Notes under the pieces: generated by a model
What the model saw: the letters and a program-made list of their open reading frames with translations, nothing else
Database searches by the model: none
What the model was told of the DNA's origin: nothing
Shown here: one piece after another, positions 1 through 64,000 of the stretch
Numbering within the stretch: position 1 is the first letter of the stretch
How the letters are laid out: every line of letters begins with the position of its first letter
From: a bacterium
Lineage (GTDB): Bacteria; Patescibacteriota; Saccharimonadia; Saccharimonadales; Saccharimonadaceae
Direction of reading: 5' to 3'
Length of the DNA: 64,000 bases
NCBI GenBank assembly: GCA_963619155.1
Contig: CAVEVN010000013.1
Coordinates: 5,263 to 69,262, forward strand
Translations under genes and position numbers: made by a program

Positions 1-2069
1 TTTGCCACATTTGGTGGAACTTCCTCATAAGCAAAGAGCTCCATCGACGAGGCTGCGCGCCCTTGGGTCATCCCGCGGAGGTCGCCAGTGTAACCAAAGA
101 GGTTCGCCAGCGGGCAAAACGCCTTGATTAACTTTGCGCCACCATTCAGATCTTCCATTTCGTCAATCCGGCCACGGCGCGAGTTGATATCACCAATCAC
201 GTCGCCCATGAATTCTTCCGGCGTGGTGATTTCAAGCTTCATCACCGGCTCGAGCAGGACCGGATTCGCTTTTTTGATACCTTCGCGAGTCGCCAAAGCA
301 CCAGCGAGCGTAAAGGCGAGTTCCGAAGAGTCGACATCGTGGTACGAACCATCATACAGCGTCGCTTTGACGTCGACCACCGGATAACCAGCAATCACGC
401 CACCCGCCAAAGTGTCCTCGACGCCTTTTTGGACCGGCTTGCGATATTCCTGCGGAACCACGCCACCCTTAATCTGGTCGATAAACTCAAAGCCCTTGCC
501 CGGTTCGTTCGGCTCAAACTTAATCCAAACATCACCATACTGACCACGACCACCAGATTGCTTGACGTGCTTACCTTGCGCTTCAGCTGTGCCCCGAATA
601 GTTTCACGGTAAGCCACCTGCGGCGCACCGGTATTTGCTTCAACACCGTGTTCACGCTTCAAACGATCAATAATAATCTCGAGGTGAAGCTCGCCCATCC
701 CCGAAATGATCGTCTGGCCAGTTTCTTCGTCGGTATGAACGCGGAAAGTCGGGTCTTCCTCAGCCATTTTCGACAACCCAATACCCATTTTTTCTTGGTC
801 GGCCTTGGTTTTTGGCTCCACGGCGATAGAAACTGGTGGGTCCGGAAATTCGATCGACTCTAGCAAAATTGGTTTTGCCGGCGAACAAAGCGTGGTACCA
901 GTGGTACAGTTTTTCAGCCCCACCACCGCGGCAATATCACCCGCGCCGATTTCGCTAATATCTTTGCGGTCGTTCGCGTGCATTCGCACCAACCGCCCGA
1001 TGCGTTCCTTGTCGCCAGTCGAAGCATTCAGTACCGTGTCGCCAGATTTGAGTTTGCCGGCATACACACGGATAAAGATTAACTTTCCCACGAACGGGTC
1101 GGTCGCAATCTTAAACGCCAGCGCCGTCAAAGGCTCTGAATTATCAGCTTTGCGCACGATTTGGTCGCCAGTTTTCGGGTCGGTCCCGACCGTTTGCCCC
1201 TGATCACGGTCTAGTGGGCTCGGCAAATAGTCGGTCATCAGGTCTAGCACCTTCTCGACAATCACCCCACGGCCATCGCCACCGGTTACCAAGAAGAAAT
1301 CGCCGTCCAGCACGCGTTTTCGAAGCGCCGCTTTGAGCTCCGGCACGGTAATCGCCTCTTCGCCTTCGTTGAAATACTTGTCCATCAAGGCTTCGTCAGC
1401 TTGTACCGCTTCCTCAATCAGCATCGAACGCGCATTTTTGGCTTTTTCCTGCATGTCTTCCGGAATTTCGCCAACCGTCAGCTCGTGGTCCGCGTAATCT
1501 TTGTAAGTGTAGGCTTTCATGTCAATCAGGTCAACCACACCACAGATGTCTTTTTCGAAACCAATCGGCAAGTGAATTGCTACCGCGTTTTTCGAGAGAC
1601 GCTTATGAATCGAATCCAGCGACTTATAGAAATCGCCACCGATTTGATTGATTTTGTTCACAAAACAGATGCGCGGCACGCCATATTTAGTCGCTTGACG
1701 CCACACAGTTTCGGATTGCGCCTCGACACCCATCTTGCCGTCGAACACCACCACCGCGCCGTCTAGCACACGCAGAGACCGTTCTACTTCCGCGGTAAAA
1801 TCGATATGCCCTGGGGTGTCGATAATGTTAATTTGGTGATTTTTCCAGTAAACCGTCACCGCCGCCGAAGTAATCGTGATGCCACGTTCCTTTTCCTGTT
1901 CCATCCAGTCGGTATCCGCGCCGCCGGTCCCGCCCTTTACTAGGTCGATTTTATGTTTCAACCCCGTCCGATACAAAATCGCTTCCGAGGTCGTCGTCTT
2001 GCCCGCGTCAATATGGGCAATAATCCCGATATTGCGCAGCATACTTAAATCCTTGATTTCAGTAGCCAT
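1..2069 (-). CDS. fusA: Elongation factor G, C-terminal end runs off the left window edge
   Basis: Absent from the ORF track because it is open at the window edge. My reverse-complement translation from ATG 2069..2067 reads MATEIKDLSMLRNIGIIAHIDAGKTTTSEAILY...NIIDTPGHIDFTAEVERSLRVLDGAVVVFD...GELHLEIIIDRLKREHGVEANTGAPQVAYRETI...FAYEEVPPNVA. GTPase G1 and G3 motifs and EF-G domain order are present. AGGAG lies just upstream of the ATG. Confidence 0.92.
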   Translation of the reverse strand, partial: MATEIKDLSMLRNIGIIAHIDAGKTTTSEAILYRTGLKHKIDLVKGGTGGADTDWMEQEKERGITITSAAVTVYWKNHQINIIDTPGHIDFTAEVERSLRVLDGAVVVFDGKMGVEAQSETVWRQATKYGVPRICFVNKINQIGGDFYKSLDSIHKRLSKNAVAIHLPIGFEKDICGVVDLIDMKAYTYKDYADHELTVGEIPEDMQEKAKNARSMLIEEAVQADEALMDKYFNEGEEAITVPELKAALRKRVLDGDFFLVTGGDGRGVIVEKVLDLMTDYLPSPLDRDQGQTVGTDPKTGDQIVRKADNSEPLTALAFKIATDPFVGKLIFIRVYAGKLKSGDTVLNASTGDKERIGRLVRMHANDRKDISEIGAGDIAAVVGLKNCTTGTTLCSPAKPILLESIEFPDPPVSIAVEPKTKADQEKMGIGLSKMAEEDPTFRVHTDEETGQTIISGMGELHLEIIIDRLKREHGVEANTGAPQVAYRETIRGTAEAQGKHVKQSGGRGQYGDVWIKFEPNEPGKGFEFIDQIKGGVVPQEYRKPVQKGVEDTLAGGVIAGYPVVDVKATLYDGSYHDVDSSELAFTLAGALATREGIKKANPVLLEPVMKLEITTPEEFMGDVIGDINSRRGRIDEMEDLNGGAKLIKAFCPLANLFGYTGDLRGMTQGRAASSMELFAYEEVPPNVA

Positions 2070-2192
2070 ATGCTCCTTTATATTATTATTGGTTCTTTTT
2101 GTAGCTCCACGCTCAAAAAAGACGTATTCCTGACCCCATTCTACCACATCTACAAAGAAAAATAAACCCCAAAATCGGGGTCCTATTTCCCA

Positions 2193-2221
2193 ATTATATC
2201 ACAGATTGCACAAAAAGTCAA
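2193..2221 (-). promoter_or_regulatory. Sigma70-type promoter for fusA
   Basis: The minus strand reads TTGACT, a 17-nt spacer ending ctgtga, then TATAAT. It lies about 125 nt upstream of the fusA ATG. Confidence 0.6.
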
Positions 2222-2338
2222 GTTCCAGCTCTAGCTTGTCTCTTAATCTTTATATGTCTACCTAATGGGTGTCCCGGGTGGCGTAGTAAATATTTCGGAC
2301 ACAGCACATTAAAACAAAGATCGCTCTAAAACTCGTCT

Positions 2339-2364
2339 CCCCAGCTATGCGCTGGGGATTTTTA
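2339..2364. terminator. GC hairpin, possible terminator downstream of ORF 2362..2775
   Basis: Stem CCCCAGC/GCTGGGG with a 5-nt loop, followed by ATTTTTA on the plus strand. On the minus strand the T-run is displaced, so the orientation is ambiguous. Confidence 0.4.
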
Positions 2365-2775
2365 ATCCCCTAGAGCTTCAGCATATCCAGGATATCCACC
2401 CTCGGGTCTGTGTTTAGGGTGTTGGAAATATAGAGTATGATAATATTTATCACCTACGGGTTCATTGGTGTCCACGCTGTAATCTTGACACCAAAACTTA
2501 GCCGCAACCTCATGATCCTGAGAAAGCCCATAACTTTCAAGCCCACAAACTCGATCATCTCGTCCATACATCATCTCGATATGGCGGCCCAACAGATGCT
2601 CTTCTAGCGCGAGATATTCCTTTTCTTCTTCATTTTTCATATTTATGCCACAATATACCAAAGCCCCGAACGTGACAATAAACAGACATCCAAAGATTAT
2701 AGTTAGTGTTTTGTATCTATTGGTCTTATATTGACTATTTTTCTGTTTACTAGCGTTTTTATTGATTTTTTTCAT
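2362..2775 (-). CDS. Hypothetical small membrane-anchored protein
   Basis: 137-aa ORF with a Lys-rich N-terminus followed by one hydrophobic helix (LTIIFGCLFIVTFGALVYCGI). The segment is AT-rich and I recognise no family. Confidence 0.5.
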   Translation of the reverse strand: MKKINKNASKQKNSQYKTNRYKTLTIIFGCLFIVTFGALVYCGINMKNEEEKEYLALEEHLLGRHIEMMYGRDDRVCGLESYGLSQDHEVAAKFWCQDYSVDTNEPVGDKYYHTLYFQHPKHRPEGGYPGYAEALGD

Positions 2776-2935
2776 TTTAAAACCTTTCGTTAACTATATT
2801 AAAGCATAAAGGTTTATAGAAAACAATATCATCGTATTGTCTCACAATCCTTATAACATAAAAATGCAGTTCTCGTTATCAAAAACAGATCATTTTACAT
2901 TTGCGCTAATTCGTTGTTTAGTAAAACGTCAAAAA

Positions 2936-4474
2936 TTAGGCGAGTTTCTGGCGCAGAATTTCTTGCACGCTGGACGGATTGGCTTTACCTTTCGACTCTT
3001 TCATCACTTGCCCGACCAAAAACCCTAAGACCTTTTCCGACCCGGCACGAAAATCATCTTGCGCCTGCTTCGTTTCCGGCTTCGAGAGCACCGCATCCAC
3101 AATCTTCTCTAGCGCCCCGAGGTCATTTTCTTGAATTAGCCCTAGTTCACTCGCAATCTGTTTCACGCCCCGTGTTTTCATCTGCGGGTCAAAGAGCCTC
3201 AAAAACACTTCTTTCGTCGCTGTCGAACTAAGCTCTTTTTTCGCGTTCATCTCTGCTAAAGTATTTAAAGCTTCCGCGCTTGGCAAATCGTTCAAAAATT
3301 CCGCCGACTTCTCCTCCGCCAGTAAAACAGACGTAAACAGGTTAGCAATCAGAGAAATGGCTGGACGCGCTTCATCGAGGACCGTAGGCTTGGCCGAGCG
3401 GCCTTGAGCGTGTCCGAGATGGAGTGCGTCAGCCATTTCTGCCTCTCGCGACCCGTCTCCCGAAAGGACTTGTTCTGGTTGCGAAGAGAGGCTAGCCATT
3501 TCTGCTAGCTTTTCCATCAATTCCGGATAATCTAGCAAAATCTCCAGAATATCCCCCGAAATCACGTCTCTAAACTCCCGTCGATAATCCGTCGGCATCA
3601 ACGGGAACTCAGTGAGCTGTTCGTCAATAAACTCATGAGACAAATTCAACGGCGGCAAATCCGGCTCCGGCATATACCGATAATCTTTGGCTTCTTCTTT
3701 CGAGCGTTGCCCCGTGGTTTTACCGGTGGCATCGCTCCACCCGCGCGTCTCCTGCACCACTTTTTCACCCGCCTCGAGCAACTTGGTTTGTCGCGCGATT
3801 TCATATTCTACCGCCCGTTCTACCGATCGGAACGAGTTCAAATTTTTGACTTCCGCTCGCGTGCCGAGCTCTTTCGAACCTTCCGGCGCCAGCGACACAT
3901 TTACATCAAACCGCATGTTTCCGTTATATAAATCTCCATAAGTCACTTTAGCGTAGCGCATTAGTCGCCACAATTCCTTACAATAATCGTGCGCGTCCTT
4001 TGCTGAATGAATATCCGGCATCGAAACAATTTCAATGAGCGGCGTGTCCACCCGATTCAAATCCACCAAAGAATAAGTCTCAAAATGGGTCAATTTCCCC
4101 GCGTCGCCCTCAAGGTGCGCGTGTTCAATCCGGATTTTAGTGCCCGATGGCAACTCGACAAACCCCGCCCCAATAATCGGGTGATAAAATTGCGTAATCT
4201 GGTAACCCTTAGGCGAGTCCGGATAAAAATAATGTTTGCGGTCAAACCGCGACTCAGCATTAATCTCGCAATTCATCGCGCGCCCCGCTCGCACCGCAAA
4301 CTTTACCGCCTCGCCGTTGAGTCTCGGCAACATTCCCGGTAACGCATAATCCACCGGCGACACGCACGAATTTGGTTCTTTTCCTCTTGCGTCGTTGTCT
4401 ACCTCGGAAAATAACTTGGTTTTGGTTGATAATTGCACGTGGCATTCGATGCCGATAGTCGGTAAATATTTCAT
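2936..4474 (-). CDS. gatB: Asp/Glu-tRNA(Asn/Gln) amidotransferase subunit B
   Basis: 512 aa. The N-terminus MKYLPTIGIECHVQLSTKTKLF and the motifs NRVDTPLIEIVSMPD and RFDVNVS are typical of GatB. A C-terminal YqeY-like tail is present. Confidence 0.95.
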   Translation of the reverse strand: MKYLPTIGIECHVQLSTKTKLFSEVDNDARGKEPNSCVSPVDYALPGMLPRLNGEAVKFAVRAGRAMNCEINAESRFDRKHYFYPDSPKGYQITQFYHPIIGAGFVELPSGTKIRIEHAHLEGDAGKLTHFETYSLVDLNRVDTPLIEIVSMPDIHSAKDAHDYCKELWRLMRYAKVTYGDLYNGNMRFDVNVSLAPEGSKELGTRAEVKNLNSFRSVERAVEYEIARQTKLLEAGEKVVQETRGWSDATGKTTGQRSKEEAKDYRYMPEPDLPPLNLSHEFIDEQLTEFPLMPTDYRREFRDVISGDILEILLDYPELMEKLAEMASLSSQPEQVLSGDGSREAEMADALHLGHAQGRSAKPTVLDEARPAISLIANLFTSVLLAEEKSAEFLNDLPSAEALNTLAEMNAKKELSSTATKEVFLRLFDPQMKTRGVKQIASELGLIQENDLGALEKIVDAVLSKPETKQAQDDFRAGSEKVLGFLVGQVMKESKGKANPSSVQEILRQKLA

Positions 4475-4893
4475 TAAATTGCTCCTAAATCTTTTAATGC
4501 TTGCTTGTAAATCTCCAAGGCATTCAGCGCCTGCTTGTAGCCAACTTCAAACCCCGCCTCGTGCGCAATCGCATTGCGCAACTTGTGCGCGCGCCACACT
4601 CCGTTCAAATTGCTAAATTTATCACCCCGTCGTTTCAACCGGTCGCCCATGGTTTTGCCCGGCACGCCCATTTCGATTAGAGCTTTGTCGAGCAATTTAT
4701 CTGCCTCAATAATCGTCGTCGTCCAAGTCGCCGGCGATTCTTTGCGCATTTTATTCTCGATCGCCAAAAAATCCGTCTGGTATTTTTCGCGGTTAAAAAC
4801 ATAGCCGCGCTTGCCAGTGAGCAGAATCGCCACAAAGACAAACACCGCAATAATCAGCACGGCGAAAATAAAAATTACTACTCCGCCATCCAT
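4474..4893 (-). CDS. Membrane-anchored hypothetical protein with an R-x4-H (HEPN-like) motif
   Basis: 139 aa with an N-terminal TM helix (VVIFIFAVLIIAVFVFVAILL) and a helical C-terminal part containing WRAHKLRNAIAHE. GAGG lies upstream of the ATG. Its stop overlaps the gatB start by 1 nt (TAATG). Confidence 0.65.
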   Translation of the reverse strand: MDGGVVIFIFAVLIIAVFVFVAILLTGKRGYVFNREKYQTDFLAIENKMRKESPATWTTTIIEADKLLDKALIEMGVPGKTMGDRLKRRGDKFSNLNGVWRAHKLRNAIAHEAGFEVGYKQALNALEIYKQALKDLGAI

Positions 4894-4914
4894 TACTTTC
4901 GACCTCTGTTAAAC

Positions 4915-4943
4915 TTGACTTTTTCGGCAATCTGTGCTATAAT
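4915..4943 (+). promoter_or_regulatory. Orphan consensus promoter pointing antisense into gatA
   Basis: The plus strand reads TTGACT, the 17-nt spacer ttttcggcaatctgtgc, then TATAAT. This is nearly identical to the fusA and uvrC promoters in this window, but no plus-strand gene lies downstream. Confidence 0.45.
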
Positions 4944-4950
4944 AGATAGA

Positions 4951-6336
4951 TTAGGCATTTTCTTGTAATTCCTTACTAAATTCAATCAATTTTTTATCAC
5001 TTCTCCTCGGTCCGATTAGTTGTAGCCCAATCGGTAACCCAGTTTTAGTCTCTCCAGCCGGAACCGCCAGCCCCGGCACACCCGCGAGATTTAGAGGTAC
5101 ACTCATCACGTCTTCGAGATACATCGCCACCGGGTCGTTGACCTTTTCGCCCAGCTTAAACGCCGGGCTGGGTGACACTGGCGTCAAAATGAAATCGCAC
5201 TGCTCGAACGCTTTTTGATATTCCTCGATAATCAAGGTCCGCGCCTTTGCCGCCTTCAAGAAATAGGCATCATAAAACCCGCTCGACAACACAAAGTTCC
5301 CAATCATAATTCGGCGTTTATTCTCCGGCATAAGCCCTTCGGACCGCGTCTCGGAATACAACTTATCTAAATCCGTCGACTTCTCCGACCGGAATCCATA
5401 TCGCACCCCGTCATGACGCGACAGGTTCGACGCCACCTCCGCCGGCACAATAATATAATAAGCCGCCAAGGCGTATTTGAGCGCCGGCATCGACAGCTCG
5501 ATAATCTCATGTCCCTTTGATTTTAATAATTCGCACTTCCGTTTCAACGCCTCTCGAATTTCCGCATTTACTGAATTATTATCGAAATCTTTGATAATAC
5601 CAATCCGTTTATTCCCGACGGGTCCTGCCGCCACTTTATTGTAATAATCGTCGAGTGTTGTCATATCTTTTGGATCCTTACCACTCGAAATCGACATCAA
5701 AAGATCCATATCTTCAGGGGTTTTGGTAAAGAAACCGATACAATCCGTCGACGACGCCATCGCCACCACCCCATACCGCGAATTACACCCATAAGTCGGT
5801 TTTAGCCCATACACACCATTAAACGAAGCCGGCTGCCGAATCGAACCGCCCGTGTCCGTCCCTGTCGCAAACTCCACAATGTCGAGCGCCACCGCCACCG
5901 CCGACCCCCCAGACGACCCGCCCGCTACACGCTCGCGGTCGTGCGAGTTCAAAGTCGGTCCAAAATACGAATTTTCGGTCGAGGACCCATGTGCAAACGC
6001 GTCCAAATTCGTCCGTCCAATCATAATCGCGCCCTCCGCCTCGAGCCGTTCTACCGTCGTCGCGGTAACTGGCGAGGTAAATCCTTCCAGAATATGCGCC
6101 GAAGCAGTGGTCTCGCCCTCGGGTGAGAGAAAATTGTCCTTCAACGCATACGGCACACCCGCGAGCTTGCCTACTTCTTCCCCGTTTGCAATCCGCCGGT
6201 CAATGGCGCGGGCTTTTTCCAGAGCTTTTTCCTCGTTTAAAAACGTAAAAATATGATAATCTTCAAATTTTTTCGCTTTTTCTAGTGCGTTTTTGACTAA
6301 ACTTTCAGCCGAAATTTCTTTAGTAGCAATTTTCAT
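4951..6336 (-). CDS. gatA: Glu-tRNA(Gln) amidotransferase subunit A (amidase signature family)
   Basis: 461 aa with the amidase signature GGSSGGSAVAVA...GTDTGGSIRQPASFNG. It is flanked by gatC and gatB. Confidence 0.95.
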   Translation of the reverse strand: MKIATKEISAESLVKNALEKAKKFEDYHIFTFLNEEKALEKARAIDRRIANGEEVGKLAGVPYALKDNFLSPEGETTASAHILEGFTSPVTATTVERLEAEGAIMIGRTNLDAFAHGSSTENSYFGPTLNSHDRERVAGGSSGGSAVAVALDIVEFATGTDTGGSIRQPASFNGVYGLKPTYGCNSRYGVVAMASSTDCIGFFTKTPEDMDLLMSISSGKDPKDMTTLDDYYNKVAAGPVGNKRIGIIKDFDNNSVNAEIREALKRKCELLKSKGHEIIELSMPALKYALAAYYIIVPAEVASNLSRHDGVRYGFRSEKSTDLDKLYSETRSEGLMPENKRRIMIGNFVLSSGFYDAYFLKAAKARTLIIEEYQKAFEQCDFILTPVSPSPAFKLGEKVNDPVAMYLEDVMSVPLNLAGVPGLAVPAGETKTGLPIGLQLIGPRRSDKKLIEFSKELQENA

Positions 6337-6623
6337 TATAATACCTTCGGAACTTTAATTTGATGATCTTTTTCTTCGGTCGTGAGTGCGAGGAGCTCTT
6401 CCCTGGTTGCGTCTTGTTTTATAATCTCGTCCGGCCGCCACACATTTTTCATTTCAAACACTTGATAAGTCGGCTCGACGCTCTCGGTATCTAGCTCGTC
6501 CAGCTGAGAAATATATTTAATAATGTCGCCTAGGTCGCGTTCCAAACTTTCCGCCTCCGCGTCAGAGACCGAAAAATTTGACAAACTCGCCAAATGCAAA
6601 ATATCCTCGCGTTTTATCTCCAT
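6336..6623 (-). CDS. gatC: Glu-tRNA(Gln) amidotransferase subunit C
   Basis: 95 aa, with an acidic helical N-terminus (HLASLSNFSVSDAEAE) and length typical of GatC. Its stop overlaps the gatA start by 1 nt. Confidence 0.88.
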   Translation of the reverse strand: MEIKREDILHLASLSNFSVSDAEAESLERDLGDIIKYISQLDELDTESVEPTYQVFEMKNVWRPDEIIKQDATREELLALTTEEKDHQIKVPKVL

Positions 6624-6641
6624 ATCTTTAATTATAGCACT

Positions 6642-8282
6642 TTATTTGACGTTGCGGAATAAGATTTTCTTGATAAATTTAAGGATCGGCTTGGCTTCGC
6701 GTAGGTCCAGGAAATAACTCGCAACTAGATATGCCACCAGCGACGTCGCCGTAATTAGCAAAAATTTCGGAATCGTAATCACTAGCGAATTGTCGGTCGC
6801 CATCAGTGGTACAAATTTTGTCATCGAAAATGCTACACACTCCGTCACCAAAGTCGCGACCAGCATCCGGAGCATCGCCCGCCAAAATTCTTTGTTGAAT
6901 AAATCTCCGTCTGAACGTTTTTGCAAAATCCCAAGCAAAATTACCATCTCGAGTACCGCACCGATCGATTGTGCCACCCCTAGCCCATCTACGCCCCAAT
7001 TCAGCACCGTAAACATAATCATCAGTCCAATCGTCAGCCCAATCGCCCCCACCGATACCCAAAACGGAGTTTTGGTATCTTGGCAAGCGTAAAATCCGCG
7101 CGAAGCAATATGAAACACCGACTTGGCAAAAATCGCGATACACAACGTCCCCAGCACCGACGCAATTGTCCCGTTACTGCTATTATTCCCGATGTTAGAA
7201 ATAAAACTCGTCACATAACCCCGTCCAAAAAACGCGATCACCGAAACCGGCAGCGCAATCCAAATAATCATCCGCAGCGCTTGCCGAAAAGTCTGATAAA
7301 ATTCCTTTTTGTCGCCCGAGCCGAGCTCTTCGGTCAGCTTAGGAAAATATGCTGTCGAAATCGCCACCCCGATGAGACTCACCGGCACGGTATGAAGCGT
7401 CGTGGCTTGGTCGAACGACCGCACTGCTCCCGCCCCCATGCGCGAAGACAAGTTCGTTGAAACTAGCGAGTTTACATAATCAATTCCCTGATCCAAAGAT
7501 CTCGCCGGTAGCAGTTTCAAAATCGACCGAAAACCTTGATTTTTCCAACTAATTTTGAAATTATAATCCATGCCCAGTCCAAACAGTCCAATCAGCGCCA
7601 CGATTAACTGCATCACCGCGCCGAGAATCACCCCAACCGCCACTCCCATAATCCCACCCTCAAACAGTTGCACTCCAAATAAATTAATTCCGCCTGTAAA
7701 ACATGTAATCCCGATAATAATCCCCACATTATAAATCGCCGGTGCAAAGGCATAAAACACAAATCGCCCCACCGCTTGCTGAATCGACGTCAGTACCGTC
7801 GCAATCGAAAACAAAAACGGATTAATCGCGATCACTCGCGTCATATTAATCGCGAGTACCATCCCGCTCTCGTCTAGTCCTGGTGAAACAATATATCGAA
7901 TCAGCGGGTCGGCAAAAATCATAATCAACACCGACGCAACAAGAGTCAAAATCGCCAGTAAATTCAGAAGCGACGTCGAAAGTTCCCACGCCGATTTTTT
8001 ATTCCCCGCCATCAACCGCTGATTAAATACTGGAATAAACGATACCGACAATGCACCCGAAGTCAAAATAAAAAACATAAAATCTGGAATCGTGAACGCC
8101 GCCGTGTAAGCGTCGATCCCCGTCGGGTAAGTGCCAAGATAATAAGAATTAAGGAGCCGATCGCGGAATAACCCAAGCAGTGCCGAAATTAAGGTCGACG
8201 AAGCCAGTAATATCGCCGCCGATTTAACCGACAGTTTTGCCTGTGCGAGCGTCACCACCGACTTAAACTTAAATTTCCTCAT
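6642..8282 (-). CDS. murJ: Lipid II flippase MurJ/MviN family
   Basis: 546 aa, polytopic with about 14 TM helices. The N-terminal LGLFRDRLLNSYYLG motif is typical of MurJ. Confidence 0.85.
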   Translation of the reverse strand: MRKFKFKSVVTLAQAKLSVKSAAILLASSTLISALLGLFRDRLLNSYYLGTYPTGIDAYTAAFTIPDFMFFILTSGALSVSFIPVFNQRLMAGNKKSAWELSTSLLNLLAILTLVASVLIMIFADPLIRYIVSPGLDESGMVLAINMTRVIAINPFLFSIATVLTSIQQAVGRFVFYAFAPAIYNVGIIIGITCFTGGINLFGVQLFEGGIMGVAVGVILGAVMQLIVALIGLFGLGMDYNFKISWKNQGFRSILKLLPARSLDQGIDYVNSLVSTNLSSRMGAGAVRSFDQATTLHTVPVSLIGVAISTAYFPKLTEELGSGDKKEFYQTFRQALRMIIWIALPVSVIAFFGRGYVTSFISNIGNNSSNGTIASVLGTLCIAIFAKSVFHIASRGFYACQDTKTPFWVSVGAIGLTIGLMIMFTVLNWGVDGLGVAQSIGAVLEMVILLGILQKRSDGDLFNKEFWRAMLRMLVATLVTECVAFSMTKFVPLMATDNSLVITIPKFLLITATSLVAYLVASYFLDLREAKPILKFIKKILFRNVK

Positions 8283-8344
8283 ATATATTATAATAACACA
8301 TAAAAAACTTTATGTTTTTGATTTTTTATGTATAATATAAACAT

Positions 8345-11056
8345 ATGGCTAAGAAAAAATCCGAGGTGATTTTGCCGTCCAAGTCCAAAAAGACCAAGGC
8401 GCCAAAAGCCTCAAAAACTGCGAAAGCAAAAAAGAATCTCAATCTATATTCTAGTTTGGCATACAACTATCGTGCCAAAAAAGAGTCCAACGCTCGTAAG
8501 CGGGCAGAAGAATTAGCAAAATTACCCAAAGAGCCCGTCAAACGTTTCTTTGCTCGGCTACATCCAAAGCGGGTGTTTAAGTGGTGGTTTTCTTGGCGCG
8601 GTCAAAAAGCTATTCTCAAATTTTTCGCAGCCTGTTTCTTGATCGGTATTATTTTCATTGGTGGTTTGTTTTTATATTACAAAAAAGACCTTGACGAAAT
8701 CCGTCTCGACGAAATGTCAATTTCCGAAACCGTCAACACTTATCTTGACCGTAACGGCGAAGTGCTTTGGAAAGATACCGGCGACGAAGACTACCGCCTA
8801 GTGGTGGATGCCGACGAAATTCCGGAGATGATGTATAAAGCCACCATTGCGATCGAGGATAAGAATTTTTACAATCATATCGGTGTGGACTTCGTAGCAC
8901 TTATTCGGGCGGCGTTTTCGACCTTGTCGGGGCGGGGTGTGCAGGGTGGTTCGACTCTGACCCAACAGTTGATTAAACAAGTTTATTTCTCTGACGAAGC
9001 CGCCAGCGAAAACCGTGGTGGTCTAACTCGCAAGATTAAGGAATTAATTCTCGCGATCGAACTCGAAAAAATGTATTCCAAAGACCAAATTATCACCATG
9101 TACTTAAACCAATCGCCTTATGGCGGGCGGCGTAACGGCGTGGAATCGGCGGCGCAAACCTACTTCGGCAAACACGCCAAAGATTTAACCCTGGCCGAAT
9201 GCGCGCTTCTGGCCGCCATTCCAAACAATCCTGCCATTTTGAACCCCTATAACTCTTATGGCAACGATATGTTGATTGAACGCCAACACAAAGTTCTAGA
9301 CGACATGGTCTCAATGGGTTTTATCACCGAACAAGAAGCCACCGAAGCCAAAGAAGTGGCAATTCTGGATACCATTAAACCCGAATCTAGTCAATATGCC
9401 AACATGCTCGCGCCGCATTTCGTGCTCGAAGTCAAAAAACAGCTCGAGGAAAAATACGGAATTCAGACCATGCGCGCCGGTGGCTGGACCATTAAAACCA
9501 CTTTGGATTACCGTGCGCAGAAAATTGCCGAAGACGCAGTCGCGGTCGGCACCACGCATATGTATAAAAACAAGAGTGATAACTTAGCTCTGGTTTCGGT
9601 CGATGTCGAAACTTCGCAAGTCATCGCTATGGTGGGGTCGGCGGACTTTAACAACGCCACTTACGGCGAACTCAATGTTACGACCGATTCCTCGATCGAG
9701 CCTGGTTCCTCGATTAAGCCAATTTTGGATTACGCTCCGTTATTTATGCAACGCGAAGGCGTCAATTATGGCCCCGGCAGTATTCTAAAAGACGAAAATA
9801 TCGATAAGTTGTATTGTGCCGGCTACACAGGCTCTTGTTCGATGGCGAACGCTACGGGTCGGTTCTATGGCGATGTCACCATTCGGTTCTCGCTTGGTCA
9901 CTCGCTGAACATCGCCGCCGTCAAAGCCCTATATATTAACGGCATCGATAACTCGCTCGAAGTCGCGCATGCCCTCGGCGATCAAAGTTATTGTGCAGAC
10001 CGCTCCAACTATGGGCTCTCTATTGCCATTGGTTCGGGCTGTGGAGTTAAAATGGTAGAACACGCCAACGCCTATGCCTCGATTGCACGCGGCGGCTCGT
10101 ATAAAGATTTGGCTTACGTGCTAGAATTGAAAAACTCCGCAGGCGACGTGGTCGAAACTTGGACCGATTCGCCAGCTACTTCAGTAGTCGACGAACAAGT
10201 TGCCTACATGATTTCGAGCATTTTAAGCGACCGTTCGGCGCGGTGGTTCAACAACGAAGGTTTCGTGGTGCCGAATGTCTGGACTGCAACCAAAACCGGT
10301 ACTACCACTACCACTAACTCTGCCGTCACCAAGGATTCTTTGATCGAAAGTTATTCTACCGCCGTCTCGACCTTTGTCTGGAACGGTAATCACGACGGCG
10401 CGGGCCTCTCCTCTAATACTAACGATGTCGTGCGCTATACGGTCGGGACTTATATGGAACGCGTCCACAAAGAAGTTTACGAACCGGATGGTCGGTGGAG
10501 CTATGGCGATGAACCAACTCGCCCGTCGGGCATCCAAACTCTGACCGTGAACGGCAAAACCGACATTTGGCCCAGCTGGTACAATTCCAAAACTTCGGGC
10601 GTTTCCAAAGAAAAACTGGTCTTTAACCGCTATAACCACTTGCTAGCAGCCGCCTGCACCCCGGAAGAATATAAAATCGAGGTCGAAGTCACCAAAACTA
10701 TTGATCCGCTCACCGGCAATGCAGTCTATAGTGTGCCTGAGCCATACAACCGCGACCAAAACGACACCTGCGACTTTGAACCGCCTCGCGTTTCCCTCTC
10801 GACCGGCGACTGTAAGCTTAGCGCCAAAATCGCCAAAGGCACCTACGACTTAGCCAGCGCTACGCTCTATATCAACGGTGTCGAAAAAGGCGGAGTCTCG
10901 CTCTCTGGCGGCGCGATTTACACGCTGACCGGCACCGAAACTTCGGCTCGGCTGGTGGTGGCTGACTCTTCTGGCTACTCCGCGACCGGCGAAATCACTA
11001 TTTCCGGTATCAATGCCTGTAAAAAAGACACCGATAAAGAAACCGAAACGGAATAA
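8345..11056 (+). CDS. Class A penicillin-binding protein (glycosyltransferase GT51 plus transpeptidase) with a long C-terminal extension
   Basis: 903 aa. It has an N-terminal TM helix, the GT51 motifs IAIEDKNFYNHIGVD and GGSTLTQQ, and the transpeptidase motifs SSIKP (SxxK) and KTGTT. About 250 extra residues follow at the C-terminus. Confidence 0.92.
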   Translation: MAKKKSEVILPSKSKKTKAPKASKTAKAKKNLNLYSSLAYNYRAKKESNARKRAEELAKLPKEPVKRFFARLHPKRVFKWWFSWRGQKAILKFFAACFLIGIIFIGGLFLYYKKDLDEIRLDEMSISETVNTYLDRNGEVLWKDTGDEDYRLVVDADEIPEMMYKATIAIEDKNFYNHIGVDFVALIRAAFSTLSGRGVQGGSTLTQQLIKQVYFSDEAASENRGGLTRKIKELILAIELEKMYSKDQIITMYLNQSPYGGRRNGVESAAQTYFGKHAKDLTLAECALLAAIPNNPAILNPYNSYGNDMLIERQHKVLDDMVSMGFITEQEATEAKEVAILDTIKPESSQYANMLAPHFVLEVKKQLEEKYGIQTMRAGGWTIKTTLDYRAQKIAEDAVAVGTTHMYKNKSDNLALVSVDVETSQVIAMVGSADFNNATYGELNVTTDSSIEPGSSIKPILDYAPLFMQREGVNYGPGSILKDENIDKLYCAGYTGSCSMANATGRFYGDVTIRFSLGHSLNIAAVKALYINGIDNSLEVAHALGDQSYCADRSNYGLSIAIGSGCGVKMVEHANAYASIARGGSYKDLAYVLELKNSAGDVVETWTDSPATSVVDEQVAYMISSILSDRSARWFNNEGFVVPNVWTATKTGTTTTTNSAVTKDSLIESYSTAVSTFVWNGNHDGAGLSSNTNDVVRYTVGTYMERVHKEVYEPDGRWSYGDEPTRPSGIQTLTVNGKTDIWPSWYNSKTSGVSKEKLVFNRYNHLLAAACTPEEYKIEVEVTKTIDPLTGNAVYSVPEPYNRDQNDTCDFEPPRVSLSTGDCKLSAKIAKGTYDLASATLYINGVEKGGVSLSGGAIYTLTGTETSARLVVADSSGYSATGEITISGINACKKDTDKETETE

Positions 11057-11071
11057 CTCCAAAAAATAAAC

Positions 11072-11131
11072 CAGTTTTACCTTCTACTCTAGGGCGTTAT
11101 TGATACCCTAACGGAAGGTAAAACTGTTTTT
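11072..11131. terminator. Bidirectional intrinsic terminator between the convergent PBP and PIN-TRAM genes
   Basis: 13-bp perfect stem CAGTTTTACCTTC/GAAGGTAAAACTG. It is flanked by AAAAAATAAA upstream and TTTTT downstream. Confidence 0.8.
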
Positions 11132-11180
11132 AATCTATCAAACTATTTCCGTCACATCGAATTGTTTTAAGCATGCTGGA

Positions 11181-11873
11181 TCACTTCCGGCGCTTCGCAA
11201 TTTTAGCAAAAATAATTCGCCCAGAGGAAGATTCGTGGAAACGTTCAAATTCAATATTGAGGGTCTGCCCAATTTTATTGGCTGCGCGGTCGACCACAAC
11301 CATCGTACCATTAGCCAGATGTCCGACACCCTGGCCCTTGTTGGAACCCTTTTCGGTAATTTTAATTTCCATTTGCTCGCCCGGTAAAAATTCGGTCCGT
11401 ACTGCGAGCGCTAGGTCGTTGATATTTAAAGTTTCGATTTTCTCCGCCTCAGCCACTTTGATCAGATTATAATCAATCGTCAAAATCGCCCCGCGGTTTT
11501 CTTTGGCGAACTTCAACAGTTCTTCATCTACTTTTTTGCGCCCTTCCCCGTCGTCAAAAATCTCGGTATTTACGTTGATGACGCGCTCGAGTTCCGAGAC
11601 CGCCTCAATCCCCGCTCGCGCTCGCAGACGTTTTTCCGAATCTTTGCCGTCCGCTAGCAATTGTAATTCCCTTAGAACGCTTTTGAGCACAATGATATCA
11701 CCGTCCAAAAACCCCGATCGTGCAACATTCAAAATCCGCCCGTCAATCAGCGCCGAAGTGTCGATATAAATTTTGCGTTTGCCGGTATTGCGCAAGGGTT
11801 TAAGCCGTTTAATCGTCAAAAAACTGGTTTCCGCCAGAATCAGCAAGGTAATAATCAAAATGAATAGTTCCAT
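11181..11873 (-). CDS. PIN plus TRAM domain protein (YacL-like), membrane anchored
   Basis: 230 aa with an N-terminal TM helix. A PIN-like segment (KIYIDTSALIDGRI...LRELQLLAD) is followed by a C-terminal TRAM-like beta domain (GEQMEIKITEKGSNKGQGVGHL..GTMVVV). Confidence 0.75.
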   Translation of the reverse strand: MELFILIITLLILAETSFLTIKRLKPLRNTGKRKIYIDTSALIDGRILNVARSGFLDGDIIVLKSVLRELQLLADGKDSEKRLRARAGIEAVSELERVINVNTEIFDDGEGRKKVDEELLKFAKENRGAILTIDYNLIKVAEAEKIETLNINDLALAVRTEFLPGEQMEIKITEKGSNKGQGVGHLANGTMVVVDRAANKIGQTLNIEFERFHESSSGRIIFAKIAKRRK

Positions 11874-11898
11874 AGTATGTTATTTTAACATAAATAAG

Positions 11899-13071
11899 TT
11901 ATTTTATCAAGTCTTCGCCGTATTTTATGGCGTGCCAGTGATTTTGCGCCAAAATCGCGGTATATTTACTTACTAAATCGTCGCGCTGGACCACTTTTGC
12001 GATATCGATAGTCAGGTCATAGCGCGAAGCGGCATTTTTACGCAGCATTTCAAACGGTGTCGTGGTCGAGCCCTCCTCATTAAATCCATGCACCCTGAGA
12101 CGCCGTTTTTCGGTATAATTCTCCAAAATATTCTCCAAAGTCTCGGGGTAGCCGTGAAAATTGGCCAGAATCGGCCTATTCGCCGTAAATAATTCCGTGA
12201 ATTTCTCGCGCGTGAGTTTGTTGTTGGTCGTGCCGATTGCGCGGTAAGACAAGGCGTTTATTCCGACAAAACGTAACCTAAGTTCCGGTAAATCTTGTCT
12301 TAAAATCTTAATTGCCTCTAATGTTTCGTGGGTTGCGATATCGCCGGCGGCGGTAAATACGAAGTCCGGCTCCGGATCAGAGGTAAACTCGTAAATCGAG
12401 GCTCCGCCGTTATCGAATTGGAACTTGGCGTGATGTGAGTCGATATAGCGCGGTTCTTCGTTTTTGTTGAATGTTGTTAAATTTACAACATTTCGAGAAC
12501 CCAACATAAAACGGAAGGCTTCCTCGACCGCCACGTCATCAACCGGGAAAAGACAGTTGGCGAGATTAGACGGCACCGATAATAATGTCGAGATTAACGC
12601 CGGCGATTGATGCGTAAAACCATTATGGTCCTGCCGCCAGCAAGTCGAAGTGGACAACAAATTCACCGCCGGCAAGGGTTTGCGCCATTTCACCGTTTTG
12701 GATTGTTTGATAAATTTCATTTGCTGTAAAAGTTGTGCCGCAATAATCGGGAAAAAGGCCTCATAACTCCCCATCATCGCTTGTTCCCCGTTTGCGAGAT
12801 GCCCGGTCATTGCTGAAAACAGCACATTTTCCGACAACATTTCAATAATCCGCCCATTCGGCGCTTCCGGCAAGTCCCATTTTTCGCGTTTTAAATCGCC
12901 CCACGCCCGTTTTTCAACCGTAAAAATCTCGTCAAAGCGGTTTGAGGTAGTTTCGTCCGGCGAGAAAAAGTAAAAATGCGGGTCTTTTTTGAAGTGTTCG
13001 GTCAAAAGTTCGCCGATTTTCTTGGCTGGCGAAAATTTTTCCGCTCCCGGATTTTCTATATGCTCAATCAT
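11899..13071 (-). CDS. xfp: Phosphoketolase, C-terminal two-thirds (split gene, part 2)
   Basis: 390 aa. The motifs FFSPDETTSNRF, WRQDHNGFTHQSP and the C-terminal ...RVHGFNEEGSTTTPFEM match the middle and C-terminal domains of XFP phosphoketolases. The ORF has its own SD (GGGGAGG) 6 nt before the ATG. Confidence 0.85.
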   Translation of the reverse strand: MIEHIENPGAEKFSPAKKIGELLTEHFKKDPHFYFFSPDETTSNRFDEIFTVEKRAWGDLKREKWDLPEAPNGRIIEMLSENVLFSAMTGHLANGEQAMMGSYEAFFPIIAAQLLQQMKFIKQSKTVKWRKPLPAVNLLSTSTCWRQDHNGFTHQSPALISTLLSVPSNLANCLFPVDDVAVEEAFRFMLGSRNVVNLTTFNKNEEPRYIDSHHAKFQFDNGGASIYEFTSDPEPDFVFTAAGDIATHETLEAIKILRQDLPELRLRFVGINALSYRAIGTTNNKLTREKFTELFTANRPILANFHGYPETLENILENYTEKRRLRVHGFNEEGSTTTPFEMLRKNAASRYDLTIDIAKVVQRDDLVSKYTAILAQNHWHAIKYGEDLIK

Positions 13072-13177
13072 ATTGAACCTCCCCTTTCTTGACCATTTAC
13101 GCCTTTAATCATACCAAGCCTTTTTCTACTATTCATATCTTCACCCATACCGCCCCCTCGACTATTCATACCCTTAG

Positions 13178-14179
13178 TCATACCAAAATCCCCTCCTCCC
13201 GGTCGAATAATTCTTCAAAATGATAGGATTTTAGCCATTTTTCGAGTTCTCTAAGTTCTTTTTCGTCGGTTTTCGGGTTTTTGAGCGGAATTTGGTGTGC
13301 TTCGTGATGACGATTTGGTCCGCCATAGCCCTTTTCGGTTTTCAAAATATAGAATGGTGCCGACATTGCTCCGCGCGACGTAGTTTTATTGCGGGCATCC
13401 ACTAAATCAGTATTAGTTGCACGTGGACTGCTAGTCTCATTCAAAATGTTCTGAAATTCCTCCGTCTTTTCTCCATCAATGGCTAGAGGCGTAAACCCAA
13501 ATCCACGTATCAGCTCGTTTAATTCCCGTTCTGATTTGCGGGCATAAATTGACGGCGCCGAAATTTTATAACCGTTGAGATGCAGAATCGGCAAAACCGT
13601 GCCGTTATTCGGGCTACTTAGTAAATCGCGCAAATTGAGAGACGCCAGAGCCGTTGCCGTTTCAAGTTCGCCGTCGCCGATTAAAACCGCGATAGTTTTC
13701 TCCGGATGCCCAAGCGCCATACCGTAAGCATTTGCCAGCGCATAGCCCAGTTCCCCACCTTCGGTAATCACCCCTGGCGTCAGCGGGCTGGCGTGGCTCG
13801 GAAAACCGTCCGGCCAAGAGAATTGTCGGCAAAGATATTCTAGACCTTTTGCGTCTCGGCTGGCCTGCACGTCAATTTTCTCGAGTTCTCCGTCCAGCCA
13901 TAAATTCGCCTGGAGCGCTGGGAACCCATGTCCCGGCCCAAGGATAAACGCAAAATTCGCATCTCCTGCAAAATGATTTTTCAAATTCGCATAAGCGACG
14001 TTAATCCCGTGGCAAGTCCCCCAATGCCCCAAAAGTCGCGGCTTAATATCATCAAAGCTCAACTCCCGCTCGAGCAAAAAGTTATTCTGTAAAAATAACT
14101 GCGCTACGCACAAGTAATCACAAAACCGCACCCGCTTTTGAATCTGCTCAACTGATTTAAAGTCAACTTGCCCACTCAT
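13178..14179 (-). CDS. xfp: Phosphoketolase, N-terminal TPP-binding part (split gene, part 1)
   Basis: 333 aa. The motifs RLLGHWGTCHG, GPGHGFPA, EGGELGYAL, GDGELETA and ILHLNGYKI are the XFP N-terminal domain signature. The ORF ends in TGA 105 nt before part 2. Confidence 0.85.
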   Translation of the reverse strand: MSGQVDFKSVEQIQKRVRFCDYLCVAQLFLQNNFLLERELSFDDIKPRLLGHWGTCHGINVAYANLKNHFAGDANFAFILGPGHGFPALQANLWLDGELEKIDVQASRDAKGLEYLCRQFSWPDGFPSHASPLTPGVITEGGELGYALANAYGMALGHPEKTIAVLIGDGELETATALASLNLRDLLSSPNNGTVLPILHLNGYKISAPSIYARKSERELNELIRGFGFTPLAIDGEKTEEFQNILNETSSPRATNTDLVDARNKTTSRGAMSAPFYILKTEKGYGGPNRHHEAHQIPLKNPKTDEKELRELEKWLKSYHFEELFDREEGILV

Positions 14180-14398
14180 CCTATCCCCATTATACCATAA
14201 ACTTTTTCTCTCAGAGTGATTTTCTGGAATGCCACCACAACTTGACTGCTTTTTCGGCTCAACTAAAAACAGGACCCATTAAAGCCTAGCGATATCCATT
14301 ATGCACTACATTTTATTTTAGAATTTAAAACATTTTCTTTGAATAAAGATTGGATTCGTGATAAAATATAATTGTCTTACGTATAAATTCAAGCAATA

Positions 14399-14516
14399 AA
14401 GCAGCGGTTTTTGCACGATGAATGTAAACGGCATCGTGTGGAAACGGTAGTAGGCATCATCGTGCCCGCTGCTTGAAAACGACGTAAGACATCGTGGACG
14501 CACGGTGTCGTTTTTT
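14399..14516 (+). promoter_or_regulatory. Structured repeat region with terminator-like hairpin upstream of the R-M operon
   Basis: An outer 9-bp stem (AAGCAGCGG 14399-14407 / CCGCTGCTT 14466-14474) encloses CACGATG and CATCGTG copies. It is followed by the hairpin GACATCGTG-GACG-CACGGTGTC and then GTTTTTT (14488-14516). Confidence 0.55.
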
Positions 14517-14549
14517 ATTAATAAAGACATCGTGGTCAGAAAGAATACG

Positions 14550-15398
14550 ATGTCTGAACCAAATTATATCAATCAAGTTTTTTTCAAAGACTCTCGCAGG
14601 ATGCGAGAGCTGCCGGATTGTTCCGTGCAGCTTATTATTACAAGTCCTCCGTATTTCAATATAAAGGATTATTCTAAAGATGGCTATCAGCAAAATAGTA
14701 TTGGAACCAAACTAAAAGGCCAAATCGGTGACATTCCGGAATACGATGATTACATAAAGGAAATGCTGAAGGTCTGGAAAGAGTGTGAGCGTGTTCTTAA
14801 GCCTAATGGCAAATTAATAATTAATACTCCGTTAATGCCAATGTTAAAGCGCGATTTAAACACGCATTACAATAGGCATATATTTAATATCGATAGCGAT
14901 ATACAGCATTCTATTCGAACAAAAACTAACCTTTTTTTACTAGATGTCTATATATGGAATAGGACCAACCCTAGTAAAAAATTAATGTTCGGCAGTTATC
15001 CATATCCTAGAAATTTTTATGCACAAAACACGACCGAATTTATAACCGTTTACGTTAAAGACGGCGTCCCTGAACGTCCTTCAAAAGAAAACCGAGAATC
15101 CAGTAAACTATCACAGAAAGAATGGATACAATTAACAAAGCAAATTTGGAACATACCCATACCGGGCAAGGGCGATCTCGCTTTTGGCAGGCATTCGGCA
15201 ATAATGCCAGAAGAAATAGCGCGTCGAGCTGTTAAATTATATAGCGTTGTTGGGGATTTAGTTTTGGATCCATTCACTGGAAGTGGAACCACATTAAGAG
15301 CTGCAAAAGCACTTAATAGAAACTATGTCGGCTATGAAATTTCAACATCTTATAAGGGAATAATTGAACAAAAACTTAGGGGTCAAAATGAAAATTAA
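14550..15398 (+). CDS. DNA amino-methyltransferase 1 (beta class, SPPY motif; N4-C or N6-A)
   Basis: I prefer the ATG at 14550 (MSEPNYINQVFFKDS...) over the GTG at 14505 listed in the track. Motif IV (LIITSPPYF) precedes motif I (LDPFTGSGTT), which is the beta-class order. Confidence 0.88.
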   Translation: MSEPNYINQVFFKDSRRMRELPDCSVQLIITSPPYFNIKDYSKDGYQQNSIGTKLKGQIGDIPEYDDYIKEMLKVWKECERVLKPNGKLIINTPLMPMLKRDLNTHYNRHIFNIDSDIQHSIRTKTNLFLLDVYIWNRTNPSKKLMFGSYPYPRNFYAQNTTEFITVYVKDGVPERPSKENRESSKLSQKEWIQLTKQIWNIPIPGKGDLAFGRHSAIMPEEIARRAVKLYSVVGDLVLDPFTGSGTTLRAAKALNRNYVGYEISTSYKGIIEQKLRGQNEN

Positions 15399-16161
15399 TT
15401 CTATATATAATGAGGATGTTTTTTCTTTTTTAGAAAATGTCGACATAGATAGCATTGACCTGGCGGTAATTGACCCTCCTTACAATATGAATAAGGCTGA
15501 CTGGGATACATTTAACTCCCAACGGGACTTTTTAGATTTTACATACAGGTGGATTGATAAACTTGTACCTCTGCTTAAAAATACCGGCAGTTTATATATC
15601 TTTAATACTCCGTTTAATTCTGCATACATATTACAATATCTTGTTAATAAGGGGCTAATATTCCAAAACTGGATCACTTGGGATAAGCGCGATGGTTTGA
15701 ATGCGTCAAAAGTCCGTTATACGCATGGACAAGAAACAATTTTATTTTTTACTAAATCCACAAAACATACTTTTAATTCTGACGCTATTCGGATTCCCTA
15801 TGAATCAACCAAACGCATAGAATCTGCTAAAGCTAAAGGATTACTAAAAAATGGTAAAAGATGGTTCCCGAACCCAAATGGTAGATTATGTGGAGAAGTC
15901 TGGCATATAGCTAGCGAGCGACATAAAAGAAAAATAGGGGGACGAGTTCAAAAATTAGGACACGTCACACCTAAGCCAAAGGAAATGATAGAGAGAATTA
16001 TCCTTGCTAGTTCTAATGAAGGAGATCTTGTTTTGGACTGTTTCGTTGGGAGTGGCACGACAGCATATTGTGCAAAGAAGTTGAAGCGCAATTATATCTG
16101 CGCTGATAGTAATGAGGAATATGTAAAAATGGCAAGAGATGCCGTAGAGGAGATACAATGA
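15388..16161 (+). CDS. DNA amino-methyltransferase 2 (beta class, DPPY motif; probably N6-adenine)
   Basis: I prefer the ATG at 15388 (MKINSIYNEDVFSFL), which has GGGG upstream and overlaps the M1 stop by 11 nt. Motif IV is VIDPPYN and motif I is LDCFVGSGTT. Confidence 0.88.
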   Translation: MKINSIYNEDVFSFLENVDIDSIDLAVIDPPYNMNKADWDTFNSQRDFLDFTYRWIDKLVPLLKNTGSLYIFNTPFNSAYILQYLVNKGLIFQNWITWDKRDGLNASKVRYTHGQETILFFTKSTKHTFNSDAIRIPYESTKRIESAKAKGLLKNGKRWFPNPNGRLCGEVWHIASERHKRKIGGRVQKLGHVTPKPKEMIERIILASSNEGDLVLDCFVGSGTTAYCAKKLKRNYICADSNEEYVKMARDAVEEIQ

Positions 16162-17402
16162 ATATAATTATCAGTAATATTCAACCAGGTAATAAAGCGC
16201 TCGAGTATATCGAGCGTCGTATTCGAGACGATAACTATCGTGGAGCCGAATCGTCTGAGCATAATAGATATGATATGCAAGAAATATTTACTATTTTACA
16301 GATTTTAAATAAATATGCGCCAAATAAACAGTTGATGCGGATTCGTGATACCGATTTGTCGAAAAGACCCCAAAATACATCAGACGAGATGCATTACGCG
16401 CATTTTTGCGGTGAAGTGAAAGAAAAAGTTGGCAAAGGAACCCAAGACTCTATAAGAAAGAATATATTTGTGGACATGCACAGGATGGGACTGATTGAAC
16501 GCTATGATGATTCTCGCGATAAGACAAGCCCGTATGGAGGTGGCGCAGTGAAATATGTTTCGTTGTCTAACGATGGGGTCGAATTTGTCTCGTCAAACTT
16601 ATTAAATAGAGCCTTCTTATTTACGAAAGCGTTAGATAAGCTATTGGGCGGATATATTGAAATCTCATTAGAAATTTTAAAAGACCCAGACTATGATATA
16701 GAAAAAATTACCAAATGGGATTTTATGTTCTTTGTTTCTGCAATAGACGTGACATATAGTTTTAGATTATCTACAGCTCAATGCGCTGAATTAATCAAAG
16801 AATTTCATAGACTATCACCTATTCAGCAGCGTGCAGTCGTCGAAAGTCTTAAAAAAGCTCTGAAACCCAAAAACTTCTTCGGCGATAAGACAGCAAAAAG
16901 AGATTGGCACAATTGGCAGAATAAAATCGATCAAGTATTTCATTTATTCAAACAAACTCCATATTTTGATGTGTCCGGAAAAGAAAACGAAATATTAACA
17001 CTATCAACTCAAAAAATTATAACGAAAGATGGGACTAAAGTTGATATAAAGAAAAGATCCATCGGTGAAAAATACGCCTACTTCAGCAACCATCATGTGC
17101 AAAAAACCGATGGCTATGAGTTACATCATGTTGTGCCTCTCTCTTGGTCAGAAAGCCCTGAACAATTCAAATTATTTGATAGATGGCAAAATATGGTTTA
17201 TATAGATGCTTATAGCCATGCAAAAATTACGCAAAATCGTAACCGTAATATTTATATGTCTTTAACATCGAATAATGACTTAATATTATCCGACAAACAA
17301 AATAACCAAGTTTATCTTACAAAAGACAGATGCGTCCTTTATGATGAAAAGAACAAAGTCGTTATGTTAGATTATAATAAACAATTGCTTACAACGGTTT
17401 GA
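16158..17402 (+). CDS. Putative restriction endonuclease with C-terminal HNH motif
   Basis: 414 aa. It has an ATGA start/stop overlap with MTase 2. The C-terminus GYELHHVVPLSWSESPEQFKLFDRWQNMVYIDAYSHAKI fits the H-N-H pattern. I recognise nothing in the N-terminal 300 aa. Confidence 0.7.
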   Translation: MNIIISNIQPGNKALEYIERRIRDDNYRGAESSEHNRYDMQEIFTILQILNKYAPNKQLMRIRDTDLSKRPQNTSDEMHYAHFCGEVKEKVGKGTQDSIRKNIFVDMHRMGLIERYDDSRDKTSPYGGGAVKYVSLSNDGVEFVSSNLLNRAFLFTKALDKLLGGYIEISLEILKDPDYDIEKITKWDFMFFVSAIDVTYSFRLSTAQCAELIKEFHRLSPIQQRAVVESLKKALKPKNFFGDKTAKRDWHNWQNKIDQVFHLFKQTPYFDVSGKENEILTLSTQKIITKDGTKVDIKKRSIGEKYAYFSNHHVQKTDGYELHHVVPLSWSESPEQFKLFDRWQNMVYIDAYSHAKITQNRNRNIYMSLTSNNDLILSDKQNNQVYLTKDRCVLYDEKNKVVMLDYNKQLLTTV

Positions 17403-17479
17403 TGTATTGTCCTGGAAAACGACTGTTTTTTGTGCCACGTTGTTATTTAGAAAACAAAACTAGCTCATCCCACAAACGC

Positions 17480-19453
17480 CTACTTCCCCGCCACAAACGC
17501 CTTAATTTTCTCAATTTCGTCCCGCAGCAACGCAGCTTTTTCGAACTCTAAGTTTGCGGCGGCGAGTTGCATTTCGGACGACAAAGACTTAATCAACGTC
17601 GGCAATTCGTCTTTCGGCACGCGCCGAATGTCGAGCTTATTTTCTTTTTGTTTTTCCGGAATAATCGCGCGTAGACCCGCCGAAATTTCTTTTTTCACCG
17701 AATGAGGCGTGATATGATGCTCAAAATTATATTGTTTTTGAATTTCGCGCCGCCGATTAGTCTCCGAAATTGCCTTTTCCATACTTTCGGTGATAAAATT
17801 CGCATACATAACCACTTTCCCCTCTTCGTGCCGGGCCGCGCGCCCAATCGTTTGTACAAGAGCCGACTCGCTCCTTAAAAACCCTTCCTTGTCCGCGTCC
17901 AAAATCGCGACTAGTGACACTTCCGGCAAATCCAGTCCCTCGCGAAGTAGATTAATCCCGACTAGCACATCATAAACTCCAGCGCGCAAATCTCTTAAAA
18001 TATCGCCTCGCTCCAAAGTATCAATATCCGAATGAATATACGCCGTTTTCACGCCCCGCTCTTTTAAGTGATCGGTTAAATCTTCCGCCATCCGCTTAGT
18101 CAAAGTCGTAATTAGAGTCCGTTGCCCCTTCGCAATCCGCCGGTCAATTTCTTCCATCAAATCGTCAATCTGCCCCTCGGAGCCACGCACCTCAACTTCC
18201 GGGTCCAAAAGTCCGGTCGGGCGAATAATTTGCTCCGCCGGTTTCGGCGAATGCTCAAGTTCATAACTCCCCGGCGTCGCCGAAACATAAATCGCCTGGT
18301 TAATTTTCCCCTGAAACTCACCATAAGTGAGCGGTCGGTTATCTAGCGCCGACGGCAACCGAAACCCAAAATCCACCAACGTCGTTTTGCGCGCGTGGTC
18401 GCCATTATACATTCCCCGCACCTGAGGTAAAGTCATATGCGACTCATCAACAATCAAGAGCCAATCTTTCGGGAAAAAGTCAAGCAGTGTCGCCGGCGGT
18501 TCGCCCGCTTTGCGCCCGTCAAGATGTCGAGAGTAATTCTCAATCCCCTTCACAAACCCAGTTTCTTTCAACATTTCGAGATCATATTTTGTGCGCTGAC
18601 TGAGCCTCTGCGCCTCTAAATATTTTTGATGCTTTTCGAAATATTTCAATCGCTCTTCGAATTCCGCCCGAATTGCCACCAGTGCTTTTTCGAGCTGACT
18701 TTTTGGCGTGGCGTAATGCGTATTTGGAAAAATGTGCAAGTTTTTCGGCTTTTCACGCACCTCAAAAGTCAGCGGGTCAACAATTTTCAGTCCTTCCAAA
18801 GTATCAAAACCAAATTCAAACCGATAAGCATATTCCCCGTTCGCCGGATATAAATCAACCGTGTCGCCCATCGCCCGAAAATTCCCCCGTTCGAACGCTA
18901 GGTCATTGCGGTGATATTGCATTGAAACTAAATGCCGAATAAAATCCAGCTGAGACATTTCATCGCCGATTTCAATTTTGAGCGACATCGCAAGGTAATT
19001 CGCCGGCGAACCAATCCCATAAATACACGATACCGACGACACCACAATCACATCGTTTCGCGTGAGCAGAGCCTCGGTCGCGCCGTGCCTCAGCCGGTCG
19101 ATTTCGTCATTAATCGCCGAGTCCTTTTCGATATAAGTATCCGTCGAGGCGATATACGCCTCCGGCTGATAATAATCGAAATATGACACAAAATAATGTA
19201 CCTCATTTTCCGGAAAAAACTCTCGAAATTCAGAATAAAGTTGTGCCGCGAGAGTTTTGTTATGCGCCAGAATTAAAGTCGGCCGTTGCACATTTTGAAT
19301 AATGTTCGCCATGGTGAAAGTTTTTCCCGATCCCGTCACCCCGAGTAAAGTCTGTTCTTTTCGCCCCGCCAAAATCCCGTCCGTCAACGTCTTAATCGCT
19401 GCCGGCTGGTCGCCCATCGGCTGAAATTTCGAAACCAACTTAAACTTATTCAC
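17480..19453 (-). CDS. uvrB: Excinuclease ABC subunit B
   Basis: 657 aa. Supporting motifs are [20 protein letters not shown], Walker A GVTGSGKT, helicase motifs, and the C-terminal UVR domain [13 protein letters not shown]. The start codon is GTG. Confidence 0.96.
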
Positions 19454-19484
19454 TTATTTATTATATCACGCTATAATAAAATGT

Positions 19485-19700
19485 ATGAAATATCAAGTCA
19501 CGGTCAAGCCCGGTAGTTCGCAGGAAAAAGTCGTCGCGACCGGCGACCAAGAGCTGACGGTTTACTTACGCGCCAAACCACACGACGGCGAGGCAAATTC
19601 TGTCCTGATTAAAATCCTCGCAAAACACTTAAACATTCCCAAAACCAGCCTCAAAATCACCCGCGGCCAAAAATCCCGCCACAAAGAAATCGAATTTTAA
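19485..19700 (+). CDS. DUF167 (YggU-like) small protein
   Basis: 71 aa. The segments VKPGSSQEKV...LTVYLRAKPHDGEAN..LIKILAKHL fit the DUF167 pattern. Confidence 0.75.
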   Translation: MKYQVTVKPGSSQEKVVATGDQELTVYLRAKPHDGEANSVLIKILAKHLNIPKTSLKITRGQKSRHKEIEF

Positions 19701-19701
19701 A

Positions 19702-19744
19702 CTTCCTATAATTACAGATTTTTAAAATGTGTAATTATAGGAAG
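19702..19744. repeat. Perfect 14-bp inverted repeat at the left edge of the GHKL/STAS segment
   Basis: CTTCCTATAATTAC (19702-19715) and GTAATTATAGGAAG (19731-19744) flank a 15-nt AT loop. No clear T-run follows. Confidence 0.6.
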
Positions 19745-19790
19745 CATTTCCCTGTTAGGCGACATAAAAAATCGCCCTATAGTTACATAC

Positions 19791-19819
19791 TTGACAAATC
19801 TGGAATTATACGCTAATAT
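19791..19819 (+). promoter_or_regulatory. Promoter of the GHKL ATPase gene (leaderless geometry)
   Basis: TTGACA, a 17-nt spacer, then TAATAT. The ATG at 19826 begins 6 nt after the -10 box. Confidence 0.6.
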
Positions 19820-19825
19820 AAAGAT

Positions 19826-20791
19826 ATGCGTATCCATTTTAGTAATCAAGGGAATTTGCGTTATTTTGCTCATTTTGCCGAGCAAATGACTTTTGATCAT
19901 CCTGAAACTCTAGAAATTACGGTAGACAAACGTTGGGTCAATGTTCATCCTGCGCACCTTACTCTTGCTGCCGCTATTGCGAGAGAAGTTGGTAAAGAAA
20001 ATACGAAAATTATTTCTGAGGTGCCCGAGTCGGCGAGATATATTGACCGTATGGGGTTTTATGCTCTCGCGAACACTCCGTCGCCCTTTTCTGAATATAT
20101 GCACAAAGACCCATCTGGGCGTTTTATTCCACTTACTTTCATTAAGACCACTGCTGACCAGTCGAAATTTATTTCAGAAATGATCCCGTTGCTACATTTA
20201 GACGACAATGATTCTTCAACAATTAAATACGTCATAGGGGAATTAGTTCGCAATGTTCTAGAGCACTCTTATGCAAAAAATGGTGCCGTCGTTTCTGCGC
20301 AATATTATAAAAATGCTAACCGTATTAGTTTGGCCATTTGCGATACCGGTATTGGATTATGGAAGGGACTGCAGATTTGGCATCCAAAAACCGACGAGGA
20401 AGCGATTCGTCTTGCTCTAATGCCGGGTATTTCTGGTACCACTCGTAAAGAAGGTGGAACTTCCGAAAATGCTGGCGCCGGTTTATTCTTTATTAAATCC
20501 ATCGCAAAGACCGCTCGGAACAATTTCGTCGTTTATAGTGGCGATACAGCCTATATCTTAAAAAAGACTCGTTCAGACCAAAAGAAACCGATCTTGAAAG
20601 CTGATCCGTTTGAAGATGCTTGTGTCCGCAAAACGGGCTTAGCACGTTTTAACGGAACGCTAGTGGCAGTGGACATCTCACTCGATGCGACAGTAGAATT
20701 TAGACAAATGCTAGATCTTATCGGCGATGTGTATGAGGATGCAATCCGTGAACGTAAAGAACAAAAATTTAGAAAACCTAACTTCATCTAG
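19826..20791 (+). CDS. GHKL-superfamily ATPase (histidine-kinase-like ATP-binding protein), otherwise uncharacterised
   Basis: 321 aa. It has an N-box (IGELVRNVLEHS), a G1 box (ICDTGIGL) and a G2-like box (GTSENAGAGLFF). I do not recognise the roughly 130-aa N-terminal and roughly 90-aa C-terminal regions. Confidence 0.75.
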   Translation: MRIHFSNQGNLRYFAHFAEQMTFDHPETLEITVDKRWVNVHPAHLTLAAAIAREVGKENTKIISEVPESARYIDRMGFYALANTPSPFSEYMHKDPSGRFIPLTFIKTTADQSKFISEMIPLLHLDDNDSSTIKYVIGELVRNVLEHSYAKNGAVVSAQYYKNANRISLAICDTGIGLWKGLQIWHPKTDEEAIRLALMPGISGTTRKEGGTSENAGAGLFFIKSIAKTARNNFVVYSGDTAYILKKTRSDQKKPILKADPFEDACVRKTGLARFNGTLVAVDISLDATVEFRQMLDLIGDVYEDAIRERKEQKFRKPNFI

Positions 20792-20799
20792 GAGGAAAA

Positions 20800-21093
20800 A
20801 TGGAAATTATTGAAATGAGAGATTTAGTTGGAGAATTTGCGGAGAATAAAGACATTGCAAAAGATCTACGCGTCAATCACCTATTGCCGGCACTTGCCGA
20901 TGATCGAGCGATTATTTTTGATTTTGAAGAAGTAAAGGGGGCTACACAGTCTTTTATTCATGCACTAGTAAGCGATGCTATCCGTAAATATCCAGACGTT
21001 GTTTTTGATAACGTTTTCTATAGAAACGCCAATGAAGAAATCCAAAAAATTATCACGATCGTCTACCGATATATGCAAGAAAGTTTAGCCTAA
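20800..21093 (+). CDS. STAS-like small protein (DUF4325-type)
   Basis: 97 aa with a strong SD (GGAGG) 5 nt upstream and 8 nt after the GHKL stop. The pattern IIFDFEEVKGATQSFIHALV resembles STAS-like DUF4325 domains. This assignment is from memory of the family. Confidence 0.6.
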   Translation: MEIIEMRDLVGEFAENKDIAKDLRVNHLLPALADDRAIIFDFEEVKGATQSFIHALVSDAIRKYPDVVFDNVFYRNANEEIQKIITIVYRYMQESLA

Positions 21094-21099
21094 GTAAAA

Positions 21100-22542
21100 C
21101 TAGTCCAACGACTTCATCGTTGGGAACGGCACCGCTTCCCTACCCGGCACACCTTCGAGCAACCAAAAGTTTCGTTCTGAATTGCCCCAACCACAAGCCG
21201 GTGGCATGCCGTATTCAAGCATCTCGACAAAATCGCGGTCGAGCATTTGCGCTTCCTCGTCGCCGGCGTCGCGCGCGGCTTGTTGTTCCTCGAATCGTTC
21301 GAGCTGGTCCAGCGGATCGTTAAGTTCCGAAAAGCCATTCCCCATTTCGGTTCCCGCAATAATCGGGTGAAACCGTTCCGTCACTAGCGGATTTTCTGCC
21401 GATTTTTTCGCCAGGGGCGACAAAGCGAGAGGCTCCTCAATCAACCAATACGGCCCCGCCGAAGTTTTGCGAATTAATTTCCAAACGTGGTCGATCAACC
21501 TTGCTTCCGACACGTCAAAATTCGTTTCTACGCCATTTTCTTTCAAAATTCGCACGAGTTGCGCCTTGTCCGGATTAAAGACATCCACATCGAACTTTTC
21601 TTTCAGCAAATCCGCATATTTCACGCGTGGCCATTCGCAGTCCAAGTCAATTTCAAACCCGCCAACATTAAATTTCAGCGTCCCCCACGTCTCCATCGCT
21701 ACATATTTTATCATTTCTTCATAAAACTTCATGCCGTCTTCGTAATTTTCATACGCCGCATACGCCTCGAATGCGATATGCTCCGGCAAGTGTTCATCAT
21801 CCACGCCTTCGTTGCGGAATCGCGGCCCAATATCATAAACTTTTTCAAACCCACCGCCGAGCAACCGTTTCAAAGGCAATTCGTGCGAAATTCGCAGGTA
21901 AAAATCCTCATCCAGCGCGTTCATATGCGTCACAAACGGCGTCGCATCCGCCCCGCCCGTCGTGTGTTCCAATACCGGAATATTCACTTCGATGTACCCG
22001 TGTTTATTCATAAAATCGCGCGTCGCCTGCCAGAATTTAGACCGGCGCACCAGCCGTTCCCGCACCTCCGGATTAACATTCATGTCAACATAGCGTCGCC
22101 GATATCGCTCTTCCTTGTTTGTGAATTTTTCCGGCAACGGCCGAAGCGTTTTCGTCAAAAGTCGCACCGAATTTGCAAACACCGAAATCTCACCAGTCTG
22201 CGACTTATCAACCACGCCTCGCGCCTCGATAAAATCGCCCACATCGAGCAACTTAATTTCTTTCACGCCAAATTCACCTTCCCGCACCTCGCCAGCTTTC
22301 ATAAAAATCTGCACTTCGCCAAAATAATCGCGCACCTTAACAAATGCCAACTTCCCAAACGACCGAATTGCCACAATTCGCCCTGCAATCACTACTTCTT
22401 GCCCCTGCTTTTCATCAAAATGGTCAATTATTTCCGAAATTTTGGTGTTGCGGAAACTTTTCGCCGGATACGGCTCGACACCCCTCGCCCGCACTTTCTC
22501 TAGTTTCCTAAGTCTCTCGTTTCTATAATCATCTAAAATCAT
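21100..22542 (-). CDS. lysS: Lysyl-tRNA synthetase (class II)
   Basis: 480 aa with an N-terminal OB anticodon-binding domain. Class II motifs are present (FRNEGVDDEHLPEH, and ELNDP near motif 3). Confidence 0.93.
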   Translation of the reverse strand: MILDDYRNERLRKLEKVRARGVEPYPAKSFRNTKISEIIDHFDEKQGQEVVIAGRIVAIRSFGKLAFVKVRDYFGEVQIFMKAGEVREGEFGVKEIKLLDVGDFIEARGVVDKSQTGEISVFANSVRLLTKTLRPLPEKFTNKEERYRRRYVDMNVNPEVRERLVRRSKFWQATRDFMNKHGYIEVNIPVLEHTTGGADATPFVTHMNALDEDFYLRISHELPLKRLLGGGFEKVYDIGPRFRNEGVDDEHLPEHIAFEAYAAYENYEDGMKFYEEMIKYVAMETWGTLKFNVGGFEIDLDCEWPRVKYADLLKEKFDVDVFNPDKAQLVRILKENGVETNFDVSEARLIDHVWKLIRKTSAGPYWLIEEPLALSPLAKKSAENPLVTERFHPIIAGTEMGNGFSELNDPLDQLERFEEQQAARDAGDEEAQMLDRDFVEMLEYGMPPACGWGNSERNFWLLEGVPGREAVPFPTMKSLD

Positions 22543-22638
22543 GTTATTATTATAACATAAAAATCAAAAATTTCTTGAACTTAAGAGCTGAAAGACTTTA
22601 AAAATTTGCTATATCCAGGCTGGAAGACTTTAAAAAGC

Positions 22639-23091
22639 CTATTTAATTTCTAAAACCTTAACTTTTTTCCCATTAAACTCAAACCCTTCCCCCGCACTTT
22701 TCCCCATCAAAGCCTTGCCGATTGGCGATTCGTTTGAAATTTTGCCTTCCAGCGGGTTCGCCTCGGTCGGCCCGACCAAAGTATATTCCATTTTCTTGCC
22801 ACCAAAGTCTAACGCCACGGTCGCACCGAGTGCCACTTTGTCTTTTTTGCCACCCCGAATTACCTTGGCATTCTTCAAAATCTCTTGGATTTCCAAAATC
22901 CGGCTTTCCGCCATTTTTTGCTCGTTGCGCGCCGAAGAATATTCCTCGTTTTCCGACAAATCGCCAAACGACCGCGCCGTTGCGATTTTTTCAGCAATCA
23001 CCGGGCGCTCGGCAATCAGCTCCTCCAGCTCCCGTTCTAATTCTTTCTTCCCCTCTGCGGTCAAATCCACGCTTTTTTTAATCATAATCAA
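22639..23091 (-). CDS. greA: Transcription elongation factor GreA
   Basis: 150 aa with a coiled-coil N-terminus. The motif SFGDLSENEEYSSARNEQ is the GreA signature. Confidence 0.92.
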   Translation of the reverse strand: MIMIKKSVDLTAEGKKELERELEELIAERPVIAEKIATARSFGDLSENEEYSSARNEQKMAESRILEIQEILKNAKVIRGGKKDKVALGATVALDFGGKKMEYTLVGPTEANPLEGKISNESPIGKALMGKSAGEGFEFNGKKVKVLEIK

Positions 23092-23247
23092 AACTCCATT
23101 TAAACTTACTCTAGTTTATAAAAAAACTACTTTAAAGTCAAGTCTAAAATGCTAGGTTTACCCAAATCGTCTTAAAAATCTCCAAGTTCACCAAAAATAC
23201 CATCAAAACATACTAACAAAATTACCTAAAAATTATTCTAGACGAGC

Positions 23248-24468
23248 CTAAACCAGCTCAGAAATCTTCACCAGTTTGGTCTCACCGCTTTGTCGGTGGC
23301 TCACCTCAGCATTTTTCTCCGCTACGGTTTTGTCCGAAAATACAATTCGCGTCGGCAAACCAATCAGCTCCGCATCCGCGAATTTTTCGCCCGCCCGCTT
23401 GTCGCGGTCATCAAACAAGGTATCGCTCTCATGCTCAGCGTAAAACTTCTCGGCGGCCTTTAACCCCTGCTCGCCAATCCCAATGACGTGATGTTTAAAC
23501 GGCGCCACCGCTTCCGGCCAGACCAGACCTTTTTCATCGGCAAACTTCTCGGCAATCACCCCCATTAGTCGCGACACACCAATCCCATAGCACCCCATAT
23601 AAACCACTTGTTGTTCGTTGCTCTCGTCCGCAAATTTCAAATCTAGCGGTTCGGTATATTTAAACTTCAACTTAAAGATATTCCCTACTTCCGCCGCCGT
23701 GGTTTCGCTAAAATTCTCCGCTTTCTCGCCAAATTCGCTCAAAACTTCCGGCGTGAACACTTCTTTGTTCAAAACCAGCGACTTGTCCGCGTTATAATAT
23801 ACCGTGTCTTCACCCACCGGCAAAAAAGTCTGATATTCATGCGAAAACTTGGCAAAAATTCCCCCACTCGCAAAAGTTTTATAGGTGCAGTCGCCAAGCC
23901 CGACCCGTTCAAAGATCCGCGCGTAAGCCCCTTCAACCTGTTCGTAAAACCGGTCCAAATCCTCCTCGGAAGTATGAAAACTATACAAATCTTTCATCAA
24001 AAACTCGCGCCCGCGCAAAATTCCCGACTTCGCCCGTAGCTCATTTCTAAATTTATTTTGAAACTGATACGCCGCGAACGGCAAATCTTTATAGCTCGTC
24101 ACGTATTTGCGTGCCAAATTCACCATTGGCTCTTCGTGTGTCGGGGCAAGGCCCAAAATCCCACCCCCAGCCAGCTCAGTTTTGAACCAAATATCTACTT
24201 CCGCGTCCGAAAACCGCCCAGTTTTTTCCCAAAGCTCCGGATTTTGCAACGCCGACATCGACAGTTCTTCGCAGCCGAGCTTATTTAACTCTTCGCGAAT
24301 AATCCCTTTCAAATTTTCAATCACGCGGAGTCCCAGCGGTAAATAATCATACACCCCCGCCATCTCTTTATGGATATAGCCCGCCCGAGTAAGTAGCGCG
24401 CCATTTTTCGCCGTCTCGTCTTTCGGCGCCTCGCGCAAGGTCTTGACAAAAGTTTTCGATAATCTCAT
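23248..24468 (-). CDS. proS: Prolyl-tRNA synthetase, short form without the INS editing domain
   Basis: 406 aa. The N-terminus MRLSKTFVKTLREAPKDE..LLTRAGYI, plus PTHEE, QFQNKFRNELRAKSGILRGREFLMKD, and GCYGIGVSR followed by an anticodon-binding domain, are bacterial ProRS motifs. The roughly 170-aa INS segment is absent. Confidence 0.88.
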   Translation of the reverse strand: MRLSKTFVKTLREAPKDETAKNGALLTRAGYIHKEMAGVYDYLPLGLRVIENLKGIIREELNKLGCEELSMSALQNPELWEKTGRFSDAEVDIWFKTELAGGGILGLAPTHEEPMVNLARKYVTSYKDLPFAAYQFQNKFRNELRAKSGILRGREFLMKDLYSFHTSEEDLDRFYEQVEGAYARIFERVGLGDCTYKTFASGGIFAKFSHEYQTFLPVGEDTVYYNADKSLVLNKEVFTPEVLSEFGEKAENFSETTAAEVGNIFKLKFKYTEPLDLKFADESNEQQVVYMGCYGIGVSRLMGVIAEKFADEKGLVWPEAVAPFKHHVIGIGEQGLKAAEKFYAEHESDTLFDDRDKRAGEKFADAELIGLPTRIVFSDKTVAEKNAEVSHRQSGETKLVKISELV

Positions 24469-24480
24469 AAAGTGATTATA

Positions 24481-25359
24481 TCACATTCCGAGCACATATA
24501 ACAGATAAAACGCCACTCCGTTTTTAAGCATATGCACTACGATGCCCGAATACGCCGTTCCGGTAATCTCCCGGAGCCCACACAGCACCACCGACATCGC
24601 AAACACATTCACCCCTACATTCCACTGCCCGTGCATAATTCCAAACGCGAGCGAAGTCAAAATAATCGAAATTGTCATCCCTAGCCAGTCAGCGGTTTTT
24701 TTAGATAAACTTTTGCGCATTTTACCATACATCCACCCCCGGAAAATAATTTCTTCCGCAATCGGTGCAATCACCACGAGCGCTAAAAACGCCACCAGCC
24801 GGTCGCCGTTAGAAGACAGAACGTTAAACCCTACGCCCTGCGCTTCCTCGGCGTTAAACCACGGAAATAGCGAAAATACCGTCGTGAGCCCCACCGCGAG
24901 AAGTAAATACGCTACGAATCCCACCGGCGCCAGCCCGAGGTCAGTCCAGGTCGGCAAACCTTTGAGTCCCAATTCTTCATGGCTGGGTGTTCTAGCTGAT
25001 ACGGTTTTTTCTGCTAGCACAGGTTTTTCTGCCGGCACGGGTTTTTCGGCGCGTTTTTGCTTCCGCCGAGCCAGTAAATTATACAATCTTGGCGACAGGA
25101 AAATCAGCGCTACTAGTGCTAGTGAATACGCAAGAGCCAGATACACCGCCGTCCACACCGGTTCACTCAGCAACGCCACGGCAGTTTCGCGACTGCCGGT
25201 CGCGAGAATCATAATTCCGGTCATGACAATCCCGACTACAACCTGCGCCACAAACACCACCACCATTGCCCAAAATGCCAACCCCACTAATTTTGCCGCT
25301 AACTTCCACCCCTGTTTTTTCGGCAATTTTGGACGCGCTTTAGTCGCTGTTTGTTTCAT
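24481..25359 (-). CDS. CPBP family intramembrane glutamic protease (CAAX-like)
   Basis: 292 aa, polytopic. The motifs EEIIFRGW and FGIMHG are present. Confidence 0.8.
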   Translation of the reverse strand: MKQTATKARPKLPKKQGWKLAAKLVGLAFWAMVVVFVAQVVVGIVMTGIMILATGSRETAVALLSEPVWTAVYLALAYSLALVALIFLSPRLYNLLARRKQKRAEKPVPAEKPVLAEKTVSARTPSHEELGLKGLPTWTDLGLAPVGFVAYLLLAVGLTTVFSLFPWFNAEEAQGVGFNVLSSNGDRLVAFLALVVIAPIAEEIIFRGWMYGKMRKSLSKKTADWLGMTISIILTSLAFGIMHGQWNVGVNVFAMSVVLCGLREITGTAYSGIVVHMLKNGVAFYLLYVLGM

Positions 25360-25360
25360 T

Positions 25361-26557
25361 TTAGCCTCCGTTGGTGATTTTAATGATATCGAGAATTGTC
25401 ACCAGAAAAATTAGTGCCAGTAGCGCCATCATCGCCCGCGCTACGATTTTTTCTTCCACTTCTTTGGTCAGTTTTTTCTTGCGGAGTTTATAAACTGCAA
25501 TCAGTAGCCACCGCCCGCCGTCCAGCGCCGGAATCGGGATCACATTCATGCACGCCAGCGAAACACTAATCAGCGCCGCGAGAAACGCCAAACTCCTTGG
25601 ACCCGCCGCGGTGAAAGCCGGGAACAGTTGTCCCACAATCCCAACCGGTCCCGCCACCGAATCGCCAACTTCCGAAATCGCTTCCTGCCCACTTTCGCGC
25701 ACCTCGGCACTGCCACTAAACTGCCGGGCTACCCCCGACACCAAATTCCATAGCATCGTCCCGACGCCCTTAAAAGTTTCGCCGGTCAGTTGTGCTGTCA
25801 GCCCTACTCCCACCACCGGCGCCGACCAAGTCGCATAGGTCAAAGTCTGCGTCGAGACCATCGTAATCCCGAGCAAATACTCCGCGTCGCTAGAATTTAA
25901 AGCCACTTCTGTTTTTTTGTCGCCGTTCAAAGTATACTCTACCGTCTCCCCCGCATGCGCTCGGTTGTATTCGTTAATCTCGCTCGCGCGCCAGATTTCC
26001 TGCCCGTCAATCGCCGTAATATAATCCCCGGTATTAAACCCTGCTCGTTCCGCCGGCGAATTTTCCGCCACATAGCTGACTTGCACCGGCGTCGCCTCGG
26101 TCCTGGCGTCCGCCTCGACCACGAATTGGTTTTCCAAAAACTCCGGCATCCCCGTCCAAGCCAAAATTGTAAAAATCACAATCGCCACCAGCCAGTTCAT
26201 CGCCACGCCAGCAAACAAAATCTTGGTTTTCGCCCAAAAACTCGCTGCCCCAAAAGTGCCTTTTCTCGTGTCCGCATCCGATTCCCCGTCCATCTGGCAA
26301 AAACCACCAATCGGCAACCAGTTCAGGCTAAAAATCAGACCGTCCTGAGGCTTTTTCCAATCTTTTTTGGGCAGTCTCTGCCATTTTTTCGTTTTCGGGT
26401 CTTTCACCCACGCCACAGCTCGCGGCGGAAAACAAATTCCAAACTCCAAAACTCGCACCCCGTTTCGGCGCGCCGCGATAAAATGTCCAAATTCGTGTAG
26501 AGTCACCAGCGCCATCAGCACCAAAAGCCCCACAACCACACCTATCAAAATATCCAT
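25361..26557 (-). CDS. rseP: Site-2 (M50) intramembrane zinc metalloprotease with PDZ domain
   Basis: 398 aa. It has HEFGHFIAAR (HExxH), a PDZ-like segment (ENSPAERAGFNTGDYITAIDG) and a C-terminal NVIPIPALDGG motif. Confidence 0.92.
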   Translation of the reverse strand: MDILIGVVVGLLVLMALVTLHEFGHFIAARRNGVRVLEFGICFPPRAVAWVKDPKTKKWQRLPKKDWKKPQDGLIFSLNWLPIGGFCQMDGESDADTRKGTFGAASFWAKTKILFAGVAMNWLVAIVIFTILAWTGMPEFLENQFVVEADARTEATPVQVSYVAENSPAERAGFNTGDYITAIDGQEIWRASEINEYNRAHAGETVEYTLNGDKKTEVALNSSDAEYLLGITMVSTQTLTYATWSAPVVGVGLTAQLTGETFKGVGTMLWNLVSGVARQFSGSAEVRESGQEAISEVGDSVAGPVGIVGQLFPAFTAAGPRSLAFLAALISVSLACMNVIPIPALDGGRWLLIAVYKLRKKKLTKEVEEKIVARAMMALLALIFLVTILDIIKITNGG

Positions 26558-26572
26558 AACCTTATTATACCA

Positions 26573-27274
26573 CTATTTTCCAAAACGACGGTTGCGTTTT
26601 TCGTATTCCGCAATAATTTCGGCAATATCTGCCCCAGTCATTTCCGGAAAATATTTTTTAATAAACATTAGCTCCGCATAAGCCGCCCGCCACAGCATAA
26701 AACCCGAAATCCGCTCCTCCCCAGAGGTGCGCACCACCATGTCCACTGCCGGAATTTCCGGGTGATACAGGTGTCTGCGAATAGTTTCCGGCGTAATTTC
26801 GCCCTCGACCTGGCTTGCAATCGTCGCTGCGTCGGCAATTTCCTGCTCCCCGCCATAATTAAAACAGAATCCGACGGTAATCCCATCGCACTCCGCGGTC
26901 ATCTTTTCGGCCTTTTCAATTGTGCTCGCGAGCTTCACTGGCACTCGCCCGTCTTTAGCCCCGAGCACCAGCAGTCGCCCGTTTTTGTCTACCATTTTTT
27001 TAGCCAGGCGCATGATATGCTTGTCCGCCAGCCTCATCAGATACGAAACTTCTGCCTCGCTCCGCCCCCAGTTTTCCGTCGAGAACACGAAAAAACTCAC
27101 ATAAGGAATTTTTTGTTCCATCGCCGCCTCGATCAGTTCCTCAATTACCTCTAATCCCCGCTGATGCCCTTCTAGCGTCGACAGCCCCCGCTCCTTCGCC
27201 CACCGACGATTTCCGTCTGCGATAATCCCTAAATGTTGTAGTTTTTTCTCTGTATCCATTGACTTTTTCTCCAA
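26573..27274 (-). CDS. uppS: Undecaprenyl (isoprenyl) diphosphate synthase
   Basis: 233 aa. The motifs HLGIIADGNRRWA, FVFSTENW and the C-terminal RRFG are present. Confidence 0.93.
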   Translation of the reverse strand: MEKKSMDTEKKLQHLGIIADGNRRWAKERGLSTLEGHQRGLEVIEELIEAAMEQKIPYVSFFVFSTENWGRSEAEVSYLMRLADKHIMRLAKKMVDKNGRLLVLGAKDGRVPVKLASTIEKAEKMTAECDGITVGFCFNYGGEQEIADAATIASQVEGEITPETIRRHLYHPEIPAVDMVVRTSGEERISGFMLWRAAYAELMFIKKYFPEMTGADIAEIIAEYEKRNRRFGK

Positions 27275-27291
27275 AGTATGATATAATGGAG

Positions 27292-27843
27292 TTATATCTT
27301 CATGATTTCGTCGGATTTGTTCTTAAATTCGGCGTCAATCTTATTGCTAAACTCTTTGGTTAACTCGTCGATTTCTTTTTCGGCTCGTTTTTTAATGTCT
27401 TCGCTCATTTCGTCGGCAATCTTAATCGCCTTGCGCGCATCTTCTCGGACGTTGCGCAAAGCCACCTTAGCCTCTTCGACCTTCCCTGCCGCATTTTTCA
27501 CAATTTCTTTACGTCGTTCCTCGGTCAAGGCCGGAATTGGCACCCGAATCACTCGCCCGTCATCCGCCGGATTTAGCCCCAAAGCCTGATCGGCTCGCAC
27601 CGCGTTCGAAATTGCCGCAATATTCGCTGGGTCAAACGGGGTAATCACTAGCATCGTCGCGTCCGCCGCGGTTACGTTTGCCACTTGGTTTAGCGGCATC
27701 ACCTGTCCATAAACCTCAATTTTCAGCCCTGACAGCATATCTGGATGCGCCCGCCCTGTCCGCAATTTTTTCAGCTCATTTTTGAACCGTTCCATCGCAG
27801 CTTCCATTTTTTTGCGGTCTTCTTTGGTATCAAACATATACAC
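27292..27843 (-). CDS. frr: Ribosome recycling factor
   Basis: 183 aa. The motifs LRTGRAHPDMLSGLKIEVYG and IRVPIPALTEERRKE are present. Confidence 0.95.
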   Translation of the reverse strand: MYMFDTKEDRKKMEAAMERFKNELKKLRTGRAHPDMLSGLKIEVYGQVMPLNQVANVTAADATMLVITPFDPANIAAISNAVRADQALGLNPADDGRVIRVPIPALTEERRKEIVKNAAGKVEEAKVALRNVREDARKAIKIADEMSEDIKKRAEKEIDELTKEFSNKIDAEFKNKSDEIMKI

Positions 27844-27896
27844 TCCTTATTACTATTTTCATTATACCAAAAAACTAGCCCGGAGGCTAGCTTTTG

Positions 27897-28241
27897 TTAT
27901 TTGGTTTCCGTTTCGGTGAGTTTTTCGGCTTTTTTCTCGGCTTCTTTAGCTAATTTCTTTGCCTTGTTCTCAAGCGCAGCTTTCATCTTGGCCGCTTTTT
28001 CGGCGCGCGCCTTAAAGCGATCCACGCGACCTTCCGTATCGATAATCTTCTCTTCACCAGTGAAGAATGGATGCGAAGCCGATGAAATTTGCACCTTGAT
28101 TAACGGATACTCGTTGCCGTCTTCCCATTTGATCGTCTCGTCGCTTTTTGCGGTAGACTTGGTCAAAAAGGCAAAACCAGCTGCTTCGTCGGAAAACACG
28201 ACGTCGCGGTAATCTTTAGGGTGTAACTCTTTTTTACTCAT
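27897..28241 (-). CDS. rpmE: Ribosomal protein L31 (type B-like) with a Lys/Ala/Glu-rich C-terminal tail
   Basis: 114 aa. The motifs [21 protein letters not shown] and DTEGRVDRF are present. About 35 extra charged residues follow. Confidence 0.85.
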
Positions 28242-28341
28242 AATTGTCCCTAATTATATCAAACTTTTTCTAAAAAGTAAACACTCATATCCTAAATCAT
28301 CGCAAGGCGACAGTCAGAAGCCAAATATCGCCTAAAAGCTA

Positions 28342-28866
28342 TCAATGATATAGGTCTCTTTCGAGGCCTATTTTTCTCGCCTCGTCCAGAAGCTCGGAAA
28401 CATACTTGGCTTTCAGGGCTTTATATTTTTTACGCTCGCAACCAGACAACTTGGCAAATTCCTGTTTTTTCTTAAAATATTCTGAAGCTTTATACGGATT
28501 TGCTCTCAAGAAATCCCGCAAAATAATAAAATCTTTAAAAGAATTATCATCTATCGGGCAAATATGGACGTGAAAATCTCCTTCCCCAGTTTCTGCCTGT
28601 TTGCTGGCTAGAAAAATGCGATCTTCATGGGAGTCATTACCTTCAAAATATCCATTTTGGACTAAAAGATCACGGACTTTTCTCATTTCTTCCCTGTTTT
28701 TTACCCCGACCAAAATATCAATTATATTCTTCCCACCAATCCCAACGGCACTACTGCCAACATGTTCAATCTGGACTTCGTTTGGCAAAATAACGGAAAT
28801 CCGCTCTTTCTCTTCCGAAAACCTTTCTGCTAGACTATTAGAATACTCTTTTATCTCAACCGACAT
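28342..28866 (-). CDS. GrpB family protein (nucleotidyltransferase-fold)
   Basis: 174 aa. The motifs IEHVGSSAVGIGGKNIIDILV and HVHI are typical of GrpB/UPF0157. Confidence 0.75.
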   Translation of the reverse strand: MSVEIKEYSNSLAERFSEEKERISVILPNEVQIEHVGSSAVGIGGKNIIDILVGVKNREEMRKVRDLLVQNGYFEGNDSHEDRIFLASKQAETGEGDFHVHICPIDDNSFKDFIILRDFLRANPYKASEYFKKKQEFAKLSGCERKKYKALKAKYVSELLDEARKIGLERDLYH

Positions 28867-28912
28867 ACTATGAGTTATATAACAAAACTATTATAAAATC
28901 AAGCTCCAAGTC

Positions 28913-28941
28913 TTTACTTTTCGCCCCACCTGTGATATAAT
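28913..28941 (+). promoter_or_regulatory. rpsB-tsf promoter
   Basis: TTTACT, a 17-nt spacer ending ctgtga, then TATAAT. The leader to the GTG start at 29058 is about 110 nt. Confidence 0.6.
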
Positions 28942-29057
28942 AGAAGTATATATTAATTTAATGAAACAACTTCTGGGAGGTTTCCTGATCGCGTTTTAGG
29001 CGCCGAAAGCGTTTATCAAGCGGTAGTATTCCTAGAGGTGAAGAGAAAGGAAATATC

Positions 29058-29744
29058 GTGGCAACAACTGTCGATATGAAAGCTCTGCTCGAAGCTGGTG
29101 CGCATTTTGGGCACAAGACGAGCCGTTGGCACCCGAAAATGGCGCCGTACATCCATTCCAAACGGGGTGGTGTTCACATTATCAACCTTGAAAAAACCGT
29201 GGAAGGACTAGAAACTGCCTTGCCAAAACTCACGGAAATTGCCAAATCTGGCAAAAAAGTCCTCTTTGTCGGCACCAAGAAACAAATCAAAGACGTCGTC
29301 AAGGCGACTGCCGAAGAAGTAGATATGCCCTACGTTACTGAACGCTGGGTCGGTGGCACTTTGACTAACGTCGAGACTGTCAACCGCCAAATCAAAAAAC
29401 TAAAAGATTTAGAACGCAAAATGGCCTCGGGTGAACTCGAAAATCGTTATTCGAAGCTCGAAGTGCAACGTTTCCAAGAAGAAATTGATCTCTTGAACGA
29501 ACGCTATGGCGGGATTAAAGATATGACCGAACAACCAGCAGCAATCTTCGTTATCGACGCCAACGAAGAGAAAAATGCAATTAAAGAAGCGAATATCTTG
29601 AACATTCCAGTTTTCGCAATGGTTGACACCAATGTCGATCCGACCGCGATTGACTACGTCATCCCGGCAAACGACGATTCAATTAAGGCGACCACGCTGA
29701 TCTTGGGCTACGTCGCGGAAGCAATTAAAGCAGGTAAAAACTAG
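29058..29744 (+). CDS. rpsB: Ribosomal protein S2
   Basis: 228 aa. The motifs LLEAGAHFGHKTSRWHPKM and FVGTKKQ are present. The start codon is GTG. Confidence 0.96.
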   Translation: MATTVDMKALLEAGAHFGHKTSRWHPKMAPYIHSKRGGVHIINLEKTVEGLETALPKLTEIAKSGKKVLFVGTKKQIKDVVKATAEEVDMPYVTERWVGGTLTNVETVNRQIKKLKDLERKMASGELENRYSKLEVQRFQEEIDLLNERYGGIKDMTEQPAAIFVIDANEEKNAIKEANILNIPVFAMVDTNVDPTAIDYVIPANDDSIKATTLILGYVAEAIKAGKN

Positions 29745-29752
29745 GAGGCAAA

Positions 29753-30349
29753 ATGGCAAAAGCTGAAATCACCATTGAACAAATCAAAAAGCTAAAAGAA
29801 CTTTCTGGCGTAGGCTTGACTGACGCCAAAAAAGCTTTGGTTGAAGCCGAAGGCGACTTTGACAAAGCCCTCGACGCGATGCGCAAAAAAGGTCTAACTA
29901 AGGCCGAAAAACGGGGCGACCGCGAAACTCGCGAAGGGCTCGTTGACGCTTATATTCACGACGGCCGGCTGGGTGCTATCGTCGAAGTTAACTGTGAAAC
30001 TTCCTTCGTCGCCAAAACCGACGAATTCAAAACTTTGGCGCACCAAATCGCCATGCAAATCGCTTCGATGAACCCGCTCTATGTCAGCGAGGAGGATATT
30101 CCAGAAGAAGCTCGTGCGGCTAAGCTCAAAGAGCTCGAGGCGAACTTCCACGGTCCAGAAAACATGAAGGAACAAATCCTAGACGGCCAAATCAAAAAGG
30201 CTTTCGCGGACAAGGTCCTTATGAATCAGCCCTACATTCTGGACGATTCCAAAACTGTGGCGGAGTTCATCAAAGAAGCCATTGCGCGTACTGGCGAGAA
30301 TATCACCATTCGCCAATTCAAGCGTATCGAACTTGGTGTAACCGAATAA
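29753..30349 (+). CDS. tsf: Elongation factor Ts (short form)
   Basis: 198 aa. It has a UBA-like N-terminus (IKKLKELSGVGLTDAKKALVEAEGDFDKAL), and VEVNCETSFVAKTDEF is the EF-Ts signature. Confidence 0.94.
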   Translation: MAKAEITIEQIKKLKELSGVGLTDAKKALVEAEGDFDKALDAMRKKGLTKAEKRGDRETREGLVDAYIHDGRLGAIVEVNCETSFVAKTDEFKTLAHQIAMQIASMNPLYVSEEDIPEEARAAKLKELEANFHGPENMKEQILDGQIKKAFADKVLMNQPYILDDSKTVAEFIKEAIARTGENITIRQFKRIELGVTE

Positions 30350-30363
30350 AACAGTCGTTAAAA

Positions 30364-30397
30364 ATCGGGCACCCTCGCAGCGGCGCCCGATTTTTTG
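30364..30397 (+). terminator. Intrinsic terminator of rpsB-tsf
   Basis: Stem ATCGGGCACC/GGCGCCCGAT (9 of 10 positions paired) with an 8-nt loop, followed by TTTTTT. Confidence 0.85.
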
Positions 30398-30487
30398 TAG
30401 AGCATTTTCTTGGTTCCTGGCCGATACTAACTTTTTTTACAGATCATATCGGCCTAGAGTTGTTTGACTTTGTTTGACCTAGCCGAG

Positions 30488-31411
30488 CTAGCGTCGTTTC
30501 TTAGTCGCCCTAGTTGCCTTGGCCGTCTTTTTCTCACGCTTGCCTATAAGCATCATGGTTCCTGCAATCGCAATCATACTAAAGATCACAATTCCGGTAA
30601 TCAGATAATCGGTTGTAGAGATGTCCATTCCGGCAAACAATCCACCCGTATCTGGAAGTGGGATTTCTTTCGGTCCCTCATATATAATTTTAAGCGTATA
30701 AGTTTGGTAAATTATGTTCCCTTCCCCGTCATAAGTCGTCACAGTAATCACATAAGTTCCTGCCGGCAAATCCGCGTCGCTAAAATCTAGCGTCGTGTCC
30801 GTTTCTGGCGCATAAACCGTGACCGGGCCTAGTCCTGAAACCGGATTACCGTTTTCATCTTTCACCTCGATGACGATTTTTTGTACATCGGTGTTTTCCG
30901 GATCATAATCTAGATGTACCTTGACGTCATGCGTATTGGAATCCTCGGTCGCCGTCGGCTTCACCGGGATATACGAAAAGTGTGTCACTTGTTCGTCGTA
31001 AACCCCGTCCAGTCCCTCGCCTCTGACTGTTAGGGTAAAATCGCCATAGCCATAGAACGATAAATCGCTCGCCAGCGTTTCGCTCCCCGGTTCAAAATCC
31101 GGATTTAGCCCCGTGAGGACGTAAGTATACTCTTCCCCAGCATTATCCGTATAATATAATGTCGCCGTCACCGTGTCCGAATCTTCGTAGTCGAAACTAA
31201 TTTCCTGATTCGGATAGGTAAATTCCGCTCCGTCCGCCGGAGAAATCATAGTAATTTCCGGCGTATTATCTACCACGCGCACAGTAATCGTGTCGGTTAC
31301 GGCCGCGGTAGCTTGTGTGTTCGGCGTCGGCAATAGGGCTGCCACCACCGTCACTATCGCAACGGCGATCAGCCCCAAAAAGCCAACTACTTTTTTGTGT
31401 TTTCTTTTCAT
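30488..31411 (-). CDS. LPXTG-anchored surface protein with Ig-like beta repeats
   Basis: 307 aa. It has a signal peptide, then a C-terminal LPDTG followed by a hydrophobic helix and a KREKKTAKATRATKKRR tail. Confidence 0.8.
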   Translation of the reverse strand: MKRKHKKVVGFLGLIAVAIVTVVAALLPTPNTQATAAVTDTITVRVVDNTPEITMISPADGAEFTYPNQEISFDYEDSDTVTATLYYTDNAGEEYTYVLTGLNPDFEPGSETLASDLSFYGYGDFTLTVRGEGLDGVYDEQVTHFSYIPVKPTATEDSNTHDVKVHLDYDPENTDVQKIVIEVKDENGNPVSGLGPVTVYAPETDTTLDFSDADLPAGTYVITVTTYDGEGNIIYQTYTLKIIYEGPKEIPLPDTGGLFAGMDISTTDYLITGIVIFSMIAIAGTMMLIGKREKKTAKATRATKKRR

Positions 31412-31477
31412 GCTCTACACTCTCTTTTTTATGTTTTATGTTTGTTTCGGTTTTGTAAAAAGTTTTATGTCGCTCGG

Positions 31478-32497
31478 TTAAATCGCAAGCCGAGAACGAC
31501 GCTCTTTACGCTTCCTTACCCCTATTATAGACAAAACGATTATGATTGTCAAGACAATTATGAAAATAATTATGGCTACTGGCGGGATTAGGAAAAACAC
31601 CTGTTCAATCGTTTCGGTGCCCTCTCCGGCAGTCACCGTCCACATCACTTTATAAATGCCAAAACTCGGCGTTTCGGTCCATTCGTCTTCGACTACGCGC
31701 TCCGATTCCGGAATTACCGACGGTGCGCTAGCGTCTTCCGAGGTTTCATAAGAACTAAACCCGATAATCGGCTCGACTTTTAACTTGCCGTAGGCGAAAA
31801 AGTCGACGTTACCAGTGTTTTTAACTTTGGCGGAAGCTTTGAAAGTGTTGCTTTTGGTGGTTTCGGCGTTGCTTTCGGTCGTAGTCTCGGTGTCTCCGCC
31901 TAGAGAAATCTTCATATCTCGAATTTCTGCCGAAACATTGGTTTCGCCCTCGGTCGAATGCCCGTATACAATCATCCCCGCGCTAGCTTCAGCTTGAATG
32001 CCGCTGCCGGTACTGCTCGACATGGTCTGCACAAAAATCACCGCATATTGCCCGCCCGCCGGAATGTTGCTTGGGGTGGTAATTTTGTATTCAATCTCTA
32101 AGGTCTCGCCTTTTGGAATACTAAAAATCGGATTCTCGACATAATTTCCGCTCGCATCTTTGATTGTGATCCAGCGCGAAATCTGGGTAAAATTGTTTTC
32201 TTGGTTAAACCCGAGCTGATATAAATCGGTTTCACTAGAATAAACGTAAGAATACGGCGAAGCATGCACCTCGACCTTAATGTCGTCGGTTCCGTCGTTG
32301 GTGACTTTTAAAGTTCCGTCATAAGTCGATTCTGATTTCAAAATCAAAGTCCGGCTCACCGGCGTCAAAGTTAGGCTCGTGCGCGGCTCTTCTTCCTCGC
32401 CCTCCGCATACACGCTTTGGCTACAGCTTTGACTACACAGCGCGAAGCTAAACACCGCCACTAACCCCACTAAACACACATTGATAATTTTTTTCAT
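31478..32497 (-). CDS. Secreted cell-surface protein with C-terminal TM anchor (DUF916/DUF3324-like)
   Basis: 339 aa. It has a signal peptide, a beta-rich body (TLTPVSRTLILKSESTYDGTLKVTNDG), and a C-terminal TM helix followed by an RKRKERR tail. The family call is from memory and tentative. Confidence 0.6.
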   Translation of the reverse strand: MKKIINVCLVGLVAVFSFALCSQSCSQSVYAEGEEEEPRTSLTLTPVSRTLILKSESTYDGTLKVTNDGTDDIKVEVHASPYSYVYSSETDLYQLGFNQENNFTQISRWITIKDASGNYVENPIFSIPKGETLEIEYKITTPSNIPAGGQYAVIFVQTMSSSTGSGIQAEASAGMIVYGHSTEGETNVSAEIRDMKISLGGDTETTTESNAETTKSNTFKASAKVKNTGNVDFFAYGKLKVEPIIGFSSYETSEDASAPSVIPESERVVEDEWTETPSFGIYKVMWTVTAGEGTETIEQVFFLIPPVAIIIFIIVLTIIIVLSIIGVRKRKERRSRLAI

Positions 32498-32558
32498 TTA
32501 CCTCCTCGTTTGTTTAATTATAGCATGACAAGTTCAAAAATGCTATAATTATATTATT

Positions 32559-33638
32559 ATGGTGTATTTAGATTATGCGGCCACGACGCCGATGTTGCCA
32601 GATGTGCTATTGACGATGACGCATGCTCACATGAATTTGTCTGCGAACGCTTCGGCTCTGCATACGCCGGGACACCGTGCGTTGAATGAAATTGAACACA
32701 CGCGCGAACTGCTGGCGACCGCTATCGGCGCGAAGCCGTCGGAAATTATTTTCACATCCGGCGCTAGCGAGTCTAACAATACCGTCATTCGCACTTTCGC
32801 GGGCCACATGATCGAAACTTCCCCGCTCGAACATCATTCCATTCTTGAGCCGACCAAACAATTCGCCGGCAAAAAGACTCCCAAGCTATATTCGTACATG
32901 TTGGCGAACAACGAGACCGGCGAAATTCTAGATCTGAGCAAAATCGTCGAGCAGGCCCGTGCCGAAAATGCCTATGTTCACTCCGACCTAACGCAGGTGC
33001 TCGGCAAACTTCCGTTCAATGTGCACGAACTCGGCTTAGATTACGCCACTGTTAGCGCGCACAAAATCGGCGGTCCGGCTGGGGTGGGAGCGCTCTACGT
33101 TCGCGACGGCGCGCCGTTCTCGCCCCTGATAATTGGCGGCAATCAAGAGCACAAGCGTCGGGGCGGCACTTATAATACTGCCGGTATCGCGGGCTTTGGC
33201 ACGGCTCTTGAAATCATGCTGAAGAAGCAAACCTGGCAAAAGTTCGACCGTAATGTCCGCTCTCTTCGCGACGACCTAGCTCGCCGGCTCATACGAAAAA
33301 TTCCAGGTTGTAGCTTAAACACCGATATCGCGCCTGGCCGATCTTTGCCGAATATTCTCAATGTGTCGTTTCGGGCGGCCGAGGGTGAGTCGATTCAGCT
33401 CTATCTCGACGCCAAAGGCATCATTGTCTCGACCGGTTCGGCCTGTGCCGCTGGCGATACCAAGCCAAGTCATGTCCTAATGGCGAAAACCGGCGACGCC
33501 GAAGTCGCGCATTCTTCGATTCGGTTCTCGTTCGGCCTAGACAATACTCGGGCCGATGTCGACAAAGTAATGACGGTTTTGCCACCAATTGTAAAGTATT
33601 TACAACAGATCAGCACTATTAATCCGGAGGATAAATAA
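32559..33638 (+). CDS. Cysteine desulfurase (class V aminotransferase, NifS/IscS-like)
   Basis: 359 aa. SAHKIGGP contains the PLP lysine and STGSACAAG contains the catalytic Cys. Its stop overlaps the start of the next gene (ATAATG). Confidence 0.9.
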   Translation: MVYLDYAATTPMLPDVLLTMTHAHMNLSANASALHTPGHRALNEIEHTRELLATAIGAKPSEIIFTSGASESNNTVIRTFAGHMIETSPLEHHSILEPTKQFAGKKTPKLYSYMLANNETGEILDLSKIVEQARAENAYVHSDLTQVLGKLPFNVHELGLDYATVSAHKIGGPAGVGALYVRDGAPFSPLIIGGNQEHKRRGGTYNTAGIAGFGTALEIMLKKQTWQKFDRNVRSLRDDLARRLIRKIPGCSLNTDIAPGRSLPNILNVSFRAAEGESIQLYLDAKGIIVSTGSACAAGDTKPSHVLMAKTGDAEVAHSSIRFSFGLDNTRADVDKVMTVLPPIVKYLQQISTINPEDK

Positions 33639-34045
33639 TGGAAAACGAAGATTGGGTTTATTCGGAAAAGGTCAAAGAACATTTCCTACGTCCGCGCAAT
33701 TTTCTCATGGGCGACGAAAGCAAATTTGACTACGACGCGGTCGGTCAAGTCGGCAATCCGATTTGTGGCGATCAAATGAAAATGTATATCAAAGTAAAAG
33801 ACGGTCGAATTGTCGATTTACGTTGGAAAACTTACGGTTGCGCCTCGGCCATCGCCTCAACCTCGGCCCTGTCCGAACTCGCCAAGGGTAAAACTCTGGA
33901 CGACGCCCTAAATATCACCGCCCACGATATCGACGACTACCTCGGCAACCTCCCCAAACACAAATTCCACTGCTCCGTCCTCGGCCACGAAGCCCTCGCC
34001 GACGCGATTAAAAACTACCGTGAAAAAGCAGTAAAAACTAAATAG
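33638..34045 (+). CDS. Fe-S cluster scaffold protein (IscU/NifU N-terminal type)
   Basis: 135 aa. Three conserved Cys contexts are present: GNPICGD, YGCASAIAS and HCSVLGHEAL. Confidence 0.9.
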   Translation: MENEDWVYSEKVKEHFLRPRNFLMGDESKFDYDAVGQVGNPICGDQMKMYIKVKDGRIVDLRWKTYGCASAIASTSALSELAKGKTLDDALNITAHDIDDYLGNLPKHKFHCSVLGHEALADAIKNYREKAVKTK

Positions 34046-34170
34046 TCAAAAGACTAAATAGCTAGGCAACCATGCAACGCCCCATTCGCTACCGCCCTTG
34101 TCTCAGCCGTTGCATGCTAGATATTCTTGATACACAAAAAACGCCCCCACGGGCAAGCAAACTCAAAATC

Positions 34171-34262
34171 TGGTGCGCGCGACTGGACTTGAACCAGCAC
34201 AGCCGTAAATGTGGCCACTACCACCTCAAGGTAGCGTGTCTACCAATTCCACCACGCGCGCC
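34171..34262 (-). tRNA. tRNA-Leu (anticodon GAG) with encoded CCA
   Basis: The reverse complement folds as a cloverleaf. The acceptor stem is GCGCGCG/CGCGCGC and the anticodon stem is CTACC/GGTAG with loop TTGAGGT. It has a long variable arm, a T-arm with GGTTCAAGTCC, and a 3' ACCA. The ends are accurate to about 1 nt. Confidence 0.9.
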
Positions 34263-34291
34263 TAACACTATTATAACACAAAAATCCAAGT

Positions 34292-36025
34292 TTAGGGAGT
34301 TTTATTTTTGGTCGTTTTGCTCACCGCCCAGTCCGCCACGTCGCCAAACCGGTCAATCGCAGTCACGAGGCGCACATCATTGCTAAATGTCCGCACATTA
34401 CGATTATAAAAATAAGTCAAATTCGCGCGATACAGCCCAATCGCCGGTACATCGCTCACCCAGTATTCCAAAAAAGTCCGATATTTCTTCGCTCGTAATT
34501 CGTCATTCACCGTATTTTGTGCCCCCAGCAACAAATCGTCGGCCAACGAATTCTTGTAATTCGACAAATTTAAGCCCGCGCTCGCCACCTGCGACGAGTG
34601 ATAATACGGTAGCAAATCCGGCTCGGCGCCAAGCTCCACCTCGTAAACCAAAATATCATAACTACGCTGCACAATTACATTGTTGATAAATTCCTGATTT
34701 TCATTATAAACCGAAACATTTACTTCAAATCCCAGCGCCTCAAGGTCGCTCGCGAGTGCCTGCGTCACCTCCGGCAAAAAGTCCGTTTCCACCGTCGCAA
34801 TGTCTAGATGTTTTTTCTCACCACCGCTAAGCTCCGCAATTTTAGCCTTGGCAGTTTCGAAATCTCGCTCTGGCAAAGTCGGATAACTGCCGAGATCAAT
34901 CTGGGAACTAAGCAACGGGAAATCTAGCGCCTCGGTATCCTTTGCCTCGGCCCGAGCTTTTTCAAGATCAATTCCCTGCCGAATCGCTCGGCGCATCTCT
35001 TTAGAACTAACCGTCTGTCGCGAAGTATTGAAAAATATAAACGCTCCTGTGTTTAGTCCTGCACTCCGTTGATTAAACTGCGCGTTACTCACTTTTGCAA
35101 TATCCGCCCCCGATAGCTCCGCCGTCGCCGTCACCGTTCCTGCATTCACCGCATTCATAACTTCGTTTTTATCAGCATAAGTATGCACCGCAAAAGTGCT
35201 AACGAGGGGCTTCCCCGCAAAATATTCACTGTTCGCCGACAGATAAAACACCTTTTCACTGTTAGAATTAGTCTGCATCGCATTAAACGTAAACGCCCCC
35301 GAAGTCACCGGTGCGTTCGAAAAACTATGTTCGATCAGATTTTGAGGCTCAGTTTCCCCAAGAATATGTTTTGGCACAATCGGAAAATTCAGCGCTGACA
35401 TAAAATCCGCATACGGCGACGCCAGGGTAAACACAATTTCCCCATTTTCATTCTCCGTCACCTTGACATTCGTCAGGTTTGTGTCATAGATTGTATTCGC
35501 CAGCGGATTTTTGAGCAGCCCCGCCGTAAACAGCACATCTTCGTTGGTAATCGGCTCGCCGTCAGACCATTTTAGCCCCTCGCGCAGTTTAATCGTCCAT
35601 TCTTTCCCGTCCGCAGACGAGCGCACCGTCTCCGCGAGTTCGGCCTTAATATGCCCCGACCTATCTACCGCCGTCAGTGTCGCAAACATCAACCTGCTCA
35701 GCACTTTTTCGCTGTTAGTCGTTGCAAACAGCGGGTTCATGGAATTGACTTCGCCCACCGTCGCCTCGGTATAAGTCCCGCCCGTGGTATAAGTGTCCGC
35801 CGCATAAGAATCACCAAACCAAAACGCCTGCGTCAGCGCCAACATAATCAGTGCGCTAACCAGCAAACACCATTCCAAAATGAGTAGTCGCACATTGCGC
35901 GCATTCATCAATCGGTCAACAAAATTCCGCCGAATCCGTTCGCTACTTTTAGCGCCAGCCTCCATCGTTAACTGCGAAAACTTGCGTAATAATTTTTGCC
36001 CACTCTTTTTTAAAGATTTTGCCAT
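34292..36025 (-). CDS. ABC-transporter family-5 (peptide/nickel type) substrate-binding protein, membrane anchored, orphan
   Basis: 577 aa with an N-terminal TM helix. The size and segments such as WSDGEPITNEDVLFT fit SBP_bac_5. There are no adjacent permease or ATPase genes. Confidence 0.7.
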   Translation of the reverse strand: MAKSLKKSGQKLLRKFSQLTMEAGAKSSERIRRNFVDRLMNARNVRLLILEWCLLVSALIMLALTQAFWFGDSYAADTYTTGGTYTEATVGEVNSMNPLFATTNSEKVLSRLMFATLTAVDRSGHIKAELAETVRSSADGKEWTIKLREGLKWSDGEPITNEDVLFTAGLLKNPLANTIYDTNLTNVKVTENENGEIVFTLASPYADFMSALNFPIVPKHILGETEPQNLIEHSFSNAPVTSGAFTFNAMQTNSNSEKVFYLSANSEYFAGKPLVSTFAVHTYADKNEVMNAVNAGTVTATAELSGADIAKVSNAQFNQRSAGLNTGAFIFFNTSRQTVSSKEMRRAIRQGIDLEKARAEAKDTEALDFPLLSSQIDLGSYPTLPERDFETAKAKIAELSGGEKKHLDIATVETDFLPEVTQALASDLEALGFEVNVSVYNENQEFINNVIVQRSYDILVYEVELGAEPDLLPYYHSSQVASAGLNLSNYKNSLADDLLLGAQNTVNDELRAKKYRTFLEYWVSDVPAIGLYRANLTYFYNRNVRTFSNDVRLVTAIDRFGDVADWAVSKTTKNKTP

Positions 36026-36026
36026 G

Positions 36027-36260
36027 TTATGCAGGAATAATTAATAGTCCTAGAATTGATACCACGAACACCACCGTCGTAACAATCGTCGTGACAAATA
36101 ATGATTTTTCGAGTCCCCGCCGAGTCGTGTAAAGTTCGCTGGAGCTCCCCGAGCCGGCTCCGAGCGTCGCCCCGCGTTGTTGCAACAAAATCAACAAAAT
36201 CGTTAGCACCGCTGAAATAAAGACTACTACTTCAAAGAAATTTCCTACATTCATAATCAC
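36027..36260 (-). CDS. secG: Preprotein translocase subunit SecG
   Basis: 77 aa with two TM helices. LLILLQQRGATLGAGSGS is the SecG signature. Confidence 0.85.
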   Translation of the reverse strand: MIMNVGNFFEVVVFISAVLTILLILLQQRGATLGAGSGSSSELYTTRRGLEKSLFVTTIVTTVVFVVSILGLLIIPA

Positions 36261-36268
36261 TCCTACAG

Positions 36269-37681
36269 CTATTTTAGCATGTTTTTTCGCTGGAGTAAAG
36301 AATGATAAGTAATCGCAAACCGATGCGCCTCTTCATCTACGCGCGCGATCAGACGATCGATATGGGAACCTGGGGTTAAATCCACAGAACATAAAGTTTT
36401 TGTCTCGCCACCGGCTTGCTGGACCATGGTATTGCCAACTTGCTGAGCCACAGGATTACTAACTTGCTGAACCACCTTGTCGTCAGACCGCCGAGCCTCG
36501 CCGTCTAAACTAAAACTATCGGTGGCACTCAAGTCAGAACTATCGGATTTTCTTAGTAACACCAATTTTGCTTTGGCATTTCGGCTATGGTCGCCAGATT
36601 TATCACGCCCAATCACCGGAATCTTAAACGGCTGGACCAGGGGCAAAATCGCTCGCACCTGTCCTTCCCCGCCATCCACAATCATTAAATCCGGCAAGTC
36701 CCATTCCGCGTGCTTTAGCCGCCGCGAAATCACTTCTTGTAAACTTTTCAAATCGTCATTTTTGGAACTTCTGACCTTAAACTTCCGGTATTCACTCCGC
36801 GCCGCCGTACCATTAATAAACACCACCATGCTCCCGACCGTATTTTCGCCAGATTGGTGCGAAATATCATAGCCCTCAATTCGCCGCGGTGGTTTTTCGA
36901 GCCCGAGCAAATCTTGGAGCTGTTTCAAAGCCTGGTCTGACGAAATATCCAAAAATTCCTTGTCCGAAAACACAATTTTTTTGCGCAGTTCTTTTAAGCC
37001 CTGAATTTGGTCACGCGCTTCCGCTGCGAGCTCATAATTCCCCGCCTCGGCTTGCTTTTTCATCGTTTTTTCAAGCTCCCGAATTAAACCCTCGCGCCCG
37101 CCTTCAAGGCAACGAATTAATTTTCGCAAATTTCGTTTATAATCCTTCGGCGTGGTTTTCCCGGCTTCAATCCCCGGCGTCAGCCCAAGGTCCGTGTCGA
37201 GCGTTTTCTTTCCCGTGTAGGGTTTGACATAATACGGAAAAATCCGCCGGAGCGCCCGCACCGCCTTCTCGACCGCCGCCTTGCCATAAAACGGACCCGT
37301 GTAAGTCGCCCCGTCATCCACCGGATTACGCGTAAACGAAACATACGGCACCTCCGACTTCATGTCAATCCGCACATACGATACCGTTTTGTCGTCGCGT
37401 AGCAAAATATTCCACTTCGGCATGTAACGCTTAATCATTTCAGATTCGAGAAACAGCGCATCCATTTCGGTCTCGACCGTGATCCAATCCGTATCCGCAA
37501 TTTCCCGCACCAGCGCCTGGGTTTTAATATCTTTGACCGATTTTTGAAAATACTGACGCACCCGATTTTTTAGCACCGCCGCTTTGCCCACATAAATAAT
37601 CTCCCCCGCACTGTTTTTATGAAAATAAACTCCCGGGGCAGTCGGGAGTTTAGAAAGTTTTTGTTTTAAGACCTCGTCCAT
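36269..37681 (-). CDS. uvrC: Excinuclease ABC subunit C, lacking the C-terminal (HhH)2 domain
   Basis: 470 aa. It has a GIY-YIG domain (PGVYFHKNSAGEIIYVGKAAVLKNRV), a UVR motif (NYELAAEARDQIQGL) and an endonuclease domain (IEGYDISHQSGE...EEAHRFAITYH). The ORF ends right after the endonuclease domain. Confidence 0.88.
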   Translation of the reverse strand: MDEVLKQKLSKLPTAPGVYFHKNSAGEIIYVGKAAVLKNRVRQYFQKSVKDIKTQALVREIADTDWITVETEMDALFLESEMIKRYMPKWNILLRDDKTVSYVRIDMKSEVPYVSFTRNPVDDGATYTGPFYGKAAVEKAVRALRRIFPYYVKPYTGKKTLDTDLGLTPGIEAGKTTPKDYKRNLRKLIRCLEGGREGLIRELEKTMKKQAEAGNYELAAEARDQIQGLKELRKKIVFSDKEFLDISSDQALKQLQDLLGLEKPPRRIEGYDISHQSGENTVGSMVVFINGTAARSEYRKFKVRSSKNDDLKSLQEVISRRLKHAEWDLPDLMIVDGGEGQVRAILPLVQPFKIPVIGRDKSGDHSRNAKAKLVLLRKSDSSDLSATDSFSLDGEARRSDDKVVQQVSNPVAQQVGNTMVQQAGGETKTLCSVDLTPGSHIDRLIARVDEEAHRFAITYHSLLQRKNMLK

Positions 37682-37687
37682 CCTCTA

Positions 37688-37716
37688 ATTATAGCACAGA
37701 TTATCACAAAAGTCAA
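37688..37716 (-). promoter_or_regulatory. uvrC promoter (leaderless geometry)
   Basis: The minus strand reads TTGACT, the 17-nt spacer tttgtgataatctgtgc, then TATAAT. Only 6 nt (tagagg) separate the -10 box from the ATG at 37681. Confidence 0.6.
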
Positions 37717-37824
37717 GTTCGCCCCTGTTAGCGGGGTGGTTTTTATGTTAGCTCTCGTTCTCGATCACCTCTTTCACTCTAGCTAACAAAACGCGTGCTT
37801 GGCGCAGGCTAATTCCCGTTTTTT

Positions 37825-39285
37825 TTAAAACCCCACTCGCGCTTCGATATCTGTCATCGCCTCTTCTAGAATCGTCGAGAAATCTTTGTATTCGACCGGT
37901 TCCGAGATATTTACGTTGCCTGGGTAGCTAAACTTGAGGTCGACCTTGACGTCCGTATTGCCGTCACTAGTCTCGGTGTAAAACCTGGTGAAATTATAGT
38001 TATTGTCAATCTCGACATATAGTTCCGGCAACCCCTCCACCACCTTCGTCGCCACTTCGGACGCGGACGCCATCTCTCCGGACGACTGACCGAGGCAATC
38101 GGTGTAATTTTGTGCCGCCGTGGTAATCACCGAATTTCCAAAGAACCCAGCCAGATTATCGGTATCGATTGTCAGCTGATAAATCGGGTTCTGCTCGCTC
38201 GCGATTTTTAAATTTTCGGTCGTCGAGCCGATGAACGGATTGCGGTTATACGCCCCAATTAGGCTGTTGCTGTTATTATTAAGCTCCGTCACGAACTTCG
38301 CCGTACAAACCGGCAGGCTGTTTTCGCTTAGCCCCGCAATCGTCCCCATATTGTCGGTCGGAATTCGGAGCCATTCTCCGTCCACCACCTCAAACATCTT
38401 AACCATCTGCACTAGCATCCACTTCGACATTTCGGTTTCGACGCTCATTTCCGGGTCGATATCGGTCGCTGGGTCGGTCGTCTCCTCGGTGGTCGCTGGC
38501 TCGACCATCATTCCGGGGTCAATTGCCACCGTCGGGTCCGTCTCAGCCTCGAGCGTAGTCTCGACAGTTGTCTGCAAACTTACCTCCGACAATAAATTCG
38601 TAATTCCATCAAACTTCAGATACAAATCCCCGTCCGCGGCATAGACTTCACTGGCGCTTAAGGTGTAGCTTCGCCCTGTTACGGTATTTAAATTGATTTT
38701 TGCGCTGGCGGTATTAATGTTCGAGCTCGACGTCATTTCGCCAGTGAGCGCAATTTGCGCATCGGTGATATAAGATTTTTCGTCCAATACGTCGATACTA
38801 ATCGTCCCATCCACAGCTAAATTGGTCGGAGCTTTGCCAGAGAGCAATTTCTCGAACGCTTGCGCCACCACGTCTCCGTGATTTAGATTTGCGAGCACTA
38901 TCGCCGCGGCCACTCCGCAACCTAACGCCAACACTAAGCACACAATCGCGCCGACAATTAAGCCGGTCTTTTTCTTTTTGGGCTTTGCCGGCGCTTCCTC
39001 GACCGCCTTTTGCATCGGGCGATTGAGCGGGTCGCTAGTTATTTCCGTCGGCACACCGTTCATATCCGTTACCACTCCCATCGGTTGCACGGTGTTTTCA
39101 CTCATTGTTCTCGGCGTTTCTGTTCCGTTAATATTGGCGACTGGTTGCGTCGGCGTCATCGGTTGCACCGGTACCATTGCTTCGGATGGATTGGCATCTA
39201 ATGTCTCTGTTCCAAAACTAGGGTTGAGCGGATTTGGCGTTCCGGCCGTCCCAAAGTTCGCGCCAGAACCAGGTTTTTGCTCCAT
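37825..39285 (-). CDS. Hypothetical membrane-anchored extracytoplasmic protein
   Basis: 486 aa. It has a Pro/Thr-rich N-terminus, one TM helix ([25 protein letters not shown]) and a large C-terminal domain. I recognise no family. Confidence 0.6.
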
Positions 39286-39342
39286 AAAAACTCCTTTTAT
39301 ATTTTATGCTTATGTTTATTATATCATGTTATAATAAAGTTT

Positions 39343-40617
39343 ATGGATAATTCGATAATTAGTAATATCAAAGCTCGGCAAGTTTTGGACTCCAGGGGTA
39401 ATCCAACGGTCGAGGCGGAAGTTTGGCTCGAAAACGGCGGTTTTGGACGGGCGATTGTGCCTTCTGGGGCCTCTACGGGCGCCGGAGAGGCGTTGGAGCT
39501 CAGAGATGGGGACAAGAGCCGGTTCGGCGGAAAAGGGGTTCTAAAGGCCGTTTGGAACGTCAATTCTTCAATTTCGGACGTTCTAGTGGGCAACACCTCT
39601 GAGCCGGACACCGTAGACAAGCTGATGCTAGAACTCGATGGCACCAAAAACAAGTCCAACCTCGGCGCCAACGCGATTTTGGCGGTTTCTCTTGCTAATG
39701 CTAAGGCCAATGCCAAAGCCAACCGCATGCCGTTTTATCAGTATATCGCCGAACTGGCCGGCACAACCAAAGAAATGTCGATTCCGATGCCGATGATGAA
39801 TGTTATGAACGGGGGTGCGCACGCGTCATGGTCGACCGATTTCCAGGAATATATGATTATCCCGCGTTCGGCCGAAAATATCGCCGAAGCGGTACGCATG
39901 GGCGCAGAAGTTTTTCATACTCTGAAAAAAGTGCTGTCCGAGCGGGATTATCCGACCACCGTCGGCGACGAAGGCGGTTATGCTCCGCGGGTGCGCGAAG
40001 GCAACAATGAGCCCTTGGAATGTATCCGGCTCGCGATCGAACGCGCGGGCTACCAACTCGGCACCGATTTCGCCATCGCGATGGATATTGCCGCTAGCGA
40101 ATTTTACGATACCGACCACTATGTTCTAAAAACCAACGGTGATTGGAAAACAGCGGACGACATGATGAACTGGTATGACTGGATCATTAATAATTATCCG
40201 GTCATCTCAATTGAAGACGGTCTCGCGGAAAATGATTGGGAAAATTGGCGCAAAATGACCGAACGGTTCGGGTCCAAAATCCAACTGGTGGGCGACGATT
40301 TGTTCGTAACTAATGTTGAACTACTGAAAAAAGGCATCGACATGGGTGCCGCCAACGCGATTTTGATCAAACCAAACCAAATCGGCACCTTGTCCGAAAC
40401 CATCGATGCCGTATTGACGGCGAAAAAGGCGAACTATAAGACCGTGATGTCGCACCGCTCTGGCGAAACCGAAGATGTCTCCATCGCGCATCTCGCCGTC
40501 GGGCTCGGCACCGGCCAAATCAAAACCGGTTCCCTCTCCCGCTCCGAACGCATCGCCAAATACAACGAACTTATCCGCATCGCCGAGACCAACCCAAGGT
40601 TAGGGCTGCAACGCTAG
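39343..40617 (+). CDS. eno: Enolase
   Basis: I prefer the start at ATG 39343 ([27 protein letters not shown]). The track start at 39277 adds 22 non-homologous residues. The motifs SHRSGETED and IKPNQIGT are present. Confidence 0.96.
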
Positions 40618-40723
40618 GGACTTTAGGATATTACAATGATACTCTCGTTTTTTTGTAACGGTACACTTTTTTGATTTTATGAAAATATGAATTATTTTTC
40701 ATAAACTATGGTGCAATGGAAGT

Positions 40724-40852
40724 GTCTACATTAAATATCGAAACGTATCATTTGGATAGGTTTGAGCTTTTAAAGCGGCAACTGTTCAAAAGATACGAGA
40801 GCTTAAACTTTCGATATTTGGTGTAGACAACCTAGAACGGTTGTCGTTTTTT
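40724..40852 (+). promoter_or_regulatory. Structured leader ending in an intrinsic terminator, upstream of the sugar-modification genes
   Basis: The 20-nt arms GTCTACATTAAATATCGAAA (40724-40743) and TTTCGATATTTGGTGTAGAC (40809-40828) pair at 18 of 20 positions. An inner CGTATC/GATACG pair is also present. The terminator GACAACC-tagaac-GGTTGTC plus G and TTTTTT (40826-40852) overlaps the 3' arm by 3 nt. Confidence 0.55.
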
Positions 40853-40867
40853 ATCGAAAGGAAAACT

Positions 40868-41857
40868 ATGCACGATAAAATTTTGAATATCATAGTTATC
40901 GGTCTTGGGCACCAAAGCCTTGGGGATCATCTCCCCGCTATTCGAGCGAGCAAGAAATATAACCTCGTCGGAGTTATCGACATAGATAAAGAGCATGCGG
41001 AAAAAATTGCCAAAGAGTATAATACTGTTTTCGCGCAAACGTATTCGGAATTAAAGGCTAAAATCGATATGAAAATTGACGTCGCGCTAATAGCCGTTCC
41101 GCATAGCGAATATTTAAAAATAATTGAAGAAATAGCCACTGATAAAATCGATATCATCAAAGAAAAACCGTTTGCAGTTTCATTAAAAGAGGCTTCGGAA
41201 CTTACAAATATTGTGGAGCAAAATGATATTTCCCTGTTTGTGACTTTGCAACGACGATACAATCCAATTTTTAAATCTTTCGAACAATTAGTAAAACGGA
41301 TTGGAAAAATCTACGCAATTGAGGCGCGTTATACCATGAATATAGCCGATCTTGCCAGTGGATGGCGCGCCGTGAAAGACGTGGCTTACGGCGGAGCGTT
41401 AGCAGATATGGGGTATCATTTTATAGATTTAATAGTTTGGTATTTTGGGCTTCCGGATTCAATAACTTGCAAAGTTTCTACCGGTAACCGTGCAGACCAA
41501 CAATATAATGTAGAGGATACCGCCTTCGTTGATTTTTCATATAATGATATGGCGGAAGACGATGAAAGAGTTCTGGGCAATCTTGTTGTTTCTAGAGTTT
41601 ACCCCGGAAAAGATGAATATCTCGTAGCATATGGTTCTGATGGTAGCGTATCAGTCAAGCGTGGCGAGTTGATAAGGCTAGACGTTGCCGGACAGGAGGT
41701 CGAGCATTTATTGAGATTGGGTGGATGGCCATCTGCTATTATTGATCAGCTTGAGGATTTTCATGAAAAAATTATTAGTAAAAACTATAAAGGAAAAATT
41801 ATAGATGATTACATGGAGCAAGTTTCGTTTTTTGGAAGCTTCATATATTTCGGCTGA
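40868..41857 (+). CDS. Gfo/Idh/MocA family NAD(P)-dependent oxidoreductase
   Basis: I prefer the start at ATG 40868, which has AAAGGAAAA upstream. The track start at 40841 lies inside the terminator. A Rossmann N-terminus (IIVIGLGHQSLGDHLPAI) and EKPFAVS are present. Confidence 0.8.
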   Translation: MHDKILNIIVIGLGHQSLGDHLPAIRASKKYNLVGVIDIDKEHAEKIAKEYNTVFAQTYSELKAKIDMKIDVALIAVPHSEYLKIIEEIATDKIDIIKEKPFAVSLKEASELTNIVEQNDISLFVTLQRRYNPIFKSFEQLVKRIGKIYAIEARYTMNIADLASGWRAVKDVAYGGALADMGYHFIDLIVWYFGLPDSITCKVSTGNRADQQYNVEDTAFVDFSYNDMAEDDERVLGNLVVSRVYPGKDEYLVAYGSDGSVSVKRGELIRLDVAGQEVEHLLRLGGWPSAIIDQLEDFHEKIISKNYKGKIIDDYMEQVSFFGSFIYFG

Positions 41858-41916
41858 GACACATAAAGCAGAAAATCCTATAGAATATTTTAACCAATTG
41901 AAGAAAGGATAGCGCA

Positions 41917-42993
41917 ATGGAAAAACTTGCAATTTTCGGGGGAGACAAAATAGCGGATGACAGCGAAATGAGGTTTAACTGGCCAAGGATTACAAGCGAC
42001 ACAGAAAAAGCCGTCGTAAAGCAACTTCATACAACAATTTCGATTTACGATAACTCTGGTATTTTCGGCGAATTCGAGAAAAAATTTGCAGATTACCATA
42101 ATAGAAAATATTCGTTACTTTCCAATTCTGGCACATCTGCAATATTTTCGATGTTCGAGGCCATTGATTTAAGGACGGGAGATGAAGTTTTGTGCCCAGT
42201 TTACACTTTTCACGCTACAGTAAGTCCTATGATGTATTTCGGGGCGAGACCGATTTTTTGCGATAGTGACGATGAAGGGAATATTTCGTTCGAGAGTATC
42301 AAAAACAAATATACTTCCAACACCAAAGCAGTTATTGTGACACATATGTGGGGGACGCCAATAAGAGATATCCAAAAAATTGCTGATTTTTGCAAAGAAA
42401 AACATATTTATCTCCTCGAAGACTGTTCTCATGCTCACGGCGCGACGATATATGGCAAGAAAGTTGGAACTTTTGGCGACATTGCGGCTTGGAGCTTACA
42501 GGGTCAAAAGACCGTCACTGGCGGAGAAGGCGGAATAATCTTAACCGACAACAAAGAGATGTTTGAACGCGCGCTTTTGCAAGGCCACTATAATAAACGA
42601 CCAAAAAATGAAATCGACAAAGCAAATGGGCTATATGAGTATTACCTTACTGGCATGGGATTAAAACTACGCGCACATCCATTAGCAATCGCCATAGCGA
42701 ACGAACAATTTGACCATCTAAATGATTTTCTAAAAATAAGGAACAATTATGCTACAAAAATTACCGAAGCGCTGGAGAAGTATCCATTTTTAAAGCTTCC
42801 GACAGTGACGGATGATGTGGCAAGATCTTGGTACGCATACGGTTTCCAGTATATTAAAGAAAAAGCATATGGCGTTACGAGAGAAAAATTTGTAGATGCT
42901 TTATTAAAATTCCAGTTTGGTCTTTTATTGATGAAGCTGAGATTGTCGAAAGATATATTGCTGGATTTAAGAAAGTTTGCGACTATATTTTAG
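41917..42993 (+). CDS. DegT/DnrJ/EryC1/StrS-type PLP sugar aminotransferase, 3' end apparently rearranged
   Basis: 358 aa. The motifs NSGTSAI, VIVTHMWG, EDCSHAHGA and LQGQKTVTGGEGG are present. The last roughly 30 residues are low-complexity, while an alternative frame encodes a DegT-like C-terminus. Confidence 0.75.
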   Translation: MEKLAIFGGDKIADDSEMRFNWPRITSDTEKAVVKQLHTTISIYDNSGIFGEFEKKFADYHNRKYSLLSNSGTSAIFSMFEAIDLRTGDEVLCPVYTFHATVSPMMYFGARPIFCDSDDEGNISFESIKNKYTSNTKAVIVTHMWGTPIRDIQKIADFCKEKHIYLLEDCSHAHGATIYGKKVGTFGDIAAWSLQGQKTVTGGEGGIILTDNKEMFERALLQGHYNKRPKNEIDKANGLYEYYLTGMGLKLRAHPLAIAIANEQFDHLNDFLKIRNNYATKITEALEKYPFLKLPTVTDDVARSWYAYGFQYIKEKAYGVTREKFVDALLKFQFGLLLMKLRLSKDILLDLRKFATIF

Positions 42994-43034
42994 AAAATAA
43001 AGGTTTATAATTAAAGTAAAATAAGGAGAAAAAA

Positions 43035-43559
43035 ATGAACCAAGAATTAGAATTAGAATTAACCTTTTTGGCAAAAGCTTTGCCTGAAGGCATCGAAAAA
43101 GTAACGCCGACGCGCATAGTTGACATTTATATTCCGGACACACCAGAACATTCACATCTTAGGCTACGTCAAAAAGGCAAAAAATACGAAATCACCAAGA
43201 AAACGCCGGTCATGGAGGGAAATGCATCCGAACAAATCGAGCAAACCATACCACTAACAAAAGAAGAATTCGCCGCTTTGTCGAGTTGCAGTAAAAAACG
43301 GGTGGCCAAGGATAGATACAAAATGCCAGTCGATGGTAAAATGGCTGAAATTGATGTATTTGTTGACGAATTGAAAGGGCTTGTACTTATGGATTTTGAA
43401 TTTGATACCGTAGATAAAAAATCAGCCTTCAAAATGCCAAGCGTGGCGTTAGTAGATGTAACTCAAGAAGATTTTATTGCCGGTGGGCTGTTGGCAGGCA
43501 AGACGTATGACGACATCATGCCGGAGCTGAAACGTTTTAGCTACGAAAAAATAAACTAA
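43035..43559 (+). CDS. CYTH-domain protein (triphosphate tunnel metalloenzyme family)
   Basis: 174 aa. The N-terminal acidic strand ELELELTFL resembles the ExExK motif, followed by RLRQKGKKYEITKK and a late acidic strand (LVLMDFEF). Confidence 0.6.
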   Translation: MNQELELELTFLAKALPEGIEKVTPTRIVDIYIPDTPEHSHLRLRQKGKKYEITKKTPVMEGNASEQIEQTIPLTKEEFAALSSCSKKRVAKDRYKMPVDGKMAEIDVFVDELKGLVLMDFEFDTVDKKSAFKMPSVALVDVTQEDFIAGGLLAGKTYDDIMPELKRFSYEKIN

Positions 43560-43590
43560 TAAAAGAAAGCAGAGTTCTTAGTTTAACGGA

Positions 43591-44295
43591 CTACTCTTTT
43601 GCCAACGCTCGAGCCTCTTTAAACCCGTCGTAGAAGTTCTCCGAAATCTTCGGATGACCGATTTTGTTGGCGGCTTTGACAACCTCGGTCACGTCGTTGG
43701 TGATGGTGAAAATTTTGGTGTCTCGCGCGCTAATCAGTTTTAATTTCAACATTTTGTCAATTACTTTTTCAAAACTTTTCCAATAATCTTTACCAATTAG
43801 GAAAACCGGCATTTTGGGCATCTTGTTTTCCTGCATCAAACACAAAATTTCCGAGATTTCGTCCATTGTACCAAACCCGCCTGGGAAAAAGGCAAACACT
43901 TTTGACGCCATCGCGAGCGACACTTTGCGCGCAAAGAAATATTCAAAAGTCAGACAATCCGTCAAGTACGGATTGGGGAATTGCTCGTGCGCCAAAGTGA
44001 TATTTAACCCGATCGAACGCCCGCCGATTTCGTACGCTCCGTGGTTGGCAGCCTCCATAATGCCAGGTCCGCCACCAGTTACCACCGCATGTCCGTTCTC
44101 GGCGAGTAGCCCCCCGAGTTTATACGCCATTTGGCAATATTTACTATCTTGTGGCAACCGCGCTGAGCCGAATACCGTCACTCCCTGCGGAAAAGTCCTT
44201 AGGGTTCTCAGCCCGTTGGTTAAATCTTTGGCATAAGCGTTCGCTCGCTCCAAATCTTCAATGGTTAATTTTTTGAGTAATTCATCTTGTAACAT
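43591..44295 (-). CDS. LOG family protein (TIGR00730; nucleotide phosphoribohydrolase)
   Basis: 234 aa. The motifs VFGSARL, TGGGPGIMEAAN and PGGFGTMDE are present. Confidence 0.85.
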   Translation of the reverse strand: MLQDELLKKLTIEDLERANAYAKDLTNGLRTLRTFPQGVTVFGSARLPQDSKYCQMAYKLGGLLAENGHAVVTGGGPGIMEAANHGAYEIGGRSIGLNITLAHEQFPNPYLTDCLTFEYFFARKVSLAMASKVFAFFPGGFGTMDEISEILCLMQENKMPKMPVFLIGKDYWKSFEKVIDKMLKLKLISARDTKIFTITNDVTEVVKAANKIGHPKISENFYDGFKEARALAKE

Positions 44296-44303
44296 AATTT
44301 TCC

Positions 44304-45266
44304 TTATATTTTTTGAATTGGCATCGGGTGCAACTTTTCGCGCCCGGTGAGCGCGCCTTTATTGGCGCCGAGTTTCGAAATTACGGAGGTCGAATTAGCA
44401 GAGGCGAATACCAGGGCCTTCTCGAAGGACTTCCCCGCGGAGATGGCGGCTAAAAATCCCGCCCCAAACGCATCTCCCGCTCCCGTTGCATCTTTGATTT
44501 TTTGGTCTTCATAAATCCCAAACCGATAAGTTTCCTCGCCGTTGCCGGCAATCCCGCCCATTGCTCCGTCGGTGATGATTACTGTCTCAACATAACTTTG
44601 CAACCGATATAATAGTTCCCCGAGTGTCGTCCCAGGCACGAGTTTAGCCGCCTCGGACTTATTGACAATCAAAATATCCACGTATTTGAGTAGTTGGATT
44701 AACTCTGGCGCTCGCTCTAGCTCTTTGATGCCAGGATTAAACATGATTTTGGTACCAATTTCATGAGCTTTTTTGCCAAATCGCGCAAAAGTTTCCAAAT
44801 CTCCGCGCAAAGTCGCAACATACAACCAATCTGGCGAAATTAAATCTAAATCCGTCTCCGAAAAGTTGCCGAATTGCTCACTCGCGCCCCGACAAGTTAA
44901 AATCGTGCGCTCTCCCGATTTTGAATCGAGCAACACCACCGACGTCCCCGTTGTTTTGCGCTCCAGGAAGTTCACATAACTATCGTCAATTCCCTCGCGC
45001 GCCAGAGTTTTAATAATCGCCGTTCCGGCCGGGTCGTGACCAAGATTGCCCATAAAAATCGCTTCGTGTCCACACCTCGCAAACGTAATCGCTGTGTTAA
45101 CACCGCCCCCGCCTACTTCGTAAGAAATTTTGTCGATATCGACTTTCGAGCCGACCAAAACTTTGCCAAAAATCGCCGCCTCACCAATCGTGGTCGCAAC
45201 CAAATCATCATGGTCGATCAAATAAATATCTTGCAACCCTGCGCCGAGCGAAAGTATTCGTGCCAT
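44304..45266 (-). CDS. PfkB-family carbohydrate kinase
   Basis: 320 aa. The motifs GGGGVNTA and DATGAGDAFGAGF are present. Confidence 0.85.
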   Translation of the reverse strand: MARILSLGAGLQDIYLIDHDDLVATTIGEAAIFGKVLVGSKVDIDKISYEVGGGGVNTAITFARCGHEAIFMGNLGHDPAGTAIIKTLAREGIDDSYVNFLERKTTGTSVVLLDSKSGERTILTCRGASEQFGNFSETDLDLISPDWLYVATLRGDLETFARFGKKAHEIGTKIMFNPGIKELERAPELIQLLKYVDILIVNKSEAAKLVPGTTLGELLYRLQSYVETVIITDGAMGGIAGNGEETYRFGIYEDQKIKDATGAGDAFGAGFLAAISAGKSFEKALVFASANSTSVISKLGANKGALTGREKLHPMPIQKI

Positions 45267-45922
45267 TATAGTACCACCCCACTTTTATCAATTTCGGCGA
45301 CTAGTTCCTCGAACATAGCAGCCGGATTTTCGGCTTGCGAAATCGCCGCTCCGACATTAATCACATCTAGGTCTGCATGAGCCAAAGCTCGCACGTTAGT
45401 TTCGTTGGCTCCGCCGTCCCAACCAATTTCCACTTCTGGCTTCATATTGCGAATAAGTGCAATTTTTTCCATTTGCATTAAATCGGCCGGATTGCCCTGT
45501 ATTCCGAGTTGCCCCGCAAAAATCAGCACATGGTCCGCCGCGTCGATATATTGCTTAACATCGCCGGGATAAGTCGAGGGCAAAAGCGCCACGCCAGTTT
45601 TAATCCCAGCATTTTTAAGCCTTTCAAATGACGGTAATAAATTTTCGCTCGCTTCGGCATGTAAAATACATAGCGACGGCGTGAGTTTTAGGACGGTACC
45701 TAATTGTTCTGACGGTTTTGTCGCCATTAAGTGCAAATCCGCCTCCCAGTTTTTCGGCCACCAAATGTTCGTAATGTCGAGCGTCTGCGTCGGCGCAAAA
45801 ATTCCGTCCGTCACATCAATTTGCACTCGCCGGGTAAACACATTGATGCGCTCAACTTGCGCGCGAAAATCTTGTTTATTGTCGGTTAAAATCGCCGGCA
45901 CGATCGACACCTGCCTAATCAT
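45266..45922 (-). CDS. Ribulose-phosphate 3-epimerase-like TIM-barrel protein
   Basis: 218 aa. The segments IVPAILT...VQIDVTDGIFAP...DLHLM...GWDGG fit the Rpe pattern. The sequence is divergent. Confidence 0.6.
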   Translation of the reverse strand: MIRQVSIVPAILTDNKQDFRAQVERINVFTRRVQIDVTDGIFAPTQTLDITNIWWPKNWEADLHLMATKPSEQLGTVLKLTPSLCILHAEASENLLPSFERLKNAGIKTGVALLPSTYPGDVKQYIDAADHVLIFAGQLGIQGNPADLMQMEKIALIRNMKPEVEIGWDGGANETNVRALAHADLDVINVGAAISQAENPAAMFEELVAEIDKSGVVL

Positions 45923-46364
45923 AATCTTCCCTTTCGTCTAAACGATTAATTCGCCGCGCTCGGCGTTCCAAACTTTCAAACTTGGTTTCTAAAAATTGAG
46001 CTACAATTTCCTGCATCATAGCCTCGTCGATAAAATGCGCCGACAAACACAGTACATTTGCGTCGTCGTGTTCACGCGCCAGTTTCGCCGATTCCGCCGA
46101 ATCACAATTTGCTGCTCGCACGCCTTTAAACCGATTGGCCTGCATCGTCACACCGTGCGCCGAGTCGCAAATCAGCACTCCGAAAGCCTCGTGTTCACGG
46201 CGCACCGCTCGCGCCACCGCTATCGCCGGGTCGTTATAATCATCACCCTCGTGATAACTATACGCCCCGACGTCCATTACCTCATAATCTTTGCTCGCCA
46301 AAAACTTTAAGAGTTCATTTTTTTTCTCGAATCCGCGATAATCCGCCCCGACAAAAACTCGCAT
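45915..46364 (-). CDS. rpiB: Ribose-5-phosphate isomerase B (RpiB/LacA/LacB family)
   Basis: 149 aa. The motifs VGADYRGFEKK, GVLICDSAHGVTMQANR and RAANC are present. Confidence 0.85.
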   Translation of the reverse strand: MRVFVGADYRGFEKKNELLKFLASKDYEVMDVGAYSYHEGDDYNDPAIAVARAVRREHEAFGVLICDSAHGVTMQANRFKGVRAANCDSAESAKLAREHDDANVLCLSAHFIDEAMMQEIVAQFLETKFESLERRARRINRLDEREDYD

Positions 46365-47368
46365 TACGCCCCTTTCCCAAAATCAACCGCGAGTTCCACC
46401 AGCCGGTTCGAATACCCCCATTCGTTATCGTACCACGCCACAATCTTGATTAAGTTCCCTCCAACCACGTCAATGAGCGGCAAATCTACAATACAAGAAT
46501 GCGGATCGCCGATAAAGTCCGACGATACTAATTCCTCGTCCGTCACGCCAATAATTCCTTGATAATATGGCTCTTTGGCGGCTTTTTTGAATAAGTTTTG
46601 TAACTCTTCTTTGGTGACGTCGCGTTTAACAATTGCCGTAATGTCCGACAACGAAACCACTGGCGTCGGAACGCGCACCGACAGTCCATTAAACTTACCC
46701 TTGAGGCTCGGAATCGTCAGCGCCGCAGCTTTGGAAGCTCCAGTTGAAGTCGGCACGATGTTTTCTGCCGCCGAACGCGCCTCGCGCAAGTCTTTCGCTG
46801 GCGCATCGAGGATTTTTTGCGAGCCGGTATAAGAATGTACCGTCGTCATCATTGCCTTTTCAATCCCAATTTCGTCTTCCAAGACTTTCATCACTGGCGC
46901 GATACAGTTCGTCGTACAAGACGCGTTCGAAATTATCTCATCGTTATCTTCCACTACGTCTTCGTTGACCCCTAGCACCACAGTTTTTGCGCCTTCGCCC
47001 TTAGCCGGCGCCGAAATTACTACTTTTTTCGCCCCCGCCTTGATGTGCGCCCGTGCATCTTTTGGATTAGTAAAAAATCCGGTCGATTCAATCACGACAT
47101 CCACACCAAGCTCGCCCCACGGCAACTTCGCCGGGTCTTTCTCCGCAAAAACGGGAATTTCGCGCGTGTTCACTACGATCGCATTTTCCTTTGCGGCTAC
47201 TTTTTTATCATAAGTCCCGTATGAGGAATCGTGTTTTAAGAGGTGTGCCAGAGTTTTTGCATCCGTAATATCGTTAATCGCCACCACTTGCGTGTCGTGT
47301 CTCTCCAACAAAATTTTCAACGCATTCCGTCCGATGCGTCCGAAGCCGTTAATCGCTACTTTTACCAT
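46364..47368 (-). CDS. gap: Glyceraldehyde-3-phosphate dehydrogenase
   Basis: 334 aa. The motifs VAINGFGRIGR, SNASCTTNC and WYDNEWGYS are present. Upstream are an SD (GGAGG) and a TGCTATAAT promoter. Confidence 0.96.
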   Translation of the reverse strand: MVKVAINGFGRIGRNALKILLERHDTQVVAINDITDAKTLAHLLKHDSSYGTYDKKVAAKENAIVVNTREIPVFAEKDPAKLPWGELGVDVVIESTGFFTNPKDARAHIKAGAKKVVISAPAKGEGAKTVVLGVNEDVVEDNDEIISNASCTTNCIAPVMKVLEDEIGIEKAMMTTVHSYTGSQKILDAPAKDLREARSAAENIVPTSTGASKAAALTIPSLKGKFNGLSVRVPTPVVSLSDITAIVKRDVTKEELQNLFKKAAKEPYYQGIIGVTDEELVSSDFIGDPHSCIVDLPLIDVVGGNLIKIVAWYDNEWGYSNRLVELAVDFGKGA

Positions 47369-47463
47369 TTTTACCTCCTAAATATACTTAAGCTCATTAT
47401 AGCACACTTCGCCTCAAAAGCACAAGCAACAAAAATACACCTCTTACTGAACGGAAAACATAG

Positions 47464-47576
47464 GCAACAAAAATCACCTCTTCGGGACAGTACGGAGGCT
47501 ACGGCCGAGTAATAGGGAGCGAGCCCCGTAACGACGGGCGCGAGCGACCCGTGTCCCGAAGGGGTGTTTTTGTTGC
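47464..47576 (-). terminator. Long imperfect inverted repeat with a 64-nt GC-rich core, probably the rpsL-rpsG terminator
   Basis: The arms GCAACAAAAATCACCTCTTCGGGAC (47464-47488) and GTCCCGAAGGGGTGTTTTTGTTGC (47553-47576) have one bulge and one G-T pair. On the minus strand the 3' arm ends in ATTTTTGTTGCC. The element starts 8 nt after the rpsG stop. Confidence 0.55.
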
Positions 47577-47584
47577 TGGGCGGG

Positions 47585-48061
47585 TTAGCGAGCAAAATGC
47601 GCAAACGCGCGGTTCGCTTCGGCCATGCGGTGGCAATCTTCTTTCTTCTTGAAGGCTGCGCCTTGCTCGTTGTAAGCGTCAACAATCTCAAGTTCAAGCC
47701 GTTTCGCATATGGCATCCCACTGCGCGCTCGGGCAGATTGAACCAACCACGAAAATGCAAAATGCAGTTGCCGATGTCCCGAAATCGGGAACGGGATTTG
47801 ATAGTTCGCACCACCAACCCGGCGACTTTTCACCTCGAAATCCGGCGAAATATTCGCGATTGCTTTTTCTAGAACTTCGACTGGATTCTCCGAATCCAAT
47901 TTTTTCGCTGCACCCTCAATCGCAGCATAAACCGCACGCTCCGCAACTTGTTTCTTTCCATCTAACATTGACTTATTAATTAATCTTTGCACCAAAATCG
48001 ACTGATATTTGCGATCTGGGCTCACTTTTCGCTCTAGCGACTTAGTAGTTTTCCGTGGCAT
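47585..48061 (-). CDS. rpsG: Ribosomal protein S7
   Basis: 158 aa. The motifs PDRKYQS, VEVKSRRVGGANYQIP and MAEANRAFAHF are present. Confidence 0.96.
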   Translation of the reverse strand: MPRKTTKSLERKVSPDRKYQSILVQRLINKSMLDGKKQVAERAVYAAIEGAAKKLDSENPVEVLEKAIANISPDFEVKSRRVGGANYQIPFPISGHRQLHFAFSWLVQSARARSGMPYAKRLELEIVDAYNEQGAAFKKKEDCHRMAEANRAFAHFAR

Positions 48062-48475
48062 TTACTTACCCTCCTTCTTCGCCCCGTATTTCGAGCGACC
48101 TTGTTTGCGACCTTGTACGCCTTGAAGGTCCAAAGCCCCACGCACGATGTGATAACGCACACCTGGTAAATCCGGCACCCGTCCGCCGCGCACTAGCACG
48201 ACCGCGTGTTCCTGTAAATTGTGGCCTTCGCCCCCGATATACGCCCAAACTTCTTGACCATTAGTTAGCCGCACACGCGCGACTTTCCGCATTGCCGAGT
48301 TTGGTTTCTTTGGCGTCTTAGTAGTTACTTTAATACAAACCCCGCGCTTTAATGGCGAAGCTTTCTCGTAGCGTTTGGTTTTCAAAGTGTTCACAATCGA
48401 ACCGAGCGCCGGAGATTTCGACTTTTTCGCTGCCTTTTTGCGTGGCTTGCGAATCAACTGATTGATAGTTGGCAT
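48062..48475 (-). CDS. rpsL: Ribosomal protein S12
   Basis: 137 aa. The motifs [26 protein letters not shown] and [13 protein letters not shown] are present. Confidence 0.97.
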
Positions 48476-48617
48476 CTAATTCCTCTTCTCTATTATTTTT
48501 AATGATACGCTATATCTAGCGTCTCGAGTGCTAAAATCGCCCACAAAACACCATATCTAGCGTCTATTTGTCAGCCCGCCTACAGCAATCCGCGAGCCAA
48601 CCGAAACTCTTCCTTTC

Positions 48618-48646
48618 ATTATATCACACTTAACCTAAAAAGTCCA
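48618..48646 (-). promoter_or_regulatory. rpsL-rpsG promoter
   Basis: The minus strand reads TGGACT, a 17-nt spacer ending gtgtga, then TATAAT. The leader to rpsL is about 140 nt. Confidence 0.55.
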
Positions 48647-48703
48647 CTGTTTAATAGTTGAACTTGAACTAAATCAATATTTTTTTATTTTTTATCATAA
48701 CTA

Positions 48704-48712
48704 TGATATAAT
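48704..48712 (+). promoter_or_regulatory. Extended -10 promoter (TGaTATAAT) for the structured RNA and four-gene operon
   Basis: TGATATAAT lies at 48704-48712. The predicted transcription start (about 48719-48720) coincides with the first nucleotide of the outer stem of the downstream structure. Confidence 0.55.
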
Positions 48713-48719
48713 TAAAGAG

Positions 48720-48860
48720 CTTAGACTTTTATAATTTGACAAACCGATTCTGAAAAGAATCGCTGGTTTCAAGAAAATCTTGTGGCTATGTGCTCGAGTT
48801 TGGTTCTTGAAACCAGATTTGTCAAAAGGTCTAAGCAACTTGGTACGTAGCCACATTTTT
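48720..48860 (+). ncRNA. Candidate structured RNA (three-way junction plus possible pseudoknot), 5' leader of the operon or an independent small RNA
   Basis: P1a is CTTAGAC (48720-26)/GTCTAAG (48829-35). P1b is TTTGACAAA (48735-43)/TTTGTCAAA (48818-26). P2 is CGATTC-tgaaaa-GAATCG (48745-62). P3 is a perfect 13-bp stem, CTGGTTTCAAGAA (48763-75)/TTCTTGAAACCAG (48804-16). TGTGGCTA in the P3 loop (48781-88) is complementary to TAGCCACA (48848-55), which is followed by TTTTT. Confidence 0.55.
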
Positions 48861-48931
48861 GTGTCAATAAGAAACTATTTAGGCAAAAGTCTCTTAAACG
48901 TATCAAAAATAATAAAAGTTTAGGAGAAACT

Positions 48932-50194
48932 ATGTCGAGACGCAGGTCAAAAAAGGATAATAATAAGTGGCTTACTGTTATTATTGTGGTTTTGTGTGTT
49001 TGTGCACTTGGTTTTTTTATTTACGCCGGCTCGTCTTCGGGCGAAAATTCAAGTTGCGGTACTCGTGAAGAAGACACGGAACGCAGTGGCTATTGCCTCA
49101 CGACGAGCAAAGATTATGACGAATTAGTCATCGTAACTGGCAATACTCAAAACACTCCAGCTCCAGACTTAGACTTTACCCAGGGCGAATTATACGATAT
49201 TTTAGGCGGCGTATTTTATAATTCCGAGAGAGGAGCTGCTCCTAATGTCTCGATAGTTTCAGTCGCCGGCAACAATCATATTATAGAGTATACTGCTAAC
49301 CATAAAGTTGCTCAAAACATTATCGCATCGAATAACGAACTCAAAAAACTCGGCAAAGAGTTAAATAAGGCTATTAAAACTTTACCATCGGAATCCGGAG
49401 CAGATTATTTGGGTGCGATTCTGGAAGCAAACAACATTATTTCAAACACGTCTAAAAATCCCATTATATTGGTGGTCGGTTCGGGATATAGCGATTCTGG
49501 CGCATTGAATTTTGCATCCGATGAAATATTCAATTTATATTGGCAAAATGCCGACAATATCACTCAGCTTCTCTCGCAAAATCGGCAAACCAAAGAAGGC
49601 GCACTCAATCAAACGGCGGTCTATTGGTATAATTTGGGAGATACGGTGGCTCCGCAGGCCAGTTTGAATGTCTACAAGGAAGATACTAAAGAAATTTACG
49701 AACTCGCACTTGAATACCTTGGAGCTGGAAAAATTAGTCTCAATAATTATACCGGTATTTCTTCAGAAGCGACATCTGTCGCTTCTGAATATAGTGTGCA
49801 ACAGATCTATATTGATGAATTGAAAGTTGGGGATACCTTCAATGTCAACGAAGATATTGGGCGTTTTTATCCGGACGCAGCCACGTTAATAAACGCAAGC
49901 GAAGTCAAAGAAAAATTAGTATCTTTTGCCAAACATTTTAACCCGAACGGAAATACAAAACTGAAACTAACTGGATACATCGCATATTGTATAGACGAGG
50001 GGCAATTGGGTTTGTCCCGCGCCAATGCAATCAAGAATATACTGATGGAATTAGGCATACCAGAAAATAAGATCGAAACCCATGGCGAGCGAGGCTCTCC
50101 GCCAGAATCTAATAACGAAGCTTATACTTGCCGGAGCTCTTTACCCGAGACCGAGCGTAGAACAGTAAAAATAGAAGTAATAAAGGATGAATAA
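48932..50194 (+). CDS. Membrane-anchored protein with a vWA-like alpha/beta region and a C-terminal OmpA-like peptidoglycan-binding domain
   Basis: 420 aa with an SD (AGGAG) and an N-terminal TM helix (WLTVIIVVLCVCALGFFIYAG). The central region (ELVIVTGNTQNTPAPD...ILVVGSGYSDSG) is vWA-like with a degenerate MIDAS motif; this call is tentative. The C-terminus FYPDAATL...KLKLTGYIA...LSRANAIKNILMELGIPENKIETHGERGSPP...RRTVKIEV fits OmpA_C-like. Confidence 0.75.
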   Translation: MSRRRSKKDNNKWLTVIIVVLCVCALGFFIYAGSSSGENSSCGTREEDTERSGYCLTTSKDYDELVIVTGNTQNTPAPDLDFTQGELYDILGGVFYNSERGAAPNVSIVSVAGNNHIIEYTANHKVAQNIIASNNELKKLGKELNKAIKTLPSESGADYLGAILEANNIISNTSKNPIILVVGSGYSDSGALNFASDEIFNLYWQNADNITQLLSQNRQTKEGALNQTAVYWYNLGDTVAPQASLNVYKEDTKEIYELALEYLGAGKISLNNYTGISSEATSVASEYSVQQIYIDELKVGDTFNVNEDIGRFYPDAATLINASEVKEKLVSFAKHFNPNGNTKLKLTGYIAYCIDEGQLGLSRANAIKNILMELGIPENKIETHGERGSPPESNNEAYTCRSSLPETERRTVKIEVIKDE

Positions 50195-51045
50195 TGTCTA
50201 AAACTTTTGGTAATTTTGAATTCGGCGAGCATTTGTTTAATATTTGTTTCTCTTCTGGTCTAACATGCGTAATTTGTCTTGCAATTGGCGTTTCGCTTAA
50301 TTATATGGGTTTCTTTTCTAATGAAGCTAACCTGTGGGTGATTTTAGCCTTGTGCCTTGTTCCTGTGTGGACATTTATAACTGTATTTTTCGAATCGGAG
50401 TTTAAAATAGCCTACTACAAAACTTGGCATGATAAAATTATGGGGCTAATCGACCAATCAAAAATTCTTCAACGTTTTGCAAAACAATATAAAATTAAAA
50501 ATTGGAAAAATAAACTTGAGGAAGTCAAGACAGATGGGCGGTGGCATTTTTATGCGGACACTAACTACATGCATAGGTTAGCGGAGCAACGTGATTTAAC
50601 GATCGGTAAAATATATCGAGAATATCTCGCAGAAATGGCTCTCAAAAAAACAACGGTAATAAGCGCGCAGAAAGAATTATCGAATGCGACCATTCAACTA
50701 AAAGAAGCAGAAGACGCGGAAAAAATCGCTAAAAAATTATGCGAAGAAGCAAAATCGCCAGGCGAGATTTATAAGCAAAGACAAAGTTATCAAATAAAAA
50801 GACGTGAACTTGCCGAAGCGATGACAAAGAAAAGCGACGCAGAATATGCCTTGCAAGAACAAACAAAAGAAAGAGAAGATATAATTAACATGTACCAACA
50901 AGAGGCCGCTTTGATTGTGAAAATTTTTTATTCAAGATATTTAAAATACACTGAGTCTGCTATTAAGAAAATTAATAAAATCAACGGATTAAAATATACG
51001 ATAGTCGATATGTCAAAAGCTAATATACCGACATTAACAATATAA
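50194..51045 (+). CDS. Hypothetical protein with two TM helices and a long coiled-coil
   Basis: 283 aa. Its start overlaps the upstream stop (TAATG). Two hydrophobic helices are followed by a charged heptad-like region (ISAQKELSNATIQLKEAEDAEKIAKKLCEEAK...). Confidence 0.7.
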   Translation: MSKTFGNFEFGEHLFNICFSSGLTCVICLAIGVSLNYMGFFSNEANLWVILALCLVPVWTFITVFFESEFKIAYYKTWHDKIMGLIDQSKILQRFAKQYKIKNWKNKLEEVKTDGRWHFYADTNYMHRLAEQRDLTIGKIYREYLAEMALKKTTVISAQKELSNATIQLKEAEDAEKIAKKLCEEAKSPGEIYKQRQSYQIKRRELAEAMTKKSDAEYALQEQTKEREDIINMYQQEAALIVKIFYSRYLKYTESAIKKINKINGLKYTIVDMSKANIPTLTI

Positions 51046-51058
51046 GAAAGGAACCAAA

Positions 51059-51592
51059 ATGAAATTTTTTAATTTTTTCACAAAGGAAAAAGATGAAGAT
51101 ATCGACCATGATTGGCGCGATTTAGACGCGTTACCCAAAGAAGTTGTTTCTGAAAAAGAACTTGATGCTATGCAGGATGAGGTTGTTAAAAAATTGACAA
51201 ATTTAGAGCATGACACTATCAAACAAACCGGCGATATACCAACGGCTAAGCCTCAGGCGCTGTTCTATTGCCATAAATATATTGATGCTAAATTTAACAA
51301 AGAAAATTTCGATATCGATACATATTTTTCCAGAAAACAGAATATTTTAGACCGAAAATACGCAGAGGGGCTAGGCGATGTTAAAGCGGAATTTACCGGG
51401 TACAAAGAATTGATTGAAGAGATAAAAGAGGTCGACTGGCGCCTGAGAAAGAAGATAAACAAATTGGATCCGAGTTCAAATGTGAATTTGGATGTTGCTG
51501 GGACTTATGATGATTCCGAGGTGTTGCTTGCGCAAATTAACGAATTGCCAGCCGGCATTAATTGGGATAATTTTGAAAAGGAGAACGAATGA
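51059..51592 (+). CDS. Hypothetical acidic soluble protein
   Basis: 177 aa with an RBS (GAAAGGA) 7 nt upstream. Its stop overlaps the next start (ATGA). I recognise no family. Confidence 0.65.
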   Translation: MKFFNFFTKEKDEDIDHDWRDLDALPKEVVSEKELDAMQDEVVKKLTNLEHDTIKQTGDIPTAKPQALFYCHKYIDAKFNKENFDIDTYFSRKQNILDRKYAEGLGDVKAEFTGYKELIEEIKEVDWRLRKKINKLDPSSNVNLDVAGTYDDSEVLLAQINELPAGINWDNFEKENE

Positions 51593-52503
51593 ATATTTTT
51601 AGACGCAGACGCAAAAACGAGACTACGGACGCTCAGCAACCCGTGGTCGACTTTGGTAATTTGAAAGGTAAAAACACAAAATCTCCAGAAACAGACACAA
51701 CGGCTTCGAGTGAGATTGCGGACGTCCAGTATGAAAAAATACAACAAACTATTTTTGGGGTTCGTTTTCCTTGGGAGGCTATATTTTTCGTAACCGTAGG
51801 CGCATTGAGTGAGGTCGTCGATGCGATGTTCCTCAATGCTACACTGGAAACTCTAGGGCGTGATTTGGATCCGACCACAGCTACGATCATTTCTTATATT
51901 GTTGGTGCCGGTTGTTTCTTTTCGATGGCGTTTGTCGGTTTTCAATTTGGCAACAGACGCTATTATACGAAAGTTGGCGAATATGTCTCTTATGGTTTTT
52001 GGGCAGGCTCTGGGATTGCTCTCGTTGCAGCTAAATTATTGGCCGGTTTAGTTGGAGGGGGTCTAGATAGTGTTATTGCCGGCAGAATGAGTGCTAGCGA
52101 ACTGTTCGGCTCGGAGGAGTTTCTTTCCAATTTGATTGTCGCCGTAGTTCAGGCGGTTCTTTATGTCGGGACCGGTTTTATGACGAGAGATAGCGTTCGT
52201 ATTCTGACCGACAATGATTTAAGAGAATATTTTTTGGCAAGGCGTCGTTATAAGCAACTTTTGAAAGAACTCTCTGAGCAGCGTGGAAATATCGCCGAAG
52301 ATATTTCAAAACTAAAGTCCTATCCAAAATTCGCAGAAAGATTAGTCCTGTCAAAACGTTCAGTCAAAAAGAACGTAGCTCAATATAACGAATCTGCAAG
52401 GGCTTTAATAGAAGCAAAGATGGCGATCACGGTAGAGCCAGATTTAATGGAAGATATGTACGATAGAGCAATGGAAAAAGAGGCTCTTCGAAATAAAAAA
52501 TAA
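51589..52503 (+). CDS. Hypothetical polytopic membrane protein with a C-terminal coiled-coil tail
   Basis: 304 aa with about four hydrophobic helices between residues 60 and 200. A charged helical tail follows (RRRYKQLLKELSEQRGNIAEDISKLK...). Confidence 0.7.
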   Translation: MNIFRRRRKNETTDAQQPVVDFGNLKGKNTKSPETDTTASSEIADVQYEKIQQTIFGVRFPWEAIFFVTVGALSEVVDAMFLNATLETLGRDLDPTTATIISYIVGAGCFFSMAFVGFQFGNRRYYTKVGEYVSYGFWAGSGIALVAAKLLAGLVGGGLDSVIAGRMSASELFGSEEFLSNLIVAVVQAVLYVGTGFMTRDSVRILTDNDLREYFLARRRYKQLLKELSEQRGNIAEDISKLKSYPKFAERLVLSKRSVKKNVAQYNESARALIEAKMAITVEPDLMEDMYDRAMEKEALRNKK

Positions 52504-52518
52504 AATCATGTAAAAAAC

Positions 52519-52546
52519 AATGGCGCCCAAACAGGCGCCATTTTTT
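52519..52546. terminator. Bidirectional intrinsic terminator
   Basis: Stem AATGGCGCC/GGCGCCATT (9 bp) with loop CAAACA. It is flanked by AAAAAAC and TTTTTT, and it overlaps the stop of the convergent gene 52545..53402. Confidence 0.8.
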
Positions 52547-53402
52547 AATGTGCTTTATGCACCCATTGCTCCCATTGACCACATAAATGGTCGTATAGAT
52601 CCAAAAAGGCTGCAATATTCACATGAATCGGGTGTGGCCATTCTAGCATCAAGGTTCTCTTGTCGGATAAGTCGAGATAGACATAGTCTTCTGTTGAATT
52701 CATGAGCCGATCAAGTTGATAGCCAAGATGTTTATTAAGACTCACCGGAAAGAAGCTATAATAGCAGAATATCCACTTCAAAAACATTTCCCGATATGCA
52801 AAAAAATATTCAGTAGCCTTTGACGGGTCGTCTTTGAGCATGTTTTTAATATAGGCTTCTTTTGGCATCAGATAATTCTTGATTGACTGAAGTCGTTTAT
52901 TGCGAACTGCATCGTCGTAATACGGTAAATATTTGAGCGACATTTTATCCAGATCTGACTTATCGCCAGCGATAACAATGCCGTCTCGAACAATCGCACC
53001 GATTACGATATCTGTCGAGTCATAAACTGCAGAATGCTTCAGTTCTTCACAAGTCGGCAAGACTGGTCTTGCAATTTTACAATCAAGCACAGTGCCTTGA
53101 TGAATTATCGAAAACTCAACCCTGTTGCCGGCGCCGTCTCTTACGACATGCGGGTATTTCACCCACTCCTTAACGATGCTCCTTAAGCGATAGCGAACAA
53201 CTTCTACTATACCGTCTAGGTTGTCAGCTACTGCCCTGTTCGTCAACGCTACTATGTCTAAATCCGATGTCCCGATATTGAAACATCCAGAATAAGCAGC
53301 GGAACCAAAGAGGACCAATGTTTTTATCTCTAGTCCACCCAGTTCATGTTTGAAAAAACTTTTGCAAAATTTTATAGTTTCTTGATATTTTTGTGAATCC
53401 AC
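52545..53402 (-). CDS. Nucleotidyltransferase-domain protein (Pol-beta superfamily, ANT/KNTase-like fold)
   Basis: 285 aa. LVLFGSAAYSGCFNIGTSDLDIVAL matches the GS...D.D minimal NTase motif. The helical C-terminal half is not assigned. Confidence 0.65.
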   Translation of the reverse strand: MDSQKYQETIKFCKSFFKHELGGLEIKTLVLFGSAAYSGCFNIGTSDLDIVALTNRAVADNLDGIVEVVRYRLRSIVKEWVKYPHVVRDGAGNRVEFSIIHQGTVLDCKIARPVLPTCEELKHSAVYDSTDIVIGAIVRDGIVIAGDKSDLDKMSLKYLPYYDDAVRNKRLQSIKNYLMPKEAYIKNMLKDDPSKATEYFFAYREMFLKWIFCYYSFFPVSLNKHLGYQLDRLMNSTEDYVYLDLSDKRTLMLEWPHPIHVNIAAFLDLYDHLCGQWEQWVHKAH

Positions 53403-53660
53403 GAATCCACACCTCCTTATTAATGTTCGAACGAAAATACGTTATGTAGTTAATATTAAAACATTTATTCAAAAAAGTCAATAGTAAGTTGTGTTTTGGC
53501 TATTATTGCTAGCTGACAAGGCAGAATAAAAACGGAAATATTTTATGTTTCTGTGCTATAATAAGGATGTTTAGTAATTCCCTTTTGGTCTGAGCGTTGC
53601 AAAAACTGAGTCTTTTTCTTTAAATCTTGATCACTTTTAATATCTACAGAAAGGTCTTTT

Positions 53661-54563
53661 ATGAAAACCTCTCGCAATATTCTTATTGCTTTTATATTAA
53701 ACTTAACTTTTTCCGTTTTGGAGTTTTTTGGCGGGCTTTTTACGAATTCCGTCGCCATTTTGTCCGACTCGGTTCACGACCTCGGCGACGCGCTTTCAAT
53801 CGGGCTGTCGTATATTTTGGAGCGCAAAAGCAAAAAAGGCATCGACAAAAAACATACTTATGGATATTTGCGCTACTCGGTTCTCGGCAGCGTCATTACC
53901 ACTACTATTCTAACTGCCGGCTCGGTTCTGGTTGTCGCCGGCGCCGTTCAGCGCATTTTTCATCCCGAACCGGTCGATTATTCCGGTATGATTATCCTTG
54001 CGATTTTTGGTGTCATTCTGAACTCTATCGCCGCCTTTGCCACTCACGAAAAAGGCTCGCTCAACCAAAGGGCGATTAATTTGCACATGCTCGAAGACGT
54101 GCTCGGCTGGGTCGTGGTGCTTATCGGCGCGATTATCATGAATTTTACCGACATCAGCATTCTTGATCCGCTGATGAGTATTGGCGTGGCACTTTTCATC
54201 CTCTATAACGCCCTGAAAAACCTCCGCTCGATTTTGAATATTTTTCTCGAAAAAACTCCGGATAATATCAATCTCGACCAAATCAAGCACGAGCTTTCAA
54301 AAATCGACGGCGTGCTCGGCGTTCATCATATTCACGTCCGCAGCATCGACGGCTTCAACAACTACGCTACGCTCCACGTTGTTGTCTCCGAATATAGCCA
54401 TGAACTTAAAGAAAAAATCAAACACCAACTAAAAACCTTAAATGTGGACCATTCCACTATCGAGTTGGAGCTAAAAGGCGAAACTTGCGACGACAAAAAA
54501 TGCCATCCTGCTACCCATGCTGAGCCGCACGGTCATAATCATCACCACGAGCACCACCGCTAG
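53661..54563 (+). CDS. Cation diffusion facilitator (Zn/Co/Cd efflux) transporter with a His-rich tail
   Basis: 300 aa. The motifs AILSDSVHDLGDALS and HMLEDVLGW, six TM helices, and the C-terminal HAEPHGHNHHHEHHR are present. Confidence 0.88.
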   Translation: MKTSRNILIAFILNLTFSVLEFFGGLFTNSVAILSDSVHDLGDALSIGLSYILERKSKKGIDKKHTYGYLRYSVLGSVITTTILTAGSVLVVAGAVQRIFHPEPVDYSGMIILAIFGVILNSIAAFATHEKGSLNQRAINLHMLEDVLGWVVVLIGAIIMNFTDISILDPLMSIGVALFILYNALKNLRSILNIFLEKTPDNINLDQIKHELSKIDGVLGVHHIHVRSIDGFNNYATLHVVVSEYSHELKEKIKHQLKTLNVDHSTIELELKGETCDDKKCHPATHAEPHGHNHHHEHHR

Positions 54564-54620
54564 TCGCCTTAACTTGCAAATACCTGTATTAATTCCGGAA
54601 AAATCGGCGCCACAAAAAAC

Positions 54621-55547
54621 CTAAAAATTCAAAACAAATTTCGTCACTCTGTCCGACGTTGCGGCGAGTTTCCAACCATTTCGCTCCGCCAAAGTTTTCG
54701 CAATCGAAAGCCCCAGTCCCACGCCTTCCGCCGACTTATCGGTCTGGTAAAACCGCTCAAACACATGCTCAAGGTCTTTTGGCGCAATTTTCGCCCCGTC
54801 GTTCGAAACCGAGAGCGTATGCGTTTCGACCTTCAGCCGAATTTTTGTGTCGCAGTATTTTATCGCATTATCTAGTAGAATTCTTAAAATTTGCTCGAGG
54901 TCCTCGGGGTGAGTTTTAACCTTGTCGTTACCTAAAGTTATACTTTTCTTAAAATCGATATTCATAAGCCTCGGCTCAAAACTCTCCACCACCTTCGCGA
55001 CTAGTTCGTTTACGTTCACCACTCGCTCTTCGCTCGTCGCTACCAAATCCGTCCGCGCCAAAGTCAAAAGATCGGTATTCAGCCGTGTCAATTTTTCCGT
55101 TTCCGTCTCGATATTTTTAATCCATTTATTGTCTTGAATATCCGCCGCTTCGAGATTGGCCGAAATCGCCGCGAGCGGAGTTTTGATTTCGTGCGAAGCA
55201 TTAGCGATAAATAACTTTTGCGCCTCGTATGCTTCGCTGACCGGCCGCACCGCCTCTTCTGCCAAAAAATACGACACCACCGCCACCACAACTTCAATCG
55301 CTACTCCCGCAATAATTAACATTCTAAGTAAGTCATTCGCCGCCGCTTGTTTTTCTTCCTCGATCGACACGCGCACCACGCGCTCCATATCGTTCGAAAA
55401 CATTTCGACCTTGCTCTCGGCAATTGGCGGGCGTTTATCTGCTGCCGACGTCGCCGACAGATAAATCCCCGTAAAAGTCGCAACCAGCACCGTCGTGGTA
55501 ATCCCGAGATTAATCAAAATCAGCCGTCTTTTGAGTTTTTTAAACAT
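54621..55547 (-). CDS. Sensor histidine kinase (two TM helices, HisKA plus HATPase_c)
   Basis: 308 aa. It has an H-box (ANASHEIKTPL), an N-box (LLDNAIKY) and a G-box (GVGLGLSIA). Confidence 0.9.
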   Translation of the reverse strand: MFKKLKRRLILINLGITTTVLVATFTGIYLSATSAADKRPPIAESKVEMFSNDMERVVRVSIEEEKQAAANDLLRMLIIAGVAIEVVVAVVSYFLAEEAVRPVSEAYEAQKLFIANASHEIKTPLAAISANLEAADIQDNKWIKNIETETEKLTRLNTDLLTLARTDLVATSEERVVNVNELVAKVVESFEPRLMNIDFKKSITLGNDKVKTHPEDLEQILRILLDNAIKYCDTKIRLKVETHTLSVSNDGAKIAPKDLEHVFERFYQTDKSAEGVGLGLSIAKTLAERNGWKLAATSDRVTKFVLNF

Positions 55548-56196
55548 CTAATTTATACCCCAAATTACGAATTGTTTTAATCTCCGCCCGCGCCCCTAGC
55601 GTTTTCATCTTTTTACGCAAATACGACACATACACCTCAACATAATTATCTTCAAACTCCGCGTCCGCGCCCCAAACATGCGCCAAAATCTGCTCTTTCG
55701 TCGTCGCCAGCCCCGGCGTTTTCATCAGCATTTCCATAATCCCCGCCTCTTTGTCGGTCAGCTCCACTCCGTTCAGAGTCCGGTTTTTAAGATCCAATTT
55801 TAAATCTTCAAACTCTAAATTTTCGGTCGTAAGTAACGCCGGCCGCCGCGCCAAAGCTTTGAGCCTCGCGATTAGCTCCGCCGTCTTAAACGGTTTGGCA
55901 AGATAATCATCCGCGCCGTGTTCCAGCCCCCGAATCTTATCTTCGACCTCATTCAGCGCCGACAGCATAATCACCGGTGTTTTCACCTTGCGTTCGCGCA
56001 TAGTCTGCAAAATTTCCAGCCCCGACATTTTCGGCAGCATAATATCCAGTACCACCACATCATAATTCGGTTTCAGCGCCAGCTCCAGCCCTGCTTCCCC
56101 GTCCGCAGCATAATCTACATCAATTTTCGCCTTTTTCAAAAGATGTATCACCGCCTCAGCTAAAAACTTTTCGTCTTCGACATACAAAATTCTCAT
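55540..56196 (-). CDS. OmpR/PhoB-family response regulator
   Basis: 218 aa. The receiver domain has MRILYVEDE...VVLDIMLPKMSG, and the C-terminus is a winged helix (VYVSYLRKK...IRNLGYKL). Confidence 0.92.
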   Translation of the reverse strand: MRILYVEDEKFLAEAVIHLLKKAKIDVDYAADGEAGLELALKPNYDVVVLDIMLPKMSGLEILQTMRERKVKTPVIMLSALNEVEDKIRGLEHGADDYLAKPFKTAELIARLKALARRPALLTTENLEFEDLKLDLKNRTLNGVELTDKEAGIMEMLMKTPGLATTKEQILAHVWGADAEFEDNYVEVYVSYLRKKMKTLGARAEIKTIRNLGYKLDV

Positions 56197-56354
56197 TTTA
56201 GTTCTCCGATTATTATTTTATCACACTCAAACTTCGCATCTATCGCTCCGCTTTGGGCGCACTTTAACTTCGTCATCATCGTCCTACTTTTATCACACTC
56301 AAACTTCTCGCCCATCGTCCTATTTTGCTCACATTTAAACTCCACGTCCGTCAT
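56193..56354 (-). CDS. Candidate 53-aa micro-protein made of four 12-residue Cys-containing repeats
   Basis: The sequence is MTDVEFKCEQNRTMGEKFECDKSRTMMTKLKCAQSGAIDAKFECDKIIIGELK. Its ATG lies 1 nt after the upstream TAA, and its TGA overlaps the response-regulator ATG (ATGA). The underlying DNA is a 4 x 36-bp in-frame tandem repeat. Confidence 0.45.
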   Translation of the reverse strand: MTDVEFKCEQNRTMGEKFECDKSRTMMTKLKCAQSGAIDAKFECDKIIIGELK

Positions 56355-56355
56355 T

Positions 56356-58101
56356 TTATTTTTGTCCTCCACGGTTATTTCGGCTCGGTATATTATGCTG
56401 ATTAGTATTCGAATTTCCCACGGTCGTTGTTGCGCCGGTAATCGTGAAAGTCTGATATTCCTCACCATTAATGTAGATAGTGTACGTCGCACCAAGTTCA
56501 AACTCCGCCGTTCCCGCCGCAAGATGCGCAAAAGTTTTTGCCGACGTGTGCGACAAAATTGTTTTGCCGTCCGCATCGCGAATTTCAATCGTCGTTCCCG
56601 CTACCTGCGTCGCCGTAAAATACACACTAATATTATATACACTCGAACTCGTGCCCAGCGTTTCCGCCATTCCGCTCGCACCGACCGCAATCACCGTTCC
56701 GCCTCGCATCACTACGCTAATCCCGGAATCCAGCGCCCCGTCACCGTTGTTGGTCGGACCGTCCACTACCACCGTGCCACCGTTAAAATAGAGATACCCA
56801 TTACTGTCTACGCCGTCCCCAGCTGCATTAATATAAATCTCCCCGCCATTAATCTCAAGAATACAACTCTCGTCGCCTGCCATCGGATTCGCGCCGGCAC
56901 GATTTTGCGACGAGCTGTCCGCGCCGCCACCCGCGTTAATCCCATCATCCGTCGCCATGATTTTTATCGTTCCACCATTAATCGTCACCGCTTGCGCCTC
57001 GAGCCCCTCATAACTTTTGGTAATATTCACCGTCCCGCCATCAATAATCAGCTCCCGGTCGGCATGCATCCCGTCGTCACCCGAATTAATCGTAAAGTCC
57101 CCGCCCACAACGCCGATATAATTATTCGAATGCACTCCGTCGTCATACGAATTAATATTAATTTCGCCCGCATACACCAAAATACTCCGGCTGGCTTTAA
57201 TTCCCTTTAGCCCCGACTTGACATTAAAACTTCCGTTTTCGATCAACACAAACCCTTTGCCAGTTTTGATTTCGTTGGTCGATTTAATCCCGTCGCCCGT
57301 GGCATTAATCGTAAACTCTCCGCCTACGATATACACAGAATCCGTCCCTCGAATTCCGTCGTCCACCGAGGTAATTTTATAAGTTCCGGAATTGAATTTC
57401 AAATCGTCCTTGCTTACAACTCCGTCCTCAAAATTCGCCACCACCGTCAACTTGCCGTCGCCCTGAAAAGTCAAATCATCTTTCGAATAAATCGCGCCCC
57501 GCGCGTCTTCGTCGATGTCGGCGCCGTATTCCGCTCCGTCCTCGACATAATTTTCGCCCATCAGCTCAATCACCAAATCTTCTGCCGAGTCGCACAAAAT
57601 CGCCGGCCCGCTCGAATTTTTAATCACCACATTGTCCAAAATCAGCCGCACCACCCCATCGCCCGCCGACACTAAAATCATCCCGTCCGCAATTTCGCCG
57701 GTCAAATGATAAGTGCCAGGGTGAATAATCTCAAGCGACTGATCCAGCGCAATATCATAAGCCGCATACCGGCTCCAATCGATTTTTAAGTCTCCGTTAT
57801 CGGTAATAATCGCGTTCGCAATTTTCTCCGCCGTATCTACCGCCGAATTGATATTCAGAACCACCGCCCCGATACTCACTCCCGCTACAAGCGCCACTAT
57901 CCCCACTCCGCTAAGCCAACTTGAAAGCCGCGAACGCGCCCCGCGCTGGCTTTTCTGTGCCGTCTTTGCCGTACTTCCTTGCCGGCTGTTTGCCCGCGCC
58001 GATTTCACTGTGCCACCCTGCCGTTCGTTTTTCTGCACCGATTTTGCCGTGCCTCCTTGCCGTGCTTTCGTATTTGCCTCAGGGCGTTTTTTCGCGGTCA
58101 T
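56356..58101 (-). CDS. Membrane-anchored beta-helix protein, Cthe_2159-like carbohydrate-binding family
   Basis: 581 aa. The N-terminus has basic repeats (RQGGTAKSVQKNE x3) followed by a TM helix. Many repeats of the type DDG(I/V/M)...GG.(F/V).I then follow (SVDDGIRGTDSVYIVGGEFTINATGDGIKS, SYDDGVHSNNYIGVVGGDFTINSGDDGMHA). The family name is from memory. Confidence 0.7.
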   Translation of the reverse strand: MTAKKRPEANTKARQGGTAKSVQKNERQGGTVKSARANSRQGSTAKTAQKSQRGARSRLSSWLSGVGIVALVAGVSIGAVVLNINSAVDTAEKIANAIITDNGDLKIDWSRYAAYDIALDQSLEIIHPGTYHLTGEIADGMILVSAGDGVVRLILDNVVIKNSSGPAILCDSAEDLVIELMGENYVEDGAEYGADIDEDARGAIYSKDDLTFQGDGKLTVVANFEDGVVSKDDLKFNSGTYKITSVDDGIRGTDSVYIVGGEFTINATGDGIKSTNEIKTGKGFVLIENGSFNVKSGLKGIKASRSILVYAGEININSYDDGVHSNNYIGVVGGDFTINSGDDGMHADRELIIDGGTVNITKSYEGLEAQAVTINGGTIKIMATDDGINAGGGADSSSQNRAGANPMAGDESCILEINGGEIYINAAGDGVDSNGYLYFNGGTVVVDGPTNNGDGALDSGISVVMRGGTVIAVGASGMAETLGTSSSVYNISVYFTATQVAGTTIEIRDADGKTILSHTSAKTFAHLAAGTAEFELGATYTIYINGEEYQTFTITGATTTVGNSNTNQHNIPSRNNRGGQK

Positions 58102-58776
58102 CTAAATCTCCTTTTCTAGCTCCGGCTGCGACAATAACACCTTGAGATTGCAATTTTTCACCCGAATCGCATCCAGAAAATCTTTTTCCCGCACCCCGTG
58201 CTTCAACGTAATATCATAAGTCAACTTATATAAACTCCCCATATTCATAGTTTTGGTTTGCACCAGTTCCGCCGACTTCGTATATTTCTTAAAAATTTCA
58301 CTAAACACGTCCTCGTAGTCCAAATCCTCTGGAATCACAATTTTAAGCGCACGATTGTTTTTGTTCGGTTCAAACATTTTGGTATTCGAGAAAATCACAA
58401 TCGCAACCACCGCAATCGCCGTCATCACCACGGCGAACAAGAGATGTCCCATCCCGAGTGCCAGCCCGACCATCATCGTGAAGAAAATCCCGAGCAGTTC
58501 CCTGGCGTCGCCCCGTACCGACCGGAACCGAATCAGCGAAAACGCCCCCAAAATCGCAATCGACGTCCCGAGGTTGCCGTTAATCATAATCATTACCGCC
58601 ATCACCAGTAGTGGCAGCACCGCGAGCGTCACCAAAAAACTTTTAGTGGTTTGGCGTGCGGTTTTCTTGTGTGTGAACGCAATCACCATTCCGAGCGCCA
58701 GCGCTGCCACCGCCGAAATTAGCGCTGTCGGGATACTCATTCCCGTCGCCGTGCTGTCAAATATTGTATTAAACAT
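58102..58776 (-). CDS. DUF4956-like integral membrane protein
   Basis: 224 aa with about four TM helices followed by a soluble C-terminal domain. Its position directly after a VTC gene is the typical partner arrangement, as far as I recall. Confidence 0.6.
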   Translation of the reverse strand: MFNTIFDSTATGMSIPTALISAVAALALGMVIAFTHKKTARQTTKSFLVTLAVLPLLVMAVMIMINGNLGTSIAILGAFSLIRFRSVRGDARELLGIFFTMMVGLALGMGHLLFAVVMTAIAVVAIVIFSNTKMFEPNKNNRALKIVIPEDLDYEDVFSEIFKKYTKSAELVQTKTMNMGSLYKLTYDITLKHGVREKDFLDAIRVKNCNLKVLLSQPELEKEI

Positions 58777-59605
58777 GTTGTTCTTCCTTTCTTATTTGTT
58801 GATAAATTTTGCTAATCTTTGAAAATTGTTGCGGATAAACCTTTTCCGCGGACAGGGCCTTCACCAGCCACAGTGGCATTACCTCATGTGCTTTAATCTC
58901 CATTATAATATTTTTTTCGTCAGTAAAAAAGTTTTTGTCGTCTTTGCGCTTGGTAAAGTTCAGATTCCGAGTGCGATATTTCAAATTTTCATCAAACGTA
59001 AGCCTAAGCCCTTCCTCGCCTTGATAGCTTTCCCGCTCATAAAACACTAAAATTTGCGGTTTCAAATCAAAATGCGCAATTAAATAGTCAATTTCTTCCG
59101 CAATCCGCAGATCATTTTGGCTCACCGGCGCGGTTTTTGCTGGGGGCGCATTTTTCTTGCTCTTTTTCCTTGTACTAACACCAGCATTCGCACTAACACT
59201 CATACTCTCACCTGCGCCCACATCCGTCCCGGCGCTGTTTTTCACCAAATCCACAATCTTCCCACCTTTTTTTACCAGTTTCGCATACTCTTTTTTCGTA
59301 ATTTTCATCCGCCGTTTATACCCGACATTATTTTCGCCGCCACAAAGCTTGGTTTTTATCTCGAAAAACACCTTGTCGTACCCGCCATAACTGCGCGCAC
59401 GTAACTTTGCCTTGAACATCGGCTGTTCAATCGACTGAATAATTAAATCAAACTGGTCCGTGTCGAAATAAATATTAAAAATCTCCGATTGATAATAATC
59501 GTCCGGGCGCATCTGCTTCTGAATAGTCTTGAGCAAATGTCGCTTTTGTTGTTCATCGATCAAATATTTTTTCTCCACTCGGTCGAAAATCTGTTGGTCT
59601 TTCAT
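58769..59605 (-). CDS. VTC-domain (polyphosphate-polymerase-like, triphosphate tunnel fold) protein
   Basis: 278 aa. The segments RVEKKYLI, IFNIYFDTDQFDL, LRARSYG, FFEIKTK and IMEIKA give alternating charged beta strands, as in VTC/CYTH tunnels. Confidence 0.7.
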   Translation of the reverse strand: MKDQQIFDRVEKKYLIDEQQKRHLLKTIQKQMRPDDYYQSEIFNIYFDTDQFDLIIQSIEQPMFKAKLRARSYGGYDKVFFEIKTKLCGGENNVGYKRRMKITKKEYAKLVKKGGKIVDLVKNSAGTDVGAGESMSVSANAGVSTRKKSKKNAPPAKTAPVSQNDLRIAEEIDYLIAHFDLKPQILVFYERESYQGEEGLRLTFDENLKYRTRNLNFTKRKDDKNFFTDEKNIIMEIKAHEVMPLWLVKALSAEKVYPQQFSKISKIYQQIRKEEQHV

Positions 59606-59686
59606 GATTATATTTTATTATACTTTGCTTAAAAAATCTTAAAAATCGTGGTGTTTATGTTATAATAAAAACACAAAGGAGGTTTC

Positions 59687-60637
59687 ATGCAACTCATCGT
59701 TATATTATTAGTCGTGGTCTCGGTTCTGACCTTTTTGTCGGGCGTGGCAACTTTTTTCGGAGCTTCCAAAAAAGAACGCACCCGAGCTGGGCGATTTTTC
59801 CTCGCCACGATTTTTGCAACCATCTGGTCGGTTTCGATTGGGATTTTTCTGATGGCGGAGCCGGGCTGGAGCGAGCGCATGCACTGGCACGTCAACTGGA
59901 CGTATATCAGCGCGATTTTTATTGATGTTGCTTTGCTTGGCTTTATCGCCTGGCACCAAAAATATGGTAAAATCGCGACTTCAGTATTTGCGATTTTTGG
60001 GATAATTCTCGCGAGTTGTCTAGCTGCCAACCCGTCATTATTATATACGGACATCATTTTGAGTCGCTACGGCAATAGCCTAGTCACCAATATCGGTCCG
60101 TTTTATATTGCCTATATCGCGTTTTTCTGTCTGCTAGTGCCCACGGTGATTTTTACCCTTTTGCGCCAAATTATTCATTCGCACTCGCCTAAAAAACGCG
60201 GCGCCGACCTAGTGCTTTTGATTGGGTTTGCAATTTCCGGTACTATGGCGCTGATTTTCGACCTCATTGTGCCTCTGTGGGATTGGAGTTTGATTTGGAT
60301 TGGACCGATTGCGATTTCAACTACCATCATCGCTTTTTATTACACCATTTTACGTTATCGGATTCTCAGCCTGTCTTCGCGCTGGATTAAAATTTTGTCT
60401 TACGTCGTGATTATCACCTCTATTGCGGTGGTTTATATGGTGATTTTCGCCATCGTGTTTGCCGCGCTGTTCCGTGGCGCCACGCCGTCGCTCGAAGTGA
60501 TTATTTTAAACTTCATTATGATTCTGATTTTCCTGGCTCTCACTCCTGCCATGAACGAGTTTACCAAATTTACTCGTTTCCTCATTTCCGGTGAGAAAAA
60601 ATCACAAGGAGAGGATGCCTTGACGGATGGAAAGTAA
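59687..60637 (+). CDS. Hypothetical polytopic membrane protein (about 8 TM helices)
   Basis: 316 aa and hydrophobic throughout. It overlaps the next gene by 11 nt. I could not assign a family. Confidence 0.65.
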   Translation: MQLIVILLVVVSVLTFLSGVATFFGASKKERTRAGRFFLATIFATIWSVSIGIFLMAEPGWSERMHWHVNWTYISAIFIDVALLGFIAWHQKYGKIATSVFAIFGIILASCLAANPSLLYTDIILSRYGNSLVTNIGPFYIAYIAFFCLLVPTVIFTLLRQIIHSHSPKKRGADLVLLIGFAISGTMALIFDLIVPLWDWSLIWIGPIAISTTIIAFYYTILRYRILSLSSRWIKILSYVVIITSIAVVYMVIFAIVFAALFRGATPSLEVIILNFIMILIFLALTPAMNEFTKFTRFLISGEKKSQGEDALTDGK

Positions 60638-61589
60638 TTCGCCACGCAGTTCTAGGTTGACGATTTTGCTATCTATCAATGCCGCGGCGGTTTTGATCGC
60701 GGGGGTGTTAATCGCTAGTGCAATTTGGTTCAACGGCGGGCTCGAATTTCGCGTGGTTGGCGAGCGTTCGGACATTGTCGACGACGACGCCAGCGCCGTG
60801 GCTCTGCTCGACCCGACTTCCGATACCGACCTTTCGGCCGTTGAAAATACCGAAGATATCTCAAACTACGATTACGTCTCGACTTCTTCCCACGAATTCG
60901 ACAGCACTCCAGTTTCTAGTGGCGAGCTATGGAACGAAAAATCCATTGTGATTTATGGTACCCCCGATATTGATATCTGTGTCGGTGGCGGGCTATCGGA
61001 TCTCGGCGAAATGTATTGGCAAACTTCTGACCAAAACGTGATTTCTGGCTTTTACAATTCCGCGCGCACTTGGCTGGGCTACAGCAGTGACACTTGTCGC
61101 TACCCGGTCATTTCCGGCTATGGCACCACTACGATTACTGCCGGTACTTACGACGGCAAACGCAAAGACAGCATTGTTGTAACGGTGATCGAACCTCCAG
61201 TCGATCAGTGGGAACACGAAGTTTTGACTTTGGTCAATAAAATTCGTGTGCGCAACAATTTATCGCAACTTTCTTGGGGTGAAACTTGTGCCGACGCCGC
61301 CAATACTCGCGCTGCCGAAACCCAAACTCTCTATGCCCACACTCGCCCAGACGGTTCTAGTTGGTCTACAGCTTGTAAAGCTCCGAGTTCCGGCGGGGTG
61401 AGTGGCGAAAATCTCGCCATCGGCAACGCCGCCGTCTCGCCAGCCACCACCGTGGCGCTCTGGATGGGGTCCGAAGCTCACCGTGCCAACATTTTAAATC
61501 CCGAATACACCAAACTTTCGGTCGGTTTTGTGTTCGACATGGGCAGCAACTACAAAACTTATTGGTCACAATTCTTTAGTACCTATTAA
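60627..61589 (+). CDS. Membrane-anchored CAP/SCP (YkwD-like) domain protein
   Basis: 320 aa with an N-terminal TM helix and a beta-rich middle region. The C-terminus (LVNKIRVRNNLSQLSW...GENLAIG...WMGSEAHRANILNPEYTKLSVG) fits the CAP domain. Confidence 0.8.
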   Translation: MESNSPRSSRLTILLSINAAAVLIAGVLIASAIWFNGGLEFRVVGERSDIVDDDASAVALLDPTSDTDLSAVENTEDISNYDYVSTSSHEFDSTPVSSGELWNEKSIVIYGTPDIDICVGGGLSDLGEMYWQTSDQNVISGFYNSARTWLGYSSDTCRYPVISGYGTTTITAGTYDGKRKDSIVVTVIEPPVDQWEHEVLTLVNKIRVRNNLSQLSWGETCADAANTRAAETQTLYAHTRPDGSSWSTACKAPSSGGVSGENLAIGNAAVSPATTVALWMGSEAHRANILNPEYTKLSVGFVFDMGSNYKTYWSQFFSTY

Positions 61590-61696
61590 CTTATCATCTA
61601 AACTTACACTGGAATGAACGCGTTTTTTGCCGTGGTCAGTTGCTTGTGCTTTTTTGTCTAACGAGGCCAACCCTCTATGCTTCCCGCCTAGCTAGG

Positions 61697-62629
61697 TTAG
61701 TTTTTAACTACCGTATCATTAATTAGCGTGCCGAGTTCTGCAATTTTCTTATTCGCCACCTCGCTGGTCATCGCCACGACCACAAAATGTCGGTTTTGTT
61801 CCGGAAAATCTACAATCGCCGCATCGTGATACACATTCCAAGATTTGCCATTCCAGTCCCAGCCAACTTTATTATAAACTTTCACGCCCGCCGGGAACCC
61901 GCTCGGCAGTCCTTTGCGCCAATCGTCAGTCGTGACCGGCTGATTTAAAAACGAATCTTGCATAGTCGCCACAAGTTCCGCGTCTTTGATGTCCGGGTGC
62001 TCGTAGAAAATTTGCATCATTTTGGCAATGTCGGTCGCGTTAGCCACCAAACTCGAAATGTCTGAATTTACAATCCCAAAATCCTGCGCAATTATTTCGT
62101 CTAGCGTATCATGTCCGATTAGACTCCACAAGGTTTCCGCGCAAGCTGAATTAGACTCCCGAACGGCGAGATCTAGGCACTGCAAAATTGTTTTGCCAGT
62201 TCGCCCCGCTGGGTCGGTGCGTTGCCATTCCCCGTTTTCTACCCGCCGGTAGCCTTCGTAAACCACAAATAATTTATATAGCGACGCTGTATTATAAGTC
62301 GCGTCCGCATTATATTCCCCGACAGTCTCGCCTCGGTCTAGGTCATATATCACCACGCTTTTTTTGCCGCCAGCCCCCGCCGCCCAATTTTCAACCACGC
62401 CCTGAAAATCGATTTTGGCGGGTAATTTTGTCTCATTTTCGACATCGGCGTCGGCAATTTCCGACGCGCTGGAATCAGCTTCTACCTCTGTTGTCTCGGC
62501 GGTTTCGACTTCTTGCTCCGCTCGCTCATTAAACAATTTCACGCTCAGCCCGCCAATTGCGATAATTAGTAGTAAAAAAGTGATCAAAAGTATTACGGAC
62601 GCACGCTGATCAGTCGATTTAGAAACCAT
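61697..62629 (-). CDS. Class A beta-lactamase-like serine hydrolase, membrane anchored
   Basis: 310 aa with an N-terminal TM helix. It has SxxK (ASLYK), an SDN-like ESN motif, and KVG in place of KTG. Confidence 0.7.
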   Translation of the reverse strand: MVSKSTDQRASVILLITFLLLIIAIGGLSVKLFNERAEQEVETAETTEVEADSSASEIADADVENETKLPAKIDFQGVVENWAAGAGGKKSVVIYDLDRGETVGEYNADATYNTASLYKLFVVYEGYRRVENGEWQRTDPAGRTGKTILQCLDLAVRESNSACAETLWSLIGHDTLDEIIAQDFGIVNSDISSLVANATDIAKMMQIFYEHPDIKDAELVATMQDSFLNQPVTTDDWRKGLPSGFPAGVKVYNKVGWDWNGKSWNVYHDAAIVDFPEQNRHFVVVAMTSEVANKKIAELGTLINDTVVKN

Positions 62630-63993
62630 TTGGCTGTCTCCTCGTCCATGACTTTAGTTTGCATCTCCGCACCATATACTGTTGGCGTGATTTTAGTTTG
62701 CAATAGCTTGCCGTTATAGAAATAATGCCCGAGCACCAGGCTTCGCGTCGTTCCCGGCCACCATATCTGGTCAAAGAACAAATTCCCCAGCCCGTAGTAA
62801 ATCGCCCCGTCGCCGTATAATTCGAAAGTCTGCGGTTGATGCGCGCTGGTCCCCACCACGAAATCCGCGCCAAGGTCAATCAAGTGCCGGAAAAAGCCCA
62901 CTTGGTCGCCCGCCGCCGAGTTGGCGTAATCGCAAATCGGATCTTCGTATTCCGAAGCGTAGGCGTTACATTCATAATATTGAATATCGATAATGATAAA
63001 ATCACCCCGCTCTTTGGCCGCCGCAATCTCAGATACAGCATTGTCTTCGTTGTAGCGGTTCGCGCCCGGTGTATCGTCGTCTGTCGCTCCGCCGGTCGAC
63101 AAATTGTATGCTAGAAACGTAATCCCGGTGTTTTTCTCATCAATTTCTAACGGTTTGGCCGCCTCCAGCGCCGTTTTGCCGCCACCCACCATCCGAATAT
63201 TATTTTCGGCATAAATATCAATCGTATTTTTCGCTGCTTCGTCGCCACAATCTTGGTTATGGTTGCCAGTGAGCTCCACAATATCCAGCCCGATGTCCGT
63301 TAATGTATTAATAAATCGCGTATCCGAACAAATATTCCGCGAACTCGCATAACTCGAAAACGACGACTCGTTCGAAGTGTGCGTCAAATCAAAACTCGAC
63401 AGAAAATCCTTAATTTCGGCGCTAAAATACGTCGCATCGCCGCCCGTTGCCACTAATTTTTCGTTCATTCCCCGCGATAAAGCCGTGACGCCAGTCTGCG
63501 CAAAGGTCAAAACCGAATTTTTGTCCGGCCAAGTTTTAGTAAAATCTTTTTCAACCAGCGGTCTGATTTCCTCGTCAAACTTTTCCGACTCAAAACTCAC
63601 CACTCGGTAAATCGCACCCTCGCTAAACTCGTCCAGATAATAATGCCCGTTCACGCTGAGTAATTTTTGCGAAAAGTCCAAATCCGCGACGCTGATTAGC
63701 TCAATTTCGGTGTCTTTTTCTGCACCGCTCTCGGCGTCATTCCCCAGATCATTTTCGGCAATTTCGGACGCGCTTTTTTCGCCCGTCACCGAGCTTCGCC
63801 CCGCCTTGTTTAGCAGTTCCCCGGCGCTCTCCGCCGTGACATTGGCTTCATCGCTATAAAAATCCCCGACCGGCACCAAAATTTCATACAAAAACTCGCC
63901 GTCTTTTAACTCTGGCTGGGCTAAATAATTTTTCGCCGAGATCGTGACGTCTTTGTCCAGTTCGACCTCGTCATTAAAAATCCGCGCCAGCAC
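62593..63993 (-). CDS. CapA-family (PGA_cap metallophosphatase-like) protein; the N-terminus may extend beyond the window
   Basis: 466 aa in the window. The motifs LTGNHNQDCG, GGG at the ...RMVGGGKT segment, and GTSAHQPQ are typical of CapA/PGA_cap. Confidence 0.7.
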   Translation of the reverse strand: MLARIFNDEVELDKDVTISAKNYLAQPELKDGEFLYEILVPVGDFYSDEANVTAESAGELLNKAGRSSVTGEKSASEIAENDLGNDAESGAEKDTEIELISVADLDFSQKLLSVNGHYYLDEFSEGAIYRVVSFESEKFDEEIRPLVEKDFTKTWPDKNSVLTFAQTGVTALSRGMNEKLVATGGDATYFSAEIKDFLSSFDLTHTSNESSFSSYASSRNICSDTRFINTLTDIGLDIVELTGNHNQDCGDEAAKNTIDIYAENNIRMVGGGKTALEAAKPLEIDEKNTGITFLAYNLSTGGATDDDTPGANRYNEDNAVSEIAAAKERGDFIIIDIQYYECNAYASEYEDPICDYANSAAGDQVGFFRHLIDLGADFVVGTSAHQPQTFELYGDGAIYYGLGNLFFDQIWWPGTTRSLVLGHYFYNGKLLQTKITPTVYGAEMQTKVMDEETAKWFLNRLISVRP

Positions 63994-64000
63994 TTCTTGC

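Follow-up and report, generated by a model that had tools for sequence, protein, structure and literature searches.

A conserved folded RNA leader that appears to hide the ribosome-binding site of an envelope cassette in Saccharibacteria

In the 64-kb stretch of a Saccharibacteria genome analysed here (further referred to as the window), a four-gene operon is preceded by 210 bases with extensive self-complementarity. An earlier note had described them as an unrecognised, highly structured RNA at the transcription start of the operon, possibly a novel cis-regulator, and this raises the question of what the RNA is and what it does. The stretch indeed encodes a folded RNA, one that had not been catalogued before and that lies at the predicted start of the operon mRNA. 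This leader is far better conserved than the genes downstream of it and appears to switch the translation of gene 1 by hiding its ribosome-binding site. Our best reading, to which we assign a probability of about 0.6, is a new cis-acting translational riboregulator, riboswitch-like and responding to a putative trigger, in a 5' leader of ~213 nt co-transcribed with the four-gene envelope cassette. The proposal of a cis-regulator is now backed by independent comparative evidence, since the element has no Rfam match, is present in a single copy, recurs in different genomic contexts, and carries compensatory and wobble changes. Every sequence feature listed in the note is present, with coordinates shifted by no more than 1–2 nt.

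The promoter occupies positions 48684..48712 of the plus strand and consists of a −35-like TTTATT (48684-48689), a 14-nt gap and an extended −10 box TGATATAAT (48704-48712), exactly where the latter had been placed before. The first structured base, G48719, lies 6–7 nt past the −10 box, and transcription would start at A48718/G48719. In the alignment of homologous loci, the TGnTAyAAT box keeps an invariant distance from the first helix, P1a. A weak −35 box, TTTATT, kept this promoter from being called in the generic promoter scan. Within the window, the extended −10 block belongs to a promoter-like repeat family, D5.

The plus-strand region 48719-48931 has the minimum free energy (MFE) of −71.1 kcal/mol, compared with −39.1 ± 4.1 kcal/mol for 200 dinucleotide shuffles (z = −7.9, 0/200). 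The plus strand folds better than the minus strand by 6–16 kcal/mol in all ten homologues tested, and in all loci the leader strand is the operon strand. Based on the MFE fold, its z-score, the RNAalifold consensus and pair counts in 10–11 homologues, the 5' 118 nt (48719..48836, plus strand) are predicted to form a sensor domain shaped as a rod-like three-way junction (P1a/P1b, P2 and P3/P3a). In P1a, GCUUAGAC (48719-48726) pairs with GUCUAAGC (48829-48836); the helix had been noticed earlier at a length of 7 bp, whereas 8 bp are conserved and the helix can be extended to 12 bp in the window. An asymmetric internal loop (48727-48734) separates P1a from P1b (48735-48745 with 48816-48826). The latter also stands as a helix; previously given as 9 bp long, it measures 7–9 bp in the window, and most homologues extend it to 11 bp. 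P2 is a hairpin (48745-48762) in which CGAUUC (48745-48750) pairs with GAAUCG (48757-48762) around a 6-nt loop, and P3 (48763-48775 with 48804-48816) is a perfect 13-bp helix with a 28-nt loop, both as originally described. An inner hairpin, P3a (48779-48798), shows true compensatory changes in homologues. There are no conserved unpaired nucleotides at the junction, and the variable parts of the alignment are the junction strand J1b/2 and P2.

A cis-regulator of the operon would be expected to recur, with covariation, upstream of homologous cassettes. Other Saccharibacteria samples supplied 11 further loci in which the same element stands directly upstream of such a cassette, with 11 distinct leaders among them; the element-bearing loci include L004–L008, L010, L011, L013, L015 and L021. 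The loci were gathered via protein homologues and exact-protein look-ups. Scanning JGI metagenomes with an 18-mer brought up L015 as the only true match, along with four chance matches, and a scan of genome contigs with gene 1 gave only three loci. The upstream neighbour of the element is rpsL in the window; in most further loci the upstream genes are unrelated to it (a primase, a gene encoding 209–226 aa, the BrnA antitoxin), and in L004–L008, L010, L013 and L021 the neighbour is not rpsL. Since the upstream genes differ between loci, the RNA travels with the cassette and not with rpsL, and the adjacency of rpsL in the window is coincidental. An rpsL/S12 leader was rejected on this context and also because the RNA is encoded on the strand opposite to rpsL and follows a promoter of its own.

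The core of 124 nt is 89–100% identical between leaders (94% on average), compared with ~69% for the coding sequences, 25–52% for four-fold sites, which are saturated, 65% for the P2 region and 64% for the platform. The window and L001 have identical cores (124/124), with 52% identity at four-fold sites. This points to extreme purifying selection on the core, and hence to a strongly selected function, next to saturated synonymous sites. The set of sensors comprises about ten distinct sequences from a narrow clade. In the 10–11 homologues, 97% of the alignment cells assigned to helices are paired, versus 30–45% when the partners are slid. Double changes were observed in nine cells versus 2.8 ± 1.3 in shuffles (0/500), these shuffle controls not being phylogeny-aware. 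Pair counts and RNAalifold reveal compensatory changes in P2 (GCAG/CUGC to ACAG/CUGU, and, in the window lineage, an altogether different hairpin), in P3 (G-C to A-U in L010), in P3a (C-G to U-A in three sequences) and in the helix sequestering the Shine-Dalgarno (SD) region (G-C to A-U in three sequences, C-G to U-A in one). P1b and P3 also carry G.U changes, and one-sided changes are nearly all G.U on the plus strand. No variation occurs in P1a (8 bp) or in most of P1b and P3, which are thus uninformative for covariation. A conserved structured sensor with covariation in the 5' UTR, as expected of a riboswitch, is thus seen in 11 distinct leaders. L011 combines an L006-type sensor with the platform and coding sequence of L010, being a recombinant at the sensor/platform border; in L014 the RNA is cleanly deleted, and L002, L009 and L012 have short plain leaders. 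The RNA is therefore modular and dispensable, as expected of a regulator.

The sensor is followed by a linker and tail of 24 nt, AACUUGGUACGUAGCCACAUUUUU (48837..48860, plus strand), which hardly vary (L013 and L022 have a single substitution each among the 11 distinct leaders) and join at least three competing pairings. The candidate pseudoknot is formed by UGUGGCUA (48781..48788, plus strand), located in the P3 loop and overlapping P3a, and UAGCCACA (48848-48855), which precedes UUUUU (48856-48860). This 8-nt complementarity followed by a U-run had been pointed out in the earlier note and was confirmed; a perfect 8-nt complement between the P3 loop and the next 40 nt occurs in 0.8% of shuffles. 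The pseudoknot is conserved (98.9% of the cells paired, kept in 10 of 11 leaders), but its changes are only C-G to U.G and U-A to U.G, none of them compensatory, and there is an A.C mismatch in the L022/L023 lineage. It competes with P3a, which has true compensatory changes, and the energy of its duplex, from −9.8 to −12.2 kcal/mol, roughly balances that of P3a plus the tail hairpin, from −8.2 to −13.9 kcal/mol. This small hairpin, GCCAC-AUUUUUC-GUGGC, holds the U-run in its loop in most homologues. A terminator scan of positions 48000-49400 gave 0 sites. Hence two suggestions made before, that the T-run is a terminator-like tail and that a small RNA ends there, did not find support. An intrinsic terminator or attenuator was rejected, as no G+C-rich hairpin directly precedes the U-run of the leader.

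The sole conserved island in the variable expression platform is a 16-nt bridging block, CUCUUAAACGUAUCAA (48891..48906, plus strand). Its anti-SD part (48891-48899) pairs with the SD region GUUUAGGAG (48918-48926, with AGGAG at 48922-48926) upstream of the gene 1 start codon AUG (48932-48934), and its 3' part ACGUAUCAA (48898-48906) pairs with UUGGUACGU of the linker (48840-48848) in a 9-bp helix. The anti-SD:SD helix, also of 9 bp, is present in 11 of 11 leaders, is 98% paired and has compensatory changes at two pairs; in the linker:block helix, 99% of the cells are paired and C alternates with U opposite G. Alternative pairings ahead of the SD had been anticipated and do exist, but the pair proposed then, AAAAGUCU (48885-48892) with AGACUUUU, is specific to the window lineage, the conserved alternatives being anti-SD:SD (48891-48899/48918-48926) and the linker helix (48840-48848/48898-48906). 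In five diverse leaders, the two platform states differ by −0.3 to +3.4 kcal/mol, and they may interconvert. Mutually exclusive platform pairings linked to the sensor, characteristic of riboswitches, were thus found as anti-SD:SD versus linker:block plus GGAG:CUCC.

The switch could operate as follows. In the OFF state, the 5' half of the 16-nt block would pair with the SD and sequester it. In the ON state, the 3' half would pair with the linker and the CUCC of the block with an upstream GGAG, leaving the SD free; during transcription, this ON domain could close before the SD is synthesised. The putative trigger, which might be a small molecule or else a macromolecule (protein or RNA) of the mobile element, may stabilise the pseudoknot in which the tail UAGCCACA docks onto the P3 loop, and P3a together with the small tail hairpin would give way. 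This would withhold the linker, free the 16-nt block to capture the SD and turn gene 1 off, so that the OFF state would be the one bound by a ligand, should a trigger exist. Several observations speak against this reading. Nearly invariant stems and a junction with no conserved unpaired nucleotides are atypical for small-molecule aptamers and fit protein recognition or multiple alternative pairings better; the missing conserved nucleotides at the junction may be taken to argue mildly against protein-free binding of a ligand. Moreover, no ligand can be guessed from metabolism, the role of the cassette being unassigned.

Comparison with known RNA classes agrees with the initial impression that the leader belongs to no recognised riboswitch or leader family. 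Rfam 15 comprises 4227 models, among them every curated riboswitch as well as ribozymes, T-box, 6S, SRP and leader RNAs; when the whole window was scanned with it at gathering thresholds, only a tRNA was found and nothing at the leader; at E ≤ 10, positions 48400-49000 produced only noise (a snoRNA with 21 bits versus 43, psRNA6 with 8 bits versus 60). A T-box leader was rejected because there is no Rfam T-box match at E ≤ 10 and the downstream genes encode envelope proteins; UUGGUAC in the linker resembles a T-box sequence only superficially. No Saccharibacteria leader or riboswitch of such kind was found in the literature. A type III toxin-antitoxin RNA was considered too, and positions 48700-48930 contain no direct-repeat family except the promoter block. 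A conserved small ORF on either strand was rejected given frameshifts, a lost start codon and non-synonymous changes. The possibility of multiple copies, raised in the earlier note as a sign of a dispersed repeat, was addressed by repeat search, pattern search and a covariance model; these found the element only once in the 64-kb window and once in each positive locus, and a MITE- or REP-like repeat was therefore rejected.

The operon (48932..52503, plus strand) was characterised using ORFs, profile matches, AlphaFold models and Foldseek. Gene 1 (48932-50194, 420 aa) encodes an N-terminal membrane helix, an alpha/beta domain and an OmpA/MotB-like peptidoglycan-binding domain; gene 2 (50194-51045, 283 aa), a membrane and coiled-coil protein; gene 3 (51059-51592), a protein of 177 aa; and gene 4 (51589-52503, 304 aa), four membrane helices and a long coiled coil. 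The operon ends with a canonical intrinsic terminator acting in both directions (52512..52547, AUGGCGCC-loop-GGCGCCAU followed by a T-run), which exemplifies a canonical terminator in the same genome. The OmpA-like domain of gene 1 has Pfam, NCBIfam and PDB profile matches. The AlphaFold model of gene 1 (pLDDT 90) matches PDB structures through the OmpA/MotB-like C-terminal domain only, and Foldseek gave no significant PDB match for the model of gene 4. All cassette homologues come from Saccharibacteria assemblies. In other loci there is a fifth gene encoding SNase. PADLOC, PHROGs, NCBIfam and Pfam recognised in the cassette only this SNase and the OmpA-like domain, and no candidate RNA-binding protein was identified with them. 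No model supports an analogy with Zorya-like (MotAB-type) systems. Primases, an integrase, a restriction-modification system and a toxin-antitoxin gene are found next to cassette loci. The cassette is best read as a mobile envelope module consisting of a peptidoglycan-binding protein, membrane coiled-coil proteins and usually a secreted nuclease. A tentative and more ambitious extension, which we consider possible at best, is that the leader is a new riboswitch-class aptamer with its platform, or another direct RNA sensor (e.g., of a nucleotide-derived signal or an invader or host cue), the first specific to Patescibacteria, gating a mobile peptidoglycan-anchored membrane complex usually equipped with a secreted nuclease, which might be a defence or nucleic-acid-scavenging module of these epibionts.

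The leader could, alternatively, be a constitutive structured 5' UTR that senses nothing, P1 blocking 5'-end-dependent decay and the anti-SD setting a low fixed level of translation. In all loci P1a begins at or within 1–2 nt of the presumed 5' end, the same arrangement of a 5'-terminal helix as in the stabilising leader of E. coli ompA, and the SD is paired in the MFE fold of most leaders. Further, the linker and anti-SD helices overlap by only 2 nt and could coexist as an H-type pseudoknot, forming a constitutive SD trap, which also counts against our best reading. However, a terminal hairpin suffices for a stabiliser, and such a UTR leaves unexplained both the near-invariance of 124 nt beside saturated synonymous sites and the retention in divergent leaders of nearly isoenergetic exclusive pairings (P3a versus the pseudoknot, linker:block versus anti-SD:SD); we regard it as unlikely. 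We are more doubtful of an independent or dual-function small RNA of ~140 nt that would end at the U-run 48856-48860 and act in trans within the mobile element, read-through producing the operon mRNA. The most conserved part does stop exactly at the U-run, the 3' strand of the pseudoknot with U5 approximates a stem with a U-tail, the recombination breakpoint of L011 falls at the sensor/platform border, and base pairing with targets could account for invariant stems. Yet no canonical terminator hairpin precedes the U-run, which is looped in most homologues, while the true terminator of this genome is canonical; the covariance model found neither a second copy nor a target-like site in the window and loci; and the conserved, covarying helices joining the linker to the block and the SD make sense only in cis.

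A function at the level of DNA, such as a recombination or attachment site, a single-strand origin or oriT hairpin, an operator array, or a MITE-like repeat at the left end of the cassette, is very improbable. It would fit the mobile genes in the neighbourhood, the invariant stems, the near-palindromes TTTGACAAA/TTTGTCAAA and the fact that homology between the window and other loci starts near the −10 box or P1a, at the left edge of a low-GC island. A DNA element would not be expected to be confined to one copy in each locus and in the 64-kb window, to lie invariably on the operon strand just behind the promoter, to favour G.U on the plus strand (A.C on the other) with the strand asymmetry in folding given above, or to maintain covarying SD pairing, which is meaningless for DNA. 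In addition, no match came from scanning viral contigs for the exact patterns of two conserved blocks, from blastn against phage and plasmid collections, or from searching viral contigs with the cassette protein profile. Leader-peptide attenuation, in which the position of a ribosome on an ORF of 20–22 codons (V-A-M-C-S-S-L-V-L-E-T-R-F-V-K-R-S-K-Q-L-G-T), ending at the UAG of the pseudoknot strand, would remodel the leader, is close to refuted. Nine of the 11 leaders keep the ORF open, with its stop in the tail, but L004 and L005 are frameshifted by a 1-nt indel, L004 has AGG in place of AUG, there is no upstream SD, and the start is buried in P3a. Seven of about eight substitutions are non-synonymous and coincide with covariation of RNA pairs, and a minus-strand ORF of 45–51 aa is equally "conserved", as would be expected of any stretch that is invariant and free of stops.

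The genomes of Saccharibacteria and other Patescibacteria are tiny and contain few recognisable regulators. To our knowledge, almost no regulatory RNAs have been described in them, and in the literature on these groups we found riboswitches mentioned only as a possible engineering tool. For the riboregulator favoured here, the selected function of the leader would be the control of a horizontally mobile envelope cassette. If the trigger is found, it would reveal a signal monitored by epibionts and give a functional handle on the cassette, as well as a native compact expression switch for a group that has no inducible genetic tools. The natural variants, namely the deletion in L014, the sensor/platform recombinant L011 and the pseudoknot mismatch in L022, provide ready controls.

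Among known systems, the 5' UTR of E. coli ompA also has a helix at its very 5' end and belongs to an mRNA encoding an OmpA-domain envelope protein; there is no homology, and the leader described here is far larger and has conserved competing pairings. Protein-binding autoregulatory leaders, such as ribosomal-protein leaders (S15, L20) and phage operator hairpins and pseudoknots, resemble it in having a pseudoknot close to the SD and helices conserved in their sequence, and would fit a protein trigger encoded by the cassette or the mobile element, although the cassette yielded no candidate RNA-binding protein. The THF-I, purine and TPP riboswitches are three-way junctions with a long-range tertiary contact, conserved pocket nucleotides and freely covarying stems. 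They resemble our RNA in having three helices around a junction, a long-range contact of a distal loop and P1 linked to the platform, whereas in our case the stems are invariant, J1b/2 and P2 are variable, and no match to these families appeared in Rfam at E ≤ 10. The translational riboswitches SAM-II/SAM-V and preQ1-II/III combine a pseudoknot of the 3' tail with SD sequestration. The leader has in common with them a position in cis in the 5' leader, loop-to-3'-tail pairing beside the platform, and occlusion of the SD rather than a terminator. It differs in showing no sequence or covariance-model similarity to them, in its much larger, rod-like sensor of 118 nt with invariant stems, and in the placement of the SD, which lies not in the pseudoknot but in a separate helix, coupled by the 16-nt block.

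The leader of the four-gene operon (48719–48931, plus strand) is a conserved, strand-specific, structured RNA. It consists of a three-way junction sensor (48719–48836) and an expression platform reaching to the Shine-Dalgarno sequence (SD). In the platform, one helix, which covaries, sequesters the SD; a second, conserved helix competes with it and is anchored to the 3' linker of the sensor. We classify the element as a cis-regulatory leader RNA and a candidate riboswitch.

All sequence features named in the earlier note were found in the window, and the nested fold was recovered with ViennaRNA. The extended −10 box TGATATAAT (48704–48712; this and the following features are on the plus strand) precedes P1a, formed by GCUUAGAC (48719–48726) and GUCUAAGC (48829–48836). 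P1b pairs 48735–48745 with 48816–48826, P2 (CGAUUC/GAAUCG) occupies 48745–48762, and P3 is a perfect 13-bp helix (48763–48775 with 48804–48816) with a 28-nt loop. Eight loop nucleotides, UGUGGCUA (48781–48788), are complementary to UAGCCACA (48848–48855), which is followed by U5; such complementarity arose by chance in 0.8% of shuffles. AGGAG is located at 48922–48926 and the AUG of gene 1 at 48932. The minimum free energy equals −71.1 kcal/mol vs −39.1 ± 4.1 in shuffles (z = −7.9, ViennaRNA), and the minus strand folds markedly more poorly than the plus strand.

The leader promoter was not called by a generic promoter scan because its −35 box is weak. It is a member of a promoter-like repeat family of the window (D5). 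Promoter-like blocks of 30–43 nt that are near-identical (AACTTGACTTTTT ... TGTGNTATAAT) occur at 4904–4946, 27248–27290 and 28902–28944 (plus strand) and 2190–2225, 37685–37720, 47393–47420 and 48617–48650 (minus strand). The rpsL promoter (48618–48646, minus strand, promoter scan) is among them, and conservation outside the two hexamers is unusually high, which suggests that the architecture of housekeeping promoters is under strong constraint in this genome.

Homologous loci were recovered using gene 1 and gene 4 homologues, exact-protein look-ups and one metagenome pattern scan. Among these cassette loci from other Saccharibacteria samples, the element was found in L001, L004, L005, L006, L007/L008, L010, L011, L013, L015, L021 and L022/L023, giving 11 different leaders with about 10 different sensors; the samples differ. 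Structure support was assessed with RNAalifold and explicit pair counts. P1a does not vary and hence is uninformative, and P1b has a single A-U to G.U change. In P2 there are G-C to A-U changes; in the window lineage another 6-bp hairpin takes its place. P3 shows one double change, G-C to A-U (L010), plus U.G and G.U changes; P3a, the inner hairpin of the P3 loop, has C-G to U-A changes (three sequences), and the 9-bp anti-SD:SD helix has double changes in two pairs. Paired cells make up 97% of the total vs 30–45% with slid partners, and double-change cells exceed those in 500 of 500 shuffles.

Several other sources of such conservation were considered. One-sided changes are nearly all G.U on the plus strand, which is 6–16 kcal/mol stabler than the minus strand in 10/10 sequences tested; this bias and asymmetry are the signature of an RNA, which a DNA cruciform or operator would not leave. 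A plus-strand frame of 20–22 codons was rejected: an indel disrupts it in L004 and L005, its AUG is gone in L004, and nearly all its substitutions are non-synonymous. A multi-copy repeat or MITE was also looked for: repeat search, pattern search and the covariance model R1 built here gave no second copy in the window. Rfam 15 gave no match at gathering thresholds and noise at E ≤ 10, in line with the description of the RNA as unrecognised, and phage, plasmid and viral-contig collections contained no match. The sole tRNA or Rfam match in the 64-kb window is tRNA-Leu(GAG) at 34171–34261 (minus strand). Assignment to any Rfam family, terminators, T-boxes, r-protein leaders, MITEs or type III antitoxins failed.

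The constraint on the sequence is very strong. Pairwise identity of the 124-nt RNA core is 89–100% (mean 94%), compared with 62–90% for the gene 1 protein, about 69% for its coding nucleotides and 25–52% for four-fold degenerate sites, which are saturated. The window and L001 share 124/124 core positions and just 52% of four-fold sites. Identity is about 65% in the P2/J1b-2 segment and about 64% in the platform. L010 (2775–3003) and L011 (73–302) have the same gene 1 coding sequence and platform and different sensors, that of L011 being of the L006/L015 type; the pattern indicates that sensor and platform recombined at their border, about 10 nt past the U-run.

The window derives from a Candidatus Saccharibacteria genome, and homologues of the cassette proteins were found in Saccharibacteria assemblies only. 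The 456-nt intergenic region around the element separates divergent genes, with rpsL, rpsG and then the gap gene on the minus-strand side. In 43591–48475 (minus strand), the genes immediately after rpsL and rpsG are gap, rpiB, rpe, a PfkB-family kinase gene and a LOG-like gene, in place of fusA and tuf; here the classical str operon is broken and fused to sugar-phosphate metabolism genes. On the plus strand, the operon (48932–52503) encodes a protein that has a membrane helix at its N-terminus, plus an alpha/beta domain and a peptidoglycan-binding domain of the OmpA/MotB-like kind (gene 1), membrane proteins with long coiled coils (genes 2 and 4; no PDB fold match was found for gene 4) and a small soluble protein (gene 3). 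The operon and a convergent 285-aa gene (52545–53402, minus strand; faint MntA-like nucleotidyltransferase signal) have low GC content (0.38–0.41 vs 0.45–0.50). Together with the leader they form the island 48700–53400, flanked by rpsL on one side and a CDF cation-efflux gene on the other, and probably acquired horizontally.

L001 and L022/L023 have rpsL upstream, like the window. In the other loci whose sequence extends far enough upstream, the genes there are unrelated (a divergent 209–226-aa gene, small ORFs, Toprim primases, BrnA antitoxin), while the element is always directly 3' of a TGnTAyAAT box on the operon strand; since the upstream genes vary, the RNA moves with the cassette. The cassette is mobile and island-associated, given its neighbours: a restriction-modification system, antitoxin, integrase, primases and tRNA. 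A short inverted repeat of varying sequence (GATGCTTAAGGGGTGAGCATC in L005) lies between two divergent promoters 5' of the RNA in L005 (2700–2740), L006 (1340–1375) and L007 (2695–2730), and may serve as an operator or form the 5' hairpin of the gene for the divergent 209–226-aa protein. Outside the window lineage the cassette is followed by a fifth gene for a membrane-anchored staphylococcal-type nuclease with a cysteine-containing C-terminal extension (L004–L014 and L021, e.g. 5885–6688 in L021), entirely absent from the window, L001 and L022.

The element is not obligatory, as L002 (54% identity), L009 and L012 (68%) have short plain leaders. In L002 (3835–3910 and 3950–4000) the first gene comes after a tRNA gene and a promoter of consensus type (TTGACA-17-TGATATAAT), with nearly no leader, a layout consistent with tRNA-adjacent integration of the cassette. 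L014 (75%) has a clean deletion leaving only the P1a 5' strand and the SD: in 2403–2620 the promoter and ACTTAGACTT are followed by a jump to just 5' of the SD. Its cassette lies directly 3' of a C5-methylase/MvaI-BcnI restriction-modification pair.

The sole conserved island of the variable platform is a 16-nt block, CUCCUAGACGUACCAA in most homologues and CUCUUAAACGUAUCAA in the window (48891–48906, plus strand). The block pairs through its 5' half with the SD, and through its 3' half with the invariant linker UUGGUACGU (48840–48848) directly 3' of P1; in the latter helix 99% of cells are paired, and C and U alternate opposite G. For five divergent leaders, constrained folding compared the SD-free state (linker:block plus GGAG:CUCC) with the SD-sequestered one (anti-SD:SD), yielding an energy gap of −0.3 to +3.4 kcal/mol. 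Another alternative pairing suggested earlier, AAAAGUCU:AGACUUUU, is confined to the window lineage. Nor is the U-run a terminator tail; a canonical bidirectional terminator ends the operon at 52512–52547.

The proposed pseudoknot between the P3 loop and the tail is plausible from the sequences. Complementarity is kept in 10/11 leaders; its changes are of the wobble type only (five sequences have U.G for C-G, and one has U.G for U-A), and L022/L023 have an A.C mismatch that also affects P3a. It rivals P3a, which has real covariation, and the tail hairpin GCCAC-AUUUUUC-GUGGC at comparable energies (−9.8 to −12.2 vs −8.2 to −13.9 kcal/mol), and probably represents one of two alternative states.

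From these few sequences (11 distinct leaders, about 10 sensors) we infer the following regulation. The SD-free domain would close co-transcriptionally, ahead of SD emergence, so that the default state would be ON. A putative trigger would stabilise docking of the tail on the P3 loop and withhold the linker; the 16-nt block, left free, would capture the SD (OFF). The P1 and P3/P3a arms are similar in length (about 19–22 bp-equivalents), and therefore a fold-back at the junction would, on geometric grounds, bring the tail beside the P3 loop. Invariant stems and the lack of conserved junction nucleotides make a classical small-molecule pocket less obvious; credible alternatives are a partner that is a protein or an RNA, or just several overlapping constraints on pairing. 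The candidate riboswitch has a narrow distribution, a single sub-clade of a mobile Saccharibacteria cassette. RNA regulation in this phylum is almost unexplored, and the naturally occurring loss and recombinant variants allow direct tests of the element. We propose that it is functionally similar to pseudoknot-assisted translational riboswitches and autoregulatory leaders.

Follow-up and report, generated by a model that had tools for sequence, protein, structure and literature searches.

Here we describe a cluster of four genes that, judged from sequence, appears to be an undescribed system, a putative cell-wall-tethered membrane complex of a Saccharibacterium (TM7). The genes lie on the forward strand at 48932-52503 of the window, the whole 64,000-nucleotide stretch of DNA that was analysed, and belong to a transcription unit made up of an extended -10 box, a conserved structured leader, the four translationally coupled genes and a terminator. 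Three of them, W1, W3 and W4, constitute the conserved core of a small gene family, with W2 as a clade-specific addition. We favor, at a probability of roughly 40%, a reading in which the products form a platform, anchored in the wall, on which a surface enzyme that processes nucleic acids is docked or presented, and the cluster may aid nucleic-acid scavenging by parasitic Saccharibacteria. The cluster had been spotted in an earlier sequence-only reading of the same DNA; that observation is confirmed, and the interpretation attached to it is supported in part.

The four open reading frames, W1 (48932-50194, 420 aa), W2 (50194-51045, 283 aa), W3 (51059-51592, 177 aa) and W4 (51589-52503, 304 aa), share the forward strand and have exactly the coordinates first given, and the junctions between them read as described, namely, TAATG, a 13-nt gap with the ribosome-binding site AAGGA, and ATGA. 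Beginning 16 nt past the W4 stop codon, a bidirectional intrinsic-terminator-like hairpin (52519..52542, both strands; stem of 9-10 bp, 6 G-C pairs, T-runs on both strands) closes the operon and is common to a convergent gene at 52545-53402. This gene, which encodes a 285-aa nucleotidyltransferase-like protein, separates W4 from the CDF gene, correcting the placement of the block between rpsL and the CDF gene. W1, W2 and W4, the genes tested, are real genes under strong purifying selection, with dN/dS values of 0.037, 0.081 and 0.051, respectively, compared to values for gap and the CDF gene of 0.015 and 0.045. The block had also been termed an AT-rich island. Its AT-richness is evident (39.2% GC versus 46.5% in the rest of the window) but does not signal recent transfer: in 16 of 17 genomes, the flanks are less AT-rich than the cluster, whose GC content follows that of each genome, from 36% to 59%, a pattern to be expected of long-resident genes. 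Other blocks in the window are equally or more AT-rich.

Upstream of the genes lies an extended -10 promoter-like box, TGATATAAT (48704..48712, forward strand), read from the sequence and nearly invariant, as TATGATATAAT, across six aligned upstream regions; no -35 element was found upstream of it. The transcript is predicted to start ~7 nt downstream of the box, near 48719. Folding and conservation delineate a structured 5' leader RNA of ~145 nt (48719..48862, forward strand), in which the nested helices P1, P1b and P3 are accompanied by an inner hairpin, whose sequence UGUGGCUA is complemented by the 3' tail, UAGCCACAUUUUU. The leader folds with a minimum free energy of -66.4 kcal/mol (z = -6.5), and 97% of the cells in its helices are paired, versus at most 50% when the partners are slid; covariation is seen at one pair only, and the leader matches no Rfam family. 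Its DNA is 82-97% identical upstream of the W1 orthologues in loci L005, L027, L006, L011 and L009, with W1 proteins of leader-bearing genomes only about 49-90% identical and with different genes upstream of the leader in L006, L009 and L011. Two further copies come from metagenomes, one of them with a W1 start downstream. The leader accompanies the operon in eight occurrences and is thus more than the neighbouring structured RNA of the earlier reading; it probably controls operon expression. The Shine-Dalgarno sequence of W1, AGGAG (48922..48926, forward strand), was read from the sequence; most members of the upstream alignment keep TAGGAG.

When 1.84 billion representative proteins were scanned exhaustively with an HMM, no more than 24 W4 clusters emerged. 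With a single exception, the loci that bear an organism label are from Saccharibacteria, and 19 of the species-representative loci (n = 21) are titled Saccharibacteria (or Saccharimonas/Nanosyncoccus), with three titles giving no phylum and one Actinomycetota. Homologues are named "hypothetical protein" throughout, and the few organism labels among them are Saccharibacteria; the family has neither viral contigs nor PHROGs matches. W4 is present in 22 of the 22 loci with enough DNA, plus L026, L027 and L028, and W1 accompanies it in all 22, plus L027 and L028. W3 occurs in 12 loci, and a 140-170 aa protein at the same position in the other clade is its remote homologue (hhalign probability 90.5%, E = 1.4e-6); counting the latter, W3 appears to be a universal subunit. 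W2, by contrast, is found in 13 loci, all in the clade of the window, and its counterpart elsewhere is an unrelated coil protein in some lineages and missing in others. Thus, inheritance as a block, as previously suggested, holds for W1 and W4 in every long-enough locus and for W3 via the remote homologue, but not for W2. The suggestion that the system is undescribed is supported by searches in which W2, W3 and W4 gave no significant match in Pfam, NCBIfam, PADLOC, PHROGs or PDB sequences. In these same collections, no relatives of W2 and W3 outside the cluster were detected, and W4 matched nothing among the PDB folds or family libraries searched.

A clue to function that the earlier reading had missed comes from a fifth, translationally coupled gene, which is part of the usual unit of the family. 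An SNase-family gene lies directly 3' of W4 in 18 of 22 loci, plus L027 and L028, and of 25 loci, 20-21 couple a gene for a membrane-anchored SNase to W4, at gaps of -62 to +30 nt from the W4 stop codon. Pfam SNase matches in seven of the products range from E = 3.6e-19 to 3.7e-26. In every fifth-gene product, the domain is preceded by a short N-terminus, a single TM helix and a linker of low complexity; in the case of SNase, the domain is predicted from the positive-inside rule and by analogy with known SNase enzymes to face the outside. In L001, G5-DUF3761 takes the place of SNase as the outside domain, while the motif preceding the TM helix, YVYAPWK, is that of the L016 SNase protein (YVYRPW in L023). 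The coupling of the SNase gene in most relatives moves the functional guess from sensing or defence to surface nucleic-acid processing. The idea of a defence-island neighbourhood is unsupported, as no gene family recurs across clades beyond the cluster itself and the SNase gene. Within the 64-kb window there is no SNase homologue, nor is an SNase gene present at the same locus in the nearest relative (88%), and hence the four genes work, or at any rate survive, with no nuclease gene beside them.

W1 would be the anchor of the complex. An N-terminal cytoplasmic Arg/Lys patch is followed by one TM helix (about residues 13-33 in 19-residue hydropathy windows), an extracytoplasmic vWA-like domain (about 60-275) and an OmpA/MotB-fold domain (about 296-420), matching the layout first proposed (AF2 model, pLDDT 90.2). 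The C-terminal fold was recovered by Foldseek against the PDB (E = 1.6e-6, probability 1.0), with OmpA, MotB, Pal, YfiB and DotK-type chains as top structural matches. By sequence, the Pfam OmpA match of W1 (E = 5e-5, 24 bits) falls below the 27.2-bit cut-off; one W1 relative passes it at 44.9 bits, and a relative matches OmpA, Rv0899 and MotY. With respect to the peptidoglycan-binding pair of OmpA, Arg363 is invariant but the canonical Asp is replaced by Ala (GYTD to GYIA), so that the proposed tether to the wall is backed by the fold and the invariant Arg, whereas wall binding is not assured. In the AF2 model, the upstream region has the strand and helix order of a vWA domain and matches viral VWFA proteins (Foldseek against BFVD; 220-240 columns, probability up to 0.98, E about 1e-3), although it yields no Pfam or PDB sequence-profile match. 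In place of the MIDAS motif, called degenerate in the earlier reading, every member carries GNTQNT, GAD and GSGYSD. Invariant residues of W1 are G70, T72, N74, S110, Y159, G183-S184-G185, D188, G190, Q242 and R363; in the model, those of the vWA-like domain are all located where beta-strands reach their C-terminal ends or just beyond, suggesting a conserved pocket. The outside domains are acidic (pI 4.5-5.3), which makes DNA binding by charge unlikely for W1.

The remaining products also largely fit their first description. Hydropathy places the two TM helices of W2 at about 14-36 and 45-65; the region after them is basic (pI 9.5), helix-prone and predicted to be cytoplasmic. W2 has no Pfam, PDB or PADLOC relative and is unrelated to W4. 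W3 is acidic (pI 4.7) and, lacking a TM helix by hydropathy, is soluble and predicted to be cytoplasmic, its charge being complementary to that of the W2 and W4 tails (4.7 versus 9.5). W4 has four TM helices by hydropathy, and its AF2 model (pLDDT 76.9) contains four long helices at 61-207 and then a 73-residue helix at 209-281. The N-terminal ~55 aa are disordered, and the C-terminal helix of about 100 aa is basic (pI 9.5). Residues D78, W138, G142, Y192 and G196 are invariant family-wide; Asp78 lies in TM1, and a nearly invariant Arg/Lys149 lies in TM3. Among PDB folds, the best match of W4 has an E-value of 0.34.

Under the favored reading, W4 would be the membrane core, its TM1 Asp probably forming a pair with the Arg/Lys of the outer TM3 end, and acidic W3 would be bound by the basic helices that W4 and W2 extend into the cytoplasm. 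W1 would span the membrane once, its OmpA-fold domain fixing the assembly to the cell wall and its vWA-like domain presenting the conserved pocket rather than a metal-binding MIDAS site. In most relatives, the fifth gene would add a single-pass membrane protein with an outside SNase nuclease or, in single cases, another domain. The substrates of the docked enzyme would be extracellular or host-derived nucleic acids, destined for salvage of nucleotides or uptake of DNA. An inability to make nucleotides is ascribed to CPR bacteria in 10.64898/2026.07.13.738296, and PMC10187176 speaks of natural competence in Saccharibacteria. The lineage of the window presumably lost the operon nuclease gene and kept the platform under purifying selection, suggesting that the partner is encoded elsewhere or that the platform has a nuclease-independent role.

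In the best-surviving alternative, itself unlikely, the cluster encodes an envelope-integrity or cell-division scaffold, loosely Tol-Pal-like, that couples membrane to wall and organises a cytoplasmic coiled-coil layer, for instance at a pole or septum, with the nuclease adjacency being secondary. The OmpA-fold anchor of W1, the long helical cytoplasmic regions in three of the four proteins, strong purifying selection with retention of the cluster in the SNase-less lineage, and its spread over Saccharibacteria of 36% to 59% GC would all suit such a role. However, no locus links the cluster to division or wall-synthesis genes, and a scaffold leaves unexplained both the tight coupling of a gene for an outside enzyme in ~80% of loci and the conserved vWA-like pocket.

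The docking platform, in turn, does not explain the invariant intramembrane Asp of W4 or the ~100-residue cytoplasmic helices, which hint at signalling or energy coupling. Another alternative is an ion-coupled, stator-like transducer resembling MotAB, ExbBD or ZorAB without homology to them, possibly with Zorya-like sensing of envelope breach and the nuclease as effector. In it, H+ or Na+ would flow through W4 oligomers past the TM1 Asp, W1 would fix the complex to the wall, and cytoplasmic helices would pass signal or force to partners. The parts do parallel Zorya (a bitopic wall-binding protein, a polytopic protein with a helical tail and, in most relatives, an operon nuclease), and the nearly invariant Arg/Lys of W4 accompanies the Asp. 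Nevertheless, we regard this explanation as quite improbable. W4 matches no MotA, ExbB, TolQ, ZorA or GldL structure or sequence (best PDB fold at E = 0.34), PDB profile searches with it yield coiled-coil noise only, and Pfam MotA_ExbB and PADLOC Zor models find no match. The TM helix of W1 carries no conserved residue, and hence no axle Asp, in line with the earlier remark on its missing Asp; the W4 tail spans ~100 aa, compared to a ZorA tail of ~70 nm. Furthermore, an N-terminal membrane anchor and linker are typical of an outside enzyme, whereas Zorya effectors are soluble and cytoplasmic, and neither the neighbourhood, with its lack of defence-island support and of recurring families beyond the cluster and SNase gene, nor the genome-tracking GC content, as for long-resident genes, speaks for a defence system.

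Adhesion is commonly mediated by vWA domains, and the vWA-like domain of W1 could be an adhesin that binds the host surface and is anchored via the wall of the epibiont. W1 has also diverged faster than its housekeeping neighbours, being 90% identical between the window and L005, versus 98-100% for gap, rpsG and rpsL, and an attachment complex would fit the epibiont lifestyle described for Saccharibacteria in PMC10633639. We consider this very improbable, given that the MIDAS used by vWA adhesins is absent in all members, that the domain starts ~25 residues past the TM helix and is followed by the wall-binding domain, which should place it under or within the wall of the epibiont itself rather than beyond it, and that a dN/dS of 0.037 gives no sign of diversifying selection. 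Finally, that four unrelated hypothetical genes are adjacent by chance or form no complex is hardly credible, because the order W1-(W2)-W3-W4 is held in at least 22 loci despite differing flanks, start and stop codons overlap, and leader and terminator are common to all four genes.

Membership in MotAB or Zorya was rejected by the Pfam, PADLOC, PDB fold and sequence searches run, and the comparison with MotAB/ZorAB stands, as originally cautioned, as an analogy only. The anti-phage system Zorya, ZorAB(+ZorC/D/E), and MotAB, ExbBD, TolQR and GldLM share with the cluster a bitopic wall-binding subunit of OmpA/MotB fold and a polytopic tailed subunit, and 5:2 ion-driven motors have, like W4, an essential-looking acidic intramembrane residue, which in GldL is likewise on the polytopic subunit. 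Zorya pairs a wall-binding bitopic subunit with a polytopic one whose helical tail extends into the cytoplasm (PMC11946911), and adds a nuclease, encoded in the operon as in most relatives of the cluster. At the same time, W4 shows neither sequence nor fold similarity to the A-type subunits of these motors and has a tail of ~100 aa rather than hundreds, while the W1 anchor lacks the conserved TM Asp and carries an additional vWA-like domain. Moreover, ZorC/D/E are cytoplasmic effectors, in contrast to the membrane-anchored SNase predicted to face outside, and, unlike Zorya, the family is restricted to a single phylum and lacks a defence-island context.

W1 shares its C-terminal fold with OmpA_C-like wall anchors from machines of secretion and motility and from monoderm or mycobacterial envelopes (MotB/MotY, TssL/TagL, DotK, Pal and Mycobacterium tuberculosis ArfA/Rv0899), and arfABC displays the same layout of an N-terminal TM anchor, a middle domain and an OmpA-like domain, encoded together with small membrane proteins. 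Yet, in W1 a vWA-like domain takes the place of BON or a plug in the middle, Ala stands in for the Asp that pairs with Arg in peptidoglycan binding, and the partner proteins are unrelated. With vWA domains, W1 shares strand and helix order, structural matches to viral VWFA proteins and equivalently placed motifs (beta1 end, GxxY...A at the start of helix 3, and beta4 end), but the MIDAS signature DxSxS...T...D is substituted and Pfam and PDB sequence profiles find no match.

A functional parallel may be found in mycoplasmas, whose membrane-bound thermonuclease-domain (SNase/TNASE_3) nucleases supply nucleotide precursors and can share operons with uptake systems (PMC12115388). Those systems have ABC-transporter partners, whereas the cluster has a wall anchor, coil proteins and a 4-TM protein of a novel kind; their nucleases carry a lipid anchor rather than a TM helix, and the operon of the window differs from them in having no nuclease gene. 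In both cases, however, a reduced-genome, host-dependent bacterium is involved; in the relatives of the cluster, as in mycoplasmas, an SNase-fold surface nuclease is co-transcribed with membrane proteins, and the proposed role is likewise the supply of nucleotide precursors.

The four genes that the sequence-only reading had described as an envelope-protein operon were recovered at the positions it had assigned, as open reading frames on the forward strand, here named W1 (48932-50194, 420 aa), W2 (50194-51045, 283 aa), W3 (51059-51592, 177 aa) and W4 (51589-52503, 304 aa). They constitute a single operon with coupled translation, and, as described, the first junction reads TAATG, the second is a 13-nt gap with AAGGA in it and the third reads ATGA. 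A strong terminator-like hairpin with T-runs on both strands (52519-52542) begins 16 nt after the W4 stop codon and is common to the operon and a convergent gene on the reverse strand (52545-53402, 285 aa), which had gone unmentioned in the sequence-only reading. The convergent gene product gives weak nucleotidyltransferase (NTase) matches (NTP_transf_2, E = 0.01; 'NTase-conflict', 0.016; MntA antitoxin, 0.007), and the W4-terminator-NTase arrangement is also present in L026, an 88% identical relative. The dN/dS ratios of W1 (0.037) and W2 (0.081), both against a 90%-identical relative, and of W4 (0.051, against the 88% relative) fall in the same range as those of gap (0.015) and the CDF transporter gene (0.045), and such low values argue that the operon genes are real and constrained.

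The block is, as had been pointed out, AT-rich, with 39.2% GC versus 46.5% in the remainder of the window. However, other gene blocks in the window (14505-17402 and 40841-42993) are equally or more AT-rich (35-39% GC), and the operon therefore does not stand alone in its composition. In 16 of 17 genomes the cluster has a higher AT content than the DNA on either side, and its GC content rises and falls with the genome's own, over a range of 36-59%. Recent horizontal transfer was rejected on these grounds; the AT-rich composition is a property of the operon genes, not a sign of recent import. Directly beside the operon, the closest relative, L005, has ~3.2 kb between gap and rpsG (1457-4656 of that contig), compared with ~0.2 kb in the window (47368-47585); the rpsL, rpsG and gap products are 98-100% identical between the two, and the difference in spacing is an insertion or deletion.

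W1 and W4 homologues are annotated as hypothetical only, and the few bearing an organism name belong to Candidatus Saccharibacteria. Scanning one genome per GTDB species yielded 21 loci, the titles comprising 19 Saccharibacteria, Saccharimonas or Nanosyncoccus, 3 without phylum and 1 high-GC record labelled Actinomycetota. When 1.84 billion representative proteins were searched exhaustively with a W4 profile HMM, only 24 clusters were retrieved (E <= 1e-3), and a further search for homologues from a W4 alignment of mixed clades brought in at least two more proteins. As far as organism labels show, the family is restricted to Saccharibacteria. Two high-GC soil loci, L017 (CAVQEY010000002.1, 322 kb, flanks 63% GC) and L003 (61% GC), carry a three-gene form of the cluster plus a staphylococcal nuclease (SNase) gene, and one of these records is labelled Actinomycetota. 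Actinomycetota is the phylum of the known Saccharibacteria hosts, and the label may reflect a mislabelled bin or a transfer. A phage origin was rejected, since no viral relatives were detected in 2.9 million viral contigs and there was no PHROGs match; one JGI label, 'prophage DNA circulation protein', is attached to a 150-aa fragment and looks spurious.

Inheritance as a block holds throughout for W1 and W4, a W4 homologue following W1 in all 22 sufficiently long loci as well as in L027 and L028. Within the clade of the window, W2 is recognisable in 13 loci and W3 in 12. In the other clade, W3's position is occupied by a soluble protein of 140-170 aa that is a remote W3 homologue (hhalign probability 90.5%, E = 1.4e-6), whereas W2 is without a counterpart, a few lineages carrying in its stead an unrelated coil protein of 190-250 aa with no predicted TM helix. 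The conserved core is thus W1, W3 and W4, which are strictly co-inherited, and the proposed four-gene block stands without W2. The genes flanking the cluster vary from genome to genome. Four loci of a single environmental subclade have an orphan gene for a PilB/GspE-type ATPase (Pfam T2SSE, E = 1e-84) ~30-110 nt ahead of the W1 homologue and in the same orientation (L028, 3817-5511; L018, 4021-5715; L019, 4009-5703; L021, 3950-5644). The arrangement hints at a connection with ATPases of the pilus or secretion type, although the four genomes are close relatives. The listed rows of the Southlakia epibionticum Tn-seq data, which are uninformative on the presence of the cluster, name no OmpA-domain, SNase, MotB or vWA protein apart from one unrelated mention of an OmpATb N-terminal domain; a paper devoted to the two type IV pili likewise makes no mention of such proteins.

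Upstream of W1 lies a structured leader of ~145 nt, which together with a conserved extended -10 box (TGATATAAT, 48704-48712) spans 48704-48862 on the forward strand and which we take to be a cis-acting element. Folded as forward-strand RNA, the 216-nt stretch 48720-48935 reaches -66.4 kcal/mol (z = -6.5). Related copies occur in L005 (5782-5935), L027 (3114-3269), L006 (5773-5928), L011 (916-1071), L009 (144-293), L029 (947-1103) and L030 (4828-4943). The leader DNA is 82-97% identical upstream of W1 in five other genomes, the W1 proteins of which are ~49-90% identical, and rpsL was not found upstream in three of the five (L006, L009 and L011). A single metagenome pattern scan gave only two further copies, one of them with a W1 start downstream. 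The nested helices of the consensus are paired in 97% of cells, as opposed to <=50% when the partners are slid. Covariation support is thin, given this small yield of new copies: a double change is seen at one pair only (C-G to U-G to U-A), because the leader sequences are so alike. The segment UGUGGCUA of the inner hairpin (48781-48800) is the exact complement of UAGCCACA, and the latter is followed by a run of five U at the 3' end (near 48856-48860), suggesting a potential pseudoknot or alternative terminator-like pairing. Neither an Rfam family, at gathering or relaxed thresholds, nor, by covariance model, a copy outside the subclade of the window was found. The leader is possibly a new riboswitch or attenuator.

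Hydropathy supports the membrane layout initially described: W1 has a single TM helix, W2 a pair and W4 four, and W3 (pI 4.7) lacks any. The alignment-based AF2 model of W1 has a pLDDT of 90.2, exceeding 90 across residues 300-420, and this region adopts the OmpA/MotB/Pal fold (Foldseek against the PDB, E = 1.6e-6, probability 1.0; TM-scores to OmpA, MotB and Pal of 0.57-0.70, normalised to target). The fold match upholds the OmpA-like C-terminus proposed earlier, with the window protein just below the Pfam OmpA cut-off (PF00691; 24.0 bits, gathering cut-off 27.2) and the L028 orthologue above it (44.9 bits); several W1 homologues carry a precomputed PF00691 match. In OmpA and Pal structures, the diaminopimelate of peptidoglycan is held by an Asp, that of the G-H/Y-T-D motif, together with the Arg of LSxxRA. 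The Arg is invariant in the W1 family (R363), but alignment of the window and L028 proteins to solved OmpA domains places Ala at the Asp position of GYTD/GHTD (GYIA in the window, GYTA in L028), leaving the pair incomplete. It is thus plausible that this domain binds the wall, though it would do so in a non-canonical way.

Residues ~60-275 of W1 follow the strand and helix order of a vWA domain in the AF2 model and match viral VWFA proteins of BFVD with a probability of up to 0.98 (E = 1e-3 to 1e-2) over 220-240 columns, though at an rmsd of 8-9 Å. The MIDAS motif, DxSxS...T...D, is absent, being replaced by G-N-T-Q-N-T, G-A-D and G-S-G-Y-S-D in all 38 aligned members. A family-profile scan found no vWA family match to W1 at E <= 1, TssR_VWA was matched by 1 of 17 members (E = 0.023), and a PDB profile search with the N-domain returned nothing relevant. 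The description of this region as vWA-like with a degenerate MIDAS thus fits the order of strands and helices and the replaced motif, but no link to vWA was found by sequence profile. The invariant residues of the region all lie at, or just past, the C-terminal ends of the strands, the usual ligand face. No column of the TM segment is conserved in the 38-sequence alignment, consistent with the reported lack of a conserved Asp in the anchor. In the clade of the window, two Cys pairs of W1 are conserved, one just outside the membrane (residues 42 and 55; SSCG...GYC) and one within the OmpA-like domain (352 and 399; AYC...YTC); they suggest disulfides, which would fit an extracytoplasmic location. 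The W1 homologue is broken into two ORFs in L002 (7742-9026) and L025 (5764-7073), which could be due to a frameshift, a pseudogene or an assembly error.

W4 is a novel four-TM protein with an invariant Asp. Its AF2 model (pLDDT 76.9) comprises a disordered N-terminus of ~55 residues, four TM helices, a 73-residue helix and a final helix; the best Foldseek match in the PDB is unrelated (E = 0.34), and PDB profile searches with two alignments of the protein (A2 and A4) produced only coiled-coil noise. Invariant family-wide are D78 (TM1), W138 and G142 (TM3), and Y192 and G196 (TM4), and position 149 is nearly always Arg or Lys. By the positive-inside rule, D78 and K/R149 are both near the outer helix ends, and they probably form an intramembrane salt bridge. 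W4 represents a new membrane-protein family without a structural relative in the PDB, even if its function proves different from that proposed here. W2 and W4 have basic cytoplasmic tails (pI ~9.5), in contrast to the acidic W3 (pI 4.7). Neither W2 nor W3 has a relative in Pfam, NCBIfam, PADLOC, PHROGs or PDB profile searches. Across W1-W4 and the NTase-like gene product, the first four libraries gave nothing beyond the sub-threshold OmpA match, and the PDB searches with the W1 N-domain, W2, W3 and the two W4 alignments yielded only histone, designed-coil or ribosomal noise. A paralogous relationship of W2 and W4 through their C-terminal helices was rejected (hhalign probability 1.5%).

Most members of the family encode a translationally coupled nuclease that is predicted to lie at the surface. 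Clustering of all ORFs neighbouring the cluster revealed a single extra family recurring across clades, the gene directly after W4; it is seen in 18 of the 22 loci and, in addition, in L027 and L028. An SNase gene is present in 20 of 25 related loci (L027, 6885-7694; L006, 9540-10343; L016, 8525-9196; L028, 9094-10458; and 16 others), with a truncated copy in one further locus, and is separated from the W4 stop codon by -62 to +30 nt. Seven diverse products match Pfam SNase with E-values of 3.6e-19 to 3.7e-26, and every one in the family has a short N-terminus, one TM helix, a low-complexity linker and then the nuclease domain, a layout which, judging by the rules of membrane topology and by the known properties of SNase enzymes, should place the nuclease outside the cell. 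In the corresponding gene of L001 (10657-11463), G5-DUF3761 replaces the SNase domain and the motif preceding the TM helix, YVYAPWK, is retained; the same motif occurs in the SNase of L016, and YVYRPW in that of L023 (8429-9295). It thus seems that the membrane anchor stays constant and that the outside domain can be exchanged. L009 retains just a Cys-containing C-terminal module, and ~300 extra residues, including an HExxH motif in L018, precede the SNase domain in L018, L019 and L028, so that the fifth position looks like one for a swappable membrane-anchored surface enzyme. tblastn found no SNase homologue across the 64 kb of the window, and the gene is also absent from L026, whereas relatives at 73-74% identity retain it, indicating that it was lost from the operon in the lineage of the window. 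W1-W4 stayed under purifying selection despite this loss.

The explanation that we favour is that the operon products form one membrane complex. W4 would be its core, the basic tails of W4 and W2 would bind acidic W3, and W1 would tie the assembly to the wall and offer a conserved pocket without MIDAS-type metal binding; a surface enzyme would be docked or presented by the complex. Our leading but tentative reading, with a probability of about 0.4, is that the complex takes part in the processing of nucleic acids, be they extracellular or from the host. This role is favoured by a precedent in mycoplasmas, which use membrane-bound SNase-type nucleases for nucleotide acquisition, sometimes encoded in operons with uptake systems (PMC12115388), and by two reports, which describe CPR bacteria as unable to synthesise nucleotides (10.64898/2026.07.13.738296) and Saccharibacteria as naturally competent (PMC10187176). 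Its weak points are that the operon of the window is itself devoid of the nuclease, and that simple docking gives no reason for a buried Asp or for cytoplasmic helices of such length.

An envelope or division scaffold would fit a cluster kept without the nuclease, but leaves the coupling to the nuclease unaccounted for, and we consider it unlikely. A stator-like, ion-coupled transducer or a Zorya-like sensor is rather improbable, even though the cluster shares a parts list with Zorya (PMC11946911) and may still work like such a system. Every membership test that was run for these systems returned a negative result: W4 resembles no 5:2 motor A-subunit (MotA/ExbB/TolQ/ZorA) by Pfam, PDB profile or fold, the W1 TM helix has no Asp, and PADLOC contains no Zor model matching W1-W4 at E <= 1, the sole match being BrxB on W1 (E = 0.0019). 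Furthermore, the nuclease is predicted to face outside and, contrary to what a defence island would predict, no neighbour family other than the nuclease recurs across clades. The likeness to MotAB/ZorAB is thus, as originally offered, an analogy only. A long shot is a new wall-anchored, ion-coupled machine of W1, W3 and W4, unrelated to the 5:2 motors, in which a dimer rotates within a pentamer. Here a surface nuclease at the interface between epibiont and host would be gated, powered or positioned by the invariant intramembrane Asp of W4, with a riboswitch setting the expression of the machine; if true, this would be the long-sought route of Saccharibacteria to host nucleotides, and the leader a previously undescribed riboswitch. 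Host adhesion via the vWA-like domain of W1 is disfavoured, as the MIDAS is absent, the domain sits beside the membrane ahead of the wall-binding domain, and the dN/dS of W1 is low.

The OmpA-like domain and, weakly, the vWA-like domain are the sole parts of known kinds, and nothing matching W2, W3, W4, the whole cluster or the leader is described in the libraries and literature searched; we rate the cluster as an undescribed system. Lineage-specific operons of unassigned function are common in Patescibacteria, so the surprise by itself is moderate. To our knowledge, the means by which Saccharibacteria take host resources are largely unknown and most of their genes are without assigned function. 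The cluster provides a well-delimited, testable and phylum-specific candidate for epibiont surface biology. It combines an anchor to the wall, a membrane core of a new kind whose buried Asp is invariant, a surface nuclease that is attached in most cases and a leader RNA that, within one subclade, shows stronger conservation than the proteins encoded 3' of it. Should the platform-plus-nuclease reading be true, it would offer a handle on epibiont feeding or DNA uptake, and should the leader be a riboswitch, its ligand would reveal what the cell senses.

Two known systems bear comparison with the cluster. Zorya employs soluble cytoplasmic effectors (ZorC/D, ZorE, ZorF/G), whereas the operon of the window lacks a fifth gene and the SNase of its relatives has an N-terminal TM helix and a linker. 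In the nuclease-uptake operons of mycoplasmas, ABC genes are co-transcribed, whereas W1-W4 have no ABC match and no ABC gene recurs beside the cluster; the SNase/TNASE_3 gene of those operons, missing from the window, has its like in most of the related loci.
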